From: a virus
Taxonomy: Duplodnaviria > Heunggongvirae > Uroviricota > Caudoviricetes
IMG/VR virus record: IMGVR_UViG_3300032046_000003
Span: 1 to 64,000 of that record
Direction: 5' to 3' (one strand)
Length of the DNA: 64,000 nt
Program-made: the position numbers and the translations under genes
Part shown: piece by piece, positions 1-64,000 of the stretch
Layout of the letters: each line of letters begins with the position of its first letter
Position numbering within the stretch: the first letter of the stretch is position 1
Notes under the pieces: generated by a model
The model's input: only the letters and a program-made list of their open reading frames with translations
The model's database searches: none
Told to the model about the DNA's origin: nothing

Positions 1-231
1 GCAATAGGCGGAATTCTTGTATTTGTGGGGATAATCGTAGGCCTATACGTTGGAGTTTGGTGGGCTTTTATTGGAGGCATAATTCAAATAATAAATGCCG
101 TTAAAGCAACTCCAGTAGAGGCAATGCCGGTTGTCATAGGCATAGCCAAAATAGTGTTCTCAGGAACATTAGGCTTTATAGCTGGCGCTGTATTATGTAT
201 TCCAGGAATGTTTTTGACACAGTATAAATAG
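1..231 (+). CDS. membrane protein, 5' partial (reading frame open to window start)
   Basis: Hydrophobic 77-aa ORF with no stop upstream in frame; track ORF 25..231. Confidence 0.4.
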   Translation, partial: AIGGILVFVGIIVGLYVGVWWAFIGGIIQIINAVKATPVEAMPVVIGIAKIVFSGTLGFIAGAVLCIPGMFLTQYK

Positions 232-244
232 GAGGTGAAGTAAA

Positions 245-469
245 GTGGGTGAGCTAGCGATATTGAGTTCTAACGGTGATGATAAGTTGATGTGGGACAT
301 TAATAACAAAGATGAAGTTGAAAAAGCTCATAAAGAGTTTGATAAGCTTAAGGATAAAGATTATACTTTCTTTGAAGTATTAAGAAATGGCGATCAAGGC
401 AAAGAAATAAAAAAATTCGATCCTAAAGTAGAGTCTATAATCTGTATTCCTACAACTAGGAAAGGATAA
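245..469 (+). CDS. hypothetical protein
   Basis: GTG start 8 nt after AGGAGGTG SD; 74 aa. Confidence 0.4.
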   Translation: MGELAILSSNGDDKLMWDINNKDEVEKAHKEFDKLKDKDYTFFEVLRNGDQGKEIKKFDPKVESIICIPTTRKG

Positions 470-471
470 AA

Positions 472-630
472 ATGATTTGTCCCAATTGCAAAGAAAAACA
501 ATGGTCTATTATGGACAAGAAATATCTAGAACTTTTTGGTCGTTGCTGGTCCTGTGATAAAAAAGATTGGGAAGCAGGTAAATTAACACTTGAAGAGTTT
601 GAACAAAGAGAAATCGAGGCCTTGAAATGA
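472..630 (+). CDS. small C4 zinc-ribbon protein (52 aa)
   Basis: Own translation MICPNCKEKQW...RCWSCDKKDW; two CxxC pairs; stop overlaps next ATG (ATGA); below track length cutoff. Confidence 0.45.
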   Translation: MICPNCKEKQWSIMDKKYLELFGRCWSCDKKDWEAGKLTLEEFEQREIEALK

Positions 631-1049
631 AAATGTATGAAAATATTTTGATAATGACTGTAGGTTTGCCCAGAAGCGGAAAAAGCACTTGGGCGAAAAA
701 ACAAAATATTCCTATAGTCAATTGTGACAGTATCAGGTTGGCCTTACACGGTCGAGCTTTTATCAAAGAGGCAGAGAAAATGGTATGGACGATAGCTAAA
801 TATATGGTAATAGCTTTATTTTACGCAGGACATAAAAAAGTGATATTAGACGCGACTAATTTTTCACAAGCAAGAAGAGACGAATGGGTTGATGGAAGAT
901 GGTCATGTAAATATATTAATTTTAAAACTTCAAAAAAAGTTTGCTTAAAAAGAGCAGAAGATAATGAAGATTTAAAAGATATTATTGATTGGATGTCAGA
1001 GTTTATAAAATTTCCTACAAAAGATTTATATAATAGGAAAAGAACATGA
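627..1049 (+). CDS. P-loop nucleotide/polynucleotide 5'-kinase-like protein (T4 Pnk kinase-domain-like)
   Basis: Walker A GLPRSGKSTWAKK near N-terminus resembles T4 Pnk kinase domain; no phosphatase domain. Confidence 0.6.
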   Translation: MKMYENILIMTVGLPRSGKSTWAKKQNIPIVNCDSIRLALHGRAFIKEAEKMVWTIAKYMVIALFYAGHKKVILDATNFSQARRDEWVDGRWSCKYINFKTSKKVCLKRAEDNEDLKDIIDWMSEFIKFPTKDLYNRKRT

Positions 1050-1342
1050 TAACTGAAATTTACTGTTCAATTTGTAAAGGCTATAATACAGTCGATATCC
1101 CGGAGCACGTGAATGGTTTACATATTATTATATGTGGCAAATGCAAACATGAGCATTATAGATGCATAAATGACGGGGTTATAACAGATAAAAGATATGA
1201 ATGTGAAGTTTTGGAAAAATTCAAGATAAATTCTTTTAGATATGAAGGAGTATGGAGAGAGAAGCCTTGGGAAAGACCAAAAGAGAGCTTATTTTTAAAT
1301 CAATTATGGGCAAGAGGTGAAGTATATGGTCACGCTAACTAA
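1046..1342 (+). CDS. Cys-rich zinc-finger protein
   Basis: CSICKG...CGKCKHEHYRC motifs. Confidence 0.4.
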   Translation: MITEIYCSICKGYNTVDIPEHVNGLHIIICGKCKHEHYRCINDGVITDKRYECEVLEKFKINSFRYEGVWREKPWERPKESLFLNQLWARGEVYGHAN

Positions 1343-2507
1343 TAATACCCGACTCTATATAGATACTTCAACCACAAATGTTTTTCGTGGTGAAGACGAC
1401 ACTACTGCTCATTGGCAACATGCAGATGCTGGATGGGTGACTTTAGATGGCACTCAAGCTACAGGTGGAACAATAACTAATATATATACTACAGGAACAA
1501 CTTGTTATACATCACCTCAACATCTTCCAGCTAATATAGATATTGATTTAAGAATAAGACGAAATGAAATAGGAATGGCCGAATTGGAAAGTAGAGTTAA
1601 TGTTGAAGGTCTTAAAACTCCATTTTCTAATCATGATTCTATAAGAAGAAGTTATGCTAGTAAAGGTGCTGTGGGATTATCTAATGCTGATTTATATTCT
1701 TTAAAAGAATTATTTGCTGCCCATTTAGTGCAATCAGCTCAACAACACGGTAAAGAAATAGCTAAAGATTTAGCTAAAAATGGATTAAAGTCTTTAGGAA
1801 TTAGTAATAAAAAAGAGGCTATAGATACTGCAATAAAAGAGACGTCAATATCAATTCTTGTTAATGGTGAAATGGTAAAATTACCTCTTTCTCAATTAGT
1901 AAAAAGTAATAAAAATTTCGTTACTGATAGAGACGAATTAGTGTTTGATTTTGACGCAGTTAGATTGGCCATTAGAAAACATAAAAAAGGTATTTATTTA
2001 GATAAGGTAAAAACTATCAATATGAGTAATAATATCGTAAAGGCTCAGATTAAACTAGAAGATGCCTATAAATTCTGGGGCATAAAGACTGCAAAAGACC
2101 TTAAAAACTTCTCTGAAGAGATTATAAATAAAGAATTAAAAGCGTTAACATTATTAAGAAGACTAGTAAGAGATGAAGAGTTTACTAAATATATGATAGA
2201 GAAATTTATAGACGTTCCTGATATTATTAATAATAGGATTTATAGAATACATAGAGATAAAAGAATAGAAGTTATAAATTCAGTTAAAAGAGCAGAAAAT
2301 TGTAAAGAAGGTCAGTCAACTGGAATAGAAGAATATTTATGTATTCATTTAGATAATCCAGGAGGGCCTATAACAGATGAAGTCATAGCTAAGTTAATGT
2401 TTGCTAAAACAAATCCTCAACAATTATTAGATAAAAGTAATAAATATAAAGCAGGACAAAATGAACCATTGCCTCAAGTTGAAGAATTAATAGTCGCAAG
2501 AGCATAA
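1326..2507 (+). CDS. hypothetical protein
   Basis: Long ORF; first ATG at 1326 (track start 1317 is GTG). Confidence 0.5.
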   Translation: MVTLTNNTRLYIDTSTTNVFRGEDDTTAHWQHADAGWVTLDGTQATGGTITNIYTTGTTCYTSPQHLPANIDIDLRIRRNEIGMAELESRVNVEGLKTPFSNHDSIRRSYASKGAVGLSNADLYSLKELFAAHLVQSAQQHGKEIAKDLAKNGLKSLGISNKKEAIDTAIKETSISILVNGEMVKLPLSQLVKSNKNFVTDRDELVFDFDAVRLAIRKHKKGIYLDKVKTINMSNNIVKAQIKLEDAYKFWGIKTAKDLKNFSEEIINKELKALTLLRRLVRDEEFTKYMIEKFIDVPDIINNRIYRIHRDKRIEVINSVKRAENCKEGQSTGIEEYLCIHLDNPGGPITDEVIAKLMFAKTNPQQLLDKSNKYKAGQNEPLPQVEELIVARA

Positions 2508-2569
2508 TTTAACAAGAAGGAGGTTTTTGTTAATTAAGTAAAGTTCAAATAAAGTAAAGGAGTATTAAA

Positions 2570-3499
2570 ATGATAAGTTTTTTAGGATTTTTAGCATTTT
2601 TAGTTTGTATATATTTGGGATATGAGCCGTTCATTAAGGCTGCACGGCATTTGTTCGAGGGTCAAGCACGCGTAACAGTTGCTTATTCATTGCCAAAAGT
2701 GATTATGTTAACTGTTTTAGGAGTATTCGTTTGGTATATGTTCGCTTCAATCATAATAATTCAGGCTGGAGACAGAGCCGTTATATTTAACGCTTTCAAT
2801 GGAGTTCAGAATAAAGTGCTAAATGAAGGTATGCACATAGTACCAAGGTTAGTAAATTCTGTATCACACTATGATGTTTATACTAAAACATGGTCTGATA
2901 TAATTCCTTGTTTATCATCAGACGGACTTCAAATGACTATGGATGTTTCTATTCGATATAGAATCAATGCTCTTAAAGTTGCTGACATAAAAAGGCGAGT
3001 TGGTGAAGATGAAGATATATTGAATAAAATTCTCATCCCGACAGCCAGATCTAAAATGAGAGATGTCACGACAACGTTTACAGCGCAAGAAGGTTACGCT
3101 AGCAAGAGAATGCAATTACAAGAAAGATACAGGGAATTGTTAGAAGAATTCTTCAAAGGGGAGGATTACATCATAGCCGAACAAATTCTTGTAAGACAGG
3201 TTACGCCTCCTCAAGCGGTAACAGATAAGATAACAGAAACTAAGGTTGCCGAACAAGACGTTGTAAAGCAAAAGAACATTTTAGAAGCACAAAAAATGAT
3301 AAAAGAACAAACTATTGTAAAAGCTCAAGCCGAAGCCGAAGCACTAAGGATTAAAGGTAACGCAATAGCACAAAGCCCTAAAATTATTCAACTTGAATGG
3401 ATAAAAGTTTGGGACGGTCACTTACCACAAATCATGACAGGTAGTGGTTCTAACTTATTGCTAAATGTAGGCGACATAAATAAAACTGCCAAGGAATAA
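2570..3499 (+). CDS. SPFH/band-7 (prohibitin/HflC-like) membrane protein
   Basis: N-terminal TM helix then SPFH-like core (AGDRAVIFNAF...DVSIRYRI) and coiled-coil tail. Confidence 0.7.
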   Translation: MISFLGFLAFLVCIYLGYEPFIKAARHLFEGQARVTVAYSLPKVIMLTVLGVFVWYMFASIIIIQAGDRAVIFNAFNGVQNKVLNEGMHIVPRLVNSVSHYDVYTKTWSDIIPCLSSDGLQMTMDVSIRYRINALKVADIKRRVGEDEDILNKILIPTARSKMRDVTTTFTAQEGYASKRMQLQERYRELLEEFFKGEDYIIAEQILVRQVTPPQAVTDKITETKVAEQDVVKQKNILEAQKMIKEQTIVKAQAEAEALRIKGNAIAQSPKIIQLEWIKVWDGHLPQIMTGSGSNLLLNVGDINKTAKE

Positions 3500-3500
3500 A

Positions 3501-3920
3501 ATGAAAAAAATATTATTGTTAACGTTTTTGTTAATTTTGTGTGCAGGCTGCATGAGTTATAAAGACTCAGAAATAAAAGAAGAGACGGCAGAAGTTATAC
3601 AATTGTCCTATATACCAGAGCTTGTTAGCAGTGTCAGTGGAATGTCGATGGGAATGGACGGTAATATAGGTATTGTAGGTGGAACATCCAGACAAGACGA
3701 AGTATGGGCAGTTGTATTAAGATGTACAGCACATAGAAAAACCTTCGCTTTAAAATCTAAAGAGCTATATGACAAAGTAAAAGCCGGGGACATGGTCACA
3801 TTAAAATATTATGAGACTATAAAATACGATAAGGACAATCCGGGCTTAGAAGAGGTCGTAGATGTTCACACAAAGCAAATCATATTTAATGATTACAGCG
3901 TAATAGATAGGAACAGGTAA
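3501..3920 (+). CDS. lipoprotein
   Basis: Signal peptide with lipobox LCAGC; adjacent to SPFH gene (NfeD-like partner position). Confidence 0.55.
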   Translation: MKKILLLTFLLILCAGCMSYKDSEIKEETAEVIQLSYIPELVSSVSGMSMGMDGNIGIVGGTSRQDEVWAVVLRCTAHRKTFALKSKELYDKVKAGDMVTLKYYETIKYDKDNPGLEEVVDVHTKQIIFNDYSVIDRNR

Positions 3921-4139
3921 TGAAAAAAGAAATAAAACCTTGCGAATGTGGCGCAAATAGATGGAAGACAGTAAAAAAGAATAATAAGTATCAAAGAAAA
4001 AAATGTTGAAAACAGCCGAAATGTTTCTGGATGTTATGAACAAAGGAGGGTTGTCAGCTTGAAATCTGTAATATGTTTAAATCAGATTAAAATATTCAAA
4101 ATTAGATCGCCCTTTGAAGGCTAGAGCTGGTACCTGTCC

Positions 4140-4391
4140 ATGAGCAAATCTCTATTTGAGTTTAACGGTCATGTAATAGATTTAAACAAAATGGTCTTAA
4201 TGACTAAAATCATAAGAGACAGACAAGAAAACATTTACGAATTTAATATAGTTTTTGAGGGCGGTTTTAAGCAAGGATTTACACATAGTGACAAAGAAGC
4301 AATTGAAGGAGCATTCGAAATAATTAAAGGCAGTTGGGAGACTTATAAAAAAGACAGGGAAACAGCAGAACTAATAGATGCACCTATATAA
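4140..4391 (+). CDS. hypothetical protein
   Basis: ORF only. Confidence 0.35.
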   Translation: MSKSLFEFNGHVIDLNKMVLMTKIIRDRQENIYEFNIVFEGGFKQGFTHSDKEAIEGAFEIIKGSWETYKKDRETAELIDAPI

Positions 4392-4405
4392 CATTAAGTC
4401 TTCAT

Positions 4406-4434
4406 TTTACATTGTTTAAATTACATGTTATAAT
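4406..4434 (+). promoter_or_regulatory. sigma70-like promoter TTTACA-17nt-TATAAT
   Basis: Hexamers read directly, 17-nt spacer; upstream of ORF 4453. Confidence 0.5.
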
Positions 4435-4452
4435 ATATATAGGAGAGGTATA

Positions 4453-4686
4453 TTGAAACTCTATGAATGCGACAACGGGACTGTAATAGTTTTAGATAAC
4501 GTAGAATTTATAAATGGCGTTAATACGGAAAGATCCAAAACAGGCCATATTTTCTACGCTTTTAAGGTTAGGTTTGTTAGTGGGGAAGAATGTCTAATGA
4601 AAGCAGATTCAAAGAAAGAAGTAGATGAGTTCAGAAAAGACTTTCTTGCAGAATTAAAGAAATATAACATAGATCAATCCATATGA
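4453..4686 (+). CDS. hypothetical small protein (C-term ..IDQSI)
   Basis: TTG start after AGGAGAGG SD; stop overlaps next ATG (ATATGA). Confidence 0.4.
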   Translation: MKLYECDNGTVIVLDNVEFINGVNTERSKTGHIFYAFKVRFVSGEECLMKADSKKEVDEFRKDFLAELKKYNIDQSI

Positions 4687-4922
4687 ACAGATTATATTTT
4701 TTAGAGGATGACAGCTCGTTTATACTATCTGAAGTGCTCGGGGTCAGTGAGATTTATAAGTATAAAGGGATATACAAATATGACATTTATTGCAGAAGTA
4801 AAAGCTTAAATAATTTTCAATTTAATGATACTGAAAAAGAGAACGTAAAGAGATCAAGGGAAAAGTTGATAAAGGCTGTTGACAATTATTTAAGAGATGA
4901 AAAAATAGACCAAAGTATATAA
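4683..4922 (+). CDS. hypothetical small protein (C-term ..IDQSI)
   Basis: ATGA-coupled to previous gene; same C-terminal tetrapeptide. Confidence 0.4.
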   Translation: MNRLYFLEDDSSFILSEVLGVSEIYKYKGIYKYDIYCRSKSLNNFQFNDTEKENVKRSREKLIKAVDNYLRDEKIDQSI

Positions 4923-5001
4923 ACAAATAACAAGCAAAAAGCAGTTATTTCGGGCGGAATCCTGGAGTGACTGTTTTTTTGTTTTTAGAAAGGAGCAAAA
5001 C

Positions 5002-5607
5002 GTGTTAAAGGAAAAATTAAAAGACGAAAATTACTTAAAACAACAGATTAATAGCATTAGAAAAAAATGTGATAATCAAGACTATCAGAAATACAGCAAG
5101 AATGTCACATCTGAATTGGACGCGATATTGAGAAAATGTTACAGGGAAGACCACCCCGAAGAGATAGCCAAAATAGAGGAAGACCTAAAGAAGCAATATA
5201 GGGGCGTTCAATACAATCAAGAGTTCTTGAATAAATTGGTCGATCAAGAAATATTAGCCGATATTCTATTAGAGAGTGAGAGAGCCGCAGGGCAGAATCA
5301 CTCTTCATATGAATGCTTATTAGATAAAATAAACATAGTCACGATGCAGGAATTATCAACTAAATCGAAAGGAGGGGTATTAATGTATGAGTTATTAGAA
5401 GAATTTCTGGATGAACTTTCAATGGAGGACCGAGACCTTATACAAAAAATCTTAGGATTACCCCCATACGATAATCCAATAACTATGGGTGATATAGCAA
5501 CAGAAATGAAGGTAAGCAAAATGACAATATCTAACAAATATAAGCAAATAAAAGACAAATTAAAGCAGAGCTTAATGGAAAAATATGGTAATAAGCCTTG
5601 CCCATAG
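5002..5607 (+). CDS. sigma-70 region-4-like HTH protein (possible transcription factor)
   Basis: GTG start with SD; C-terminal ..DIATEMKVSKMTISNKYKQIKDKLK resembles sigma region 4 HTH. Confidence 0.45.
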   Translation: MLKEKLKDENYLKQQINSIRKKCDNQDYQKYSKNVTSELDAILRKCYREDHPEEIAKIEEDLKKQYRGVQYNQEFLNKLVDQEILADILLESERAAGQNHSSYECLLDKINIVTMQELSTKSKGGVLMYELLEEFLDELSMEDRDLIQKILGLPPYDNPITMGDIATEMKVSKMTISNKYKQIKDKLKQSLMEKYGNKPCP

Positions 5608-5761
5608 TTTTAGTGTAAAGTATGCTTTTTGTTAACATTATAACAAAAATCAATAAAACAGCTTTACAGTCATTACATTAGGATATATATTAGCAGGACA
5701 ATTAAAGTTTTTGTTGCAACGAGTGAAAAAAACATATGAAGCAAAAAGCATATAGAATACA

Positions 5762-6268
5762 ATGGTAAGAATATCTAAGGTAATAGAATTAGGCTTGAGC
5801 GAACAGGTATTAGAAGCGTATAAGAGAACTAATAACTATTCAAAAGTCGCAAAAGAATTCAATTTGGGTGTGAATCATATAAGGAACTTTATATTGAGCA
5901 CTGAAAACAAAACTGATGAACTAATTACACAAGACAAGGTTTCGGCTAAAAAGAATCTCGTTCATTCCAATAATGCTCTTGAAAAGCTAGTAGAAAAACT
6001 AGAGGACATAGAAGGCTTGTTGGTGCAAATGAAGGATGAAGACGGAACCGTGACAGAAGGCAGGATAAGGGAGTACATTGTTGCCTGGAAAGGGGCAACA
6101 GAAACTTTGCAATGGTTTATAGACAAAAAGATCAAACTGCAAGAGACAATCGAGAATCAAGTATTCAGGGACAAGATAATAAAGGCAATCGAGGAGGCGT
6201 CCCCCGAAGTAGCCGCCAAGATAAAAGACGCGATAGAGAAAGAGCGCGACAAGTGGGGACTCGTGTAA
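5762..6268 (+). CDS. HTH domain protein
   Basis: N-terminal YSKVAKEFNLGVNHIRNFI helix-turn-helix, coiled-coil remainder. Confidence 0.4.
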   Translation: MVRISKVIELGLSEQVLEAYKRTNNYSKVAKEFNLGVNHIRNFILSTENKTDELITQDKVSAKKNLVHSNNALEKLVEKLEDIEGLLVQMKDEDGTVTEGRIREYIVAWKGATETLQWFIDKKIKLQETIENQVFRDKIIKAIEEASPEVAAKIKDAIEKERDKWGLV

Positions 6269-6457
6269 ATGGTCATAGACATTGCAATAATACACGATGT
6301 AATTGCAAGTGCAAAGAACAACAACTATTTGGAAGTCAGCGAAGACGTATATACGATATTAGAAAAACACATGAAGAACGGGAAATACCTGGGAATCAAA
6401 GTAGCGCTAAATGCGGCCATGAAAGATGGCTCAGCTAAATTACAACTAGGAGATTAA
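6269..6457 (+). CDS. hypothetical small protein
   Basis: ORF abutting previous stop. Confidence 0.3.
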   Translation: MVIDIAIIHDVIASAKNNNYLEVSEDVYTILEKHMKNGKYLGIKVALNAAMKDGSAKLQLGD

Positions 6458-6458
6458 A

Positions 6459-6905
6459 TTGGCAGACTTAACAAACAGATTCGCCGTATTGTTCGCTAAA
6501 ATAAATCAAGCTCAGCAGCAATTTCAAAATCAGTCTGTTTCTAAATCGGTGCCTGACATGCCCAAGGACGATGCGGAGAACAGAAGAGAGCAGAATCTCT
6601 TATATCCTGAAAAAGTCGGCAAAAAGATACGAGAGAACAAGCTCAAAAAAGAAGCAGAGTATAAGGCATTTGTCAAATCCCTGACCGACGGAGAGATTTC
6701 CAATCTCATGTTGTTAGGTAAAAAAGGCCAGTTGGTTATTTCAAAGGATATGCTTAAATCAATAGGCGAAGACGGAACTGACCTAGAATTAGATAGGTTA
6801 GACGACTACAAATTAATAAAAAGAGAGATTATTCAGGATGACGGGCTGATTCAGTTCAGTCTCACCTCATTAGGTCGCAGAGTATTGGGAGATTTAAATT
6901 TATGA
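6459..6905 (+). CDS. hypothetical protein
   Basis: TTG start after AGGAG. Confidence 0.4.
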   Translation: MADLTNRFAVLFAKINQAQQQFQNQSVSKSVPDMPKDDAENRREQNLLYPEKVGKKIRENKLKKEAEYKAFVKSLTDGEISNLMLLGKKGQLVISKDMLKSIGEDGTDLELDRLDDYKLIKREIIQDDGLIQFSLTSLGRRVLGDLNL

Positions 6906-6983
6906 GCCGTCCAGTAAACAAAGTCATGTTAATGACAAACTATACCGGTTAGGTATAATACAAAGGACGACTCTTTAATAATT

Positions 6984-7613
6984 ATGAAAAATTTATTGCC
7001 AATATTAAAATCTGAAACTATAATCCCCCTTGAGGGTTTCACTCCCGAGCAGTCGGTGAGAATAGAAAAAATACTCGCTAAGGTTCCTAAAAATATTGTA
7101 GCCGGAACTTTCAGCAAGATAGCGATGGATGCCGATATGGGAGACGGCGAAAAGTATAGAGCATATGGACGATATGATTCAAAAACTAAAATCATGATGA
7201 TAAGTCCCAAAGCCTTTAAAACTAATCAAGAATTTGATGATGGCAAAAACAAGATGTCGAAACTTGAGCACGTAATAAGTCATGAAATTGCGCATTATAT
7301 TGATTTAAATCACGGCATATCAGAAGACCCCGAATGGCTAAAGCTCAGCGGATGGTCGCAGAAACCTGAAACTGATGAGCATGTGATGATGGTCATACCA
7401 CAAGAAGGAAAAGATAATTTAAAGAGCGGTTGGTATTACAACAAGAATTCTGATTTTCCGCGTTGGTACGGGAAACGGAGCCCCCGCGATGACTTCGCGG
7501 AGTGCTTTGCTTTTTATGTAGGTGGGCTATATGACAGGTTCAAGGACAAAAACAAATTAAACTATATCAAGAATAAAATGAATAAATTGGGATTAGCGGG
7601 AAATTCAGTATAA
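6984..7613 (+). CDS. HExxH zinc-metallopeptidase-like protein
   Basis: HEIAHYIDLNHG motif. Confidence 0.5.
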   Translation: MKNLLPILKSETIIPLEGFTPEQSVRIEKILAKVPKNIVAGTFSKIAMDADMGDGEKYRAYGRYDSKTKIMMISPKAFKTNQEFDDGKNKMSKLEHVISHEIAHYIDLNHGISEDPEWLKLSGWSQKPETDEHVMMVIPQEGKDNLKSGWYYNKNSDFPRWYGKRSPRDDFAECFAFYVGGLYDRFKDKNKLNYIKNKMNKLGLAGNSV

Positions 7614-7619
7614 AGGAAA

Positions 7620-7829
7620 GTGAAGTTAATGGATCTAGAATCTGCAGAAATTAGTTTTAAATTCAAGATCGCGGTGCTGGTCTTGAATAGGCGGATAACA
7701 GATGGTGATTATATGTTAATGCACGGCCGCATAAAGAGAGAACTGAAAGAATGGGCAGACACCTGCGGCGGCAAGATAATACTACCCAACAGGAAAGTTG
7801 CGGTCGCCAAGTTCGTGGCGAAGAGGTGA
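7620..7829 (+). CDS. hypothetical protein
   Basis: GTG start after AGGAAAGTG; ORF. Confidence 0.3.
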   Translation: MKLMDLESAEISFKFKIAVLVLNRRITDGDYMLMHGRIKRELKEWADTCGGKIILPNRKVAVAKFVAKR

Positions 7830-7838
7830 AAAATAGAT

Positions 7839-8123
7839 ATGTCAAACATACCTGAAGTGCCGTTTATATTCACAGACCGCGGTGATAACGCGGGCAATGG
7901 GATGACACCAGTGGCTATGACAGATAACACGCATAACTCGCAAGAAAAAACATTCATCAATTTCAACATAGAGAAAATACGCAACGGGTTCCTGTTGCAG
8001 CAATCTGATGGTATCAGGAACAAAGTTTACTGTTCTACTATAAGCAATCTTAATAACATCCTCATAGAGGCTATTAAGGCTGCGTTCAGGGAATCTGTTA
8101 TAAAAGAAGGCGAGAGCATATGA
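7839..8123 (+). CDS. small protein, member 1 of coupled array (C-term EGESI)
   Basis: Stop embedded in GAGAGCATATGA junction. Confidence 0.4.
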   Translation: MSNIPEVPFIFTDRGDNAGNGMTPVAMTDNTHNSQEKTFINFNIEKIRNGFLLQQSDGIRNKVYCSTISNLNNILIEAIKAAFRESVIKEGESI

Positions 8124-8533
8124 ACTTGGCAGGTGACTTCGATCCCTGGACAGAACACGAAATGAGACTTGAAAGAGAGCGGGTGACAAACCGAGCGCTG
8201 GACAGGCTGTTGAATGTGCAATTGCCCCAGGAACGTGACAATGATGTAGACAGGTACGGTGCCATAAGGGACGCCATCAGGGGCGGCGCCATGGACAACG
8301 TGCCCTTGAGCCTGGGGAGCAGGCCTTGGCGGACCGAAGAGGCCCTCAAGAAAAGAGACGCCAAAAACAAGACTTTCAACATAGACGCGGAGACGATCAA
8401 GAACGGCTATATCCTGTACTTGGCCGGAGAAAAACTGTTTTGCAGGAGCGTTGACGAGATAATAGCCTGCATAGGCGAGCACATAAGGAAGAGCTACAGC
8501 AACGAGATCGTGAAAGAGGGAGAGTCCCTTTAA
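8120..8533 (+). CDS. small protein of coupled array (C-term EGESL)
   Basis: ATGA overlap upstream, TAATG overlap downstream; GC-rich. Confidence 0.4.
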   Translation: MNLAGDFDPWTEHEMRLERERVTNRALDRLLNVQLPQERDNDVDRYGAIRDAIRGGAMDNVPLSLGSRPWRTEEALKKRDAKNKTFNIDAETIKNGYILYLAGEKLFCRSVDEIIACIGEHIRKSYSNEIVKEGESL

Positions 8534-8757
8534 TGGCATCAAGCGAGAATTTTGCAGTGGAATCACCCGAGGTAGATCCAGACGGCGGAAGGGTGGAAGC
8601 GGCAGACCTTAGGTTTGAAGTCAGGGAGTTCTCAAACGGCTTGAACGTATCAGGTAAAATAGTAATAGGCAGTCTGGACGATTTGATGATAGGCAACAAG
8701 CCTATAATCGAAGCTATAAAAGAAGCCCTATGTAAACCGTTAGACGAGAGCATATGA
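8533..8757 (+). CDS. small protein of coupled array (C-term DESI)
   Basis: Junction GACGAGAGCATATGA. Confidence 0.4.
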   Translation: MASSENFAVESPEVDPDGGRVEAADLRFEVREFSNGLNVSGKIVIGSLDDLMIGNKPIIEAIKEALCKPLDESI

Positions 8758-9143
8758 TAGTCAAAGAGTTCGAAGAGAACAGCTTCGCGCTTGCCGATAT
8801 GTCTAAGATGATAAAAGAGCTCTGGCACTCAGGACTTACCAGAGAAGACATCTATTTTACAATAGGCACCGAAATAGCGAAACATTTAGAATTATTAATA
8901 GGAATGAATTTTTCATATACGTCCAATCCTCATGGTTTATCGCGAGCATTATTGCCCGGCGAGATAGACCGAATCTGGGGGGTCAAGGTGCTGTTGAACT
9001 CATCGCCGGAATTCGCCTGCAGGGTGAAGCTTGACGTCATTTACGACATGCAGAATTTCATTGATGACTTGAATCATGAATTGAAATTCACCGCCTCAAA
9101 GCAGAAAATGAGCGATTGGTGCATCATGGAGGAGAGCCTATGA
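8754..9143 (+). CDS. small protein of coupled array (C-term EESL)
   Basis: Junction GAGGAGAGCCTATGA. Confidence 0.4.
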   Translation: MIVKEFEENSFALADMSKMIKELWHSGLTREDIYFTIGTEIAKHLELLIGMNFSYTSNPHGLSRALLPGEIDRIWGVKVLLNSSPEFACRVKLDVIYDMQNFIDDLNHELKFTASKQKMSDWCIMEESL

Positions 9144-9403
9144 GTTATATGAGTGCTTTGGACGTAGACAGAAGAAACGATGCAGTTTATTCAGACCCTA
9201 TGACTAACGCGATAAAAGACATCGCGATTGACGCTAACGGTTTAATAGAACATAATTTCATCAGGAAAATAGCTCCTATTGAACCATTAAGTAGATATTA
9301 CGCCAAGCCCGTAGAAGAGGTATTATTAGTGATCAGGGCCAAATTGAACGAGATAATCAGGCATGTCAATAAAAACGTAGAGACGCTGGACGAGAGCCTA
9401 TAG
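9116..9403 (+). CDS. small protein of coupled array (C-term DESL)
   Basis: ends GACGAGAGCCTATAG. Confidence 0.4.
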   Translation: MVHHGGEPMSYMSALDVDRRNDAVYSDPMTNAIKDIAIDANGLIEHNFIRKIAPIEPLSRYYAKPVEEVLLVIRAKLNEIIRHVNKNVETLDESL

Positions 9404-9411
9404 GAGGATTT

Positions 9412-9822
9412 ATGAGCACAGCAGACCCAAAAGACACGGAAGCGATAACAGCAAGCATGAGTTTCAGCTCGGCGTCGCCACGCTATCATGCATATACCGA
9501 CACAGGTACAGAGCCTCATACTTATGGGGAATACATAGACAGAAGCAATGCAAATTCCATACAGGACAACAGCAACACAGACTGGACGGTTGCGAGGGAC
9601 AACACGGCAAACCCAAGGGACTACACCATTACGCCCTGGAGACCCGACAGGCAAAGAGAGCAAACAGCCGCAGAAGAGCAATATGCTCCCTATCAAGTCC
9701 CTTATATCGCGCCCAACGTACCGTCGAGAGTGGAAGAGCTGATATTGGAAGAGCTGAAGGCCATAAGGAAATTACTGGGGGAAAGCAAAACCCCGATAAT
9801 CATACGCGATGAGGCTATTTAA
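9412..9822 (+). CDS. small protein of coupled array (C-term DEAI)
   Basis: Next ATG embedded in GATGAGGCT. Confidence 0.4.
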   Translation: MSTADPKDTEAITASMSFSSASPRYHAYTDTGTEPHTYGEYIDRSNANSIQDNSNTDWTVARDNTANPRDYTITPWRPDRQREQTAAEEQYAPYQVPYIAPNVPSRVEELILEELKAIRKLLGESKTPIIIRDEAI

Positions 9823-10129
9823 ATTGCCGAGTGAACAGATAGAACTGAAAAGAGTGCAAGACTCCTTCGAGGGGGAAATGCAGCATCAAGAGTGGATAAG
9901 ACAACAATTAATTGAGCGACAGCAGTCTGCAGAGAGTGAAAGAGAAAAATGGGAACTGAGGCGGGGAATGCAGTTACAGCAAAGATTCTTACCTGAAACA
10001 AGAGAAGAGACGGCTAGACGATTTGAGATAGATTGGAACGCGGCATGGGACGAGGGAAACAAGGCTTTAAATAAGCCCCCTCAAGTAGACAAGCTGAAAG
10101 AGCTGGGTATTGCAGATGAGTCCATCTAA
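9809..10129 (+). CDS. small protein of coupled array (C-term DESI)
   Basis: ends GATGAGTCCATCTAA. Confidence 0.4.
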   Translation: MRLFKLPSEQIELKRVQDSFEGEMQHQEWIRQQLIERQQSAESEREKWELRRGMQLQQRFLPETREETARRFEIDWNAAWDEGNKALNKPPQVDKLKELGIADESI

Positions 10130-10403
10130 TATAGAATCGCTTAAGTGGACGGCCACGGCCTATCAGCCCAATTTGAACGTTTCGCCCGAATTGACAGAGA
10201 CAAACCTGCGAGACGCCTTGGACAACATGAGAGACCAGATGCAGAATCACACGATGACATATGGCGGAGTGCAATTGATAGTGAGTCCCGCCTTAGCAAA
10301 TGAAATAGCTTATTTAATGAATGATAGATCTGTTATTAAAGCAGAGTTCAATAAAAAGGTAGACAATATGACAAAGTATGGAATACAAGATGAGTCAATT
10401 TAG
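10116..10403 (+). CDS. small protein of coupled array (C-term DESI)
   Basis: ATG 10116 embedded in previous DES codons (track start 10110 is TTG). Confidence 0.4.
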   Translation: MSPSNIESLKWTATAYQPNLNVSPELTETNLRDALDNMRDQMQNHTMTYGGVQLIVSPALANEIAYLMNDRSVIKAEFNKKVDNMTKYGIQDESI

Positions 10404-10758
10404 AATAGATTATATTGGTCACAATATGGAAGTTGATTACCATCAAGGCGAACCTGAAACTGAATTAGAGTTTTATAGAGAGCAAGTTGAACTGCTAAGA
10501 CGGGAAAGAGATTCATTAAGTGAAACAGTCGCCAAATTAAGTGTGACTGGCAATGAGGATATTGAAACAGGTAGATTAAGACAAATTGTAAGGATTATGT
10601 ACAAATATCTGTTTCAATACCCCAATCTTATGGACGCGATAAGCAAAGAGATGGAAGAGAGGGAGCTCTTAGTGGACAACAAGTTCAACGTGGGCACGTT
10701 TGACATGTTGAACAAAATGTTCAAGTTAAACATTCTGGCAGAAGACGAAAGCATATGA
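10378..10758 (+). CDS. small protein of coupled array (C-term DESI)
   Basis: Alternative in-frame ATG at 10390 embedded in previous DES codons. Confidence 0.4.
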   Translation: MEYKMSQFRIDYIGHNMEVDYHQGEPETELEFYREQVELLRRERDSLSETVAKLSVTGNEDIETGRLRQIVRIMYKYLFQYPNLMDAISKEMEERELLVDNKFNVGTFDMLNKMFKLNILAEDESI

Positions 10759-11018
10759 CATATCGCACTTTGCCCGACAGACAGGTTGATATGGACTCGA
10801 TACAGAAAGCCTTGGTGCACAGCATAGACGCAGACGCCATAGGGATTATAATCAAGATGAAGGAAAACGCGCCTGAAGGGTATTTAAACATGTTCAGAGA
10901 GTATGTAAACGCCTGTTTCCCGCAGCTCAAGGACAAGATCCTGATAACAGCGGGAGTAGACTACGACATAATACAGATACGCAGCAGGCACCCGCATCTG
11001 TTCGAGGAAAGCCTATGA
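10755..11018 (+). CDS. small protein of coupled array (C-term EESL)
   Basis: Junction GAAAGCATATGA then GAAAGCCTATGA. Confidence 0.4.
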   Translation: MTYRTLPDRQVDMDSIQKALVHSIDADAIGIIIKMKENAPEGYLNMFREYVNACFPQLKDKILITAGVDYDIIQIRSRHPHLFEESL

Positions 11019-11197
11019 CAAAAAGCTTTTATTGCATTGATTGCTTATGTTATTGTGAAATCGAAAGCACAAAAAACGATCTTTCTTATTGTCCCAAATG
11101 CGGAAGCAGCATGATTGAAAAAATAGAAAATAATATTTACAAAGAATACGAAGAAAGTAAATATAGCAGGTATGGTATCGTGCAGGAAAGCCTGTGA
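11015..11197 (+). CDS. small zinc-ribbon protein of coupled array (C-term QESL)
   Basis: CIDC..CYC..CPKCG; junction GAAAGCCTGTGA. Confidence 0.4.
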   Translation: MTKSFYCIDCLCYCEIESTKNDLSYCPKCGSSMIEKIENNIYKEYEESKYSRYGIVQESL

Positions 11198-11388
11198 ACA
11201 AGATAACCCGGTTCCTGCTGGAGAAAGAGATGGAGAAAAACACGGAGGCCATAGAAAAGCTTCAAATTGAACTTGGAGAAGTCACTGTGAACAACCCCAA
11301 ACTAGTCCAAATTGAATCTTTGATAAAATCTAATGAAGCAATGCAGAAAGTCCTAAGCAAAGAGGAGCGGACATGCGAGACACGATAG
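11194..11388 (+). CDS. small coiled-coil protein of array
   Basis: GTG start overlapping previous stop. Confidence 0.35.
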   Translation: MNKITRFLLEKEMEKNTEAIEKLQIELGEVTVNNPKLVQIESLIKSNEAMQKVLSKEERTCETR

Positions 11389-11795
11389 AGCTGATAAGAA
11401 CAAGTAGTGAGAATACTTTTACGGGACACAATACTCAATTAAAGATCAACGGTGTTTTAGTTAGTGGTATAATATCTTTTAATTACGCCTCTAGAGAACA
11501 TGAGTTAGATTCAAGGTATAGCGTTCCTAATGAACCTAGAATAACTTCTTGGGGATTTGATTCAACTGCGCCTATAATATCTCTTGAGGGGGTACATGTT
11601 AATCGTAATGAGAGATTGGAACAATATTTCAAACCTGAGAATATAAAATCTTATAATTACAGGTCAACTGCAGAGAACGTAAATAGAGAATACATAGAAT
11701 TATACGCTAATAGAATAGACATGATATGGTATAAAAACAAAGTTGATATTAAAGAGTATCTTAGGGGCAGTGGCATTCTAGATGAAAGTGTATGA
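11373..11795 (+). CDS. small protein of array (C-term DESV)
   Basis: ends GATGAAAGTGTATGA. Confidence 0.4.
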   Translation: MRDTIELIRTSSENTFTGHNTQLKINGVLVSGIISFNYASREHELDSRYSVPNEPRITSWGFDSTAPIISLEGVHVNRNERLEQYFKPENIKSYNYRSTAENVNREYIELYANRIDMIWYKNKVDIKEYLRGSGILDESV

Positions 11796-11800
11796 TATAG

Positions 11801-11828
11801 GAGGGGGTGCCTAATCACTCCCTCTTTT
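11801..11828 (+). terminator. rho-independent terminator-like hairpin GAGGGGGTG..CACTCCCTC + TTTT
   Basis: GC stem with internal mismatch followed by T tract. Confidence 0.45.
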
Positions 11829-11846
11829 ACCTATTAGGAGGTAAAT

Positions 11847-12221
11847 ATGTTTTGTAAAATATGTGGAATATTTATAAATAAAAATAGTAATAGGCAATTA
11901 TATTGTAAAAAATGTGCTAGATTAAGTCATAATGGAAGTGTGAGAAAATATCGTTATGGTAAATGTGGTCAGGCTTATAATTTAACAGTAGAGCGATATG
12001 AAGAAGCTTTAAGAGCACAAAATAACGAATGTTTAATTTGTGGAATTAATTTTTCAATATTACCAAGCTGTGCTATATGCATAGATCATTGTCATAAAAC
12101 AAATGCAATACGTGGTATTTTATGTAAGAATTGTAATATAGGATTGGGGCTTTTTAAGGATAATATTATAAGTTTACAAAAAGCAGCTGAATATTTAAAA
12201 AAATATGTCCAAATTGGCTAA
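11847..12221 (+). CDS. recombination endonuclease VII (T4 gp49-like Holliday junction resolvase)
   Basis: CxxCG..DHCH..GILCKNCNIGLG signature of Endonuclease_7 family. Confidence 0.75.
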   Translation: MFCKICGIFINKNSNRQLYCKKCARLSHNGSVRKYRYGKCGQAYNLTVERYEEALRAQNNECLICGINFSILPSCAICIDHCHKTNAIRGILCKNCNIGLGLFKDNIISLQKAAEYLKKYVQIG

Positions 12222-12390
12222 GAATAATTGTTTCAAAAAACGATATGATTAGATGCTTTAATCGTATCATAGTACGATTACCCAATCACCTACACTTGTT
12301 GCTAACTGTACATAGTCAGGGAAATCAATATGTTTGAAAAATTCCAGTATTAAACAAGAGAGAGCAAAACAAAGGTGTTATATAAATACG

Positions 12391-12463
12391 CACTAAACTC
12401 CGCTCAGACTCTCTCGAATGCGGTACTGGCAGACTGATTAACTTTATAAAGCGGAGCTTAGTG
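12391..12463 (+). other. structured 5' leader upstream of hsp20 (candidate RNA thermometer / regulatory RNA)
   Basis: CACTAAACTCCGCT pairs with AGCGGAGCTTAGTG (1 mismatch) enclosing about 45 nt with repeated CAGACT. Confidence 0.3.
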
Positions 12464-12472
12464 TAAAAATAG

Positions 12473-12974
12473 CCGCCAGGAGAATACATAAGGAGGCTAA
12501 CATGATTAGAAGTTTAATCCCATTCGGGTCGTTTGACCGAATGGAGAATGAATTTGCAAAAATGGAAAGATTAATAAATGATGTATTCTCAAACGGAAGC
12601 ACGTTCTGGAGTTCAGATTACTCAAACTTCCCTAGAATAAATATAGTGGAAGATGCAAATAGATTCATTATAGAAGCTGGACTAGCAGGATATAATAAAG
12701 AAGATGTAAAGATTACACTGACAAGCAGAGGATTAAAGATTAGTGGAAAGCAGAAAGAGAGCTCAGAGATTAAGAGTGATAATGCAAAATATCACCTTAA
12801 AGAAATGACTTCAAGAGCTTTCGAGAAGCTAATTATAATCCCTGAAACAGTAGAAAAGAAGTTAATTAAATCTAAGCTGAAAGATGGTATCTTAATAATT
12901 GAGCTCCCTAAAAAAGATGCTCAAAATGATACTATAGAGCTTAAGATAGACTAAAGGTAAAAAACTCCTGGCGG
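12473..12974 (+). repeat. perfect 10-bp inverted repeat pair CCGCCAGGAG (12473-12482) / CTCCTGGCGG (12965-12974) flanking hsp20
   Basis: Exact reverse complements read directly; bracket whole Hsp20 ORF plus SD. Confidence 0.55.
12502..12954 (+). CDS. Hsp20/alpha-crystallin family small heat-shock protein
   Basis: ACD core ..VKITLTSRGLKISG..DGILIIELPKK; strong SD AAGGAGG. Confidence 0.8.
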   Translation: MIRSLIPFGSFDRMENEFAKMERLINDVFSNGSTFWSSDYSNFPRINIVEDANRFIIEAGLAGYNKEDVKITLTSRGLKISGKQKESSEIKSDNAKYHLKEMTSRAFEKLIIIPETVEKKLIKSKLKDGILIIELPKKDAQNDTIELKID

Positions 12975-13273
12975 TGACTCATTTTAAAGATACCTTACCT
13001 GAAAGATTGTTGCAAGAACTATTAAATAAATTAGGTATTAAATATAGAAAACATGAACCTATAATCGGGCAACCCGATTTATTCATTGAACCGAATATCT
13101 GTATTTTTGCTGACGGCGATTATTGGCACAATAGACCTGAAGCGATTGAGAGAGATAAGTTGGTTAATAAAGAGTTGATTAATAAAGGATATAAGGTTTT
13201 ACGTTTCTGGGAAAATGAAATAAGGTCGAATATAGATAATTGTGCTAATAGGATTAAGACTGAGGTGAAATAG
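12974..13273 (+). CDS. Vsr-like (DUF559-type) homing endonuclease, nuclease domain only
   Basis: FIEPNICIFADGDYWHNRPE...KVLRFWENEI matches Vsr DGxFWH core; GTG start. Confidence 0.7.
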   Translation: MTHFKDTLPERLLQELLNKLGIKYRKHEPIIGQPDLFIEPNICIFADGDYWHNRPEAIERDKLVNKELINKGYKVLRFWENEIRSNIDNCANRIKTEVK

Positions 13274-13527
13274 TGGCTAAATCGTTGTTTGTAGGTAATC
13301 TTCCGTATTCAGCGACCGAGAATGAGATTAAATCTGCGTTTGAACAACATGTCGAGGTGGTGGCTGTAAGGCTTATTACCGACAAGATGACTGGGAGAGC
13401 GAAAGGATTCGGTTTCGTTGAGGTTGCGGATGGAGATATGGAGAAGGCTGTGACGGCTATGAACGGCATGAAGATAGGGGACAGGGAGATCATTGTGAAT
13501 GAGGCTAGGCCTCGTGTGACCCGCTAA
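13273..13527 (+). CDS. RRM-type RNA-binding protein
   Basis: RNP-2 LFVGNL and RNP-1 KGFGFVEV; GTG start; locally higher GC. Confidence 0.8.
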   Translation: MAKSLFVGNLPYSATENEIKSAFEQHVEVVAVRLITDKMTGRAKGFGFVEVADGDMEKAVTAMNGMKIGDREIIVNEARPRVTR

Positions 13528-13540
13528 GGTAACTTAGAGT

Positions 13541-13568
13541 GAGGGGGTATTAATTTATCCCCTCTTTT
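13541..13568 (+). terminator. rho-independent terminator GAGGGGG-loop-CCCCTC-TTTT
   Basis: 6-bp GC stem, 11-nt loop, T tract. Confidence 0.55.
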
Positions 13569-13571
13569 AAA

Positions 13572-13856
13572 ATGTATAAGGAGAATATGTACGACCTAAA
13601 GAAAAAGATATTGAGGAAAAGACACGACCAAGTAGAGGACGTAATAACACATTACTACCTGATGGAGAGAATGTTCAGTACGGAGTTTACAGTCGAAAAG
13701 CATCCCAATAAGGACAAGCTGATAGAGAGGGCGAAGCTTCACAACAAGATGGGCGAAGGCTTGAAGCAGCACTCTACTTACAGGGTCATAGACAACCTGG
13801 AATACAATCAGATACAAAGAGAGAGAATGGATGAGTTCCTCAAGCAAAAAAAATAG
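13572..13856 (+). CDS. hypothetical protein
   Basis: ORF after SD AAGGAGAAT. Confidence 0.4.
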   Translation: MYKENMYDLKKKILRKRHDQVEDVITHYYLMERMFSTEFTVEKHPNKDKLIERAKLHNKMGEGLKQHSTYRVIDNLEYNQIQRERMDEFLKQKK

Positions 13857-14082
13857 GTTCAAGCAGAAGTTGCTGCCTAGAATTACCCATAAAAAAAGAG
13901 AGGCCGAAAAGCAGGCTCTAAAGACCGTGCTCAACAGCATAAGAACAGATCGTTACGATCAGATAAACAATAAAGAGCTTAAACTCATAATAGAGAACTA
14001 CAGGATAGAAGCTATTGACTTGCTGGAGTGCGTGAGCTTCTTGTTAAGGATAGCCCAAGAATTGGAGAAAATAGGAGGATAA
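13831..14082 (+). CDS. hypothetical protein
   Basis: ORF. Confidence 0.35.
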   Translation: MSSSSKKNRFKQKLLPRITHKKREAEKQALKTVLNSIRTDRYDQINNKELKLIIENYRIEAIDLLECVSFLLRIAQELEKIGG

Positions 14083-14084
14083 AA

Positions 14085-14270
14085 ATGCTATTTCAAAGAG
14101 AAGAGCTGTGGAGAATAAGAGAGGACGCATTAAAAGAGGCCAATGTTCAGGGCTTGAACCTGCAGTGGAAACGTGCTTTTGAAAAATTGGCGGATGCGGC
14201 AGACTATGTAGACGCAATGATAGCGAGGACAGAAGATAAATCGATTACTGAAATAGAGGATATAAAATGA
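14085..14270 (+). CDS. hypothetical protein
   Basis: ATG 14085 after AGGAGGATAAAA; track start 14028 overlaps previous gene. Confidence 0.4.
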   Translation: MLFQREELWRIREDALKEANVQGLNLQWKRAFEKLADAADYVDAMIARTEDKSITEIEDIK

Positions 14271-14467
14271 CATTAAAGAAATTTAGAATTGACGAGAATG
14301 ATAATATAGAGAAGGTAAGAAAAGATACCTATCATTGTTCTAAATGTCAAAAAGAGCATGAATTTAATAGTAAAAAGGGTAGAGAACATTTAGAATATAA
14401 AAATACAAACAAATTTAAAGGTTTTAAGGGAAATCCTAACGCAGATAAACAATATAAGGATAATTAA
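14267..14467 (+). CDS. small zinc-binding protein (MTLKKF.. N-terminus family)
   Basis: ATGA-coupled; HCSKCQKEH. Confidence 0.4.
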   Translation: MTLKKFRIDENDNIEKVRKDTYHCSKCQKEHEFNSKKGREHLEYKNTNKFKGFKGNPNADKQYKDN

Positions 14468-14490
14468 TGAATTTCTGGAAAGATATATAA

Positions 14491-15240
14491 ATGACATCAG
14501 GTAAATATATAAAAACTAAACGGCACATATTAAATCAAATTGCTTCTAGAAGAGAACATGGCTGGAATAAAAACCCTGAAGAGGTTAATAAGAAAATAAG
14601 TAAATCATTAAAAGGGATTAAATCTTCTAAGAAAAGTAAAACTTATGAAGAATTTTATGGTGTGGAAAGATCAAAAGAAATAATAAAAAAACAAAGTGAA
14701 GTTAAATTTATTCCTAGGGAAACTCGAGTTTGCGCGTGTGGATGTGAACAATCATTTAGATGTAAAATTAATTCTATAAAGAGATTTTCTCAAGGTCATT
14801 ATAATAAGGGTAAAACTTATGAACAACTATATGGCATTGAAAAAGCTAAAGAATTAAAATTAAATTATAAAAAGAATAGAGCAATTAGACAATTTCCTTA
14901 TAATGACACAAAGCCAGAATTAGCGTTGGACAAAATTTTACAACAATTAAAATTAAGATATGTTAAACAAAAGTATGAATTAGAGGGCACTCCCGATAGA
15001 TTTATAGAGCCTAATATCTGTATTTTTGTTGACGGTGATTACTGGCATGCTAATCCTAAGTTTTACAAGTCTAAAGATTTAATAGCTAATAATTATACTG
15101 CACGAGAAAAATGGAGCAAAGATAATAAAATAACTAAAGATTTAAAGTCTCAAGGTTTTAAGGTTTTAAGGTTTTGGGAGTATGACATTAAGAATGATAC
15201 AAATAAATGTATTGAGGAGATAAAAAGTTGTTTGACTTAA
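14491..15240 (+). CDS. homing endonuclease: NUMOD3-like repeats + CxCGC zinc motif + Vsr-like nuclease
   Basis: ISKSLKGIK / YGIEKAKEL repeats, RVCACGCEQSFRCKINS..FSQGH, C-term FIEPNICIFVDGDYWH..KVLRFWEYDI. Confidence 0.7.
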   Translation: MTSGKYIKTKRHILNQIASRREHGWNKNPEEVNKKISKSLKGIKSSKKSKTYEEFYGVERSKEIIKKQSEVKFIPRETRVCACGCEQSFRCKINSIKRFSQGHYNKGKTYEQLYGIEKAKELKLNYKKNRAIRQFPYNDTKPELALDKILQQLKLRYVKQKYELEGTPDRFIEPNICIFVDGDYWHANPKFYKSKDLIANNYTAREKWSKDNKITKDLKSQGFKVLRFWEYDIKNDTNKCIEEIKSCLT

Positions 15241-16142
15241 AAAGTATTGCATTAAATGTAGTTAAATGGATAGCAATCGTATTGTTAGCCTTGTTCTTGG
15301 GTTACCAAGGGTGGAGACTCGTGGTTACGTATTACAATCCCTTTACTTTTGTGCAAGAGATACAGAACGCATTGGCCAACAATCATCAGACTGAAGTCGC
15401 CTATGAGAAGCTAAAGGGCGAATTGTCCCAGGCCCAGACTGTTAATACGACCAACAAGAAGTTGTTGACCGAGAAAATCAATCAGATAAGCTTGCTGGTC
15501 AAAGACAAAGAAGCCTTAAAAGCGCAGTTGGACAAGATGAACGCCGAAGGGCAGATTATCAGCGAAGCCGAGACAGGACAAGGAAGCGTCACATTAGAGG
15601 CCTGGCTGGAGAGCAAGATGCCTTTCAAGTTCCATGATGGATGGCAGGACATAGACGTAATAGGACCCAACAAATTACATTATAAATGGCACTTTGATAT
15701 TCATGATATATCGATACAGACCAAGGACGAGAACAACAACGTAACTACCATTTATACTGTGTATCTGCAGAATCGAGACGGAGCCAAACTGTACTTGGAC
15801 TATAAGAAGAGTTTTGTCGATCAAAAACCCGAGTATCATCTGTTGAACTGGTGGGATCCGAAGATAAGAATGACTAATTTTGCTGGAATTAAAGGAGTGG
15901 AGTTCGGAGGAGCTTTATCTTTATGTTCAGTATCACTTTCACAAAAACAAAAAGATTATCTATTAGTTTTTCCAGAAATATCAATGTCATCTAATTTCAG
16001 AGAAGGCATGGATATAGGAATTGGCGGCGGAATAAATATTGCGCACTGGCTCCCACTTTTTGAAAATCTTTGGGTAGACGGTAGACTAGTTTTAACAGAT
16101 TATGATAAAACTTCAGTAATTGGCATAGGAGTTACATTATAA
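15228..16142 (+). CDS. membrane-anchored protein with coiled coil
   Basis: N-terminal TM segment then coiled-coil; function unknown. Confidence 0.45.
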   Translation: MFDLKSIALNVVKWIAIVLLALFLGYQGWRLVVTYYNPFTFVQEIQNALANNHQTEVAYEKLKGELSQAQTVNTTNKKLLTEKINQISLLVKDKEALKAQLDKMNAEGQIISEAETGQGSVTLEAWLESKMPFKFHDGWQDIDVIGPNKLHYKWHFDIHDISIQTKDENNNVTTIYTVYLQNRDGAKLYLDYKKSFVDQKPEYHLLNWWDPKIRMTNFAGIKGVEFGGALSLCSVSLSQKQKDYLLVFPEISMSSNFREGMDIGIGGGINIAHWLPLFENLWVDGRLVLTDYDKTSVIGIGVTL

Positions 16143-16252
16143 ATGCCCCAATGGTGGAACGGGAGACACACTAGCCTTAGAAGCTAGCGCCTTAGCGGGC
16201 ATGCTAGTTCAAATCTAGCTTGGGGTATTGCTTCTAGGCTTGGAGACCTAAT

Positions 16253-16465
16253 TTGAAAAATATCAAAGAACTCTTAGGCCCTATTCTTTTATTTTGTTCG
16301 TTCATATTGCTTATATATATAGTTATATGGGGATTCCGGCTGAAGCAGTGGTATGATTTTAATCAAATGCCCAACGTGTGGCAGATTGATAATGGAAATA
16401 TAATGCAAATTAAACAAGATGGTAAATGGTTAAATAATGGCCCTAAGATTAGTCTAATTAACTAA
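16253..16465 (+). CDS. small membrane protein
   Basis: TM helix ORF. Confidence 0.35.
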   Translation: MKNIKELLGPILLFCSFILLIYIVIWGFRLKQWYDFNQMPNVWQIDNGNIMQIKQDGKWLNNGPKISLIN

Positions 16466-16514
16466 TCGACGGTGCTTGTACACCAAGGGCCTTAATCTAT
16501 ACAAGGAGATTAGC
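16439..16514 (+). repeat. HEG-associated conserved structured element, copy 1
   Basis: ..CTAAGATTAGTCTAATTAACTAATCGACGGTGCTTGTACACCAAGGGCCTTAATCT..AAGGAGATTAGC; outer stem GGCCCT/AGGGCC. Confidence 0.55.
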
Positions 16515-17129
16515 ATGAAATTATGTGAATGTAATTGTGGACAATTAGCTAAAAACAGATTCATTAATGGCCATAATAATAGAGGAAAGCCTTCTACATT
16601 TAAAGGAAGACACCACACAGAAGAAGCAAGAATGAATATAAGTAAAGCTTTAATGGGACATAAATATCCTAAAGAAAGAAACGAAAAAATTAGCAAAACA
16701 ATGAAAGGCAAAAAGAAAGCGCCTTTTACTGAAATACATAAGAATCATATAAGTGAGGCTCGTAAAGGTATTAAATTTTCTAGACAACACACAAGAAAGC
16801 TAAGATTAAAAACTATTGAAAGAATAAATAAAAATTTTGGTATTTGTTTTCCAGCTTATAATAAAAAAGCTTGTGAATTCTTTAAAAGTTATGATAACAT
16901 ACACAACACTCAAGGCCATTATGCAATGTATGGCGGCGGGGAATATCTTATTAAAGAGCTTGGCTATTGGCTAGATTACATCAATTTTGACAAGAAGATA
17001 ATTATAGAGTGGGACGAAATAAAGCATTATAATGAAGGAGGGGAGCTAAAAAGTAAAGATAAAATTAGGCAACAAGAGATTGAGCAAATGTATCCCGATT
17101 TCAAATTTATAAGAATAAGAGAGGTGTAA
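16515..17129 (+). CDS. homing endonuclease-like protein (CxC zinc motif + NUMOD3-like repeats + C-terminal nuclease-like domain)
   Basis: MKLCECNCG..NGHNN; HTEEARMNISKALMG, NEKISKTMKGKK, HISEARKGIKF repeats; ATG 16515 after AAGGAGATTAGC. Confidence 0.6.
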   Translation: MKLCECNCGQLAKNRFINGHNNRGKPSTFKGRHHTEEARMNISKALMGHKYPKERNEKISKTMKGKKKAPFTEIHKNHISEARKGIKFSRQHTRKLRLKTIERINKNFGICFPAYNKKACEFFKSYDNIHNTQGHYAMYGGGEYLIKELGYWLDYINFDKKIIIEWDEIKHYNEGGELKSKDKIRQQEIEQMYPDFKFIRIREV

Positions 17130-17133
17130 TTAA

Positions 17134-17349
17134 ATGGTTATGAGAGACGGAATTTCGATTCAGAGGGACATGAATCTGGTGAACAAGGAATTGGCTAAGC
17201 TGACTGTAGACATGAACAAGTGGAATACAAGAAGGGCGGAGCTTGAATTAGAAGCCGCAGAGATTAGAGAGGTAATGTTTAATCAGCAAGTAGAGGAAAT
17301 GAAGAAAAAGCAGGCCGCAGAAGCTGCTCCTAAGACAGAACAAAAGTAA
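17134..17349 (+). CDS. coiled-coil protein
   Basis: ORF. Confidence 0.35.
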   Translation: MVMRDGISIQRDMNLVNKELAKLTVDMNKWNTRRAELELEAAEIREVMFNQQVEEMKKKQAAEAAPKTEQK

Positions 17350-17364
17350 GGAGTAAAAATAAAA

Positions 17365-17559
17365 ATGTTGAACATAACAGCGTTAAGAGCCGAGCTTCTC
17401 CAGGAGAAAAGAAAGGAGCTCCTTAAAGAGCTCATCAATATGGACATTAAGTCCAGGTTGGACGAATGGATAGACAAAGACTTATATGAGAAGGCCAAGA
17501 AGTCTATAAATGTGATAGAGGACATGCTGCATGACCAGCCCACTCCGCTCGAAAAGTGA
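17365..17559 (+). CDS. hypothetical protein
   Basis: ORF. Confidence 0.35.
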   Translation: MLNITALRAELLQEKRKELLKELINMDIKSRLDEWIDKDLYEKAKKSINVIEDMLHDQPTPLEK

Positions 17560-17725
17560 CTTTGTAAGATACGGAGTTTGCACCGAGTGCGGGAAGCTGT
17601 TCAAGGCCTCTGCGGACAATAAAGAGGCTGAAATAACTATTTTAGACACGATAAGGGAATTCTGGAAGCCCGGCATTTGCGAGACGTGTAAGAAAGAAAA
17701 GGAGGAGTACAGTGGAAGAAGATAA
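17531..17725 (+). CDS. small zinc-ribbon protein
   Basis: CTECGKLF...CETCKK. Confidence 0.35.
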   Translation: MTSPLRSKSDFVRYGVCTECGKLFKASADNKEAEITILDTIREFWKPGICETCKKEKEEYSGRR

Positions 17726-18158
17726 AGCTTTTGATATTGGCGAATTTGTAGTAAGAAATGAGCATTTTGCCGCCACGTATTTTATAGACGCTTTTCTCGA
17801 CCCTACTCTTCTTAAAATAAAGATGAACGATCTGGGACTAAATAAGACCGATTGGACTTTAGATGGTACGCTGTTAGATACAGCAATAAGCGATACGTTA
17901 TATGATATAGACCCTGCTACAATGCTTGATTCTAAATGTAAGATTATCAAGAAAAAAGTGCATAGGGTGATATTAAAGTTTAAAAGATCAGCTAGGGTTA
18001 AGCTCGAGATGTTTAATATTTATTCAATGGGCGACAACGACAAAAAAGAGTACATATTAGAGTCTCTGAAAGAACCTTCAGTTGCTCAAGCAGAAGCCTT
18101 TGTTAAAAAAGTGGTTAATATGTTAATAAAAGAATACGAGGAGTACATAAATGGTTAG
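17712..18158 (+). CDS. hypothetical protein
   Basis: ORF. Confidence 0.4.
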   Translation: MEEDKAFDIGEFVVRNEHFAATYFIDAFLDPTLLKIKMNDLGLNKTDWTLDGTLLDTAISDTLYDIDPATMLDSKCKIIKKKVHRVILKFKRSARVKLEMFNIYSMGDNDKKEYILESLKEPSVAQAEAFVKKVVNMLIKEYEEYING

Positions 18159-18402
18159 GGTTTTAGCATCTATAAGATTCAAAGACGAGGTAATGTTGGA
18201 CAGCGGTAATCCTGCAAGAGACATGAGACAAGCGTATATTGACAAAGCCATATTGACTTTGACAGAGAAAATCATAATTGTCTCGTCTGAGAACAAGGTC
18301 ACCAAGACGGACGTTTATGTGCCTTGGACCAATGTGGTTTCTATGAAGATATACCAGACAATAGAAGGTGATTTGGCTAAATTTCTAGATAATAAGTTAT
18401 AA
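18151..18402 (+). CDS. hypothetical protein
   Basis: ORF. Confidence 0.35.
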   Translation: MVRVLASIRFKDEVMLDSGNPARDMRQAYIDKAILTLTEKIIIVSSENKVTKTDVYVPWTNVVSMKIYQTIEGDLAKFLDNKL

Positions 18403-18407
18403 AATAT

Positions 18408-18704
18408 ATGAGCATTCTCAACATAAAAAACGAAATATCGTCCCTAATATCGACCAAATATGCTGGCAGATTTAATGAGGACATCGAGTCTTCTATCGCG
18501 GCTGACATGACCCAGATATTGGTAAAATATCAGAAAGCGGCGCAGATAAACAATTTTTCAAACGTGACTGTAAAGAAAATGAGCGATATAATAGTCAAGA
18601 GTAGAGTGGTGAAAAGCTATACCAACACGGTTAAAATAAGGGCGGCTATATACCCTTCTTTCGTAGGGTCTATAATCAAGTTTGACTTTGATGTTAGGCT
18701 GTAA
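18408..18704 (+). CDS. hypothetical protein
   Basis: ORF. Confidence 0.35.
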   Translation: MSILNIKNEISSLISTKYAGRFNEDIESSIAADMTQILVKYQKAAQINNFSNVTVKKMSDIIVKSRVVKSYTNTVKIRAAIYPSFVGSIIKFDFDVRL

Positions 18705-18707
18705 TAT

Positions 18708-18736
18708 TTTACAAATAGACAGTTATAAGGTATAAT
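18708..18736 (+). promoter_or_regulatory. sigma70-like promoter TTTACA-17-TATAAT
   Basis: Hexamers and spacing read directly; 20 nt upstream of REC gene. Confidence 0.5.
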
Positions 18737-18756
18737 ATATATATTAGGAGATTATA

Positions 18757-19152
18757 ATGCGAATTTTCATCCTCGAAGACAACAGTGAGAGAGTAAAATC
18801 TTTCAAAAAAATATTCAAAGACCACGAATTGACCATTACAGACAGATCTGACGATGCTATAAAACTCGTCAAAGACAGCAAATACGATTTTATATTCTTG
18901 GACCACGATCTGGGCGGAGAGCAATACGTAGACAGCAAGGAATACGACACGGGCTTTAGAGTGGCCTGCGCGATTCCTTCATCTGTAAATGAGGGCACAG
19001 ACGTTATAATACACTCTTTTAATCCAGTGGGGGCCAAGAACATGCAGAATATCTTGCCTAACGCCAGGTGCATGCCTTTTGGGACATTTAATGAGAACAC
19101 AATACTTGAAATGAAGAAAGACGACTATGAGCAACTGAGGCTGATGATGTGA
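18757..19152 (+). CDS. stand-alone response-regulator receiver (CheY-like REC) domain protein
   Basis: FILEDN..DFIFLDHDL (phospho-acceptor Asp) ..K pattern, 131 aa, no output domain. Confidence 0.7.
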   Translation: MRIFILEDNSERVKSFKKIFKDHELTITDRSDDAIKLVKDSKYDFIFLDHDLGGEQYVDSKEYDTGFRVACAIPSSVNEGTDVIIHSFNPVGAKNMQNILPNARCMPFGTFNENTILEMKKDDYEQLRLMM

Positions 19153-19637
19153 GCAGGTCGGACATAATTCAGCTTATATTTATAGTATTATTCTTAATTA
19201 ATCTCATATGGGCTACCAGAAAAGATTGGTATGCGATGTTTATTATCTGCATGCCTTTTAACGTAGCCAAGTTCATGATGAGGACTCCCGAACTAGTAAG
19301 TTGGGTAATGTCAAAAATACCTTATGCATCTGACAAGACGGTCTATGGCGAGGCGGAGCATTGGGCGACACCACAAGAATTCTGGGATCACAAAAGCGGT
19401 GATTGCGAAGATTATGCAGGATTTGCCATAGGAATACTGAAAGATTACGACTATCAAGGAAATATATACACATACACGGTAGACCCGGTCAAAGGAATAG
19501 GGCACGCTCTCGGCGTGGTCAGCAAGGACTTGAGGAACTGGTATGTGTTTGACCTTAACGAGGTTACGTTAGTTAGGGCAGATAACTGGCAGGCCGCCGG
19601 AGACTGGTATGTCGCGAACGTCTCTAGATTGGTGTAA
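19149..19637 (+). CDS. transglutaminase-like cysteine peptidase with N-terminal TM anchor
   Basis: GDCEDYAGFA (Cys), GIGHALGVV (His), FDLN (Asp) core. Confidence 0.6.
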   Translation: MSRSDIIQLIFIVLFLINLIWATRKDWYAMFIICMPFNVAKFMMRTPELVSWVMSKIPYASDKTVYGEAEHWATPQEFWDHKSGDCEDYAGFAIGILKDYDYQGNIYTYTVDPVKGIGHALGVVSKDLRNWYVFDLNEVTLVRADNWQAAGDWYVANVSRLV

Positions 19638-19771
19638 TGCAAAGCTTCTTAATAGGCGCCTTGTGTTATGCTGTAGGTATAATAATCTATTTATATTTTG
19701 TGCATTTGGCCATTACACAAAAGATCAATAGTGTTATAAAAGATATAAAAAGCAGGTTCAAAAGGAGATAA
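19637..19771 (+). CDS. small single-TM protein (44 aa)
   Basis: Own translation MQSFLIGALCYAVGIIIYLYFVHL..; TAATG overlap with previous stop. Confidence 0.3.
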   Translation: MQSFLIGALCYAVGIIIYLYFVHLAITQKINSVIKDIKSRFKRR

Positions 19772-19773
19772 GT

Positions 19774-19929
19774 ATGAGAAGAGCGAAAGTAAAGCAGCAG
19801 AACAAGAAAAAGTTGTATGAGAAGTGGAAGAAAGAAAGAGGAGAGGCCAGGACAAAGGGTGAGAAGCTGACCGGCATATTAAAGGACTGGGGCGGGTATT
19901 ACTCTAAGAATAAATCAGCAACGAAGTAA
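19774..19929 (+). CDS. small basic protein (51 aa)
   Basis: Own translation MRRAKVKQQNKKKLYEKWKKERGE..; SD AAAGGAGATAAGT. Confidence 0.35.
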   Translation: MRRAKVKQQNKKKLYEKWKKERGEARTKGEKLTGILKDWGGYYSKNKSATK

Positions 19930-20006
19930 AGATAGCGGTAGAGCCTGAATAGCCCCGCTATACACATAAAAAATAGGAGGTGATTTTTTTCTAAGAGGTG
20001 ATATAG

Positions 20007-20189
20007 ATGTCAAATGGTTTTGGTAATAAGAATAGAATGCACTTAAAATTCACTGCTTTCAGATTATGGGGAACTAAAGACGAACGAAAAGAAACCTATC
20101 GTGGTATAAGAAGATATATAAAGCAAACATTGAACAAGATTAAGTTTGATTATAAGGAGAAGCAAAATGAACGACTATACAGAAGGTAA
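20007..20189 (+). CDS. hypothetical small protein
   Basis: ORF. Confidence 0.3.
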   Translation: MSNGFGNKNRMHLKFTAFRLWGTKDERKETYRGIRRYIKQTLNKIKFDYKEKQNERLYRR

Positions 20190-20598
20190 AGATATAGAGG
20201 AAATCGCCGTCCAATTAATAAAGGACAATGAATTATTAAAGAGTAATAAAGCTGATCAATGCAAGATTTATTACTTATTTAAGAACAAGCAAGCGGCCTA
20301 TTTGGGCAAATGCTCGCTGGCGGCAGGCAAGTGGAAGTACCTTACAGGGGCCAACTTCGTCATTGAATTCGTAAAGCCTCAATGGGACGACCTGGATGAC
20401 AATCAGAAAGAAGCCGCCGTATTCCACGAATTGCTGCACATAGGGTTCGATGAGAAAGAAAAAGACGGAAAGCTCGAAATAAAATGGGGAGTCGTAAAGC
20501 ACGACATAGAGGAATTCGGAGCGGTAGTCAAGAAATACGGTGCCTGGCACGATGCTTTACACAGCTTTATAGAAGATGCTAAAAACTCTGATAAGTAA
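20167..20598 (+). CDS. HExxH metallopeptidase-like protein
   Basis: FHELLHIGFDEKE; ATG 20167 after AGGAGAAGC. Confidence 0.45.
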   Translation: MNDYTEGKDIEEIAVQLIKDNELLKSNKADQCKIYYLFKNKQAAYLGKCSLAAGKWKYLTGANFVIEFVKPQWDDLDDNQKEAAVFHELLHIGFDEKEKDGKLEIKWGVVKHDIEEFGAVVKKYGAWHDALHSFIEDAKNSDK

Positions 20599-20875
20599 CA
20601 TATTCTATTTTACATTGCCCCTTATATCCGATAAGGATGTGACAGGGTGGAAAATAAGCCTGGGCAGAATATCGTGGTGGCTGTTGCTCTATACGGCGAC
20701 TAAATACAGCTGGGCATTGTGCAAAGACGCCCCCTCGACGCTGATAGCGGTAATGGGCTTTCTGCTCACGTATATATTCACAGGCAAGGTGCCCGACATG
20801 GCCACTGCGATTAAGGCCAAATTGAATGGCAACGGAAACTCCGCAAAGGGCGTAGACGACAACGCGGCGAAATAA
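20576..20875 (+). CDS. membrane protein
   Basis: Two or three TM helices. Confidence 0.3.
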   Translation: MLKTLISNIFYFTLPLISDKDVTGWKISLGRISWWLLLYTATKYSWALCKDAPSTLIAVMGFLLTYIFTGKVPDMATAIKAKLNGNGNSAKGVDDNAAK

Positions 20876-20876
20876 C

Positions 20877-21044
20877 ATGCTGTATGATTATGAATGCGCT
20901 AAATGCGGCAAGATAGAGATAGACAGAAAACTGGACGAAGAGATCAAAAAGTGCCCTGAATGCGGAAGCAAGATCAAAAGGCTGTACTTCCCGGTATCTG
21001 CCGTTTTCAAAGGCAAGGGGTTTTACAAGACGGACCACAAATGA
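20877..21044 (+). CDS. FmdB-family zinc-ribbon protein (55 aa)
   Basis: Own translation MLYDYECAKCGK...CPECGSKI; below track cutoff. Confidence 0.55.
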   Translation: MLYDYECAKCGKIEIDRKLDEEIKKCPECGSKIKRLYFPVSAVFKGKGFYKTDHK

Positions 21045-21161
21045 AAAAATTATGGGAAAAATTTTTAAACTGGTATTTTTGGAATGTTTTGGTTAAAAGA
21101 GACTTGGAATTTTGGAAAAAAGAAAACAGCCTCCAATGTGAGTTGAGGAAAACAATATAAA

Positions 21162-21467
21162 ATGAGAAGATTAATTTTTATATGTCTGCTGTGTCTGCTG
21201 TCTGTGCCCGCAAGCGGCATGATGTTGACAGGTTGGTATTACACAAGCGAGGCTTCGTATGAAAAAGACTGGCATCCCCAGAATGATTGTAAATATCTCA
21301 TAACTATTTACTGCCACACTAGGGAAGTTCAAGTGTCCAGGTGGCTGCCCGAGAGCAAATTCGAGGTTAAAGATTATAAAGAAAACGGATGCGGCGGCAT
21401 AATATTCTATACGACGAATAATGAGATAATAAATTACAATGGGATTTACACGATAGAAAAAAAATGA
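21162..21467 (+). CDS. secreted protein (signal peptide)
   Basis: MRRLIFICLLCLLSVPASG. Confidence 0.4.
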   Translation: MRRLIFICLLCLLSVPASGMMLTGWYYTSEASYEKDWHPQNDCKYLITIYCHTREVQVSRWLPESKFEVKDYKENGCGGIIFYTTNNEIINYNGIYTIEKK

Positions 21468-21566
21468 ACAAGCAAGAAAAGAAAATGTTTATAGAAGACA
21501 TGAAATGCCTCATTGTGCGAAGAATTTAACGTGATGGATGAAAGCATATAAAGCAAAGGAGACAAT

Positions 21567-21782
21567 ATGAAAGATTTTGATAAATTAGATTTCGGGGATA
21601 TATATATAATAAATGATAGAGGCTTGGGAATGTCTATATACAACAAAAGTGATAATAAAAAATTATGCATTTTCAATGAATTCGGATGTAGAGAATTAAT
21701 GTTATTTTTAACAAGAAAATTTATGCCTATAGGCGCCGAAGAACAGAACGACAAATTTGTATATGATATACACCAAAAATGA
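21567..21782 (+). CDS. hypothetical protein
   Basis: ORF after AAGGAGACAAT. Confidence 0.35.
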   Translation: MKDFDKLDFGDIYIINDRGLGMSIYNKSDNKKLCIFNEFGCRELMLFLTRKFMPIGAEEQNDKFVYDIHQK

Positions 21783-22294
21783 GAGTCACAAGCATTAAAT
21801 ATAACGAACCAGGAGTAAGCAAGTTTTTAATGGCGCTTGCTGAAAATTTCGCTCAAGATAACTTTGTGTATGTTAAGGAGTTCAAAAAACACCTTAAACT
21901 GGGCCCCAAAGATTCGGTAGACGTGATAGTCCTGTTGGAAGATGACAAGAAAATAACGCATCTGTACGACGGCTTGAACTACAAGCTGGGATTTAACGCC
22001 AAAGTGCCTACGTTTTTCAGGGGCAAAGACGGGAAGAGCCTCATGTTCCCGGGCGGATTTAACATATTGTTCGTTAATATAAATCAATTCAGAGCCTTGC
22101 ATCACAGATGGCATATAATCGCCGCAGTCGTAGAGAAAGATTTAATTTCAATAATTAGGGGCCGTATAATAGATGGCTATAAGGAAAGCATGCTGCTGGT
22201 GTTGGACCACAATTCTTATTTTAACGAGGACAAAGAGGTCATAGAGCTGTTCGCAGCCAAGCCCGCGAAAAAGGACTTACGCGAATATCTATGA
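21779..22294 (+). CDS. hypothetical protein
   Basis: ATGA-coupled ORF. Confidence 0.4.
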   Translation: MRVTSIKYNEPGVSKFLMALAENFAQDNFVYVKEFKKHLKLGPKDSVDVIVLLEDDKKITHLYDGLNYKLGFNAKVPTFFRGKDGKSLMFPGGFNILFVNINQFRALHHRWHIIAAVVEKDLISIIRGRIIDGYKESMLLVLDHNSYFNEDKEVIELFAAKPAKKDLREYL

Positions 22295-22497
22295 TAGACT
22301 ATAAAAAACTGAATATAAAGCCGAACACAACGATACACAAGGCGTTCACGGCGATAATCGCGCAATGCGAGCCCGAACTGGACATCAGGGGTATCAACAA
22401 AATATATGAAATAACTTTAAAAGACAGAGAATGCAGAATAGCAATGTTTATGATAGTTATGAAAGCATTAGAAGCAAACAAGGAGGAGCTAAGATGA
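22291..22497 (+). CDS. hypothetical protein
   Basis: ATGA-coupled ORF. Confidence 0.35.
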   Translation: MIDYKKLNIKPNTTIHKAFTAIIAQCEPELDIRGINKIYEITLKDRECRIAMFMIVMKALEANKEELR

Positions 22498-22604
22498 CAT
22501 TAAATAAATATAAAATAGACGTAAATGTCGTTGAAAAATCAACTGAAAACGAAGATAATGAAGAAGAGTCCTCCGTAGAAAAAAGTGAAGAAAATGAAAA
22601 ATAA
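22494..22604 (+). CDS. small acidic protein (MTLNKYKIDVN.. N-terminus family)
   Basis: Own translation; ATGA overlap with previous stop; below track cutoff. Confidence 0.35.
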   Translation: MTLNKYKIDVNVVEKSTENEDNEEESSVEKSEENEK

Positions 22605-22643
22605 TGTAAATCAGTGTATAGAAAAGATAAAGGAGGAAATGTT

Positions 22644-24749
22644 ATGAGCGTTGGACTTGACGTGGGAACTATGTTTGTTTGTTCAGCTAGGAAGACTCAG
22701 GACGGCAGAGTCTCATACAGGAAAGACAGGGATATATTCGTAGAGCTGCCGGCAGATACATCAAATTCTAAACAATTCATGGACATGGCGGGGGCAAAAT
22801 TAGTTACGATAGACAACAAGAATTACGCAGTAGGAGAAGAAGCAGTCAACTTTAGCTCTTTCTTCGGTGAGGATTTTAAGAGACCCTTAAAGAACGGCAT
22901 GATCAACCCCTCAGAAGAAGACTTGGCTATTCAGATATTAGACAACATTATAAGGGGTGTTTTAGGCGCTCCTAAACAGCCTGGAGAATTATGCGTGTTC
23001 TCAGTACCAGCAGAGCCTATAGACGAAAAGAGGAATGTCGTGTATCACCAGAAGACGCTTGAGTATTTAATTAAAAAGCAGGGGTTCACAGCAAAGCCTA
23101 TTAACGAATCTCTAGCCATAGTATACTCGGAACTGGCCAAGAACCAGCTTACGGGATTTGGTATATCATGGGGAGCAGGTTTATGTTTAAGTGGAGATAC
23201 AAAAGTGCCTTTACTTAATGGTCAAATTAAGACAATGAGAGAATTATCTGAAGAATATAAAGATAAAGAGTTTTGGTTATACTCCTGTAAAGAAGACGGG
23301 CAAATTGTTCCAGGGTTAGCTTCTAATCCTCGTAAAGTAAAAGAATCAGAAGTTATTAGAATATGGCTTGATAACAATAAATATTTAGATTGCACTCCAG
23401 ACCATAAAATAATGATGCGCAATGGTGAGTATAGAGAGGCTCAGATGCTAAAAGAAAATGATTCTATAATGCCTTTATATAAAGAAGTTGCGTATAAAGA
23501 AAACAAATATAATAAGGGATATTTGAGAGTAAAAAACAACAAAACAAATAGATTTAATTTTGTTCATAGATTGGTTGCTAGTTTCTTCAATAAAATACCT
23601 AAAAATTATATAGTTCATCATAATGATTTTAATAAACTAAATAATGAACCTAATAATTTATATATTTGTTCTATTATAAAACATGGAAAACTTCACAATG
23701 CCGATCATGTGAGGGGTAGAACATGGGAACAAATACTCGGTAGCGAAGAAAGGTCTGAAGAAAGAAAATTGAAACTTTCAAAATCATTAAAGAAAACATA
23801 TAAAGAGCATCCAGAAATTATAAAGAATGCTGCTGAAAAGAGAACAATAAAAAGAGAAGAAAGAATTTGCTTGTGTAAATGCGGTGAAACATTTATTTGT
23901 AAAGAAAATTCAAAACAAAAATATATACACGGGCATGCTATAAGGTTAAGAGAATATAATGAGAATGCTTATAAAAAGGTGATAGCTACTAGAAGATTGA
24001 AAGATAATTATAAACAATCGGATATCACTAAAAATAAAATAAGCGAAAGTTTAAAAGGCAATATTCCCTGGAATAAGGGCTTAAATGGTAATAATTATTT
24101 ATCTCATTATAAAAATGGAATAAAAAACCAAAACTCTTTATATAATCACAAGATTACCAAGATAGAAAAATTAAATAATAAAATTGAAGTTTATGATTTA
24201 TCAGTAAAAGATTATCATAATTTTGCCATAGACGCTGGAATATTTGTGCATAATTGTAATATAAACTTAAGCTATAAAGGATTTCCAGTGTTTGCTTTCT
24301 CGGTTGCTCGCTCAGGAGACTGGATTGACGAGCAGGTCAAGCAAGCCACTGGCAAGCCCACATCAGAAATTGCCGTTATAAAAGAGAATGAGCTTGACTT
24401 GACTAAAGAAGGAGACAACAGAACATTAAGATATTTGAAGAATTATTATGAGGAGTTGGTAGATTATGTTCTTCGCAACATTGTTAGGAAATTTGAACAG
24501 ACTAAAAGGATTCCTCCTACTTTGGATGCCAAGATGAAGACCGCGGAGGCGATACCGATCGTGCTGGCGGGCGGGACATCTCTTCCGAAAGGGTTCCCCG
24601 AGATGTTCAGGGACAGGTTGGAGAAGATAAACTTCCCGTTCAAGATCAGCGAGATTATAATCGCAAAGGAGCCTCTCTTCACGGTCGCTAAAGGCTGCCT
24701 GATAAGCGCAGAAGCGGAAGAGGGTATAACAGAGGCCAACAAGGTTTAA
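22644..24749 (+). CDS. actin-fold ATPase (ParM/MreB/Alp-like) interrupted by an intein
   Basis: Phosphate-1 GLDVGTMFV, phosphate-2 ISWGAG|..|NINL split by intein, adenosine motif VLAGGTSLP; ATG 22644 after AAGGAGGAAATGTT. Confidence 0.7.
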   Translation: MSVGLDVGTMFVCSARKTQDGRVSYRKDRDIFVELPADTSNSKQFMDMAGAKLVTIDNKNYAVGEEAVNFSSFFGEDFKRPLKNGMINPSEEDLAIQILDNIIRGVLGAPKQPGELCVFSVPAEPIDEKRNVVYHQKTLEYLIKKQGFTAKPINESLAIVYSELAKNQLTGFGISWGAGLCLSGDTKVPLLNGQIKTMRELSEEYKDKEFWLYSCKEDGQIVPGLASNPRKVKESEVIRIWLDNNKYLDCTPDHKIMMRNGEYREAQMLKENDSIMPLYKEVAYKENKYNKGYLRVKNNKTNRFNFVHRLVASFFNKIPKNYIVHHNDFNKLNNEPNNLYICSIIKHGKLHNADHVRGRTWEQILGSEERSEERKLKLSKSLKKTYKEHPEIIKNAAEKRTIKREERICLCKCGETFICKENSKQKYIHGHAIRLREYNENAYKKVIATRRLKDNYKQSDITKNKISESLKGNIPWNKGLNGNNYLSHYKNGIKNQNSLYNHKITKIEKLNNKIEVYDLSVKDYHNFAIDAGIFVHNCNINLSYKGFPVFAFSVARSGDWIDEQVKQATGKPTSEIAVIKENELDLTKEGDNRTLRYLKNYYEELVDYVLRNIVRKFEQTKRIPPTLDAKMKTAEAIPIVLAGGTSLPKGFPEMFRDRLEKINFPFKISEIIIAKEPLFTVAKGCLISAEAEEGITEANKV
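23184..24254 (+). mobile_element. intein (357 aa) with HNH endonuclease and CxCxCG zinc motif
   Basis: Starts CLSGDTKV (block A), ends ..FVHN followed by extein Cys (HN/C junction); internal HHNDFNKLNNEPNNLYICSIIKHGKLH (HNH) and ICLCKCGETFICKENSKQKYIHGH. Confidence 0.7.
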
Positions 24750-24759
24750 GGAGTAATAC

Positions 24760-25047
24760 ATGACAGATAAAATATGCTTTACTAAAGAAGAACTTATAAA
24801 AGAACATAGTAAATTGGTTCATACGCTTAAACAACAGCCTAATAAAACTACTGAATTAAAAGAAGAGGCCGCCGACCAGTCAAAAGAATTAGGTCGTTAT
24901 AAGAGAGGCCAAAAGTCAATTGAAGACCTGCCCTTGTTAAAGTCAGACGGTGGAATGAGTGGATTAAGCACGGCCCAGGGCAGCGGTGGGGCAGTGACGA
25001 CGGTAGGAATGGGAAGCTATCCCCGCAGAAGAAAGAAACGAAAATAA
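24760..25047 (+). CDS. hypothetical protein with basic C-terminal tail (RRRKKRK)
   Basis: ORF after AAGGAGTAATAC. Confidence 0.4.
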   Translation: MTDKICFTKEELIKEHSKLVHTLKQQPNKTTELKEEAADQSKELGRYKRGQKSIEDLPLLKSDGGMSGLSTAQGSGGAVTTVGMGSYPRRRKKRK

Positions 25048-25050
25048 CAG

Positions 25051-25079
25051 TTCAAATCTCCTGAAATATACATTATAGT
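25051..25079 (+). promoter_or_regulatory. sigma70-like promoter (CAGTTCAAATCT family) TTCAAA-17-TATAGT at head of tRNA array
   Basis: Shares extended motif with promoters at 29883, 49143, 51318. Confidence 0.5.
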
Positions 25080-25167
25080 ATATAAAGTATATACTTTGTG
25101 GTGTATAATAATAACGTTGTACAAAATCACAATTACGTGTTATAATATATATGAGGCAACAATTCAT

Positions 25168-25253
25168 CTGGGTGTGGGTCAACTTGGTAGATCACTCGGC
25201 TTGGGACCGAGAGCGTATACGCTTTAATGCAGGTTCAAATCCTGTCACCCAGA
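25168..25253 (+). tRNA. tRNA-Pro(TGG)-like carrying a 12-nt palindromic hairpin (AGCGTATACGCT) in the variable loop
   Basis: Hand-folded cloverleaf: 7-bp acceptor CTGGGTG/CACCCAG, D arm, anticodon loop CTTGGGA, T loop TTCAAAT; removing 25212-25223 restores a 5-nt V loop. Confidence 0.5.
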
Positions 25254-25264
25254 TAAATTAGTAA

Positions 25265-25343
25265 AAGTCGGCTTAGTGTAACGGTAGCATCCAGAATGCT
25301 CGCAAGAGCCAACTGGAGAGTGGTTCGATTCCACAGCCGAAAC
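25265..25343 (+). tRNA. tRNA-like sequence, aberrant fold (possible pseudo-tRNA)
   Basis: T arm GTGG-TTCGATT-CCAC and GCTCGCAAGAGC GNRA hairpin, but no clean acceptor/anticodon arms by hand. Confidence 0.3.
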
Positions 25344-25351
25344 GAATTTAT

Positions 25352-25423
25352 CGCAGGGTGGAGCAGTGGCAGCTCGCTGGGCTCATACCCCGGAGGTCGC
25401 GGGTCCGATTCCCGTCCCTGCTA
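25352..25423 (+). tRNA. tRNA-fMet-like (CAT), initiator features
   Basis: C1:T72 mismatch, three GC pairs in anticodon stem, loop CTCATAC, T loop TCCGATT. Confidence 0.7.
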
Positions 25424-25437
25424 TAAATTAAATATAC

Positions 25438-25505
25438 GGCAGAAGACGTAAGGTGGGATTCCTTACAGCGGCAATAGCTGCTTAGTTTAGTATAGAACGT
25501 CTGCC
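25438..25505 (+). other. structured intergenic RNA candidate (three-helix element)
   Basis: GGCAGA..TCTGCC outer stem enclosing GTAAGG-TGGGATT-CCTTAC and CAGC..GCTG hairpins. Confidence 0.3.
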
Positions 25506-25528
25506 ATTGAATTGAAAAGGAGATTGAA

Positions 25529-25603
25529 ATGAACTCGAACGATTGTTGTAGATTGACCTGGTGGCTGAATGGCCTAGGCGACGATCTGCAAAATCGTATA
25601 TGA
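25529..25603 (+). CDS. leader-peptide-like ORF MNSNDCCRLTWW.. (tandem Cys and Trp codons) preceding/overlapping tRNA-Cys
   Basis: SD AAAAGGAG 6 nt before ATG; TGT TGT at 25544-25549, 5 nt before tRNA-Cys 5' end. Confidence 0.5.
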   Translation: MNSNDCCRLTWWLNGLGDDLQNRI

Positions 25604-25626
25604 GAGTTCGATTCTCTTCCAGGTCT
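25555..25626 (+). tRNA. tRNA-Cys(GCA)
   Basis: Acceptor GACCTGG/CCAGGTC, anticodon stem ACGAT/ATCGT, loop CTGCAAA, T loop TTCGATT. Confidence 0.75.
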
Positions 25627-25639
25627 CAAAAAATAAATT

Positions 25640-25728
25640 AACTAGGTGTGAGGCCGACGGTAATGCGGCAGGGGTAGTTGAAGGCTACATAAGTGATGCT
25701 TCACATCAACCTTTTGTGACACCTAGTT
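25640..25728 (+). other. structured intergenic element bounded by perfect 10-bp inverted repeat AACTAGGTGT / ACACCTAGTT
   Basis: Exact IR read directly; internal GCCG..CGGC and TGATG..CATCA hairpins; not tRNA-like. Confidence 0.35.
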
Positions 25729-25750
25729 TAAAATAAGGAGTAATATAAAA

Positions 25751-25801
25751 ATGTTTTACAAGGGTTACACGACGACAACAACTACGGGGACCAGCAACTA
25801 A
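25751..25801 (+). CDS. leader-peptide-like ORF MFYKGYTTTTTTGTSN (six consecutive Thr codons) preceding tRNA-Thr
   Basis: SD AAGGAG upstream; ACG ACG ACA ACA ACT ACG at 25769-25786. Confidence 0.55.
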   Translation: MFYKGYTTTTTTGTSN

Positions 25802-25821
25802 GCTGGCGTAGTCGACTGCGT

Positions 25822-25902
25822 GCCGGTGTAGCTCAAAATAAAAGGCAGAGCAACGGTTTTGTAAACCGAAGGTTGGGGGTTCAAGTCCTCTCGCCGGCCC
25901 CA
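25822..25902 (+). tRNA. tRNA-Thr(TGT) with encoded CCA
   Basis: Acceptor GCCGGTG/CGCCGGC, anticodon loop TTTGTAA, T loop TTCAAGT, long D loop; CCA at 25900-25902. Confidence 0.6.
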
Positions 25903-25922
25903 AATTTAAAGGAGATTACAAA

Positions 25923-25979
25923 ATGAATTCGACGGATTATCATCATAGCACACTTGCCATCATGGTGAGCGTAGCTTAG
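25923..25979 (+). CDS. leader-peptide-like ORF MNSTDYHHSTLAIMVSVA (His-His) preceding/overlapping tRNA-His
   Basis: SD AAAGGAGATT; CAT CAT at 25941-25946; N-terminus and SD near-identical to the Cys leader. Confidence 0.5.
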   Translation: MNSTDYHHSTLAIMVSVA

Positions 25980-26036
25980 TGGTAAAGCGCCTGCCTGTGA
26001 AACAGGAGAGGTGAGTTCGATTCTCGCCGTTCACAT
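25964..26036 (+). tRNA. tRNA-His(GTG) with G-1
   Basis: Extra 5' G before GTGAGCG, anticodon loop CTGTGAA, T loop TTCGATT. Confidence 0.8.
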
Positions 26037-26041
26037 AAAAT

Positions 26042-26494
26042 ATGAATAAGAAAAAAGATATGGTAATTGTTTCTGGAATTGATGCTTTAAGCCCTTTACT
26101 TGAACAATATAATAAGCGGTTTAAAATTTATAGAGACAGATACTATAAGTTATCTAAGCAGAAAAAAGAAATGATTGATGTACATACAAGTGAAATTATA
26201 GGTATATATAGCCTTAAAAAAGAGTTTAAAAAAATTGGTTTTGTGGTTGAGGATATGAAAAAAACATTAGAGGATGACACTCTAAAACATATTCCTAAAC
26301 TTCGTAAATCTTTAATGAAAGATTTTAGCAAAGATATAATATTTAAGTTAAAACTCGACGAATTAGATAATTGTTTCGGGAAATCTAAAGTAATTTTAAC
26401 ATCGACATTTGAAACATATATTAGTGATGAAGCAGTAAAAAAAGATTTTATTTTAGTGGTGATATTAAAATTAACTGAATGGGTGAAAAAATAA
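26042..26494 (+). CDS. hypothetical protein embedded in tRNA array
   Basis: 150-aa ORF. Confidence 0.45.
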   Translation: MNKKKDMVIVSGIDALSPLLEQYNKRFKIYRDRYYKLSKQKKEMIDVHTSEIIGIYSLKKEFKKIGFVVEDMKKTLEDDTLKHIPKLRKSLMKDFSKDIIFKLKLDELDNCFGKSKVILTSTFETYISDEAVKKDFILVVILKLTEWVKK

Positions 26495-26508
26495 AGGAGA
26501 GTAGTAAA

Positions 26509-26622
26509 ATGAGTATCGAACCATATTATACTGAGGGTAGTTGGCAGAGTGGTCAATTGCAGCTGCCTGTAGAGCAGCCGGCTTTACGCCTTCAGAGGTT
26601 CGAATCCTTTACTACCCAATAA
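26509..26622 (+). CDS. leader-peptide-like ORF MSIEPYYTEGSW.. (Tyr-Tyr) reading into tRNA-Tyr
   Basis: SD AAAGGAGAG; TAT TAT at 26524-26529, 5 nt before tRNA-Tyr. Confidence 0.5.
   Translation: MSIEPYYTEGSWQSGQLQLPVEQPALRLQRFESFTTQ
26535..26618 (+). tRNA. tRNA-Tyr(GTA), class II (long variable arm)
   Basis: Acceptor GGGTAGT/ACTACCC, anticodon stem GCTGC/GCAGC loop CTGTAGA, T loop TTCGAAT. Confidence 0.8.
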
Positions 26623-26634
26623 ACATAGGAGAAC

Positions 26635-26730
26635 ATGATAATGGACACAGACGATAATAATCGAATTAGTAGCAACTCATTCCTGAGTAGAACAATGGTA
26701 GTTCAATGCACTGTTAATGCATCTATGTAG
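26635..26730 (+). CDS. leader-peptide-like ORF MIMDTDDNNRISS.. (Asp x3, Asn x2) preceding tRNA-Asn and tRNA-Asp
   Basis: SD TAGGAGAAC; GAC ACA GAC GAT AAT AAT at 26644-26661. Confidence 0.5.
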   Translation: MIMDTDDNNRISSNSFLSRTMVVQCTVNASM

Positions 26731-26751
26731 GTTCAATTCCTGCCTCAGGAG
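26681..26751 (+). tRNA. tRNA-Asn(GTT)
   Basis: Acceptor TCCTGAG/CTCAGGA, anticodon stem ATGCA/TGCAT loop CTGTTAA, T loop TTCAATT. Confidence 0.8.
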
Positions 26752-26764
26752 TTGGTCGTTACCT

Positions 26765-26836
26765 GGGGTCATGGTATAACGGTTATTACGACTGATTGTC
26801 GATCAGTAAATCGGAGTTCAATTCTCCGTGGCCCCG
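26765..26836 (+). tRNA. tRNA-Asp(GTC)
   Basis: Acceptor GGGGTCA/TGGCCCC, anticodon stem ACTGA/TCAGT loop TTGTCGA, T loop TTCAATT. Confidence 0.8.
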
Positions 26837-26908
26837 TTAAAGCGTTGTTTTAATCTAGTTGATAGGGTAAAAAATTAAAGCTTATATAAGAGTATCAACA
26901 CAATACAT

Positions 26909-26980
26909 TCTCGAGTAGTTCAGCGGGAGAATAACTCCCCTACAAGGAGAAGGTCGCTGGTTCGATCCCAGCCTCGAGAA
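26909..26980 (+). tRNA. tRNA, anticodon TAC (Val?) with unusual C33
   Basis: Acceptor TCTCGAG/CTCGAGA, T loop TTCGATC; anticodon loop read as CCTACAA. Confidence 0.5.
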
Positions 26981-26985
26981 TTTAT

Positions 26986-27056
26986 GGGCCAATAGTTCAG
27001 TGGTAGAACACTCGGCTCATAACCGAAATAGCTTGGTCCGATTCCAGGTTGGCCCA
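26986..27056 (+). tRNA. tRNA(CAT), Ile2(LAU)-like (or elongator Met)
   Basis: Acceptor GGGCCAA/TTGGCCC with C4:G69, C5:G68 and anticodon-stem C29:G41 (TilS-type identity set); loop CTCATAA. Confidence 0.7.
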
Positions 27057-27080
27057 GTTAAATTAAAGGAGATGGTAAAA

Positions 27081-27152
27081 ATGATAGACATAGGAAACAT
27101 AAATATATATAACATTATTGCCGTATCCTGGTCGAGCTCAAGTAGTAATTAA
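27081..27152 (+). CDS. leader-peptide-like ORF MIDIGNINIYNIIAVSWSSSSSN (Ile x7 incl. 4 ATA, Ser x5, Trp) between tRNA-CAT and tRNA-Trp
   Basis: SD AAAGGAGATGG; own translation. Confidence 0.4.
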   Translation: MIDIGNINIYNIIAVSWSSSSSN

Positions 27153-27160
27153 TTACTTTT

Positions 27161-27231
27161 GGGTTCGTAGTTTAATGGAAAAATCATCGTCTCCAAAACG
27201 ATAGTTGTAGGTTCGATTCCTACCGAGCCCG
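27161..27231 (+). tRNA. tRNA-Trp(CCA)
   Basis: Acceptor GGGTTCG/CGAGCCC, anticodon loop CTCCAAA, T arm GTAGG-TTCGATT-CCTAC. Confidence 0.8.
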
Positions 27232-27245
27232 TAATATTTGGAGAG

Positions 27246-27848
27246 ATGGCAGAATGGCTATTGCGCTAACTAAGGAGTAATATGGCTAAAAAGGGTTGCA
27301 TTCCCTGGAATAAAAATTTAACCAAAGAAACAGACGAGAGAGTTAAGAAAAACGGAGAAAATGTTAGTAAAGCAATGACTGGTAGAAAATGGAAACCAAA
27401 AACTTCAGAATCGGCTTTATTACGAATTGAAAGAATTAAAAACGCTGCTAAGAAATATGGAAGAATGGGCGGATATAGAGAAAGAAGTGGTAGGGGTAAA
27501 CAAGGCAGATATAAAGGATATTGGTGTCAAAGTAGTTGGGAATTAGCTTATGTTATTTATAATTTAGAACATGCAATAAAATTCGAAAGGAATAAAGAAG
27601 GGTTTGAATATATTTTTGAAGGCAAAAAACATCTTTATTTCCCAGATTATATAGAAAATAGTTTTTACGTAGAGATTAAAGGTTATTTAACTAAACAAAT
27701 GCAAGTAAAAATAGCTAGTTTTAATAAACCATTAAGAGTTTTGCGAGAGGAAGATATACGGTCTATTTTAAATTATGTGACTCAAAAATATGGTAATGAT
27801 TTTATAAGACTATATGAGCCGTAGGTTCGAATCCTTCTCTCTCCGCCA
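27246..27848 (+). tRNA. class-II (Ser-like) tRNA gene interrupted by a 0.56-kb insertion carrying a homing-endonuclease ORF; 5' part 27246-c.27283, 3' part c.27806-27848 (GCCA end)
   Basis: 5' GGAGAGA-TG-GCAGAATGGCTATTGC and 3' GTAGG-TTCGAAT-CCTTC-TCTCTCC-G-CCA; acceptor halves perfectly complementary; closely resembles neighbouring tRNA-Ser(GCT). Confidence 0.45.
27282..27824 (+). CDS. homing endonuclease-like protein (NUMOD-like N-terminus + PD-(D/E)xK-like nuclease) inserted in tRNA gene
   Basis: GCIPWNKNL motif; FPDYIENSFYVEIKG (PD..ExK); SD AAGGAG. Confidence 0.6.
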   Translation: MAKKGCIPWNKNLTKETDERVKKNGENVSKAMTGRKWKPKTSESALLRIERIKNAAKKYGRMGGYRERSGRGKQGRYKGYWCQSSWELAYVIYNLEHAIKFERNKEGFEYIFEGKKHLYFPDYIENSFYVEIKGYLTKQMQVKIASFNKPLRVLREEDIRSILNYVTQKYGNDFIRLYEP

Positions 27849-27851
27849 ATT

Positions 27852-27936
27852 GGAGAGGTGGCCGAGCGGTTTAAGGCGCTTGTTTGCTAAACAAGTATAT
27901 CGAAAGGTATCATAGGTTCAAATCCTATTCTCTCCG
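27852..27936 (+). tRNA. tRNA-Ser(GCT), class II
   Basis: Acceptor GGAGAGG/TCTCTCC, D loop GCCGAGCGGTTTAAGGC, anticodon loop TTGCTAA, long V arm, T loop TTCAAAT. Confidence 0.8.
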
Positions 27937-27954
27937 TTTTTTTAAAGGAGTAAT

Positions 27955-28734
27955 ATGCCTGGTACTTCAAATGGTAATTATGGAAGAAGTATGTATTCCG
28001 ATCCAAAATGGAGAAGAAAAATAGCAGTAGGACATGTATATAAGAGAATAAATATTAAGAAAATATGTTCTAAATGCAATAATATATTTATAATTGAAAG
28101 AAAAATAGATAAAAATGGTAATGAAGTAGTTTATAATAAAGAAAAGAAATATTGTTTTAGGAAGTGTGCCAATTCTCACGTTCAAACAAAAGAAATAAAT
28201 GATAAAAGAGCAATAAAATTAAGAAAAAAACAGCATAAAATACACTATATAGAGTGTAAATTTTGTCATAAAATTTTTATAGGTAAACTTAAAAGTAGAT
28301 TTTGTAGCAGAAAATGTGTTAACTTAATGCGTAGAATTGAACTTGATGAATATAATAAATACAAAGCAAATTGTCAGTTTAAATTTTCTTTAAATGAATA
28401 TAAAAATAGATTTAATTTTTTATTAATTGAAAAGTTTGGTTGGTATAAGGCTAAAAATAGAGGTAATAATTTAAAAGGTATTTCAAGAGATCATATTATT
28501 TCTATAAATTATGGATTTGAAAATAATATTTCTCCTGAAATTATTTCTCATCCGGCTAATTGTCAACTATTAAGACATAACGAGAATATTTCTAAGGGTA
28601 AAAAATGTGGCTTAACACTAGATCAGCTATTGGACAAAATAGCAAAATGGGATTGTGGTGTAAATGGGAACACTTCTGACTTGCAATCAGAGGATCCGAG
28701 TTCGAGCCTCGGCTATTCCAATAATAGCGTATGA
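27955..28734 (+). CDS. HNH homing endonuclease with Cys-rich zinc fingers; ORF reads through tRNA-Ala at its 3' end
   Basis: CSKCNN..CFRKCANSH zinc motifs; GISRDHIISINYG..NCQLLRHNENISKG HNH; true stop may be earlier than track. Confidence 0.6.
   Translation: MPGTSNGNYGRSMYSDPKWRRKIAVGHVYKRINIKKICSKCNNIFIIERKIDKNGNEVVYNKEKKYCFRKCANSHVQTKEINDKRAIKLRKKQHKIHYIECKFCHKIFIGKLKSRFCSRKCVNLMRRIELDEYNKYKANCQFKFSLNEYKNRFNFLLIEKFGWYKAKNRGNNLKGISRDHIISINYGFENNISPEIISHPANCQLLRHNENISKGKKCGLTLDQLLDKIAKWDCGVNGNTSDLQSEDPSSSLGYSNNSV
28649..28720 (+). tRNA. tRNA-Ala(TGC) (G3:U70 present; one acceptor mismatch)
   Basis: Acceptor GGGATTG/CTATTCC, D stem GTGT/ACAC, anticodon stem TCTGA/TCAGA loop CTTGCAA, T arm CCGAG-TTCGAGC-CTCGG. 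Confidence 0.6.
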
Positions 28735-28754
28735 AATTAAAAAAGAGAATTAAA

Positions 28755-28883
28755 ATGAGAGTATGGGGATTGCCTTGCACAAGGAAAGTTGGTACTCAAG
28801 TCATAGAATCTAAGAAGAATAAACTTAATACGCGTAGAGCACTTAAGAGGAAACTTCAAAAAGAAATTGCGGGTATAGTATAA
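28755..28883 (+). CDS. small basic ORF (42 aa) ending inside tRNA-Gly
   Basis: Own translation MRVWGLPCTRKVGTQ..; weak SD. Confidence 0.25.
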   Translation: MRVWGLPCTRKVGTQVIESKKNKLNTRRALKRKLQKEIAGIV

Positions 28884-28940
28884 TTGGAAGTATACTTGCC
28901 TTCCAAGCAGGTGGAGCAGGTTCGAAACCTGTTACCCGCT
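28870..28940 (+). tRNA. tRNA-Gly(TCC)
   Basis: Acceptor GCGGGTA/TACCCGC, anticodon loop CTTCCAA, T loop TTCGAAA. Confidence 0.8.
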
Positions 28941-28946
28941 TAAAAT

Positions 28947-29017
28947 GCGGATGTAATTTAATGGTAGAATTCCTGGTTGCCAACTAGGATATACGGGTTC
29001 GAGTCCCGTCAACCGCT
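28947..29017 (+). tRNA. tRNA-Gly(GCC)
   Basis: Acceptor GCGGATG/CAACCGC (1 mismatch), anticodon loop TTGCCAA, T loop TTCGAGT. Confidence 0.7.
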
Positions 29018-29043
29018 CAAATAAAGTAGAAGGGGGTGTTAAA

Positions 29044-29136
29044 ATGGTAGACGCTGCCCCAGAAGATTACAAGTTGGCTGAGGAACAGATGAACGAAGAG
29101 TTATTAAATTTAGCAGAAGTAGAAATAATAGAATAA
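29044..29136 (+). CDS. leader-peptide-like ORF MVDAAPEDYKLAEEQMNEELLNLAEVEIIE (Glu x8)
   Basis: Own translation; no Glu tRNA seen downstream in window. Confidence 0.35.
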   Translation: MVDAAPEDYKLAEEQMNEELLNLAEVEIIE

Positions 29137-29145
29137 GGAGATAAA

Positions 29146-29202
29146 ATGTTCCAATTAGTTATAAAGCGAAAACGCAGGAGATGCGCTCGAAAGAGCGCAT
29201 AA
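29146..29202 (+). CDS. leader-peptide-like ORF MFQLVIKRKRRRCARKSA (Arg x5 incl AGG AGA, Lys x3) preceding tRNA-Arg(TCT) and tRNA-Lys(TTT)
   Basis: SD AAGGAGATAAA; 3' end folds as TGCGCTC-GAAA-GAGCGCA hairpin. Confidence 0.5.
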   Translation: MFQLVIKRKRRRCARKSA

Positions 29203-29210
29203 TGCGTCAC

Positions 29211-29283
29211 GCCCATATAGCTCAATTGGATAGAGTATCGGATTTCTAATCCGAAAATGTAAGTTCAAGTCTTACTATGGGCA
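29211..29283 (+). tRNA. tRNA-Arg(TCT)
   Basis: Acceptor GCCCATA/TATGGGC, anticodon loop TTTCTAA, T loop TTCAAGT. Confidence 0.8.
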
Positions 29284-29291
29284 TACTTTTT

Positions 29292-29362
29292 GTGCCTATA
29301 ACTTAATGGTAAAGTAGGTGGCTTTTAACCATCAAATGAAAGTTCGATTCTTTCTAGGCACA
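29292..29362 (+). tRNA. tRNA-Lys(TTT)
   Basis: Acceptor GTGCCTA/TAGGCAC, anticodon loop CTTTTAA, T loop TTCGATT. Confidence 0.8.
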
Positions 29363-29370
29363 TAAAAAAT

Positions 29371-29877
29371 ATGAAATTTAAATACATAGATCAATACATA
29401 TCTAAAAATAGAGAAGATAGAAGAAAACATTTAAATCTTAAAGAAAAGTGCATTGAAATAGGCGGAAATTCTACGAAATTTCAAGCTTTATTGGCTTACT
29501 TTCTTAAAACGACTATTCCTATTAACAAGAAAATTAACTTATGCCATGCATGTAATAACGGTAAATGTTCAAATGTTAAACATTTATATTGGGGCACCTC
29601 ACAAGACAATGTTCAAGATATAAAAGAAAGTGGTAAATGGAGCTCTTTATATTCAAGAACTGTTAAAAAATATGGTATAAATTATATGAAAGATATTTGT
29701 AGGAAAAACGGCCAAAATAATAAAGGCAAAAGATTATTGAAAAAAGATGAAATAAATAGAAGATTAAATTTAATAGAAAAAATTAATTTAAATGAATGGG
29801 GTTCTACAAATAAAGTAGCAGAAGTATTAAATATTAGTCACACTCAAGCCAGAAGATTTATTAATAAATATATATAA
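29371..29877 (+). CDS. HNH-type homing endonuclease with C-terminal HTH
   Basis: LCHACNNGKCSNVKHLYWGTSQDN; C-terminal WGSTNKVAEVLNISHTQARRF. Confidence 0.6.
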   Translation: MKFKYIDQYISKNREDRRKHLNLKEKCIEIGGNSTKFQALLAYFLKTTIPINKKINLCHACNNGKCSNVKHLYWGTSQDNVQDIKESGKWSSLYSRTVKKYGINYMKDICRKNGQNNKGKRLLKKDEINRRLNLIEKINLNEWGSTNKVAEVLNISHTQARRFINKYI

Positions 29878-29882
29878 ATCAG

Positions 29883-29911
29883 TTCAAATCTTCCAATATA
29901 TGCATTATAAT
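29883..29911 (+). promoter_or_regulatory. sigma70-like promoter TTCAAA-17-TATAAT; predicted start at or next to the ATG (leaderless)
   Basis: -10 ends 7 nt before ATG 29918. Confidence 0.5.
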
Positions 29912-29917
29912 ATATAT

Positions 29918-31096
29918 ATGGAAAACAAACTAAGTAAATTTATAATCGAAAGACATAAGAAGGATGGGACAGAAATTGCCCCAGTCAAGGTTAAGAAAGG
30001 CTATTGGATAGAGCTTCATAAAGAGAAGCAAGAAGGATTCATTTATTATCCTGGAACATTGGTACCCCACATACACTTCATGGAATGCAAAAAACACGAC
30101 AAGTATAACCAGCTCAAAGGCGGACCGATGCCTTGGACCAATCCCGAGACTATTGAGATAAACAAAGAGCTTTTGGCCACGCCTAATATATATGAAAAGA
30201 TGCTGAAAGCACAGAAAGATAACGACACTAAAACAATCGAATTCCTTTCAAAGCCTCTGGTGACCTGGGTATGCCCTCAAACATTAGGTAAAAAATCAAT
30301 ATATGCAGCTGATGTCACAGTGCATAATCGAAACGCCAAGAGTGAATATGTATTCGATCAAATAGATAGATTCGAAGAAGGCATAAAGAGGCTTGAAGGC
30401 ATATACAATAAAGAACGAGTAAAGACAACTCGAGGAATTGCCGCATTGGTCAACTTGCTATCAGCCAAATTCTGCTTCAGGGTCGGGAACAACACAGACA
30501 AAAAGACCTCCGGCATAGGAGTCACGACATTCAGGCCGCACAACATAAAGGTGGATAAGCGTAGCATAATACACTTTGTATTCAGAGGCAAGAAGAAAGT
30601 CAAGTGGCACAAGGTGCTGAGGCCTCATACAGACCTCGAGAATAAAATGTATGATGATTTAGTAGCCCTTAAGAACAGAGACAAAGAGTTCCTATTCACG
30701 AATGGTGAAAGAGTAGATAGTGGAGTAGCAAACGAACTGTTCAGAGAGGCAATGGATGTCAAAGAAGACGAAAGAGACTTCTTGTCATTCCACAGTTGGA
30801 GGCATTGGAACGCCTCTAAAGCCATCACTGAACAGGTCGCCAAATTGAGACTCAACAGGAAGCTTAATAAGATAATGAGAAGCAAACGTTCAGGCAACAA
30901 GGACCTCTCCAAGGCGCGATTAATAAATAAGAGTATAAATACATTATTCAAGAAGGTTGCAAAGATTCTGAATGATACGCCGGGAGTTGTTAAGTCGACC
31001 TACGGTGGAGCTCAACCGATCAGGAAATTATATGAGGACAATGGAATAAAATACGACGAGAAACGCAGATCGTTTGACAAGGAGATAATAAAATGA
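29918..31096 (+). CDS. type IB DNA topoisomerase (poxvirus/bacterial type)
   Basis: Blocks VHNRNAKSEY, ..FCFRVG, GVTTFRPHNIKV..FVFRGKKKV, EFLFTNG, HSWRHW, VKSTYGG align with vaccinia TopIB conserved blocks (recalled from memory). Confidence 0.65.
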   Translation: MENKLSKFIIERHKKDGTEIAPVKVKKGYWIELHKEKQEGFIYYPGTLVPHIHFMECKKHDKYNQLKGGPMPWTNPETIEINKELLATPNIYEKMLKAQKDNDTKTIEFLSKPLVTWVCPQTLGKKSIYAADVTVHNRNAKSEYVFDQIDRFEEGIKRLEGIYNKERVKTTRGIAALVNLLSAKFCFRVGNNTDKKTSGIGVTTFRPHNIKVDKRSIIHFVFRGKKKVKWHKVLRPHTDLENKMYDDLVALKNRDKEFLFTNGERVDSGVANELFREAMDVKEDERDFLSFHSWRHWNASKAITEQVAKLRLNRKLNKIMRSKRSGNKDLSKARLINKSINTLFKKVAKILNDTPGVVKSTYGGAQPIRKLYEDNGIKYDEKRRSFDKEIIK

Positions 31097-31698
31097 CACT
31101 TAAAAAATATACGATTAATATAAATTCAGCGGAAAAGTCTCAAAAGCAGCATATCAGAGTGTCCTCAACAGGAAAGCCATTTAGTGCCGGTAAAGGATCA
31201 AGTAAAATTATTGGGACTACTAGAGATGGTAGAACCAATGTTATAGCTAATACTTCTCGTGTTTCATATGATGAATTTATAGCATCATCACAGAAAAAAA
31301 ATGAATATAATGATACTAAATCTTTTATAAAAGACCCTATAATGGAAGCAATTGATGAAGCTATTATGGCAAAAGAAGACTGGAAGAGTTTAGTAGACAA
31401 TTTGGACTATGATATAGTTGAACAAATAATGACTGAAAACGAAGTACCAGAAAAGACTGCTCAAAATATCGTTGATGAAGCTAAAAAAGAATTGATTGAA
31501 TATGGTAATGAAAGAATGAATGCTAAAATAATTAAATTTGACGACCTTATGGATTCAGTTAAATATGTGGCTAAACCAATGAGAAGCGGTGAAGAACCTT
31601 TCTATATGTTTAGATTAGGTGGCAAAAGCTATAGGGTTCAGGACACTGCAGAAGTGCCTAAGATTGCTAAAAAAATGGGCTATAAGATAATATACTAG
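31093..31698 (+). CDS. protein of KQHIRVSSTGKPFSAGKG family (MTLKKY N-terminus)
   Basis: ATGA-coupled; shares 25-aa module with ORFs at 34641, 50316, 52520. Confidence 0.5.
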   Translation: MTLKKYTININSAEKSQKQHIRVSSTGKPFSAGKGSSKIIGTTRDGRTNVIANTSRVSYDEFIASSQKKNEYNDTKSFIKDPIMEAIDEAIMAKEDWKSLVDNLDYDIVEQIMTENEVPEKTAQNIVDEAKKELIEYGNERMNAKIIKFDDLMDSVKYVAKPMRSGEEPFYMFRLGGKSYRVQDTAEVPKIAKKMGYKIIY

Positions 31699-31744
31699 TC
31701 CCCTGCAAACGTTCAACCGGAGTGACCCCAGAGGCATCTAATAA

Positions 31745-31942
31745 ATGATTAAATCAGACATATACCTTATTGATATAGCCAGGACCTCAAAAAGACATCA
31801 TGACATTATAGACAGATATTTCAATCCTAATCATGCTTGTTTTGGATGTTTGCCTTTAGCGTACGCGACCTTAAAGAACGCATGCGAGATTAGAGGATAT
31901 AATATAGAAGAGATACTAAAGGAGCTCAATAATGACTCTTAA
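31745..31942 (+). CDS. hypothetical small protein
   Basis: ORF. Confidence 0.3.
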   Translation: MIKSDIYLIDIARTSKRHHDIIDRYFNPNHACFGCLPLAYATLKNACEIRGYNIEEILKELNNDS

Positions 31943-32153
31943 AAAGTTTAAATTTGATGAAAATTCAACCAAAATAGAAAAATCTAAAACTTATTTTTGC
32001 AATTCTTGTCAAGAGAATCACGAAATTGATAGCGCAATTGGTAAGAAACACGCTAACAAAATTAAAAACAAAATGAAACCAAAATTAGAAAGTAAAGAAT
32101 TTAGAGCTGGTTATATGAAAGAAAAATTAGAGGACACAGTTAATGAAAGATAA
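31932..32153 (+). CDS. small zinc-binding protein (MTLKKFKFDEN N-terminus)
   Basis: Paralog of 14267 ORF (FCNSCQENH). Confidence 0.4.
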   Translation: MTLKKFKFDENSTKIEKSKTYFCNSCQENHEIDSAIGKKHANKIKNKMKPKLESKEFRAGYMKEKLEDTVNER

Positions 32154-32457
32154 ATTGCTTATACTTAAATCATCTCAAAGAATGCATAGACGTGTCAGTA
32201 AAAACGGCAAGGTGTTCTATGCAGGTACGGATGCAAACGAGGAATACGAGGAAGAGAAGCTTAAGCATCCTGTAAATTATAAAGTTAAACCTTTATCGGG
32301 TTTTGATAAGGGTGATAAAGTAGTTGTTGATGGTAAAAAAGGCGAAATACAGCACAAAAGTACTTCATTATTAGGTTATTCAGAATATGCTGTAGACTTT
32401 GAAGACGGAACTAGAAGATGGGTTAAAGAGGAAAAGTTGCGTTCAGAAGGAAAGTGA
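32143..32457 (+). CDS. hypothetical protein
   Basis: ORF. Confidence 0.4.
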   Translation: MKDKLLILKSSQRMHRRVSKNGKVFYAGTDANEEYEEEKLKHPVNYKVKPLSGFDKGDKVVVDGKKGEIQHKSTSLLGYSEYAVDFEDGTRRWVKEEKLRSEGK

Positions 32458-32696
32458 TTAACGTGGATAACAAAGAACATTGCTTCGCGTGCCCGTTTTG
32501 TAGATGCTCTAAAGATATGAATAAATTTAAAGGCATTCCCGGCATAGCAGAACTTGGATGTTATACGTGTCCTAATAAAACATGTTCATATTTATGGGGT
32601 GAAGACGCCTTGAAAAAACATTTAAAAAATGTGCATAATATTCATGAACCTCATCATATGAGAATAGATGGCCAGATTCACACTATAGACGATTAA
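32454..32696 (+). CDS. zinc-ribbon protein
   Basis: CFACPFCRCS..CYTCPNKTCS; GTG start. Confidence 0.4.
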   Translation: MINVDNKEHCFACPFCRCSKDMNKFKGIPGIAELGCYTCPNKTCSYLWGEDALKKHLKNVHNIHEPHHMRIDGQIHTIDD

Positions 32697-32706
32697 AGGA
32701 TAAATT

Positions 32707-33348
32707 ATGACAGAGAACATATTGACACTATTTGGATTATGGACCGGCAACTTGATTCCTGAACTATTGAAAGGATTGGGTTTCGGTCTCATAACATTAA
32801 TACCTCTTTATATTGTAGGCGGATTAATAGGCAAAATCACCTATACAATAGGAGCTCTTAAAGATTGGATTGATGGTTTAATTTTAACTGCCAGTGGATT
32901 GCTGACAGCAATAGGGGAAGAAGTAATATTCAGAGGCGTTGTAATGCACCTACTGTTCTATATTCTAGGGGTAATGCTTGTAATATCAAATATAGATTCA
33001 GGAATAGCGGTTGATGTTTCGATATTTATAACGGCTTTGTTATTCGCATGGGCGCATTTCACCTTGGGCATGTACAAGGACGAAAATGCACTAAGTCCTA
33101 AAGGATTAGGCCTGACAATTCTAGGAATAGTATTAGGATGCTCGGTCGCGATAACAGGAAACATATGGACAGGTGTGGGAATACATTGGGGATGGATAAC
33201 AGTTGTTTCAATAATGCCTAATTGGTTTTGCGCAAAAGTTGACAAAGGCTGGACAGAGTGGTTCAATGAAACTCATCCAGTTGTAGGAACTATAGGCGGA
33301 ATATTGGCCGCTGTTATTGCCTGGGTAACTCTTCGAGACTCCATCTAA
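32707..33348 (+). CDS. CPBP (CAAX protease/Abi) family intramembrane metalloprotease
   Basis: EEVIFRG, FAWAHF, IHWGW motifs across multiple TM helices. Confidence 0.65.
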   Translation: MTENILTLFGLWTGNLIPELLKGLGFGLITLIPLYIVGGLIGKITYTIGALKDWIDGLILTASGLLTAIGEEVIFRGVVMHLLFYILGVMLVISNIDSGIAVDVSIFITALLFAWAHFTLGMYKDENALSPKGLGLTILGIVLGCSVAITGNIWTGVGIHWGWITVVSIMPNWFCAKVDKGWTEWFNETHPVVGTIGGILAAVIAWVTLRDSI

Positions 33349-33431
33349 ACTAATAAGTGTAGGTTAATAGACTGCACAAATCGACAGTTGTAAAACCGTC
33401 ACACCAAGCTTTCTTTAGAAAGCCCTCAGCT

Positions 33432-33482
33432 CAACTGTATTGTAAACTATTGTAAACTTCATATCAACTGTATTGTAAACTA
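33432..33482 (+). promoter_or_regulatory. direct repeats CAACTGTATTGTAAACTA x2 plus TTGTAAACT (operator/promoter-like)
   Basis: Repeats read directly; further GTTGTAAAAC copy at 33388. Confidence 0.4.
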
Positions 33483-33504
33483 ACTAGTAAAGAGGGGAGT
33501 AACT

Positions 33505-34644
33505 TTGAATTATAATGTATTGATGTGGAAGGCAGATTTAGCGGGATGCGGTTGGGCACGCATAGAGATGATAGCCAAGTACTTGAACAAGTACTGTAGT
33601 GGCGACATCAAGGCCACATCTTCAATGGTAATGGACCCTGCTAGTTGGGTCGTAACAGACAATAAGGGCCAGGTTGTAAAGAGAAATTACGATCTAACGG
33701 TTCATCAAAGGCAATATGGGGACAACAACTTAAGGAATTTTAACTTTTTAAAAAACACTTTAAAGATACCCTGCATATACGAGATAGACGATTATCTGCA
33801 CGGTGTCAGCAAAGAGAGCACGGCTTATTTCGCTTATAATCCCAATAGGAATCCGGAGAGATTCGCAAACATAGAGGCCTATCTGAGGCAGGCGGACCTC
33901 GTTACCGTTACGACGGAATATTTGAAAAAACTGTATTCGTTGTACAGCAAAAACATAGTCGTTCTTCCCAACTGCATTGATTTCGAGGATGTGTTCACCG
34001 AAGAGGCGACCAAAAAGACTGATCACGGGGACGAAATATGGCTGGGCTGGGCCGGAAGCAACACCCACCTGCCGGACATAAAACTGATAAATGACGTTAT
34101 AAAGCAGATTCTAGATGACTATCCCAACGTGAAATTGGCCCTGGGCGGTTGGGACGGCAAGATGAGGGACAAGGAAGGCAAGTTCGTTTTAGAGAATCTT
34201 TATCCTTGGAAAGACATACCCGACAGCAGGATAGTTAACATACCATGGGCCAAAGAGATGAAAGACTACCCCAAGATGATAGCCCAGTTTGATATAGGTA
34301 TCGCTCCACTAGAAGACACTGATTTCAATAGAGCTAAATCTAATATTAAGTTCTTGGAATACGCCTCGTGCGGGGTTGCGGTGGTGGCCTCAGATGTCGA
34401 GCCTTATACTGCAACTATAATAAATGGTGAAACTGGTTATTTGTGCAAAACCAGGGGGGCGCTATTTGCAGACTGGTATAAAAAGCTCAAGAAACTAATA
34501 GAGAGCAAGGAATTAAGATTGACAATGGGCGCTAATGCCAAAAAATATGTTAAAGAGAATTTTGACATTAAAAACAATATTTATAAGTGGAAGGACTGCT
34601 ATACAGAATTAATAGAGAAATTTCGCAAGGAGAATAACTTATGA
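33505..34644 (+). CDS. GT-B fold (GT1/GT4-like) glycosyltransferase
   Basis: C-terminal FLEYASCGVAVVASDVEPYTATIINGETGYL typical of GT4 nucleotide-sugar site; TTG start. Confidence 0.6.
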   Translation: MNYNVLMWKADLAGCGWARIEMIAKYLNKYCSGDIKATSSMVMDPASWVVTDNKGQVVKRNYDLTVHQRQYGDNNLRNFNFLKNTLKIPCIYEIDDYLHGVSKESTAYFAYNPNRNPERFANIEAYLRQADLVTVTTEYLKKLYSLYSKNIVVLPNCIDFEDVFTEEATKKTDHGDEIWLGWAGSNTHLPDIKLINDVIKQILDDYPNVKLALGGWDGKMRDKEGKFVLENLYPWKDIPDSRIVNIPWAKEMKDYPKMIAQFDIGIAPLEDTDFNRAKSNIKFLEYASCGVAVVASDVEPYTATIINGETGYLCKTRGALFADWYKKLKKLIESKELRLTMGANAKKYVKENFDIKNNIYKWKDCYTELIEKFRKENNL

Positions 34645-35708
34645 CAGTAAAAACTTACAGATCACGTGAATTCAGCGCTTATCAAGATAACAGGGGCATA
34701 GAAAAGTCCAGCGGTATTTCCACGGACGCCAGGGAGCTGAAACTGGGTGCTGATTCTGACAGACCAAAAAATATATTAGAAAGTTTACTGAACGCATATA
34801 GAGGGCAGTCGCAAGGCGCGAACCTGAAAATGAGGGCTTTTGAGATAGCCACTTCGGCCTTTAACGATCCTGGGCTGAGGGACGAACTGTACAAAAAGTG
34901 GGGGACCGCGGACAAAGTTAAAGTTATTGACAGTTTAGCTCAGCTCATATATGATGTGTTCTTTGAAAGTAAACCCGAAGCGCCTGGAGTAGTTGTTCAA
35001 CCTGAGATGGTCATGCCCAAATTGAATATTGATATAACCGTCAGGCAGGAGCCCACCGAGAAGGCCCAAAAGAGGCATATAAGAGTGTCATCCACAGGTA
35101 AACCTTTCAGCGCTGGCAAAGGCGCGAGTAAAATCAAATTCAATTGGACTGAAACAGATGTAATACCAGTTAGAGGACTATCGAACAAAGAAGATAAAAA
35201 AGAACCATTAGTTCACCCAGCAAAAAAACAATCTGGTAATGGACCTCTTCCTAAAAATGCTTTGCAATATAAAGATGTACCATTAGATCGTTTACCTTTT
35301 GATAAATGGTTAGAGAAAATCGACTCCACTCCTGAAACAGGATTGAGAGAATATTTCAAACAACATGGTATGGAATACATAGACACTCCCGGTAATTATC
35401 ACGAAGAGAAAGATCAATATGAAAGTATACAAGAGTTCATGGAACAAGGAATGGGAACAGAGGAATTTAATAAATTGAAAGATGCTTATAATAAGATACG
35501 AGAAAAATCAATTGATGATTTAGATGTAGAAAAAGTATATTCAAAGAAACAAGCCAGATTATTTGGTGCAATTGCCGGTGGAGTAAAAGTTCCTGGAGTT
35601 GATATATCTCCCTCTAAAGCAAGAGACGAATTGAGAGATGTTAAAGTAAGTAAGCTGCCTGAAACATCACATAAGAAAAAATCATTGCCAGTGTTAAAAG
35701 GAAATTAA
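34641..35708 (+). CDS. protein with internal KQHIRVSSTGKPFSAGKG-like module
   Basis: EKAQKRHIRVSSTGKPFSAGKGASK at mid-protein. Confidence 0.5.
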   Translation: MTVKTYRSREFSAYQDNRGIEKSSGISTDARELKLGADSDRPKNILESLLNAYRGQSQGANLKMRAFEIATSAFNDPGLRDELYKKWGTADKVKVIDSLAQLIYDVFFESKPEAPGVVVQPEMVMPKLNIDITVRQEPTEKAQKRHIRVSSTGKPFSAGKGASKIKFNWTETDVIPVRGLSNKEDKKEPLVHPAKKQSGNGPLPKNALQYKDVPLDRLPFDKWLEKIDSTPETGLREYFKQHGMEYIDTPGNYHEEKDQYESIQEFMEQGMGTEEFNKLKDAYNKIREKSIDDLDVEKVYSKKQARLFGAIAGGVKVPGVDISPSKARDELRDVKVSKLPETSHKKKSLPVLKGN

Positions 35709-35709
35709 T

Positions 35710-35883
35710 ATGACACTTAAAAAACAAATATCTACATATTGGAACAGCTCATTTGAGAAGGCACGCGGGGTAGAGATGAAGAAATATGGAGATAAAATCA
35801 AAATAGAAGGTTATCCCAATTATACTTTCCCTGATGTTAAATCAGCAAAGGAATTTTTAGACAAAGCAAGCAAGATTAAGTAA
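35710..35883 (+). CDS. small protein (MTLKKQ N-terminus), 57 aa
   Basis: Own translation; ATGA-coupled. Confidence 0.35.
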   Translation: MTLKKQISTYWNSSFEKARGVEMKKYGDKIKIEGYPNYTFPDVKSAKEFLDKASKIK

Positions 35884-35978
35884 AGAGGAGTGAATGATTT
35901 ATCGAATACACGTTCAACGATGCAATTAACGATATTGGAGTTGTATTAAGAAAGAAGTCCTCTTTTAGTCAAGAAACA

Positions 35979-37442
35979 ATGCCTATAGATTTAGAGACTT
36001 TCTTATACGCCGAAGATTATCTTCATATGCCTAAATTATCTGCAGAACAGTTCAGGGTTCTCAGGGAACTGGACGATGATAATCCTGACACCAACAAGAT
36101 ACTAGAGGCTGTTTTGGTATGGGGTAAAGGTGGCGGTAAGGACTGGATTTCTGCTATATTCATATCGCGCAGAGTGTATAAGTTATTATGTAGAGCCAAT
36201 CCTCAAGCTTTTTACGGGCTGCCGCAAGGCGAGCCTATAGACATTTTGAATGTTGCTGTTTCAGCAGAACAAGCAAATTCCGTATTCTTTACGAAATTAA
36301 CCAACATAATAAAACACGCAGGTAAAAAGACATTCATTGAGTTTGGTTTCGATCCTATTAAAGACATCAAGGCCAATAAGATAGTTTTCCCGAAAGAAAT
36401 AAGAGTCTTCTCAGGTCACTCAGAACAAGAGTCAATGGAAGGTAAAAACTTATTTGCCGCAATAATGGACGAAGCGGCTGCTTTCAAAACAGAATCTGAA
36501 CTGAAAGGCAAAGGCCCTAGAGCTAAAAGAAGCGCTAAAGCTCTATATGATTCTTTGTCTTCCTCTATCAGGTCTCGTTTTCCTAAAGTTGGCAAACTAG
36601 TAATAATCTCATATCCTAGGTTTACTAATGACTTCATACTACAAAGATATGATGCCTGTAAAAACAAGCCTGATGCTTTAATTAGTTTTGGAGCTACATG
36701 GGACATTAATCCTCTTGTTAAAAGAGAAGATTTTACTAAAGATTACAGAGACAATCCCGAACAGTCTAAATCAATGTATGAGTGCGTTCCCCCTAAGGCT
36801 AAAGAGCCGTTCATACGAGAGCAAGAGAAAGTAGACTTAATAATAGACAGGACGGTAAGAACGCCTTACGATATGTGGGGGCAATACTTTCCTGAGTTCA
36901 GAGGCAAGCCATTCTCTTATTCAATAGGGATAGATTTATCATTAACGGGCGACTCTACCGGATTCGCTCTATTGCATAAAGAGAAAAGACAGGACAAAGA
37001 CATTGTTGTTATCGACCTGTTAAAGAAATGGACTGCCGAGCCCGGCAGAGAAATAGACTTGGAAGAGATCAAAAGGGAAATTGTATTTTTAAGGTCCAGG
37101 GGGTTCAATATAGCCTCTATATTATTCGATCAATTTCAATCTGCTCACATGATCCAGGAACTCAAGAAACAAGGTTTCAACGTAGACACCCAGTCTATAG
37201 AGAGAAACTTGGACATATGGAATTCGGTCAAGGCCTTGATTTATAACGGTGAACTGAAAATATACGACAGCGAAATTTCTTACGAGCTAATCGAGGAACT
37301 GAAAGGGCTCAGCCTGATAGCCGGCAATAGAGTAGACCACATAGGGGATTTTAGTGCTAAGGATTTATCTGATGCAGTTGTAAGAGCAGTTCACGGATTG
37401 GTTCAAACGCAAGGCAACGATTTTTCATGGAAAGTTATGTGA
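35979..37442 (+). CDS. terL: terminase large subunit
   Basis: Walker A-like WGKGGGKD, Walker B IMDEAAAF, nuclease domain IGIDLSLTGDSTGFALL. Confidence 0.8.
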   Translation: MPIDLETFLYAEDYLHMPKLSAEQFRVLRELDDDNPDTNKILEAVLVWGKGGGKDWISAIFISRRVYKLLCRANPQAFYGLPQGEPIDILNVAVSAEQANSVFFTKLTNIIKHAGKKTFIEFGFDPIKDIKANKIVFPKEIRVFSGHSEQESMEGKNLFAAIMDEAAAFKTESELKGKGPRAKRSAKALYDSLSSSIRSRFPKVGKLVIISYPRFTNDFILQRYDACKNKPDALISFGATWDINPLVKREDFTKDYRDNPEQSKSMYECVPPKAKEPFIREQEKVDLIIDRTVRTPYDMWGQYFPEFRGKPFSYSIGIDLSLTGDSTGFALLHKEKRQDKDIVVIDLLKKWTAEPGREIDLEEIKREIVFLRSRGFNIASILFDQFQSAHMIQELKKQGFNVDTQSIERNLDIWNSVKALIYNGELKIYDSEISYELIEELKGLSLIAGNRVDHIGDFSAKDLSDAVVRAVHGLVQTQGNDFSWKVM

Positions 37443-37451
37443 GGAGTTAAA

Positions 37452-38558
37452 ATGGAGCAAATAAATCTTTTTAAAGTGTTCATGGCCGAATCCGTTATAG
37501 ACGAGTTAAAGCAGGTTTTATACTCTGGATTCATAGGCGAAGGCAAGAAAGTAATTGAATTTGAAAAACAAATATCCGAAAAATTCAATACTCCTTATGC
37601 TTTGGCGGTTAACAGCGGCACATCAGCCTTACATTTAGCGTATCAGATTATAGCCGATTATGATGAAGACTCGGAGTTTATAGTAAGTCCTCAAACATGC
37701 TCAGCCACTCTTACGCCTATTATTGCCAATAGATGCAAGATTGTTTGGGCGGATATTGACCCTATTTCTGGTAATATAGACCCTATGGATATTGAAAGAA
37801 AAATCACTCCGAAGACCAAGGCAATCATAATGGTGCACTGGGGCGGCAATCCTTGCAATATAAAAAAAATAAATGAAATAGCCAAAAAATATAACATTAA
37901 AACAGTGGAAGACGCGGCTCACTCATTAGGTACTAAATATGATGGACAGTATTTGGGTAAGTTCTCTGATTTTACAATGTTTTCTTTACAGGCCATAAAG
38001 CATATTACAAGCGTAGACGGCGGAATATTGTGCTGTAAGGATAAAGATAATTATGACAGAACTAAATTATTGCGTTGGTATGGAATTGATAGGTCAGAAA
38101 ATAGACAGGTCAAAGACTTAAGATGCGAATTGGACCTAAAAGAATGCGGCCACAAATTCCATATGAATGACGTAAACGCGACTATAGGCATAGAGAATTT
38201 AAAGCATTTAGACACAACGGTCGCGGCCCACAAAGCTAACGCTGAATTTTATAATGAAGCATTTAAAGACAAGATTCAATATGCTAAGCCAGAAGAAAAC
38301 GTAGAGTGTTCTTATTGGCTTTACACTATTCATGTTAACAACAGAGATGAGCTGATGGAGAAACTAAAAGAGAACAACATAATGTCTTCTAAGGTTCACG
38401 CCAGAAACGATGTTCACAGCTGCTTTAGCCGATTCAACAAGATACTGCCAAACGTAGATTTATTCAACAAAACTCATCTATGCATTCCGGTTCACTGGGG
38501 AATAACCCACGAACAAAGAGAATATGTGGCAGAACAAGTCTTAAAATATGCGAGATGA
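37452..38558 (+). CDS. DegT/DnrJ/EryC1-family PLP-dependent sugar aminotransferase
   Basis: Fold-type I aminotransferase blocks (..SGTSALHLA.., ..VDGG lysine region). Confidence 0.8.
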   Translation: MEQINLFKVFMAESVIDELKQVLYSGFIGEGKKVIEFEKQISEKFNTPYALAVNSGTSALHLAYQIIADYDEDSEFIVSPQTCSATLTPIIANRCKIVWADIDPISGNIDPMDIERKITPKTKAIIMVHWGGNPCNIKKINEIAKKYNIKTVEDAAHSLGTKYDGQYLGKFSDFTMFSLQAIKHITSVDGGILCCKDKDNYDRTKLLRWYGIDRSENRQVKDLRCELDLKECGHKFHMNDVNATIGIENLKHLDTTVAAHKANAEFYNEAFKDKIQYAKPEENVECSYWLYTIHVNNRDELMEKLKENNIMSSKVHARNDVHSCFSRFNKILPNVDLFNKTHLCIPVHWGITHEQREYVAEQVLKYAR

Positions 38559-39286
38559 GCATGAAGATAAACTATTTTTGTAAAGTATACAACGAAGAAA
38601 GAATCTTACCGTATGTATTTAGGCATTATGACCAATTTGTAGATCACTACTTTATTTGGAATCACGCGTCAACGGATAAGACTAGAGAACTATTAGCTAA
38701 AAATCCAAAAGTTACCATAATCGATCTGTCTGCAGGACTATTTGACGACACAGAAAATATGAATATAAAGAATAGCGGCTGGCAGCAATATGCCAAAGAT
38801 TGCGACTGGGTCATCATTTGCGATTTTGACGAGTTTTTATATCACCCAGATTTGCTCAATATACTAGAAAAATACAAAACTGAAGGAATCACTTTTCCTT
38901 ATATAGACGGTTATCAAATGTTCGCCGAAGAGTTCCCCAAAACAGACAAGCAGATTTATGATGTCGTTAAGACTGGTAAAAAGGCTTCAAACTATTGCAA
39001 ACATATGATATTCAATCCTAGCGTATCTCCTAACTATTATTACGGAGCGCACCAAGCTTTTCCAACGGGGCTTAATGTAAAATACAGTGCCAGCGCCGAA
39101 TTGAAGCTTTTGCATTATAAAATTTTTGGAGAAAGCTTTGTTAATGAAATGATGCAGAGAAATGATAGATTAAGCCCAAAGAACAAGTCTCTAGGACAAG
39201 GGGCATACAGTTTAAATCCCGGTTGTTTGTTTAATCCAAAAACTGAATATGAATTGTTAAAAAAAGAGGCAGTGCAGATAATATGA
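38555..39286 (+). CDS. GT-A glycosyltransferase, GT92/DUF23-like (DxDEF motif)
   Basis: RHYDQFV.. and DWVIICDFDEFLYHP blocks; ATGA overlap with DegT stop. Confidence 0.55.
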   Translation: MSMKINYFCKVYNEERILPYVFRHYDQFVDHYFIWNHASTDKTRELLAKNPKVTIIDLSAGLFDDTENMNIKNSGWQQYAKDCDWVIICDFDEFLYHPDLLNILEKYKTEGITFPYIDGYQMFAEEFPKTDKQIYDVVKTGKKASNYCKHMIFNPSVSPNYYYGAHQAFPTGLNVKYSASAELKLLHYKIFGESFVNEMMQRNDRLSPKNKSLGQGAYSLNPGCLFNPKTEYELLKKEAVQII

Positions 39287-41112
39287 AAATTGTTTCAAAG
39301 ATAAAGTTACTGTTGAATTGGAAACACCCTAAAAAAACCTATTCATTTTTACCCAACCTAGAATACGATCTATCAGAAGATATAGTCAATTATTTGTTAT
39401 GTGCATATAAAGATAAATTTGTAAAGACTATTGAAATAAAACAAAAAAAAGAAGAATCACTTTTTCTTAGAAAAAACTACGTAAAGCCTACGATAAACAA
39501 CAAAGAGATTTTATGGACAGTAGGAATAGTCAACTACAAAAGTCTAGATTTTATAAAGCACCAATTGAAGATTTTGCACAACTTTAATTCTTTGCCGTTT
39601 AAATTGATTATTGTAGATAATTCCATTCCTTCAGAGAAAAAGCAGCTAATGGAAATGTGCAGCGAGTATAACGATGTTACAGTTGTAACAAACAAACCCA
39701 AGCAAAATGAGACCAGCAATCAACATTCTGAGGGCTTAGAGATAATTTTAAGCCTTACAAACACCAAGTACTTATTAGTAAACGACCCAGATTTTTTCTG
39801 GGTTCAAAAAGAATATTTATACACTCTTCAAAAATTGCTAGAAGAGGGATATGTTTGCGTCGGGGCTCCTTTTTACAGAGCAACGTTCACTAAAAATGAC
39901 ACGCCTGCTGTTTGGGGATGCGCTTATCAAACAAGAATTTTAGAAAAAGGCATTTTTGAAACTTTTAAGGGTTGTTCACATGATGATATTCATAGACTGT
40001 TAACAGAAGGCAAAGATACGGCCTGGAGATTAAGAGAAAAATATCTAAACGAGAATCTAAGAACATTTTCATTTGAGGATCATTTAGGCATCACACTTGA
40101 TAATGACTTTTCTGCGAATATAAAACATTTTTCAGACGCCACTGTAAAAGACATTCACGAGTACAGATATAATGGAAAAATAATAGCTTATCATTTATAT
40201 CACGCCTGTCATGACGACCCAGACCCATGGCCGTCTAAATCCAAAAGAAGAAAAACAATAGTGCCTGCAGAATGGCAGGACATAAGAAAGCAGTATTCAA
40301 ATTTTTTTTATAACGTTATTTGTAAAGAAGTAGAGATAAAGCCACTTAGAATACACTTGCATTTTCTTTGCAAAAATGAAGAAGACGTGCTGCCTTTCTT
40401 TTTTAGGCATTATGACCAATTTGTAACGCAATATTTTTGCCACTTCAATATTCACTCTACTGATAAAAGCTTAGAAATATTAAAAAACAAAAAGAGCTTA
40501 AAGATTATAGAATACAATAATAAGCTAATTGACGACAGGCTTTATTTAAACATCAAGAACTACATATGGAAGGAATATTCAACAAGAGATAACTGCGACT
40601 GGGTTATTATATGCGACGCAGATGAATTTCTATACCATCCAAATATATTGAATTTACTAAACAGATATGATAACGCGGGAGTGGATATTCCTAAAATTAG
40701 GGGTTATCAAATGTTCGCCGAAGAGTTCCCGATTGACGATAAACAAAGTCAGATTTATAAATTAGTCAACAAAGGAGTTTATGCTCCAAGCTATAACAAA
40801 TACATTTTGATGAAACCGCATATATTTCCAGAATACGCGTACGGATGTCATTCTCTTTCTCCTTGTTCCATCAAACTAATAAAATTTAGCGATGATTACC
40901 ATATTGATAATACAGAAAAAGCGGAATTAAAATTATTTCATTATGCTGTTTTTGGAGAAAAATTTGTGAAAGACATGATGAACAGAAATAATAAATTGAG
41001 CGAATTAAATAAAGCAATAGGATTAGGTGTTTATTCTTTAGAACCTGGTACGAAATTTAATCCACAAAAGATATATGAAGATGTAAAAAAGAATTGTGCA
41101 GTAGTAGTATAA
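39283..41112 (+). CDS. two-domain glycosyltransferase (N-terminal GT2-like + C-terminal GT92-like paralog)
   Basis: N-term IVNYKS..IIVDNSIP; C-term FFRHYDQFV, DWVIICDADEFLYHP, GYQMFAEEFP. Confidence 0.6.
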   Translation: MKIVSKIKLLLNWKHPKKTYSFLPNLEYDLSEDIVNYLLCAYKDKFVKTIEIKQKKEESLFLRKNYVKPTINNKEILWTVGIVNYKSLDFIKHQLKILHNFNSLPFKLIIVDNSIPSEKKQLMEMCSEYNDVTVVTNKPKQNETSNQHSEGLEIILSLTNTKYLLVNDPDFFWVQKEYLYTLQKLLEEGYVCVGAPFYRATFTKNDTPAVWGCAYQTRILEKGIFETFKGCSHDDIHRLLTEGKDTAWRLREKYLNENLRTFSFEDHLGITLDNDFSANIKHFSDATVKDIHEYRYNGKIIAYHLYHACHDDPDPWPSKSKRRKTIVPAEWQDIRKQYSNFFYNVICKEVEIKPLRIHLHFLCKNEEDVLPFFFRHYDQFVTQYFCHFNIHSTDKSLEILKNKKSLKIIEYNNKLIDDRLYLNIKNYIWKEYSTRDNCDWVIICDADEFLYHPNILNLLNRYDNAGVDIPKIRGYQMFAEEFPIDDKQSQIYKLVNKGVYAPSYNKYILMKPHIFPEYAYGCHSLSPCSIKLIKFSDDYHIDNTEKAELKLFHYAVFGEKFVKDMMNRNNKLSELNKAIGLGVYSLEPGTKFNPQKIYEDVKKNCAVVV

Positions 41113-41870
41113 TGACATTAGAAGAAAAAATAAAAAATAAAGCTTTACAGTTTAAATTAGAAAGAAACGATGAAGTAGATCATTGGTGGAATTATAGAAA
41201 TCATTTTTTGAATAATATTCAAACAAAAGATCTAACAAATTTTTTAAATTGGGAAGAATGCATAAATGCATTTGTAGTTACATACGAATCAACAATGAAA
41301 GTTGAATTTGATTCATTAGATGAAAATTATTGGAAAGAAATTATAAAAGAATCGAATACGGGAAATCCAGTATTAGCTTCTTTTGCTCCATATACGAGTC
41401 CGAACATGATTCATTATGCATATCATGTAGATGTTTTTCAAAAAAAATATGATAAAAAAATAATAGATTATAACACTATTATTGAATTTGGTGGTGGATA
41501 TGGAGGAATGTGTCGTTTAATTAGAAAGATGGGATTCAAAGGCAAATATATTCTTTATGATTTGCCTGAATTAAATTTATTACAAGAGTATTATTTAATA
41601 AAAGAAAATTGTATGGAAAATACTGTTATTACAAATAATTTTTCTATTTTTAATGATAAATATGATTTATTAATTGCAACATGGAGTTTAAGTGAAATAC
41701 CCCTTTCGATAAGAGAAAAAGTAGCACAGAGCGCCAAAAATTTTATAATGGCCTCTCAATTTGAATTTGCTGGAATAGATAATATAAAATACTTTAATTC
41801 ATTGAAACTAGATGTGTTTAATATTGAGCATTTGCTTGGTAATTTTTACATTATGGGAGTAAATAAATGA
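41112..41870 (+). CDS. class I SAM-dependent methyltransferase (MTLEEK N-terminus)
   Basis: EFGGGYGGM glycine-rich motif; ATG 41112 overlaps previous stop. Confidence 0.5.
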   Translation: MTLEEKIKNKALQFKLERNDEVDHWWNYRNHFLNNIQTKDLTNFLNWEECINAFVVTYESTMKVEFDSLDENYWKEIIKESNTGNPVLASFAPYTSPNMIHYAYHVDVFQKKYDKKIIDYNTIIEFGGGYGGMCRLIRKMGFKGKYILYDLPELNLLQEYYLIKENCMENTVITNNFSIFNDKYDLLIATWSLSEIPLSIREKVAQSAKNFIMASQFEFAGIDNIKYFNSLKLDVFNIEHLLGNFYIMGVNK

Positions 41871-42649
41871 GAGTGCACGTGCATTCGGTTATTAGAAACG
41901 AGGAAGTAATGCTTCCATATTTTTTAAGACACTATGAAACATTCTGCGAAAAGATTTTTTTAAGAATACAACCATCTACAGACAATACTTTAAATATCGC
42001 TAAAGCTCATCCAAAAGTAATTATTATTGACTATAAAACCGAGTTTTCAGGCACTGAAGACATGTATCACATTATGGACATGATGGAAGTAAGAAATAAT
42101 GATTGGAAGAAATATTCAACTTCAAAGAATTGTGATTGGATTATAAATGCTGATTGCGATGAGTTTTTGTATCATCCAAACATTCTTGATATATTAAAAA
42201 TATATACAGACAAAGGAATTACTTTTCCTAAAATAAATGGATTCCAAATGTATTCAGAAAAACCGCCAACTACAAATAAACAAATATATGATGAAATTAA
42301 AACAGGCTTTCCTTTATATGAATATTGTAAAAGAGCCATAATTCATCCTGATATTGATCCAAATTATTCTCCAGGAAGTCATGATTGCACCCCTAAAGGA
42401 AACATCGTTGAAAGTAGTGTAGCTGATTTAAAGTTTTTGCATTATTCAAAACAAATTTTTGGTAAAGATGCTTTAATAAATTTTTGGAAGTTCCGCTTAA
42501 GACATAGCGGAAAATTTAAAGAAGAGAATATGAGCAGCGACTTGCTTGATGGGGTTTATTATCTATATGAATTAACTATGAAGAGTTTTATGAGGTACGC
42601 AAATACAGGTAAGGTTGATTATAAACAAAAGTTTTTGGAAGTTATATAG
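41867..42649 (+). CDS. GT92/DUF23-like glycosyltransferase paralog
   Basis: MLPYFLRHYETF, DWIINADCDEFLYHP. Confidence 0.55.
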   Translation: MRVHVHSVIRNEEVMLPYFLRHYETFCEKIFLRIQPSTDNTLNIAKAHPKVIIIDYKTEFSGTEDMYHIMDMMEVRNNDWKKYSTSKNCDWIINADCDEFLYHPNILDILKIYTDKGITFPKINGFQMYSEKPPTTNKQIYDEIKTGFPLYEYCKRAIIHPDIDPNYSPGSHDCTPKGNIVESSVADLKFLHYSKQIFGKDALINFWKFRLRHSGKFKEENMSSDLLDGVYYLYELTMKSFMRYANTGKVDYKQKFLEVI

Positions 42650-43401
42650 TGATCGTAAGTAAAGTTTATGGTGGGATCGGCAATCAACTGTTTATGTACG
42701 CCTTCGGACTCTCACAAGCAAGAAGATTAAATACTGAACTTAAATTAGATATAGATATTTTGTTATACAATCCTTATCATTATACTCCATATAATTTTGA
42801 ATTAGTAAATTTCACTGGAGTTGTAGAACAACTAGCAAGCAATGTTAAAGGATTAATTTCAGTAGAAGAAAGCAAGATGGGGACTAATGAAATTAAAAAT
42901 AACTCTATCTTAGACGGATATTGGCAAGATGAGAATCTTTTTGATAATATAAAAGCTGAGTTAAGAAATAAGTTGATATTTAAACAGAAGCCTATATTAA
43001 ATATAAACTCAAATTCAGTCTCTATACACGCCAGAAGAGGCGACTATTTAAATGGTGATTATTTCGTAGACTTGGCTAAAACAGATTATTATAAGAAAGC
43101 GATTGAATACGTTTTAAGTAAAGCTGAAAATCCAACATTTTATATCTTTTCTAATGATATTAATTGGGCTAAAGAATATTTTAGTTTTATAAAACAAAAC
43201 AAAGTATTTTTAAACAATAATACTATAGAAGATTTGTATTTGATGAGTTTATGTAAACATAACATAACAGCAAATAGTACTTATAGTTGGTGGGCAGCTT
43301 GGCTTAACAGTAATCCTGATAAAATTGTTATACAGCCGCATAAGTGGTATGAAACAAAGAATATAGAAAAATTAAAGCAAAGAGGAAGTGTTATAATATG
43401 A
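42649..43401 (+). CDS. GT11 alpha-1,2-fucosyltransferase
   Basis: N-terminal GGIGNQLFMYAFG motif; HARRGDY block. Confidence 0.75.
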   Translation: MIVSKVYGGIGNQLFMYAFGLSQARRLNTELKLDIDILLYNPYHYTPYNFELVNFTGVVEQLASNVKGLISVEESKMGTNEIKNNSILDGYWQDENLFDNIKAELRNKLIFKQKPILNINSNSVSIHARRGDYLNGDYFVDLAKTDYYKKAIEYVLSKAENPTFYIFSNDINWAKEYFSFIKQNKVFLNNNTIEDLYLMSLCKHNITANSTYSWWAAWLNSNPDKIVIQPHKWYETKNIEKLKQRGSVII

Positions 43402-44084
43402 AAAAAAATGCTGCTTTAAAAGTCGTCATTTGTAAAAAATGTAACATAACTTTTCAGGTAAAAGATACAAAGAGAAATATTAACAGACAATTTTGTTCAT
43501 CATTTTGTGCTAAATCTTCAAATGGTAAATTAAATAAGGGTAGAAAGCACTCAAATAGAGTAACTCCGCTTATTACAATAATATGCTTACAATGTAAAAA
43601 TAATTTTGAAGTTAAATATAAACAAAGAAATAGAAAATTTTGTTGTAGAAATTGTTCAGATAAGTTTTATTCTGGTGATAAAAATCCTTCTAAAAGACCT
43701 GAAGTAAGAGAGAAGATTGGTAAAAGAGTGTCAGAAACGCATTGGGATTCATCAGGAAAAAATAATCCTATGTTTAATAAAGGTTATAAATTAAGGGGAA
43801 ACAAAAATGGTGCATGGAAAGGCGGAATAAGTTTTGGAGAATATGGTGAAAATTTTTCAAAAGAATTAAAAACACAAATTAGAAAAAGAGATAATTTTGT
43901 TTGTAAAATATGTGGTAAAAATGGATTCATTATCCATCACATTGACTATGATAAGAAAAATAATGAAGAAAATAATTTGATTAATTTATGTAGATCTTGC
44001 CACGCTAAAACAGGATTTAATAGAAAATATTGGGTAAATTATTTAAAAGGAAAAGAATTATGTCAAAGTCAAAAACTTGTTTAA
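43398..44084 (+). CDS. HNH homing endonuclease with zinc fingers, inserted in glycan island
   Basis: CKKCN..CSSFC, CLQCKN..CCRNC; RDNFVCKICGKNGFIIHHIDYDKKNNEENNLINLCRSCH. Confidence 0.65.
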   Translation: MKKNAALKVVICKKCNITFQVKDTKRNINRQFCSSFCAKSSNGKLNKGRKHSNRVTPLITIICLQCKNNFEVKYKQRNRKFCCRNCSDKFYSGDKNPSKRPEVREKIGKRVSETHWDSSGKNNPMFNKGYKLRGNKNGAWKGGISFGEYGENFSKELKTQIRKRDNFVCKICGKNGFIIHHIDYDKKNNEENNLINLCRSCHAKTGFNRKYWVNYLKGKELCQSQKLV

Positions 44085-45070
44085 TAACCGGGGTGACAGG
44101 CCAAGATGGAAGTTATCTTACTGAATTACTTCTTGACAAAGGATATGAAGTCTGGGGAGTGAAAAGAAGATCAAGCTCTTTTAACACCGCCAGAATAAAT
44201 CATATTTTTGATAAAATACAATTATTATACGGCGATTTAACCGATTCAAGCATAGTTTCTATTATTCAAGACGTAATGCCTGATGAGATTTACAATCTAG
44301 CGGCTCAAAGTCACGTTAAGGTCAGTTTTGATATTCCTGAATATACAGTGAACTCTATAGCTCTTGGAACCTTAAGAATTTTAGAGACTATTAGGTCTAT
44401 TAAAGACAAACAAATAAAAATGTACCAGGCTTCAAGCAGTGAAATGTTCGGCTCAAGTCTTCCGCCCCAAAACGAAAATACTCTTTTCAATCCACAGAGT
44501 CCGTATGCCTGTGCAAAAGTCTTTTCATATAACCTTACAAGAAACTACAGGAAAGCTTATAACGTGTTTGTTTCTAACGGTATTTTATTTAATCATGAAA
44601 GTCCAAGAAGAGGAGAGACTTTTGTTACCAAAAAAATAACAAGAGGGTTGGCAAGAGTCGCAGCGGGATTAGAAGATAAAATAACTTTAGGAAACTTGGA
44701 TGCCAAAAGAGATTGGGGGCATTCTAAAGATTACTGCGAGGCGATGTATTTAATGTTGCAGCAAGATACGCCAGATGATTTCGTTGTAGCTACTGGTGAA
44801 AGTCATTCAGTTAGAGAGTTTTTAATAAAGTGTCTAGAGTGGATAGGCACAGATTACGAGTTTGTAGGAACCGGACTGCAGGAGAAAGTGGTAGACAAAA
44901 AGACCGGACAGGTAATCGTAGATATAGACGAGAAATTTTTTAGGCCGTCTGAGGTTAATTATTTATGCGGTGATTCAAGCAAAGCGAGAAAATTGTTAGG
45001 CTGGAATCCAAAAGTAACTTTTGACGAATTGGTCAGCTCAATGATGGAAGAAGACTTTAAAAATGTTTGA
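44060..45070 (+). CDS. gmd: GDP-mannose 4,6-dehydratase
   Basis: LITGVTGQDGSYL Rossmann motif; SDR YxxxK region; overall Gmd-like. Confidence 0.85.
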   Translation: MSKSKTCLITGVTGQDGSYLTELLLDKGYEVWGVKRRSSSFNTARINHIFDKIQLLYGDLTDSSIVSIIQDVMPDEIYNLAAQSHVKVSFDIPEYTVNSIALGTLRILETIRSIKDKQIKMYQASSSEMFGSSLPPQNENTLFNPQSPYACAKVFSYNLTRNYRKAYNVFVSNGILFNHESPRRGETFVTKKITRGLARVAAGLEDKITLGNLDAKRDWGHSKDYCEAMYLMLQQDTPDDFVVATGESHSVREFLIKCLEWIGTDYEFVGTGLQEKVVDKKTGQVIVDIDEKFFRPSEVNYLCGDSSKARKLLGWNPKVTFDELVSSMMEEDFKNV

Positions 45071-45989
45071 ACAGACTAAAAAAACGCTCATTACGGGCGC
45101 TCACGGAATGGTGGGGAACTGCCTAACCGAAAAGCTAAAAGAGTTCGGGTACAATGATTTGCTAACTCCAACAAGACATGATTTAGATTTAACCGATTCA
45201 AAGCAAGTAGATAATTACATATATGAAACTAGACCGAAATACGTTTTTCATCTGGCAGCGGTTGTCGGAGGCATTCAATTTAACATTGACAATCCTGTTA
45301 AAATGCTAAAAGATAACTTAAAAATAAATATAAACGTGTTTGAATCCTGTAATAAATACAAGATTGAAAAAATGTTATATTTGGGTTCATCTTGCACATA
45401 TCCCGCCGAATGCAAACAACCTATGAAGGAAGAATACTTGCTGACAGGCAAATTAGAACCCACTAATGAGGGATATGCCTTGGCAAAGATTATAGGTTTA
45501 AAATTGGCAGAATATTATAAAAAACAAAACGGTTTGAATGTTGTATGCTTAATACCCCCCAATTTATATCACGAGAATAAAATAGCAGATTCAAAATCTC
45601 ATGTTCTTGAAGCTTTAGTAAAAAAAATATGTGAAGCAAAGATCAACAGTTTTTCAAACGTAATTGTATGGGGAGATGGAGAATCACGCAGAGAATTAAT
45701 GCACGCAGATGATATAGCAGATGCAATGTTATATTTCATAGATAAGAATCCCGGTTTAATAAACGTTGGAACTGGTTTAGACTGCTCAATAAAAGAATTA
45801 ACGCAAATGATCGCCGAAGAGACTGAATACGCCGGTGAGATTACCTGGGATAAAACGAAGCCAAACGGAATGCGCAAGAAGCTAATGAATGTAGACAAAA
45901 TGAAGAGTTTTGGATTCAAACCAAAAATTAGTATTCGCGAGGGTATTAAAAGAAGCATTAAAAAATATATGGAGTTGAGCAAAGTATGA
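45063..45989 (+). CDS. fcl: GDP-L-fucose synthase (GDP-4-keto-6-deoxymannose 3,5-epimerase/4-reductase)
   Basis: LITGAHGMVG; immediately downstream of gmd. Confidence 0.8.
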   Translation: MFEQTKKTLITGAHGMVGNCLTEKLKEFGYNDLLTPTRHDLDLTDSKQVDNYIYETRPKYVFHLAAVVGGIQFNIDNPVKMLKDNLKININVFESCNKYKIEKMLYLGSSCTYPAECKQPMKEEYLLTGKLEPTNEGYALAKIIGLKLAEYYKKQNGLNVVCLIPPNLYHENKIADSKSHVLEALVKKICEAKINSFSNVIVWGDGESRRELMHADDIADAMLYFIDKNPGLINVGTGLDCSIKELTQMIAEETEYAGEITWDKTKPNGMRKKLMNVDKMKSFGFKPKISIREGIKRSIKKYMELSKV

Positions 45990-47152
45990 TACCATTAATG
46001 AAAAATGCTTTTAGCAATGAAGTAGACACCTGCCAAAAACTTTCGCAGTTTATTGCATCTGTCCCCAAATTATCTATGGGTGATAAATGCGAACAATTTG
46101 AGCAAGAATTCGCCAAGTATCAAGAAAGAAAATATTGTATATTAGTTAACAGCGGTGGAAGCGCCAATCTTCTTTTAATACAAACGCTAAAGAATATGGG
46201 CAAAATAAAGAAACACGCAAAAGTTGGATTTTCTTCTTTAACCTGGTCTACAAACGTGATGCCTATAATACAACAGGGATTAATTCCAATTCCCATAGAC
46301 TGCTCAATAAAAACCTTGAATGTGATGTCGGATGAATTAGAAAAGACAATAAAAAATCATCATATAGACGTGTTCTTTTCTACGAATGTTCTAGGCTTTA
46401 TGGGTGATTTATATGCGATTAAGAGGATATGCGAAGAAAACAATGTATTATATATTGAAGATAACTGCGAAGCATTAGGTTCGGAATCTAATGCAATTAA
46501 AGCCGGCAATTTTGGCTTGGCCTCTACATTCAGCTTTTTCGTAGCGCACCACCAAAGCTCTATAGAAGGTGGTATAATTGCTACTGACGATGAAGAGCTG
46601 GCCATGAATTTAACATTAAGCAGAGCTAATGGGTGGGATCGTAATTTGCCGGCTGATAAGCAAGAATTGCTTAGAAAAAACAATAACATCAAATCTGAAT
46701 TTCACTCAAAATATATATTTTATGATTTGGGCTTCAATTTTCGTCCTACAGAAATTACAGGCTTTCTCGGATTAAATCAATTAGTATATTTAAAGTCTAA
46801 CTTAAAAATACGTGAAAATAATTATAAAGAGATAGATGCCGTTATTAAAAACAACGACGAACTGGCGTCTATTAATACAAATTATTACGATTTTATTCCT
46901 GCATTCTCTACTCCAATTGTTGCTAAAACTAAAGAATTAAGAGACAAGTACTTTGAGCGATTTAAAGATAACGTAGAAATAAGGCCTATTATTGCGGGTA
47001 ATATAACCAATCAGCCATTTTGGAATAAATATGTCAATGCCAATTACGATTTGCCTGGCACAGATTTTATTGATCAAAATGGGTTTTACTTCACTAACGA
47101 CCCGGCGCTTAAGCGAAAAGAAATAGATTTAATAAAAGATTTATTGAGGTAA
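45986..47152 (+). CDS. DegT-like PLP-dependent aminotransferase (second copy)
   Basis: ..VNSGGSANLL..; DegT-like length and block order. Confidence 0.65.
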   Translation: MIPLMKNAFSNEVDTCQKLSQFIASVPKLSMGDKCEQFEQEFAKYQERKYCILVNSGGSANLLLIQTLKNMGKIKKHAKVGFSSLTWSTNVMPIIQQGLIPIPIDCSIKTLNVMSDELEKTIKNHHIDVFFSTNVLGFMGDLYAIKRICEENNVLYIEDNCEALGSESNAIKAGNFGLASTFSFFVAHHQSSIEGGIIATDDEELAMNLTLSRANGWDRNLPADKQELLRKNNNIKSEFHSKYIFYDLGFNFRPTEITGFLGLNQLVYLKSNLKIRENNYKEIDAVIKNNDELASINTNYYDFIPAFSTPIVAKTKELRDKYFERFKDNVEIRPIIAGNITNQPFWNKYVNANYDLPGTDFIDQNGFYFTNDPALKRKEIDLIKDLLR

Positions 47153-47160
47153 AGCTGGCA

Positions 47161-48000
47161 ATGGCACCACTGTGGACTATTGGAACGGTTAATTATAAAA
47201 CAGAATCCTATTTGCCTTGGAAGCTCAAAATGATGTATGAAAACGAAGACAGCTCCAAGTTTGAATATGTAATTGTAGACAACTCCCCGGTACACAATGA
47301 ACAATTCTTTAGTTTCTTAAAGCAAAAATATCCTCTGATAAAAGTTATTCCATTCGTTCCAAAAGACGTTAACAGAACTTCAGGAGAACATGGCGAAGGA
47401 TTAAACGTAATATTAGACGAAGCGAGAAAAAACGGTTCTACATATTTAATGGTATACGACCCAGACTTCTTTTGGGTACAAAAATATCTATTAGATTATT
47501 TCGAAAGAGCAATCAAGATTGAAAATTACGTTGCGATAGGCGCTCCGTATACTATTCATATAGGACACGGTAATCCTTTATTTCCTGTAGCATTTGGGTG
47601 TGTTTATCCTGTGAAAGCTTTGGACGGGCTAGATTTTTCAACCTCTAAAGACCCACATGAATTGCTGATTGGTGGTAAGGATGTCGGCTGGAAAATAAGA
47701 GTCAATTTATCTGACAAAAAGTTTTTAACATTTATTCAATCAGATGTTCCAGCTAATGAAAGAATGCCAGGACAATATAGCTTCGAATGTATTCTTAGAC
47801 AATATTTTTTATACGGAAAAAGAATAGCATATCATTTACATAGGGGCTCGTTTGATGATGGTTTGGCAAAATTTCAAGCAGAAAATTGGCGTTCGGATAG
47901 AAATAAAGATTTACACGAACCTCCAACAAATTGGATTGCATTAAGAGAGGCCTATTGCCAAAAATATTATGAGGAGTTAACCAAAAGTGCAAGATTTTAA
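47161..48000 (+). CDS. GT2-like glycosyltransferase
   Basis: WTIGTVNYK..YVIVDNSP; paralog of N-domain of 39283 ORF. Confidence 0.55.
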   Translation: MAPLWTIGTVNYKTESYLPWKLKMMYENEDSSKFEYVIVDNSPVHNEQFFSFLKQKYPLIKVIPFVPKDVNRTSGEHGEGLNVILDEARKNGSTYLMVYDPDFFWVQKYLLDYFERAIKIENYVAIGAPYTIHIGHGNPLFPVAFGCVYPVKALDGLDFSTSKDPHELLIGGKDVGWKIRVNLSDKKFLTFIQSDVPANERMPGQYSFECILRQYFLYGKRIAYHLHRGSFDDGLAKFQAENWRSDRNKDLHEPPTNWIALREAYCQKYYEELTKSARF

Positions 48001-48505
48001 AATTAGATTAATTGAAAGAGAAGACTTAGATTTTATAAGAGAAATTAGAAGTAACCCGGAAACTACAAAATATCTTGGTACATTTGAATTATTAAGCAAA
48101 GAAAAACAAGAAAAATGGTTTGAAGGTTTGTTGAATGACAATAGCAGAATGTATTTTATATTCGAGCTTAATAAAAAAAGAATAGGCTACCTTAGAATAA
48201 CAGCTATTGATTATATAAATCGTTCAATGTGCGTCGGGGGAGATATACACAAGAAGTTTAGAGGCAAGGGCTACAGCAAGAAAATGTTTGACTTGATATT
48301 CGATCTTGGATTTTATAAAATGAATTTTAATAAGATGTGGCTTTATGTGCTTGAATCAAACGCAAGAGCCCGACACATTTATAAAAAACTCGGATTCAAA
48401 GAAAATGGAATATCCCGCGAAGCTGTATATAAAGATGGTAAGTATTTGGACTATATCTATATGGATATTCTTTGTAAGGAAATGCAAATAGAAAAGGAGA
48501 GATAA
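47987..48505 (+). CDS. GNAT family N-acetyltransferase
   Basis: GNAT-like motif A region (..VGGDIHKKFRGKGYSKKM..); GTG start. Confidence 0.6.
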   Translation: MQDFKIRLIEREDLDFIREIRSNPETTKYLGTFELLSKEKQEKWFEGLLNDNSRMYFIFELNKKRIGYLRITAIDYINRSMCVGGDIHKKFRGKGYSKKMFDLIFDLGFYKMNFNKMWLYVLESNARARHIYKKLGFKENGISREAVYKDGKYLDYIYMDILCKEMQIEKER

Positions 48506-48507
48506 AA

Positions 48508-48759
48508 ATGGAAGAACAAAAGATAGAAAAGAAAGAGGTAAAGATTGAGTCTAAAGAGGACGCAATAAAAATCCTGGAGAATCTGCACATTACTATATAT
48601 TCAAGAATGAAGGGCAAAGGATTGGGACTTATAGAAAAAATAATGGGAGAAAGTGACGAGGCATTAGAGGCCAACAAGACGCTATATACTTCTTATGTAA
48701 GCTCGGTGGCTAACGACGTGTCTAAGACCATAAAGAAAGCTCTCGAGTTCTTAAAATAG
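48508..48759 (+). CDS. hypothetical protein
   Basis: ORF after SD GGAGAGATAAAA. Confidence 0.4.
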   Translation: MEEQKIEKKEVKIESKEDAIKILENLHITIYSRMKGKGLGLIEKIMGESDEALEANKTLYTSYVSSVANDVSKTIKKALEFLK

Positions 48760-48760
48760 C

Positions 48761-49147
48761 ATGCCGCTAAATAGATTCAATAATTTTGATAATGCCGGAG
48801 AACACAAGCTCTCAGAACTTTTTGATATACAAAAAAGAGACGGAGAAGGTCCATCTCAGTATAGACAAAGATTAAGAGGAGTCGCAGACCATTACCAAGC
48901 GACATACGAGGTGAAAGCAATGCCAATGATCGAGCAAATTCAAGACGTAGAATACGAGGTTACCGGGCACGATACCCATTTGTCGGAATATATTAGGAAA
49001 AGGGGCATAACTTTAAAGTCGGTTACGATAGGCACGAGAAGACCTGCCGAAAAGGTTTTAACCAGTCAATTGGCTAAAGAGAATAAGCCTCGAATGTTTA
49101 TAGACGCTTTCGGGAACATATGGGAGGCTAGAAAAAAGTTAGTTTAA
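48761..49147 (+). CDS. hypothetical protein
   Basis: ORF. Confidence 0.4.
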   Translation: MPLNRFNNFDNAGEHKLSELFDIQKRDGEGPSQYRQRLRGVADHYQATYEVKAMPMIEQIQDVEYEVTGHDTHLSEYIRKRGITLKSVTIGTRRPAEKVLTSQLAKENKPRMFIDAFGNIWEARKKLV

Positions 49148-49171
49148 ATCTTCAAACAAGTGCATTATAAT
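49143..49171 (+). promoter_or_regulatory. sigma70-like promoter TTTAAA-17-TATAAT (CAGTTTAAATCT family)
   Basis: Conserved extended motif. Confidence 0.5.
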
Positions 49172-49205
49172 AGTAATATAAGCAAAGTAAAGGAAGGTGG
49201 ATAAA

Positions 49206-49520
49206 ATGAACAAAGGCGTAAAAGAGTTGAAGTCGGAGTTGAAAAAATATTTTCCTGAACATAAATTCAGTTTGAAATATGATAAATATGCCGGCGGCTC
49301 AAATATTGCTGTTTTTGTAGATCCCCCTTTTATGTATAATAATGGAGAAAGTGATGATAAAAAAATAGATAGAGTAGAAGCGATATGTAAGCAATATCAA
49401 GCGTATAAAGATACTAATGCTGAAGACGATTCTATAATTTATGCTACTGAAAATGAGCGTCCTAAAAAATGTGCAACTTATGTTACTTTTCATAATTTCA
49501 CTAAGAGTGTATGTATATGA
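49206..49520 (+). CDS. hypothetical protein
   Basis: ATG 49206 after AAGGAAGGTGG. Confidence 0.4.
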   Translation: MNKGVKELKSELKKYFPEHKFSLKYDKYAGGSNIAVFVDPPFMYNNGESDDKKIDRVEAICKQYQAYKDTNAEDDSIIYATENERPKKCATYVTFHNFTKSVCI

Positions 49521-49708
49521 TAAATTGCAGTAAAAAGAAAAAGTTAAGTGGCGGATTATTTTGCATGAAAAGACTAGAAAGAACAATCGAGGAAGATTGC
49601 GCTAAATGTGAATTAGCCGATGGCGGAAAATATAAAGAAAAGAAAGCTCATAGGCGAAGAAAGATTGGTAGAGAATACTCCCTAGGTGGAAAAGTTATAA
49701 AAGTATAA
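49511..49708 (+). CDS. small basic protein
   Basis: ORF. Confidence 0.3.
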   Translation: MYMINCSKKKKLSGGLFCMKRLERTIEEDCAKCELADGGKYKEKKAHRRRKIGREYSLGGKVIKV

Positions 49709-49723
49709 AGGAGTTGAAGTAAA

Positions 49724-50314
49724 GTGGCTATAAGAGACGGATCGAATTTAATGAATAGAAGCTGGAACTGCAGGAATTGTAGTAGAGAACCAAACTGGGG
49801 AAAAAGAAATTGTAAAAAATGTGCTAACTATTATACTTCAGAATTTAAAGACGCATCTAAAATAAGAGCAATAAAAGATCGAAGAGAAAAACGAGAAGCT
49901 AGAATAAATTCACCTAAAGAGCTTATAGATGCGTATAATTATATAAGAGATGCTTTAAATTTACAAGGTTATCTGCCTGTTGCTGAATCGATAACATTTA
50001 GGTGGAATAGCAAAAGAGCAACCACGGGATTAGGAACATGTTGGAAAGATAAGAAGCTTATTGCGGTAACGTGGAAATACAGAGATTTTGCAGATAGAAT
50101 GGAAACATACAATAGACAGAATTTACTTGAGACAATGTTGCACGAGGCGCTTCATTTAAGAATGCCTCATCACAAGAAATCATTTAAGAGAAAAGAGCAA
50201 GAACTAATAATCAAATTGAGAAAAATAACCGGGCATACGGGACATATCGAATTCAAAACAGAAAACAATGAAGTACTAGAACAACTAGAACAAATCGTAC
50301 AAGGAGCAAACTAA
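49724..50314 (+). CDS. zinc-ribbon + HExxH metallopeptidase-like protein
   Basis: CRNCSREPNWGKRNCKKC; MLHEALHLRMPHH; GTG start after AAGGAGTTGAAGTAAA (same start context as ORF 245). Confidence 0.5.
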   Translation: MAIRDGSNLMNRSWNCRNCSREPNWGKRNCKKCANYYTSEFKDASKIRAIKDRREKREARINSPKELIDAYNYIRDALNLQGYLPVAESITFRWNSKRATTGLGTCWKDKKLIAVTWKYRDFADRMETYNRQNLLETMLHEALHLRMPHHKKSFKRKEQELIIKLRKITGHTGHIEFKTENNEVLEQLEQIVQGAN

Positions 50315-50315
50315 A

Positions 50316-51314
50316 ATGGCATTAAGTAAATATACAACTAGCGATAATACATTTGAAGATTACGTTGCAAAGTCGGGTATAAACTTGGAGAAATCTAAAG
50401 GTCCTTGGAAAAAGGGAAAGAAGTATATAGATTCAGATAGAATATCTAGTGATGAAGATAGAAAGGCAGATAGATTATTTGTAAAAGAACATGAAAAAGA
50501 ATTTAATAAGATTCCAGAACGTAAATTTAGACAACAACAGGAAAAATGGGTTAAGGAGCATTTTCAAAAAGAGTCGGGTGAGACATTGGAAGTAGAGAAA
50601 GCTCAACAAGAGGCGCATATTAGAGTCTCCTCAGCTGGTAAACCTTTTTCTGCTGGTAAAGGAGCTAAAAAAGTAGAAGTTCCTATTAAATTCAAAAAGT
50701 TGGTTGATGATGTAATATTAACAGAATTTTCCGGACATCATATCATAAAAGAAAAGTTACAAGAAACCCACGCTAAAATAGGTAATTACTCTTTGAGAAG
50801 TTATGATAATAGTCAATATTTAGTTAGAAGTTTAAAAAATGCAGGTTTTCCAGATTTGAATAAAATAAATGCCTCTCTTGAGAAAAAAGGTTATACACTA
50901 GATGAAGGCTGGCAAGATGACAAAGGCAGGATTAACGAAGAGCAGTTTAACAATCTGTTTTGGGATGACGTAAGAATAACCGCCGAAGAACTAGAACAGA
51001 AATATCCCGGATTTGCAGTAGTTGGTAGAACAGGCGGATGGTGGGGAATTAATGCCGATGAAATAGAATCTTATGTAGACATATTTGTCAATTACAATAA
51101 AATACTTAAACAAATGGGCCCTAATGCAACTTATGATGATATATATGAATATGTTCAAGGCCATCAAGATAACGTGTTAGGAAACATTACTTTACAAGAA
51201 GGCGCAAAACTCAAAGCCTTAGATTTAGACCTAAATTCAATGGTAAAGCATTTTGAATCAACTGACCGATGGGTAGAACAGCTTATAGAAAACAATTACG
51301 CAACAAAAAATTAA
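50316..51314 (+). CDS. protein with internal KQHIRVSS-like module (AHIRVSSAGKPFSAGKGAKK)
   Basis: Own alignment to 31093/34641/52520 ORFs. Confidence 0.5.
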   Translation: MALSKYTTSDNTFEDYVAKSGINLEKSKGPWKKGKKYIDSDRISSDEDRKADRLFVKEHEKEFNKIPERKFRQQQEKWVKEHFQKESGETLEVEKAQQEAHIRVSSAGKPFSAGKGAKKVEVPIKFKKLVDDVILTEFSGHHIIKEKLQETHAKIGNYSLRSYDNSQYLVRSLKNAGFPDLNKINASLEKKGYTLDEGWQDDKGRINEEQFNNLFWDDVRITAEELEQKYPGFAVVGRTGGWWGINADEIESYVDIFVNYNKILKQMGPNATYDDIYEYVQGHQDNVLGNITLQEGAKLKALDLDLNSMVKHFESTDRWVEQLIENNYATKN

Positions 51315-51317
51315 CAG

Positions 51318-51346
51318 TTTAAATCTTGCAATAAGTGCATTATAAT
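51318..51346 (+). promoter_or_regulatory. sigma70-like promoter TTTAAA-17-TATAAT (CAGTTTAAATCT family)
   Basis: Conserved extended motif. Confidence 0.5.
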
Positions 51347-51387
51347 TAATATAGATTATAATGTTGACCCAAAAGGAGAGAATAAAA

Positions 51388-52518
51388 ATGGTATTAAATG
51401 TAAACAGATCGAGAGAGGCGAACATACATCAAGAGAATGAGTTAAGTATTGAGAAATCAGCTAGGACACAGACTATAGAGAAGGCAAGTAAGTATGGAGA
51501 GGGCAAAAAAGAGGTTTCAGTTACAGTTCATCCATCAGAAGGTTTACCATTCCAAAGGAAGCAAAAGGTTGGTAGAGCTAATTCAAAGCATCAAGATAAT
51601 TACGAATCAAGAGTAGATGATGCTAATAAAAAAATGGCTAAAGAATATTTAAAGAAAAACTATCCTAATACATATTTATCAGATAAAAAAATAATGTCAA
51701 TAGCACAATTATCTATGAAAGTTCCTCCTAAACCACAATATGAAGGCGATACTGTTTTATTAAAACATGAAACTGCAACAAAAGAAACTCGTTTAGCTGC
51801 AACAATGACTAATTTTATCTCAGTGCTTACACATGCAAATAATGAATTGGCTGAAAATGGCATTATAACAGCTATATATGATGAACTTGGAATTAAGCAT
51901 AAAGAAGGCTGGAGTGGAAAGCCAGATATGGACACAGAAGAAAATTATAAAGACAACGAGCCAAATACAAATAAATGGTATAGTCCTAAAAAACTAGTTA
52001 CAGTTACAGATATTCAAACTAAATATAATGGATTACCTTTCGAAAAGGTAGAAGATAATTATAATTATAGACAACATGTTGAATATTTTACTAAACAAAA
52101 AGCTAGAGACGAAATGGTTGATATGAAGAAAATAAAGAATCCAAAGTATTATAATAGATTATCTGGGTCAATACCTAAATTAAACAGATTAGTTTCAAAT
52201 GCTTTAGGAATGGATATTAAATTTGAAATGTTTGATGCTGAAGAAGATAGACGCGGTGGTTTAAGTGGTTATTTAAAAAGCAAAACATTTGCAGGTAAAG
52301 AATCATTAGGAATAATGTCTCATTCATTATCAAAAGTAGAATTTAATGTTCGCTTTGAAAGAACTAACGAGCATAATAAAGTATGGTGTCCTTTGCACAT
52401 GAGTTGGGAACATCATGATCGTGGTTCAAACGGTTCAGATGCATATACAACAGATGGCAAAAGATTAACCGCATATTACGATCAAATAGCTAATACATGG
52501 ACTTTGGAGGGAGAATAA
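51388..52518 (+). CDS. hypothetical protein (376 aa; possible virion protein)
   Basis: ATG 51388 after AAAAGGAGAGAATAAAA; first gene after promoter. Confidence 0.5.
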   Translation: MVLNVNRSREANIHQENELSIEKSARTQTIEKASKYGEGKKEVSVTVHPSEGLPFQRKQKVGRANSKHQDNYESRVDDANKKMAKEYLKKNYPNTYLSDKKIMSIAQLSMKVPPKPQYEGDTVLLKHETATKETRLAATMTNFISVLTHANNELAENGIITAIYDELGIKHKEGWSGKPDMDTEENYKDNEPNTNKWYSPKKLVTVTDIQTKYNGLPFEKVEDNYNYRQHVEYFTKQKARDEMVDMKKIKNPKYYNRLSGSIPKLNRLVSNALGMDIKFEMFDAEEDRRGGLSGYLKSKTFAGKESLGIMSHSLSKVEFNVRFERTNEHNKVWCPLHMSWEHHDRGSNGSDAYTTDGKRLTAYYDQIANTWTLEGE

Positions 52519-52519
52519 G

Positions 52520-53071
52520 ATGACACTTAAAAAATATAAAACTGACGATAATATTTCAATTGAGAAAACTCAAAAGCAGCATGTAAGGGTTTCATCTACA
52601 GGTAAACCATTCTCGGCCGGCAAAGGAGCTTCTAAGACTCAAGATAAATTAGAGAAAGAATTTACTAATAAAGAAGCTCACAGAACGTCTGGTACATTAT
52701 ATTGGCCAGGAGATAAGACAGTAGTACCTGATACTAGAGAACTTTTTAATGATAAGATGGATAGAAAAGAAGAGTTTGAAGATACTAATGAAAGATCGTA
52801 TAAATTGCATGAATTTACCTCTGAACAAATTGAAGCATTAAGACATATATACAAACACAGATTGCTATTAGTTGGTGAAAAAACTTCAGCATTTGATAAT
52901 ATATTTGTTGAAGACACTTCCGATCCAAAGAATCCTCATGTTAAAAGTCTTGAATGGATTATAAATCATCCTGCAAAAGGATATTTCTATGTTGATAATG
53001 AAGGTTATAAATATTCAAGATATTCTATTCCTTTAAGTAAAGAAGTAATTGATGAAATAAGCAAGGTTTAG
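52520..53071 (+). CDS. protein of KQHIRVSSTGKPFSAGKG family (MTLKKY N-terminus)
   Basis: N-terminal 40 aa nearly identical to 31093 ORF. Confidence 0.5.
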   Translation: MTLKKYKTDDNISIEKTQKQHVRVSSTGKPFSAGKGASKTQDKLEKEFTNKEAHRTSGTLYWPGDKTVVPDTRELFNDKMDRKEEFEDTNERSYKLHEFTSEQIEALRHIYKHRLLLVGEKTSAFDNIFVEDTSDPKNPHVKSLEWIINHPAKGYFYVDNEGYKYSRYSIPLSKEVIDEISKV

Positions 53072-53075
53072 TTTC

Positions 53076-53489
53076 ATGTATTATGTCTGCGCCGGCAAGG
53101 TGAACTATTACTCCACAACAAGCAAGCCGCTTTACAATTTCGGCAACCTGCAGGGATTCAAGGGAAAGTTCATAGACTACAAGGACGATATGGCGGGCTA
53201 CAAGAAAACTCCCCAAGAATTAAATGCGGTCCAACCATATCCCGGTTCTATTACTGATGGCGATGGAAGACTTTGGATAAAACAAGACGGAGAATTAAAC
53301 TCTAGAAGCAATATACAGTTCAATTATGTCGGCAGACAAGGCCCGTTCAACAGGGTGGGCTCGCACGGAGACACTTTTATCCCAAGAACCAGGGTGAAGC
53401 TTAATCAGGACGACGATCCTTTTCCTGATACTTTTAACTTTAGTAATACAATTGCTAATCTAAAAAGACGAGGATTATTAAAAAAATAA
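53076..53489 (+). CDS. hypothetical protein
   Basis: ORF. Confidence 0.4.
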   Translation: MYYVCAGKVNYYSTTSKPLYNFGNLQGFKGKFIDYKDDMAGYKKTPQELNAVQPYPGSITDGDGRLWIKQDGELNSRSNIQFNYVGRQGPFNRVGSHGDTFIPRTRVKLNQDDDPFPDTFNFSNTIANLKRRGLLKK

Positions 53490-53670
53490 AAAGATCATCT
53501 TTTTAATCTTTTGCAGACCTTCCATTTTTCACACCAGCTTCATCCAATATCACAGGATTAGCTTAAAAAATCTCATAAAATCATCCAGGTCACTCCAGGA
53601 GCATCTTTAATTAAAAACAATATATGTCTACATACTTCAATAAAAACATAACCGGGGTCATTTAATAATT

Positions 53671-54351
53671 ATGAAAAAATCAATAGTTTATGACAATTAC
53701 GGAATCATGTTAGGACGAATAGAAGTTCGCGGAAGCGAAACTTTTGTATATGATAAGAATGGAGTTTATCAAGGAATGACAAGCAATGGAAATACTTATA
53801 ACGAAAATGGAGTTTTAGTAACAATAGGCGAAGCACCTGGAATTTTATTAAAATCTAATAAGGAGGAAAGGAACATGTTAGTAAACGAATTGCCGATCGA
53901 AAAATCTAAAAAGCCAACTAGATCAGCGGAAAAGAAAGCCGGCAGATATATAGGGTTTCAAAAGTTGGTGTCTAAATTAAAAAATAAAAAAGGTATACAA
54001 GAACAATCACTAGAAAAATCTATAAATGATCTGACTGTTGATGACTTTATGCAAGTTATGTTTGAAGAGAATTATGACGGAGTTATAATGAATGCTCCAG
54101 AACAAATATCAGAATTTGGAAAGGCTCAAGTGAAAGATCCTGCAGCTTTGGCAGCTTATATTGGCAGAAAGAAATACGGCAAAGAAAAATACACAAAAAT
54201 GTCAGCTGAAGGTAAAAAGAAAAGTATTGAACCAAATCCAGAGTCAGACACCGCGGACATAAAAGATATGACAGCTAAACCTGTAACAAATGCTGACCTA
54301 GTCGAAACCGCCAAAAAAGTTCCTGTAAAAGACCCAAAGATGACGGAATAG
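53671..54351 (+). CDS. hypothetical protein
   Basis: ORF. Confidence 0.45.
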   Translation: MKKSIVYDNYGIMLGRIEVRGSETFVYDKNGVYQGMTSNGNTYNENGVLVTIGEAPGILLKSNKEERNMLVNELPIEKSKKPTRSAEKKAGRYIGFQKLVSKLKNKKGIQEQSLEKSINDLTVDDFMQVMFEENYDGVIMNAPEQISEFGKAQVKDPAALAAYIGRKKYGKEKYTKMSAEGKKKSIEPNPESDTADIKDMTAKPVTNADLVETAKKVPVKDPKMTE

Positions 54352-54353
54352 TC

Positions 54354-54755
54354 GTGCCTTACATGGATGGGAGAGCACCAATAACACCCATTCAATCTTA
54401 TGGGAAACCTAGATTAGATACTTCAGATTTTTTATTTGATAAGTGGGTTCAGCACGGACCCCATTCTCCAGATAGATTGAAAATGGGTGTGACATATGAT
54501 AATGTGAAACAAGTTAATCCTATAGTTCATGACCAAACGAGATTCGATTTGGGACAATCTTCCAGCATTCAAGGTTATGAAAAAAGAGGTTTTCCTATAG
54601 GTGATTTGAACGGACCGCCTACTGCGCACGAAATAAATCCACAACTTTCAAAATTTGATTTTTATAAACCAAGATTTGCTCCCCCGGCCGCAGCAGTAGG
54701 AGATTTACACGGATCGAGATTAGATGAAATGAAAAAACGAGGCCTTATAAAATGA
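54354..54755 (+). CDS. hypothetical protein
   Basis: ORF. Confidence 0.4.
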   Translation: MPYMDGRAPITPIQSYGKPRLDTSDFLFDKWVQHGPHSPDRLKMGVTYDNVKQVNPIVHDQTRFDLGQSSSIQGYEKRGFPIGDLNGPPTAHEINPQLSKFDFYKPRFAPPAAAVGDLHGSRLDEMKKRGLIK

Positions 54756-55177
54756 CTTTGGCAAAATTCAAAATAGATTTAAATATAGAAAAAGGAAAGC
54801 CTTGGATATTACAATTAAGAAAACCTGGTAAAGGTAAAGGTAAATTAGGTAGTGAGCGAGAACAAAAGAAAATTTCAAGATATTTAAGAAAAGAACATAA
54901 TCTTTTAGAAAAAAAATATCAAAGGTGGAGAGGATCTTGGGAAGTAGAAAATATGCCAGTTTCAATTTATGAAAGTTATGTTAAAGATTTAAAAAGGCAC
55001 TATTTAGATACTGTAAAATTATTAGGAGAATTTCGTACTGAGATAATTAATAATAGATTCACTAAGGTTGATGAACATTTTTACAAAGGGCATACTACAA
55101 CTGCTATGGGATTATTAGAAAGTATCATAATGGATATACACGAAAAAATAAGAAAACACTATTTGGAGATTAATTAA
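54752..55177 (+). CDS. hypothetical protein (MTLAKFKIDLN N-terminus)
   Basis: ATGA-coupled. Confidence 0.4.
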   Translation: MTLAKFKIDLNIEKGKPWILQLRKPGKGKGKLGSEREQKKISRYLRKEHNLLEKKYQRWRGSWEVENMPVSIYESYVKDLKRHYLDTVKLLGEFRTEIINNRFTKVDEHFYKGHTTTAMGLLESIIMDIHEKIRKHYLEIN

Positions 55178-55579
55178 ATGACACTACGACAATGGACACG
55201 CGATATGTTTTCAATAGTAACCGATAAAGTAGGAGTCAAAACTCCGACGTTCGATCCTGCTCCAGACTATTATAAAAGAAAAAACATAATAGACAAAGTA
55301 ATCTATTTAAGAGACACGTCTAGAGACAGGGGGTCAATATATGGCTACAATATAACATTTAATGAATTACAGAATTTCGCGATTCCCCTATCAGATATAA
55401 AAATGAATTTAGAATCTCATATTGCCGCAGCGAAAATTAAAGAAAAAGAGGCTAGAGCGACAAGAGGAATGGATGACGCACTTTATTACCAAAATTCCAT
55501 AAAAGCCCTAGACAACATTTTAAAGTTTGTGGAAGACAACATGATGGGAGAAGAAAAACGTTTGTATTCCAAAGGATGA
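55178..55579 (+). CDS. hypothetical protein (MTLRQW N-terminus)
   Basis: ORF. Confidence 0.4.
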   Translation: MTLRQWTRDMFSIVTDKVGVKTPTFDPAPDYYKRKNIIDKVIYLRDTSRDRGSIYGYNITFNELQNFAIPLSDIKMNLESHIAAAKIKEKEARATRGMDDALYYQNSIKALDNILKFVEDNMMGEEKRLYSKG

Positions 55580-55583
55580 GAAT

Positions 55584-56309
55584 ATGCCAAAAATAGGATA
55601 TAAACAAACTGAAAATCATAGAAAAATACACTTGGGTGAAAAGCAATCACAGGAAACTATCCAAAAAAAAGCTAATAAACTTAGAGGACAAATAAGAGTA
55701 AAAAGAGAAATAAGAACTTGTATTTGTGGTTGTAAAGAGATATTTGAATGCAGAAAAACATCTAAGCAAAAATATAAAAATTCAAATCATTATAATCACA
55801 AAACAATGTTGGGAAAAATCTTCACCAAACAACATTGTAAAAATATAGCAAAAGAAACTAAAGGTAAACATTTTGATAGAAATAATAAAACTTATGAACA
55901 AATAGTAGAAATAGAAATAGCTAATCAATGGAAAAGAAAACAAAGTGAAGTTCATAAAGGTATAAAATTCACTGAAGAACATCATAAAAATTTAAGTAAA
56001 TCTAAAAAACTACAAAATCATCCTAATTGGCTAGGCGGAAAATCTTTTGAATTATATGGTTTAGAATTTAACAATAACTTAAAAAAACAAGTTAAAGAAC
56101 GTGACGATTATACTTGTCAAATATGTAAATTGAATGAAAAACAATTAAAATTTTTATTTAAAAGAAATAAGCAAATTTTTCACGCACATCACATAGACTA
56201 TAACAAGAAAAACAATAATGAAAATAATTTACTTACTCTTTGCTATTCTTGTCATCCAAAGACTAATTCTAATAGAGAATATTGGATTAGTACTTTAAAA
56301 AGGAGATAA
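55584..56309 (+). CDS. HNH homing endonuclease with CxCGC zinc motif
   Basis: RTCICGCKEIFECRKTSKQKYKNSNH; YTCQICKLNE..FHAHHIDYNKKNNNENNLLTLCYSCH. Confidence 0.65.
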   Translation: MPKIGYKQTENHRKIHLGEKQSQETIQKKANKLRGQIRVKREIRTCICGCKEIFECRKTSKQKYKNSNHYNHKTMLGKIFTKQHCKNIAKETKGKHFDRNNKTYEQIVEIEIANQWKRKQSEVHKGIKFTEEHHKNLSKSKKLQNHPNWLGGKSFELYGLEFNNNLKKQVKERDDYTCQICKLNEKQLKFLFKRNKQIFHAHHIDYNKKNNNENNLLTLCYSCHPKTNSNREYWISTLKRR

Positions 56310-56312
56310 TTC

Positions 56313-57008
56313 ATGACATTACAGTCTTACGTTTTACACGAAAATTTTCTATCAAAATGTGATGGAACCGAAACAAAAACTTTAGACGTTTCTATGTGGC
56401 TTCCTCCAAAAATGTTAGGAATTCAATATAGTCCTGATGACGTAGTTGAAACGCCAGGCGCGCCTTTAGACGCAATTGAATTAAAACAAAGGCAATTAGA
56501 TCAAACTGCAAAAAAACTAGACGAGCCTAAAGAGCATATAGACGAAGTATCTAATAAACTTCCTTACGCTAAAGACGATTCAAGAGTTCTTTTAGAAAAC
56601 AAGTTTCCAACCTCATTAGAATTAGAAGATCAAAATGAAATTAGATCAAAATTTATAACTCTAATAACTGAAGCAGCCAACGATACGGAAAGAAACAAAA
56701 TGCAAGCTTATAATGATAAACGAAAAATAGCTTATGTCCTGGGCGTAAAAGAAGCTTTATTATCCGCGCAAAAAGATATGCAGGAGGGATTTAATTTATA
56801 TACTCTGGTTAATAAATACGCTGAGTTGTCTGGTAAATTTAAAAACGTGTTAGATAGCGAGCAAGACAGCGAGGAATTAAACTACCCTCAATCCAGGCAC
56901 AAAGGTTCTGCAAGCGCTTATTTAAACTTAAGTAATATATTGAGAGATAAATTAGCTGAATATGAACTAATGAAATTTAAGCAAAATATAAAGCCGTCAG
57001 TTCGATAA
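56313..57008 (+). CDS. hypothetical protein (MTLQSY N-terminus)
   Basis: ORF. Confidence 0.4.
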   Translation: MTLQSYVLHENFLSKCDGTETKTLDVSMWLPPKMLGIQYSPDDVVETPGAPLDAIELKQRQLDQTAKKLDEPKEHIDEVSNKLPYAKDDSRVLLENKFPTSLELEDQNEIRSKFITLITEAANDTERNKMQAYNDKRKIAYVLGVKEALLSAQKDMQEGFNLYTLVNKYAELSGKFKNVLDSEQDSEELNYPQSRHKGSASAYLNLSNILRDKLAEYELMKFKQNIKPSVR

Positions 57009-57011
57009 TTT

Positions 57012-57089
57012 GGGGCTAAGATTGAATTAATTACTCAATCGACGGTGCCTTTAACACCCAGCCCCGTAATCTTTAAAGGAGATTAAAAT
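57012..57089 (+). repeat. HEG-associated conserved structured element, copy 2
   Basis: GGGGCTAAGATTGAATTAATTACTCAATCGACGGTGCCTTTAACACCCAGCCCCGTAATCTTTAAAGGAGATTAAA. Confidence 0.55.
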
Positions 57090-57761
57090 ATGATTAAAAC
57101 AACTAGAAAAGGTAAGACTTATGAGGATATTTACGGTGTAGAAAAAGCCAAAGAAATAAGAAAAAGCTTAAGTAAATCTATGAAATCGAATCCTAAAATT
57201 ATTGGTAAAAATAATAGCTTTTATGGAAAGCATCACACTAAAATAGTTTGTAAAGCTATAAGTGAAGCTCATAAAAATAAATTTGGTTCAGAAAGTTCTC
57301 ATTGGGTATCTAGAGAGATTAGAATTTGCAAATGCGGTTGTAAACAAACATTTGAATGCAGAATAAATTCTAATCAAAAATTTATACACGGACATCATAG
57401 AAAAGATAAGTGTCATACAAAAGAAACAATAAGAAAACAAAGACTTGCTGCTATTAAACGTATAGAACAAAATAACGGTCAATGTTGGCCCAATTATAAT
57501 TTAAAAGCCTGTGAATTTTTTAAGAGTTACGACGAGAAATATAATACAAAAGGATTTTACGCCATTTACGGTGGCGGAGAATACTATATAAAAGAGTTAG
57601 GTTACTGGCCGGATTATATTAACTTTGACAAGAAAATTATAATTGAATATGATGAAAATCATCATAATAAACTAAAAGATAAAGACGTTAAAAGACAGCA
57701 AGAAATCCAAGATTTATATCCTGACTTTAAATTTATAAGAATAAAGGAAAATGAATATTAA
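57090..57761 (+). CDS. homing endonuclease-like protein, paralog of 16515 ORF
   Basis: RICKCGCKQTFECRINSNQKFIHGHH; C-terminal block near-identical to 16515 ORF. Confidence 0.6.
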   Translation: MIKTTRKGKTYEDIYGVEKAKEIRKSLSKSMKSNPKIIGKNNSFYGKHHTKIVCKAISEAHKNKFGSESSHWVSREIRICKCGCKQTFECRINSNQKFIHGHHRKDKCHTKETIRKQRLAAIKRIEQNNGQCWPNYNLKACEFFKSYDEKYNTKGFYAIYGGGEYYIKELGYWPDYINFDKKIIIEYDENHHNKLKDKDVKRQQEIQDLYPDFKFIRIKENEY

Positions 57762-57788
57762 ACCGAGTGTAAAATAGGAGGTAAAATC

Positions 57789-58094
57789 ATGTCAATGACA
57801 AATTCTAGTATTACGGCAACCCAAGTTACAAGGCCTACCCAAAGGCTAAAAAGTACAGACGAGAAGATAGAAGAATTAAAACAGCATTTTGCAGAAAATG
57901 CTATAAAAATGGACTTTATGAGGAAGTCAGATGGCTATTTCTATGTTTTAGGACGTATTGGATTAACAGAAAACGATTCTGATTGGCGCATATGGAAAAC
58001 AATTGACGCATCTAAACAAAAAAATGTAGAATATTTATTTAAAAGTAATAATAAAGAAGATGCAAATAATAAATTTAATGAAATAATTAAGTAA
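57789..58094 (+). CDS. hypothetical protein
   Basis: ORF after AGGAGGTAAAATC. Confidence 0.4.
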   Translation: MSMTNSSITATQVTRPTQRLKSTDEKIEELKQHFAENAIKMDFMRKSDGYFYVLGRIGLTENDSDWRIWKTIDASKQKNVEYLFKSNNKEDANNKFNEIIK

Positions 58095-58173
58095 GGGGCT
58101 AAGTTTAAATTGGCTATTTAAACGATGGTGCCTCTAACACCCAGCCCCCAAATCTTTAGAGGAGATAAATAAG
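58095..58173 (+). repeat. HEG-associated conserved structured element, copy 3
   Basis: GGGGCTAAGTTTAAATTGGCTATTTAAACGATGGTGCCTCTAACACCCAGCCCCCAAATCTTTAGAGGAGATAAATAAG. Confidence 0.55.
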
Positions 58174-58863
58174 ATGCCAAAATTAGGATATAAGCGATGC
58201 GTAGAACATCAAATAAAATTAAACCAATCGCACACTTTACCTAGAGAGTCTAGATTTTGTGAGTGTAAATGTGGTAAAACTTTTATATGTCGAGTAAATT
58301 CCACACAAAGATTTATTAGTGGGCATAATACTAAACTTAGGACAAAAGAAGAATATATAAAAATAGGTAAAAAAGTAAGTAAATCTAAAATTGGACATGT
58401 TGTAATTTTAGAAACAAGAGAAAGAATAAAATTAAAACTCAAAGGACATATTTCTCTTAGAAAAGGTTTAACTAATGTAGAATATTATGGCTTAGAAAAA
58501 GCTGAATCAATAAGTACAAAAATTAGAGAAAAGCGAGTTAAACAAAAATTTCCTTTTACTAATACTAGTATTGAGGTTGCTTTACAGAAACAACTTAAAA
58601 TAAAAGATATAGATTTTATTACTAATTATTATAAATTAAAAGGAACTCCAGATATATTTATAGAATCAAATAATGTCAACTATAAAGGAGTTTGTATTTT
58701 TGCTGACGGCGATTATTGGCATAGTAGACATGGGGCGCAGCAATATGATAAACAGATAAATGAATATTTATTTTGTAAAGGATATAAGGTTTTAAGGTTC
58801 TGGGAAAAAGACATAAAACAAGATATAAATAAGTGTATAAACATAATAGAAATAAATTTATAA
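58174..58863 (+). CDS. homing endonuclease: CxCxCG zinc motif + Vsr-like nuclease
   Basis: RFCECKCGKTFICRVNSTQRFISGHN; C-term FIESNNVNYKGVCIFADGDYWHSRHG..KVLRFWEKDI. Confidence 0.7.
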   Translation: MPKLGYKRCVEHQIKLNQSHTLPRESRFCECKCGKTFICRVNSTQRFISGHNTKLRTKEEYIKIGKKVSKSKIGHVVILETRERIKLKLKGHISLRKGLTNVEYYGLEKAESISTKIREKRVKQKFPFTNTSIEVALQKQLKIKDIDFITNYYKLKGTPDIFIESNNVNYKGVCIFADGDYWHSRHGAQQYDKQINEYLFCKGYKVLRFWEKDIKQDINKCINIIEINL

Positions 58864-58882
58864 GAATAAAGGAGGAGTATAA

Positions 58883-59290
58883 ATGCGAATATACAGAGCG
58901 ATAGAGAATGGTAGTGGCACTACAATCCAACAGCAAGATGGAGTATTTGGTCCTAGGACAGAAAAGAGCATTGAAAAATTATCAGGTGATGGGGAGTGGG
59001 TGCATTTACACGGTGTTAAATTAATGGTAGACCCATCTGGTATAATAATTAAGGGGCCAGATGTATTCATAGGCAGAAAATTTGAAGACGTGAAAAGACT
59101 CAACTATTCAGATACGTTCGGAGTTATGAGATCGGTTGCAAGAGCCACCATGCAGACCAACAAAGCTTATGAAGATGATATAGACAAACTGGCGAGACAA
59201 GGCGCATGGAAAGAAGCCCATGATCTTTTGGATTCCATGATTAAGGCGCATAAAGAAGCTGCAGAAAAATTTGAGAATTACAAAAAATAA
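58883..59290 (+). CDS. hypothetical protein
   Basis: ORF after AAGGAGGAGTATAA. Confidence 0.4.
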   Translation: MRIYRAIENGSGTTIQQQDGVFGPRTEKSIEKLSGDGEWVHLHGVKLMVDPSGIIIKGPDVFIGRKFEDVKRLNYSDTFGVMRSVARATMQTNKAYEDDIDKLARQGAWKEAHDLLDSMIKAHKEAAEKFENYKK

Positions 59291-59300
59291 GGGGTGTAAT

Positions 59301-59759
59301 ATGAGTAAAGAAAAGTTTAAGTGTTTGATATGCGGTACATTTTTCTATAAAACCAAGGAAGAATGGAATAAATACAACACAGAATTAGCCAAGGTTGACG
59401 ACCCCGATAAGATAACAAACAAGATAATGTGTCCTAATGAAACATGCAAAAGTACAAAGCTTCAACATTTAATAGCAGTGCCTAAGAACTATATTGATCA
59501 AATTGTGTTAAAGCCGGCATTTAAGATATGGGATTATATTACAGATGTTTTAGGTATGGTGTCTGCAGAAATAGTAATAATAATTAGATTTTTATGGGAT
59601 AAAACAATTGCCGAATCAATAATAAATATAGTCACGTTTTTTGCGTTTATCATAGCGATAAAAATTGTAAAGAATTACCTTTCGTTAGATACTCTATATA
59701 GCTGCGGTCTAGTTCTGATTTTCTACTTATTTAAAGTTCTATTAAAGTTTAGGCGATAA
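59301..59759 (+). CDS. zinc-ribbon protein with C-terminal TM helices
   Basis: CLICG..CPNETC; ATG 59301 after AAGGGGTGTAAT. Confidence 0.4.
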   Translation: MSKEKFKCLICGTFFYKTKEEWNKYNTELAKVDDPDKITNKIMCPNETCKSTKLQHLIAVPKNYIDQIVLKPAFKIWDYITDVLGMVSAEIVIIIRFLWDKTIAESIINIVTFFAFIIAIKIVKNYLSLDTLYSCGLVLIFYLFKVLLKFRR

Positions 59760-59771
59760 GGATAAAATAAC

Positions 59772-61454
59772 ATGGCATTTAATAAATCATTTAACAAAAA
59801 TATCAATAAATCATCAGCTTCTAGCAGTCCTATAAGTATTGACAAGTCTTATGAACCTAGTATGGCTAAGTCCATGACTGCGTATCTGCCCACGTACAAG
59901 GCAGAAAATTTATATGGTCAGAGTCAGGAAGCTGGATTTGAGTATAAATTACCATCATCTATGCTTAGAAAAATGTACGAAAGAAACGTTGTTGTTAGGG
60001 CCGCTATCGATACAATTATAAACGAAGTTGTGTCCGCGAATTGGGTTATAAAGCCTGTTAAAGAAGACGTTGAGCTGGATGAGGGCAAGAAGAAAGAACA
60101 ACAAGAGGCTATAGACAAAATAACAAATTTCTTACATCATCCGAACGAGAACAGGGAGAGTTTTAGGTATGTTCTTGAAAAAATGATGTGGGACCTTCTA
60201 ATATATGACGCCGGCGTGTTGGAAAAAGTAAGGAATATGGGCGGAGACAAGCTGAAAGAGCTATATGCTATTCCCGGAGACACAATAAAAATAAAGGTTG
60301 ACGAGCACGGCAAACTATTGGGATATTGGCAGGTTATTCCCGGCAGCAAATGGCAACCCAAGTTCTTTGGTCCTGATGATTTAACATATATCATAATGAA
60401 TCCGCGTTCACATACTCCTTATGGATTCTCACCTCTTCATACTTTAGAAAATATGGTAACTGCGTTCCTTTATAGCGAACACTACAATATTAAATATTTT
60501 GAAAATAACGCTACACCTCGAGGAATACTCGAAGTTGGCACAATGAATGAAACTCAGCTGGATAGGTTCAGAGAATATTGGAGACAAGAGCACATTCAGC
60601 AGCCTCACAGGGTTATGGTATTAAGTAATCCATACGCGCATGAGGGCAAGGGCGGAGTTAAGTGGGTTCCATTAGCAATGTCGTCTAAAGATATGGAATT
60701 AATGCAATATCTCAATTGGTTAATGAAAATGATATTGATGGTATTTGGCGTAACTCCCTCTGAAGTTGGTTGGACTGAAGACACTGCAAGGGCGCCAGGC
60801 ATGGGTCAAATGCTTCAATCACAGGCCTTTAAAAATAAAGCCATATACCCTATGATGCAAAGAATATCAACGTTTTTAACCGAAGAAGTTATACTAGAGG
60901 AGTTCGACAGAAAAGACCTTAAGTTTGAATTCGTAGAGGAACAATCTGCGCAAGACAAATTAATCAAGGCCCAGCTGGACACGCTATTAGTAAATGCAGG
61001 AATAATGACGGTTGATGAAATAAGAAAAGAAAGAGGATTAAAGCCCCAACAAGAAATGGGCGGAATGGGTGGACCTGGTGGGGGCGGTCTTGATGATATA
61101 TTGAGAGGCTTGCAAGGTAAAGGGCCTGAAGAAGATTTTGGAACCGAATCAGCCTTAAATATTGAAAACACTTCTAAAGAGCCTAACGTAGTCGATTTAG
61201 CGTTTAATCAAATAAAGACGGCGGTTTACGATCATCTTGGATTAAATGACGAGGCTGCGAAAAATCCAAAATTTCAAGACGCGATGACAAATGCCTATAA
61301 TGAATTGAAAAACTCCATAATGGATTATGTTGGCAAGAACAAAAAGGGCGAAACTGGTTCATTAATAAAAAATGCATTTAATAATTTAGTTAAAGAAATA
61401 AAACTGCTCACGTCTATGAAAACAATAGATAATATATTGGGAGGTGGCCAATGA
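59772..61454 (+). CDS. phage portal protein
   Basis: 560 aa; portal-like central blocks (..PRGILEVG.., ..VKWVPLAMSSKDMELMQY..) and Gly-rich C-terminal region. Confidence 0.7.
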   Translation: MAFNKSFNKNINKSSASSSPISIDKSYEPSMAKSMTAYLPTYKAENLYGQSQEAGFEYKLPSSMLRKMYERNVVVRAAIDTIINEVVSANWVIKPVKEDVELDEGKKKEQQEAIDKITNFLHHPNENRESFRYVLEKMMWDLLIYDAGVLEKVRNMGGDKLKELYAIPGDTIKIKVDEHGKLLGYWQVIPGSKWQPKFFGPDDLTYIIMNPRSHTPYGFSPLHTLENMVTAFLYSEHYNIKYFENNATPRGILEVGTMNETQLDRFREYWRQEHIQQPHRVMVLSNPYAHEGKGGVKWVPLAMSSKDMELMQYLNWLMKMILMVFGVTPSEVGWTEDTARAPGMGQMLQSQAFKNKAIYPMMQRISTFLTEEVILEEFDRKDLKFEFVEEQSAQDKLIKAQLDTLLVNAGIMTVDEIRKERGLKPQQEMGGMGGPGGGGLDDILRGLQGKGPEEDFGTESALNIENTSKEPNVVDLAFNQIKTAVYDHLGLNDEAAKNPKFQDAMTNAYNELKNSIMDYVGKNKKGETGSLIKNAFNNLVKEIKLLTSMKTIDNILGGGQ

Positions 61455-61783
61455 ATTTAGATATTGGATATACCAATTTATCGTGGTTTTTAATTAATAA
61501 AAACACAGCCATAGGACTTGGAGATTTTACAGGTTTAGTAGCCCACAAAGATGAAGTGCGCAAATTTTTTAAAGCGCAATTTGATGCAGAAAAACAAAAT
61601 TATGTAGGCTGCAAAACAGTGAACAAAGAACAGATAATGAGTGCCGTGAGAGTTTGCATTGATCAAAGCGTTAAAGCGCTAGACAATGCAGGAATAGACG
61701 CAGAAGAATTTATAGAGGAGTTATTGCACGATGAAACAGTCGGAAAAAATAACACCAGAAATAAAAAACATAAAACTACATGA
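61451..61783 (+). CDS. hypothetical protein
   Basis: ATGA-coupled to portal. Confidence 0.4.
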   Translation: MNLDIGYTNLSWFLINKNTAIGLGDFTGLVAHKDEVRKFFKAQFDAEKQNYVGCKTVNKEQIMSAVRVCIDQSVKALDNAGIDAEEFIEELLHDETVGKNNTRNKKHKTT

Positions 61784-61933
61784 AGATATAAAGTCAACCT
61801 ATTCTTCTTTCAATCAGTCTAAAGAAAGAGAACGAGTTGACGCCCCTCTGCAAAAATTAGAATCTTATTATTATAAATTATTATTAAGTAGCAAAGAAAA
61901 AATTAAGAAAGAGTTTAACAAATACATAAATAA

Positions 61934-62761
61934 ATGATAAAATTTCAATTCAATGACGCAATATTTTTAGCCAGCTTGTTTCTTCTTATGATGGATGATT
62001 TAATGGCAGAAACGCTAGATTTGCCCGAAAAGTCTTTTTTATTGGGGGCCCAGATTCTTCAAGAGCAAATTGAACCTAATTCTAAAATTGATATAGGCGA
62101 AATGAAAAAAAAGTATGAACCTGTGGTTGAACAGCTTAAATTAAAGCATTATTGGAATGTTCAAAATTTAACAGATTCTTCTCGTGATAAATTGATGAAG
62201 ATTTTAACACAAAGCAAAGAGAACAATTTAACTCCTAGTGAAATATCTAAACAACTTAATACAGAAGTTTTTGGTAAATATGATGCAAAGGCTTTATTAA
62301 TAGCCAGAACATTTGTTACAGAAGCCGAAACTTTAGGCAGAATATCTAACGCAGAGATTATGGCTGAAAAAAGAGGATTAAAAGAAGCCTATTTACAAGC
62401 CAACTCGGCACCTGATTGTTGCTTTTTATGTAAAACTTATTTAAATTATGTTGATGGAAATGGGAAAATAATAGAGGGTAAGATATTTCCTGTAAGTTTT
62501 TTAAAGAATCAAGATAGTAATTTAGGAAAAAATCCTAAAGAAATGAAATCCAATATTCCTCAGCATTTTAATTGTAGATGCGTTTTTAAACTGTCTACTG
62601 AAAGTGAATATAAAAAACAACAAGAACGCCTAAAGAATGGAGAATTAAAGAAGAGAAACTTAGAAGAAGTTACTTCAATATTAAAATCTTATGATATAGA
62701 CTTTATGAAATCTTTTGAAAATATAGTTCTAGAGAAAGCATTTGAGATAAGTAGTAAGTAA
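61934..62761 (+). CDS. head morphogenesis protein (SPP1 gp7 / Mu gpF family)
   Basis: C-terminal ..PQHFNCRCVF matches the NCRC motif of the gp7/F family; position just after portal. Confidence 0.6.
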   Translation: MIKFQFNDAIFLASLFLLMMDDLMAETLDLPEKSFLLGAQILQEQIEPNSKIDIGEMKKKYEPVVEQLKLKHYWNVQNLTDSSRDKLMKILTQSKENNLTPSEISKQLNTEVFGKYDAKALLIARTFVTEAETLGRISNAEIMAEKRGLKEAYLQANSAPDCCFLCKTYLNYVDGNGKIIEGKIFPVSFLKNQDSNLGKNPKEMKSNIPQHFNCRCVFKLSTESEYKKQQERLKNGELKKRNLEEVTSILKSYDIDFMKSFENIVLEKAFEISSK

Positions 62762-62780
62762 TAATAAACGAGGTAAATAA

Positions 62781-64000
62781 ATGAATAACGATTTAGAAAT
62801 AGCTTACAACGAAATAATGCAACAATTTTTCCCTGAAACTTTACATAGAATACCTATTGTAAAATCAATGCCTGTGCTCAAGGCTAAACAGGGAGTTCCT
62901 TTAACCGAGGTTCATAAGAGACACATAAGCGAGGCCCTTAAAAATAAATACGGAGTGGAATCTTATAATGATGTATATAAGAATTTTATAGAAGAACACT
63001 CAGGAATGATTAATAAAATAGTTAACAAATACGCGGGACTTGTTAAAGACAAACAAGATTTAATGCAAGAAGCATTAGTTAGAGTTTACGAAAACCTACA
63101 CAGATATAAACCCGAACTGGGGGCCCCGACCACTTGGTTGAATAAGGTCGTAGGCCTTCATTTACATAGCTATGTATTGCCCGAAACATTGAGAAAAAGA
63201 TCGGCATATGTCGCTTTATTAAAGCTTAGAAGAGCGGCAGAGGATTATAAAAAGAAAACGGGTAAAGAGCCCACATTGGAAGATTTATCTAAATTAAGTG
63301 GTATTCCTCTAGAAAAAGTAATAAATATAAAAACTATAGCTGGGGGTATGTTGAGTTTAAATGAGCCAACAAAATTCAAAGACGATGAGGGTTCATTATT
63401 GGGAGATTTTGTTGCTGACGAGAAGACTAGCACTCCTGAGCAGTTATATGAACATCTAGAATTAAAAGAAATGATTGATAGCGGATTGAACAAATTAGAT
63501 GAAAGAGAACAACATATTATAAAAGAAGAATTTGGAATGAATGATGGTGTTCCTAAAAATGATTCTCAAATTGCTAGAGAAATGAAAATAACAAGTACGT
63601 ATGTTGCTAAATTGAGAAAAAAAGCTTTTCAGCAATTAAGAAAATTTTATGAATCTGCGAATTATGTTTCTAAATCTGAAGATGAGATGAGGGTCGATGA
63701 CAGAATGATTCAAATATATTTAAAATATCTGAGTGATATAGAAAGAGATCTGGATAAAATGAATGAAACAGAAAATGTAAAGAATATGATAAAGACTCTA
63801 ATGAAAGCGATAGGCCCTCAATCAATGACAAGACCTGTAAATATATATGATACAAAAAAGAGACTTGACAGATTTAAAAAATTAACAGAGCCATATGGAG
63901 AAATACCTAAATCATATGACTCAATTAGAATACGACAAAGAGACCCGCAAATATTTGATAGAAAAACAATGAGAACAATAGAGCTGTCCAAATCCCTATC
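62781..64000 (+). CDS. sigma-70 family RNA polymerase sigma factor, 3' partial (runs off window)
   Basis: Own translation, no stop to window end; region 2-like ..QDLMQEALVRVYENL.. and region 4 ..EREQHIIKEEFGMNDG..IAREMKITSTYVAKLRKKAFQQLRK. Confidence 0.65.
   Translation, partial: MNNDLEIAYNEIMQQFFPETLHRIPIVKSMPVLKAKQGVPLTEVHKRHISEALKNKYGVESYNDVYKNFIEEHSGMINKIVNKYAGLVKDKQDLMQEALVRVYENLHRYKPELGAPTTWLNKVVGLHLHSYVLPETLRKRSAYVALLKLRRAAEDYKKKTGKEPTLEDLSKLSGIPLEKVINIKTIAGGMLSLNEPTKFKDDEGSLLGDFVADEKTSTPEQLYEHLELKEMIDSGLNKLDEREQHIIKEEFGMNDGVPKNDSQIAREMKITSTYVAKLRKKAFQQLRKFYESANYVSKSEDEMRVDDRMIQIYLKYLSDIERDLDKMNETENVKNMIKTLMKAIGPQSMTRPVNIYDTKKRLDRFKKLTEPYGEIPKSYDSIRIRQRDPQIFDRKTMRTIELSKSL

Follow-up and report, generated by a model that had tools for sequence, protein, structure and literature searches.

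Colitose, 3,6-dideoxy-L-galactose, is a rare bacterial sugar. The classical setting of colitose and of GT11 enzymes is the O-antigen, and in E. coli O55/O111 the colitose genes comprise gmd, colD/wbdK, colC/wbdJ and the GT11 gene wbgN. The chlorovirus PBCV-1 encodes GMD and a fucose-synthase homolog, and mimivirus viosamine depends on a sugar aminotransferase, an N-acetyltransferase and methylation. In both viruses, which have eukaryotic hosts, soluble multi-domain glycosyltransferases modify capsid or fibril proteins in the cytoplasm. To our knowledge, no 3-dehydratase is known in chloroviruses or mimiviruses, and our literature search found no paper tying colitose to any virus. T4-like cyanophages (ACG-2014f gp223-235, S-SCSM2R, P-SSM2) carry clusters described as 'LPS / cell-wall modification', the function of which is predicted (PMC12801897). 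In ACG-2014f, these genes carry generic labels only ('epimerase', 'aminotransferase'). The mycobacteriophages Corndog (gp35-38) and Che8 (gp107-110) have a small co-oriented set of methyltransferase and soluble glycosyltransferase genes, which in Corndog sits within the head module. According to work cited in PMC12363180, glycosylation of the mycobacteriophage capsid and tail tube has been experimentally tied to such genes.

Layout of the island and its occurrence in relatives

We analysed a glycan biosynthesis island in an uncultured tailed phage with a genome of roughly 178 kb. The window, that is, the whole stretch of DNA that was analysed, is 64 kb long and represents about 36% of the genome. 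The island (37452-48505) consists of 12 genes, all on the + strand, with intergene gaps of -14 to +9 nt. The genes of the island and its surroundings are listed below.

33505..34644, + strand: GT-B glycosyltransferase upstream of the terminase (Glycos_transf_1, E 7e-12)
35979..37442, + strand: large terminase subunit, left boundary (PHROG terminase large subunit, E 6e-19)
37452..38558, + strand: nucleotide-sugar aminotransferase of the DegT family, Lys-type (PF01041, E 5e-83)
38561..39286, + strand: GT-A glycosyltransferase, PF13704 copy 1 (PF13704, E 1e-15; weak GT92)
39283..41112, + strand: two-domain glycosyltransferase, 609 aa (N-terminal GT2, E 1e-7; C-terminal PF13704, copy 2, E 9e-15)
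41112..41870, + strand: probable SAM-dependent sugar methyltransferase (ORF from 41094; sub-threshold HMMs and motifs)
41867..42649, + strand: GT-A glycosyltransferase, PF13704 copy 3 (PF13704, E 1.5e-12)
42649..43401, + strand: GT11 glycosyltransferase, alpha-1,2-fucosyl/colitosyltransferase family (PF01531, 99.9 bits, cut-off 23.9)
43398..44084, + strand: HNH homing endonuclease between the GT11 and GMD genes (PF01844, 24.4 bits, cut-off 21.4)
44060..45070, + strand: GDP-mannose 4,6-dehydratase, GMD (TIGR01472, PF16363)
45063..45989, + strand: Fcl/ColC-family 3,5-epimerase/4-reductase, predicted GDP-L-colitose synthase, 308 aa
45986..47152, + strand: predicted ColD-type PMP-dependent GDP-4-keto-6-deoxymannose 3-dehydratase, 388 aa
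47161..48000, + strand: GT2-like glycosyltransferase, 279 aa, paralog of the N-terminal domain of the 609-aa protein
47987..48505, + strand: GNAT N-acetyltransferase (Acetyltransf_3, E 4.5e-17)
48508..49147, + strand: two conserved small genes, 83 and 128 aa, right boundary

An earlier note on this DNA had listed these genes as contiguous and co-oriented. Their content and coordinates were confirmed, and domain searches back the assignments. The same note placed the island between the terminase and the portal. The terminase does abut the island, with 9 nt between its stop codon and the island start, but the portal (59772-61454) lies 11 kb past the island end. The next conserved gene follows the island after 2 nt. 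Homologs of the 83- and 128-aa genes come soon after the terminase, separated from it by one or two small ORFs, in the related contigs L002, L010/L107, L011, L015 and L108. The terminase itself is 60-71% identical in relatives and at most about 33% identical to that of any phage in the reference collection. The separate GT-B gene at 33505, also reported earlier, was found as described. Its orthologs are 54-61% identical in relatives that bear the cassette (L022, L108) and in one that lacks it (L107); there is a partial match of 59% in L002 and a positional equivalent in L109. This is a backbone gene outside the mobile cassette.

The core of the cassette recurs, at 43-66% identity, in at least five further phage contigs. 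L017, L019, L022 and L034 share the core order, and L109 has the last two genes at an equivalent location. Four of the relatives share a Volactin-topoisomerase IB backbone; in these, 5-8 kb separate the cassette from the terminase downstream of it, and genes for M23 peptidase, Cpn10, Volactin and topoisomerase IB are its neighbours. Thus, the terminase-adjacent position is not conserved, which weakens the earlier argument from the company of morphogenesis genes. No cassette is present in L010/L107, the closest relative. Homing endonucleases sit at differing junctions among the cassette-bearing relatives, and in L017 and L019 other endonucleases occupy other cassette junctions. In the island, the HNH gene has the lowest GC3 (0.14). 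Since L019 has the GT11 and GMD genes in direct overlap, the HNH gene between them is an insertion, in agreement with the earlier note. Taken from these comparisons, the cassette probably acts as a movable module within its phage group.

The GC content of the island is slightly below that of the remaining window (0.327 vs 0.359), and AMG pipelines routinely drop such 'LPS islands' as suspect (PMC11360552). Both points would fit host DNA without a function for the phage, joined to it by a chimeric assembly or captured recently. However, the junctions are identical in independent JGI and ENA assemblies, phage genes flank the cassette in the five other phage contigs, and the inserted homing endonucleases are of phage type, from families that are also found elsewhere in the genome. 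Moreover, the phage homologs of the Fcl-like protein group closer together (54-65% identity), and no named bacterial protein comes above about 52%. We therefore regard an origin of this kind as extremely improbable. The data support the view that this is a phage-encoded, self-contained, operon-like set of glycan-building genes within true phage DNA.

Predicted synthesis of GDP-L-colitose

The GMD ORF opens at 44030 (TTG), and its first ATG is at 44060. The protein passes the TIGR01472 equivalog (502 bits vs the cut-off of 415; PF16363, E 1e-133). It is 65% identical to its counterpart in L019, 58% to gp223 of cyanophage ACG-2014f and 53% to the enzyme encoded in the O-antigen cluster of E. coli O55. 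The Fcl-like protein gives family-level Pfam matches (Epimerase, GDP_Man_Dehyd) but misses the NCBI equivalog for Fcl, NF047922 (322 bits vs the cut-off of 500). It shares 43% identity with E. coli O55 ColC and 38% with E. coli Fcl; the identity between ColC and Fcl themselves is 39%. In the window, in L017, L019, L022, L034 and L005 and in the bacterial MAG L021, the Fcl-like gene always directly precedes the ColD-like gene; outside the window, the pair was counted in five phage contigs, in one huge phage and in one bacterial MAG. The order of the two genes and their 4-nt overlap are as in colC-colD of E. coli O55, and the protein lengths are 308/388 aa here vs 307/388 aa for E. coli O55 ColC/ColD.

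The product of 45986-47152 is the second DegT-fold protein of the island (PF01041, E 2e-48). Its top solved relative is ColD/WbdK (2gms), which aligns over the full length with 175 bits; E1 scores 118 bits. It turned out that His188 of this protein, in the motif VAHH, aligns with His188 of ColD at the position of the catalytic lysine of aminotransferases. Histidine replaces lysine in all 84 viral homologs examined. The substitution of lysine by histidine is the defining difference of 3-dehydratases, and ColD and E1 perform no catalytic transamination (PMC8987622). The sequence contains no cysteine past residue 161 and no four-cysteine [2Fe-2S] pattern, so an Fe-S motif of the E1/SpnQ type is absent. 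Pfam searches of the island also revealed no gene for a partner reductase of this type. Judged by its sequence, the second DegT-fold protein is a ColD-type 3-dehydratase and not an aminotransferase.

The earlier note took both DegT-fold proteins for aminotransferases supplying two amino sugars and GMD plus Fcl for a complete pathway leading to GDP-L-fucose only. Several observations agree with this. Both proteins match PF01041, automated sources name the Fcl-like homologs GDP-L-fucose synthase, in line with the 38% identity to E. coli Fcl, the cyanophage counterpart is nearer to E. coli Fcl than to ColC, and GT11 is by default a fucosyltransferase family. The loss of the Schiff-base lysine in the second protein, the lack of transamination by ColD and E1, the missed Fcl equivalog and the adjacency of the Fcl-like and ColD-like genes, kept across unrelated genomes, make it improbable. 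Of the two aminotransferases named in the earlier note, the Lys-type enzyme at 37452-38558 remains. Because the His188-bearing ColD-like gene lies together with GMD and its Fcl-like neighbour, the cassette most likely makes GDP-L-colitose rather than GDP-fucose alone. In the proposed pathway, GMD would convert host GDP-mannose to GDP-4-keto-6-deoxymannose, the ColD-type enzyme would take off the 3-hydroxyl, and the Fcl/ColC-family reductase-epimerase would complete GDP-L-colitose. Some GDP-L-fucose may be formed as a side product.

Glycosyltransferases and tailoring enzymes

The island encodes six glycosyltransferase domains, all soluble: three PF13704, two GT2-like and one GT11. For PF13704 copy 1, the longest ORF begins at 38480, and the 241-aa product called in the public contig is P0121. 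Its AF2 model (pLDDT 97) has a GT-A fold. The closest solved folds are the SunS/ThuS peptide S-glycosyltransferases, with a weak TMq of 0.52-0.57, and the PF13704 family profile, when searched against PDB sequences, gave a sole, weak match, GmaR (E 6e-5, 26 bits). Orthologs of the 609-aa protein are 603-616 aa long and 43-53% identical in L017 and L019; in L022 and L034 they are split over two matches. Copy 3 has the DxDEF and histidine columns in common with copies 1 and 2, and its ortholog in L034 is 53% identical. The RHYDQF and DxDEFLYHP blocks, previously noticed in three glycosyltransferases, are seen in the alignment of all three PF13704 copies.

The assignment to GT11 was borne out, with a PF01531 score far above its cut-off. 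This protein is 32% identical to WbgN of E. coli O55 over 278 columns and has the motifs GGxGNQ(L/M)F and (I/A)RRGDY; its orthologs in L017, L019, L022 and L034 are 58-63% identical. It may, from these similarities, be a colitosyltransferase like WbgN. A Pfam search with the 279-aa protein gave no hit, and we recognised the protein by an alignment of 287 aa, 33% identical, with the GT2 domain of the 609-aa protein (about residues 77-348). Its orthologs are 51-63% identical and always adjoin the GNAT gene in L017, L019, L022 and L034. An equivalent pair, by position and size, is present in L109.

The earlier note also named a SAM methyltransferase. The protein contains the SAM motif I EFGGGYGG and YDLPE, but all HMM matches are below their cut-offs (Methyltransf_23, 21 vs 27 bits; TIGR04371, NanM-type sugar O-methyltransferase, 34 vs 44), and we grade the function as probable. 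Three of four homologs match Methyltransf_23. The ortholog in L019 is 61% identical, and both there and here the gene is directly downstream of the large glycosyltransferase gene; in L017 and L022, a Methyltransf_24 gene is found directly upstream of it instead.

In the Lys-type DegT protein, the catalytic lysine lies in the motif QAIKH and is aligned to His188 of ColD. Its top solved relatives are the sugar aminotransferases 4zwv/4xau/CalS13 (244 bits), and its orthologs in L017 and L022 are 65-66% identical. Its identity to E. coli O157 perosamine synthase is only 28%, and therefore we assigned no substrate. The GNAT acetyltransferase was named correctly before. It scores equally well against polyamine acetyltransferases and PseH: 85.5 bits with the PseH equivalog (cut-off 93.1) and 71 bits with SpeG, and its top solved relatives are SpeG-type diamine acetyltransferases (77 bits). 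Together, the Lys-type enzyme and the GNAT could supply an N-acetylated amino sugar, a pairing that we infer. The six glycosyltransferase domains and the probable methyltransferase would build and tailor an oligosaccharide, to which the GT11 enzyme would add colitose or fucose. Thus, of the fucosylated, aminated, methylated and acetylated glycan suggested previously, a phage-directed glycan-building set with sugar synthesis, glycosyltransferases, probable methylation and acetylation stands, with colitose rather than only fucose as its deoxysugar.

Acceptor of the glycan and comparison with known systems

None of the island proteins has a hydrophobic segment. According to Pfam searches, the island encodes no Wzx flippase, Wzy polymerase, priming transferase, ABC exporter, ligase or Gtr-type membrane protein. 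Since the enzymes are cytoplasmic, genes for lipid-carrier priming, flipping and polymerisation are absent and the genes are packed without gaps in the terminase-to-portal run, the most likely acceptor would be the phage's own virion protein or proteins, glycosylated in the cytoplasm ahead of assembly. We hold this tentatively, at somewhat below an even chance. Precedents are the mycobacteriophages, with the Corndog genes placed among the head genes, and the chloroviruses and mimiviruses. Among solved proteins, those nearest to the PF13704 family (GmaR by profile, SunS/ThuS by fold) are all enzymes that glycosylate polypeptides in the cytoplasm, but these similarities are weak, which counts against the strength of the virion reading. 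The identity of the major capsid protein is 80-90% in cassette-bearing and cassette-lacking relatives alike, and the protein shows no cassette-linked Ser/Thr tail or loop; among the relatives compared, no gene of the terminase-portal interval co-varies with the cassette.

The sugars could instead be placed on an envelope glycan of the host. In this case, the soluble phage glycosyltransferases would build an altered, colitose-capped unit on undecaprenyl-linked intermediates of the host at the inner membrane face, and the host flippase and ligase would export it. The surface change might, for example, block superinfection or the sticking of progeny to debris. The enzyme families match O-antigen clusters such as that of E. 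coli O55. The closest named bacterial homolog of the Fcl-like gene lies within a Wzx-type cluster; L021, as the nearest bacterial setting, is a polysaccharide cluster of this type and speaks against a virion acceptor. O-antigen glycosyltransferases are likewise soluble or peripheral, so the missing membrane segments do not exclude an envelope acceptor. The four relatives in which the cassette precedes the Volactin, topoisomerase IB and chaperonin genes, and does not follow the terminase, fit as well, and cyanophage clusters of this kind are usually read in this way (PMC12801897). On the other hand, the membrane proteins named above are not encoded, six or seven transferase domains imply construction of a whole glycan and not modification, and the genes lie in the terminase-portal run. 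They are probably expressed late, as inferred from this position, when a surface change would bring little benefit. We consider an envelope acceptor possible but rather unlikely.

A third acceptor would be hydroxymethylated bases of the phage DNA, glycosylated as a means to evade restriction. All island enzymes are cytoplasmic, and phage DNA is known to be glycosylated with a variety of sugars (Pyle et al. 2024, as cited in PMC12619734). However, a search of the window, which covers only part of the genome, revealed no gene for a hydroxymethylase, a thymidylate-synthase-like protein or any other base modification, and six glycosyltransferase domains with methylation, amination and acetylation exceed the needs of known DNA modification. 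We know of no DNA glycosyltransferases in the GT11 or PF13704/GT2 families. This acceptor is very improbable. A movable colitose-type cassette that glycosylates virion proteins is thus the explanation that we put forward as a whole, with the caution due to one that falls slightly short of even probability.

The likeness of the phage glycosyltransferases to those of giant viruses is only at the fold level (GT2/GT92 matches). BLASTP against Corndog gp36-38 and Che8 gp110 gave no match below E 0.01; the mycobacteriophage cassettes make no nucleotide sugars, and the cassette described here is three times larger. With the E. coli O55/O111 genes it has the three-enzyme logic in common, and E. coli ColD equals the phage ColD-like protein in length (388 aa) and in His188. 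However, the identity is only 30-43% (GMD 53%), and the cassette is carried by a phage, without wzx, wzy, manB/manC or a priming transferase. It adds the PF13704/GT2 transferases, the methyltransferase, the aminotransferase and the GNAT, all of which are missing from the E. coli O55 cluster. The cultured Synechococcus phage ACG-2014f has, in a similar order, GMD (58%), an Fcl-like protein (40%), a His-type ColD-like protein (29%) and a GT11-like protein (30%), and its run continues with transferases and a methyltransferase. The phage studied here belongs to a different lineage than the cyanophages (terminase at most about 33%), and the accessory transferases differ. The island is not unique, and its cassette is a further example of an already known type of phage gene cluster.

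Gene content of the cassette

The glycan biosynthesis cassette at 37452-48505 consists of 12 open reading frames on the plus strand with an intergenic spacing of -14 to +9 nt. The first of them starts 9 nt past the stop codon of the large terminase gene, and a conserved gene of an 83-aa protein begins 2 nt beyond the last one. The features are as follows:

35979-37442, large terminase (PHROG terminase large subunit)
37452-38558, plus strand, Lys-type DegT-fold protein
38561-39286, plus strand, PF13704 glycosyltransferase
39283-41112, plus strand, 609-aa protein with a GT2 domain and, fused C-terminal to it, a PF13704 domain
41112-41870, plus strand, methyltransferase-like protein
41867-42649, plus strand, PF13704 glycosyltransferase
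42649-43401, plus strand, GT11 enzyme
43398-44084, plus strand, HNH endonuclease
44060-45070, plus strand, GMD
45063-45989, plus strand, Fcl-like protein
45986-47152, plus strand, ColD-like protein
47161-48000, plus strand, 279-aa glycosyltransferase
47987-48505, plus strand, GNAT acetyltransferase
59772-61454, portal

Pfam and NCBIfam domain searches backed nearly all of the family assignments made in the earlier note. Two DegT-fold proteins, the GT11 enzyme, the HNH endonuclease and the GNAT protein were recovered, and GMD scored above the NCBI equivalog cut-off. Alignment confirmed that the RHYDQF and DxDEFLYHP blocks are common to the three PF13704 (GT2/GT92-like) glycosyltransferase domains, and the first PF13704 enzyme, as modeled by AF2 (pLDDT 97), has a GT-A fold. 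The 279-aa protein gave zero matches in the Pfam search; with the GT2 domain of the 609-aa protein it shares 33% identity. Two assignments held in part. The proposed SAM methyltransferase clearly shows SAM motif I (EFGGGYGG), with YDLPE after it, but its HMM matches are sub-threshold; the proposed Fcl is a short-chain dehydrogenase of the Fcl family that falls below the Fcl equivalog cut-off (322 vs 500). For the GT11 enzyme, the methyltransferase-like protein and the 609-aa transferase, sequence searches of the PDB yielded no informative match. The description of the cassette as lying between terminase and portal is only loosely true: it adjoins the terminase gene, but the portal gene is about 11 kb further on, past small open reading frames and three endonuclease genes. 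Over 33-52 kb, promoters and terminators were predicted no more often than in shuffled sequence, so these scans are uninformative on transcription units.

Predicted GDP-sugar pathway

Both DegT-fold proteins had been described as aminotransferases. This is consistent with the sequence of the first, which is Lys-type, but not with that of the second. Among all solved structures, the best match of the 388-aa second protein is E. coli O55 ColD/WbdK (full length, 175 bits); the CDP-sugar dehydratase E1 scores 118 bits, and no other structure, true aminotransferases included, exceeds 85 bits. In a seven-sequence alignment, the ColD-like protein and its phage homologs have His-His at the column of ColD His188 where the first DegT protein has Lys-His. 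What chiefly sets nucleotide-sugar 3-dehydratases apart from sugar aminotransferases is a histidine in place of the catalytic lysine; ColD and E1 perform no transamination, and ColD lacks the [2Fe-2S] cysteine motif of E1 and SpnQ (PMC8987622). The ColD-like protein has no cysteines past residue 161, and no partner reductase gene for it is present. Judged by sequence, it is a predicted 3-dehydratase of the ColD type, not an aminotransferase.

GMD, ColD and ColC form the established route from GDP-mannose to GDP-L-colitose (PMC8987622), and we therefore read the GMD, Fcl-like and ColD-like trio as a colitose pathway. In the O-antigen region of E. coli O55:H7, colC (307 aa) is followed by colD (388 aa) with a 4-nt overlap; likewise, the Fcl-like gene (308 aa) and the ColD-like gene (388 aa) of the window overlap by 4 nt. 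A possible ortholog of ColC, the Fcl-like protein has 43% identity to it, against 38% to E. coli Fcl; ColC and Fcl are themselves 39% identical. The Fcl-like and ColD-like genes are adjacent in all cassette-bearing phage contigs that cover the region, in the huge phage LR756502, and in the deltaproteobacterial MAG that is the source of the best named homolog of the Fcl-like protein. The GT11 enzyme is 32% identical to the GT11 protein of E. coli O55, labeled in RefSeq as a fucosyltransferase, which we take to be the colitosyltransferase WbgN. The cassette chemistry is probably of the colitose type. The complete GDP-L-fucose pathway seen by the earlier note contains the GMD and Fcl-family genes that were claimed, but is better read as a colitose pathway in view of the adjoining ColD-like gene; the same Fcl-like reductase may also produce GDP-fucose.

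The second donor would be an amino sugar. The closest relatives of the Lys-type DegT protein are the sugar aminotransferases 4zwv/4xau/CalS13 (244 bits). The GNAT protein scored just below the cut-off for PseH (85.5 vs 93.1), and SpeG polyamine acetyltransferases align with it equally well. We infer that the two enzymes together would yield an N-acetylated amino sugar. Equivalence of the pair to O157 perosamine synthase (Per) and its N-acetyltransferase was rejected: identity between the DegT protein and Per is just 28%, and the acetyltransferase of O157 carries a NeuD-type annotation and presumably has a different fold from GNAT.

We also assessed how widely ColD-like genes occur in viruses. 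Scanning viral contigs with the ColD-like sequence alone gave zero matches, and an alignment-based scan was needed; in IMG/VR it returned 79 loci. The histidine is kept in 79/79, a fraction biased upward because the scan patterns came from ColD-type sequences. GMD lies within 3 kb of the ColD-like gene in 58/79 loci, an Fcl-like gene in 20/79 and both in 13/79. The cultured Synechococcus phage ACG-2014f carries GMD, Fcl-like, His-type ColD-like and GT11-like genes in a row (gp223-226), annotated as "epimerase", "epimerase", "aminotransferase" and "glycosyltransferase"; its Fcl-like protein is, at 49% identity, closer to Fcl than to ColC (38%). In 58/79 viral contigs (the search pattern being biased toward ColD) and in a cultured cyanophage, the genes beside GMD that are annotated "aminotransferase" look like 3-dehydratase genes. 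The papers searched contained no report that ties a phage or other virus to colitose or to a GDP-sugar 3-dehydratase.

Phage background and recurrence of the cassette

The window carries 17 tRNA genes, terminase, portal and many homing endonuclease genes, and the terminase of the closest reference phage is only about 33% identical. A search of 50,697 phage records for DNA nearly identical to the island gave zero matches. JGI and ENA assemblies, made independently, both contain the same sequence; the ENA contig, k141_4014911 of ERZ27247683, is 178,210 bp long, with the window at about 28-92 kb.

Through homologs of the Fcl-like protein we reached other phage contigs. The same core order (large two-domain glycosyltransferase, methyltransferase, GT11, (GMD), Fcl-like, ColD-like, 28x-aa glycosyltransferase, GNAT), at 43-66% amino-acid identity, is found in L017/L108 (ENA, 175.8 kb), L022 (JGI, 22.8 kb), L034 (IMG/VR) and L019 (Logan). 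The 19.3-kb contig L109, which its record suggests is from a Hainich groundwater sample, starts within the cassette and has the last two cassette genes in the same place. L017/L108, L022, L034 and L109 have (M23 peptidase, Cpn10 and) Volactin downstream of the cassette; in L108, L022 and L109, Volactin is followed by topoisomerase IB, GT-B and terminase, and L034 stops inside Volactin. Relatives with the terminase in view have the cassette end 5-8 kb before it, whereas in the window the cassette directly follows it. A 171-aa gene shows the reverse placement: just before Volactin in the window (21779-22294), just after terminase in L107 (11510-12037) and L108 (11715-12284). This suggests that the cassette and the 171-aa gene have exchanged positions between two sites. 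Neither site is occupied by the cassette in the closest relative, L010/L107, whose terminase is 71% identical and whose contigs reach 180 kb; nor do the ColD-like matches include its 152-kb IMG/VR contig. In L002, L011 and L015, also related contigs, the terminase region joins the 83-aa and 128-aa genes directly. The separate GT-B gene at 33505 was confirmed and is a backbone gene, found with or without the cassette. Homing endonucleases occupy a different junction in each cassette, and their families also occur at 16476 and 57090 of the window. The island is a recurrent, movable cassette, clearly phage-owned and kept across several related genomes.

Ahead of the L019 cassette (63-4921) lie genes of a GFO/IDH/MocA oxidoreductase, GHMP kinase, nucleotidyltransferase, SIS isomerase, HAD phosphatase and transaldolase, plausibly a GDP-heptose pathway fed from sedoheptulose-7-phosphate.

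The load of free-standing homing endonucleases in the window is very high (14491-15240, 16476-17129, 43398-44084, 55584-56309, 57090-57761 and 58174-58863). The 16476/57090 family also occurs within the cassettes of L017 and L019 and divides the terminase gene in L002 (1185-2548); a near-identical terminase variant, P0242, bears an intein. The Volactin gene (actin family, E 5e-76; 22614-24749) is split by an intein with HNH_3 and NUMOD3 domains, and its homologs in L017, L022, L034, L107 and L109 are unsplit (~335 aa). The HK97-type major capsid gene, on the contig L105 that continues past the window end (14610-17103, equivalent to ~66.5-69.0 kb in the numbering of the window), is interrupted by an intervening sequence that carries an endonuclease; its interruptions in L010 and L015 are at other positions, and the exons are 80-90% identical between phages.

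Other genes were also noted. The tRNA cluster (16144-29363) includes an unusual tRNA-Cys with anticodon ACA (26908-26981). The early half of the window encodes SPFH/Band 7, Hsp20, cREC-type receiver and transglutaminase-like protease proteins (2570-3499, 12502-12954, 18757-19637). A short way upstream of terminase are a eukaryotic-type topoisomerase IB gene (29900-31096), kept in relatives, and a gene for an Rce1-like membrane protein of the CAAX protease family with five segments (32707-33348). A 355-aa frame (34641-35708) upstream of terminase has a 4-nt overlap with the GT-B stop codon and lacks both a family match and homologs in relatives; its single-sequence AF2 model has a pLDDT of 38. 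Directly after the portal/MuF-like head genes comes a full-length sigma-70-family factor (regions 2, 3 and 4; 478 aa; ~62781 to >64000, L105 10848-12284), and then a 656-aa S78 protease with a long low-complexity region fused to it.

Candidate acceptors and known systems

The earlier note proposed a fucosylated, aminated, methylated and acetylated glycan on virions or the host surface; this interpretation is partly supported and sharpened to colitose-type chemistry. Virion proteins are the most likely acceptor of those considered, at somewhat less than even odds. The cassette provides both donors and at least six transferase domains, enough for building a glycan and not just modifying one. No island protein has hydrophobic segments, and the island has no priming transferase, flippase, polymerase or exporter. 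These features point to a cytoplasmic, phage-made acceptor, as does the gap-free packing of the cassette into the terminase-portal run of the window phage. The sole PDB sequence match of the PF13704 family profile is a weak one (E 6e-5) to GmaR, which we take to be the Listeria flagellin O-GlcNAc transferase, and the best structural matches, also weak (TMq 0.52-0.57), are the peptide S-glycosyltransferases SunS/ThuS. On the other side, the position beside terminase is not conserved, and none of the genes between terminase and portal co-varies with presence of the cassette. The capsid protein is 80-90% identical in relatives with and without the cassette and has no cassette-linked Ser/Thr tail or extension.

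The host envelope or surface glycan is a serious rival acceptor, which we consider possible but less probable. The enzyme families stem from O-antigen clusters, and a phage-built unit could be exported by host flippases and ligases. Glycosylation of phage DNA is unlikely, judging from the roughly one third of the genome examined. A search for acceptors in the window-specific block 49197-53071 found no homolog in the cassette-bearing L108, and the variable regions of relatives contained no glycan genes. This block is absent from all relatives examined; two of its otherwise unrelated genes (50316-51314 and 52520-53071) share the motif (I/V)RVSS(A/T)GKPFSAGKGA near both N-termini.

Returning to virion proteins as the acceptor, we put forward tentatively, and with considerable doubt, that these phages of ~175-180 kb (one from groundwater) coat their own virions with an oligosaccharide that is like an O-antigen, capped with colitose, methylated and N-acetylated, and made wholly by phage enzymes in the host cytoplasm. 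If so, this would be the first 3,6-dideoxyhexose ascribed to any virus, the virions would mimic a bacterial surface glycan, and the His-type "aminotransferases" beside GMD in dozens of viral contigs and cultured cyanophages would be misannotated colitose genes with the same role. The cassette can be read at the chemical level and points to phage-made colitose, a rare bacterial antigen sugar; recognition of His-type ColD-like genes beside GMD in phages is an annotation-level insight of wider use. Since a cultured carrier, ACG-2014f, exists, both GDP-colitose production and the glycan site (virion or host) are directly testable.

Phage-borne "LPS islands" are common, and to our knowledge a target is hardly ever known for them. 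AMG surveys usually screen such islands out as suspected contamination; one large survey explicitly drops contigs with "lipopolysaccharide islands" (PMC11360552). The cassette belongs to the known virus-encoded glycan biosynthesis clusters. A further point in favor of a virion acceptor is that we know of no soluble virus glycan machinery with a known target, chloroviruses and mimiviruses included, that acts on anything other than virion proteins. The soluble glycan machinery of mycobacteriophages is reported to act on virion proteins (as cited in PMC12363180). Compared by BLASTP, the island proteins gave no similarity to the Corndog glycosylation cassette, which counts against such an acceptor. 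If the glycan is on the virions, phage self-glycosylation would reach beyond actinobacteriophages.
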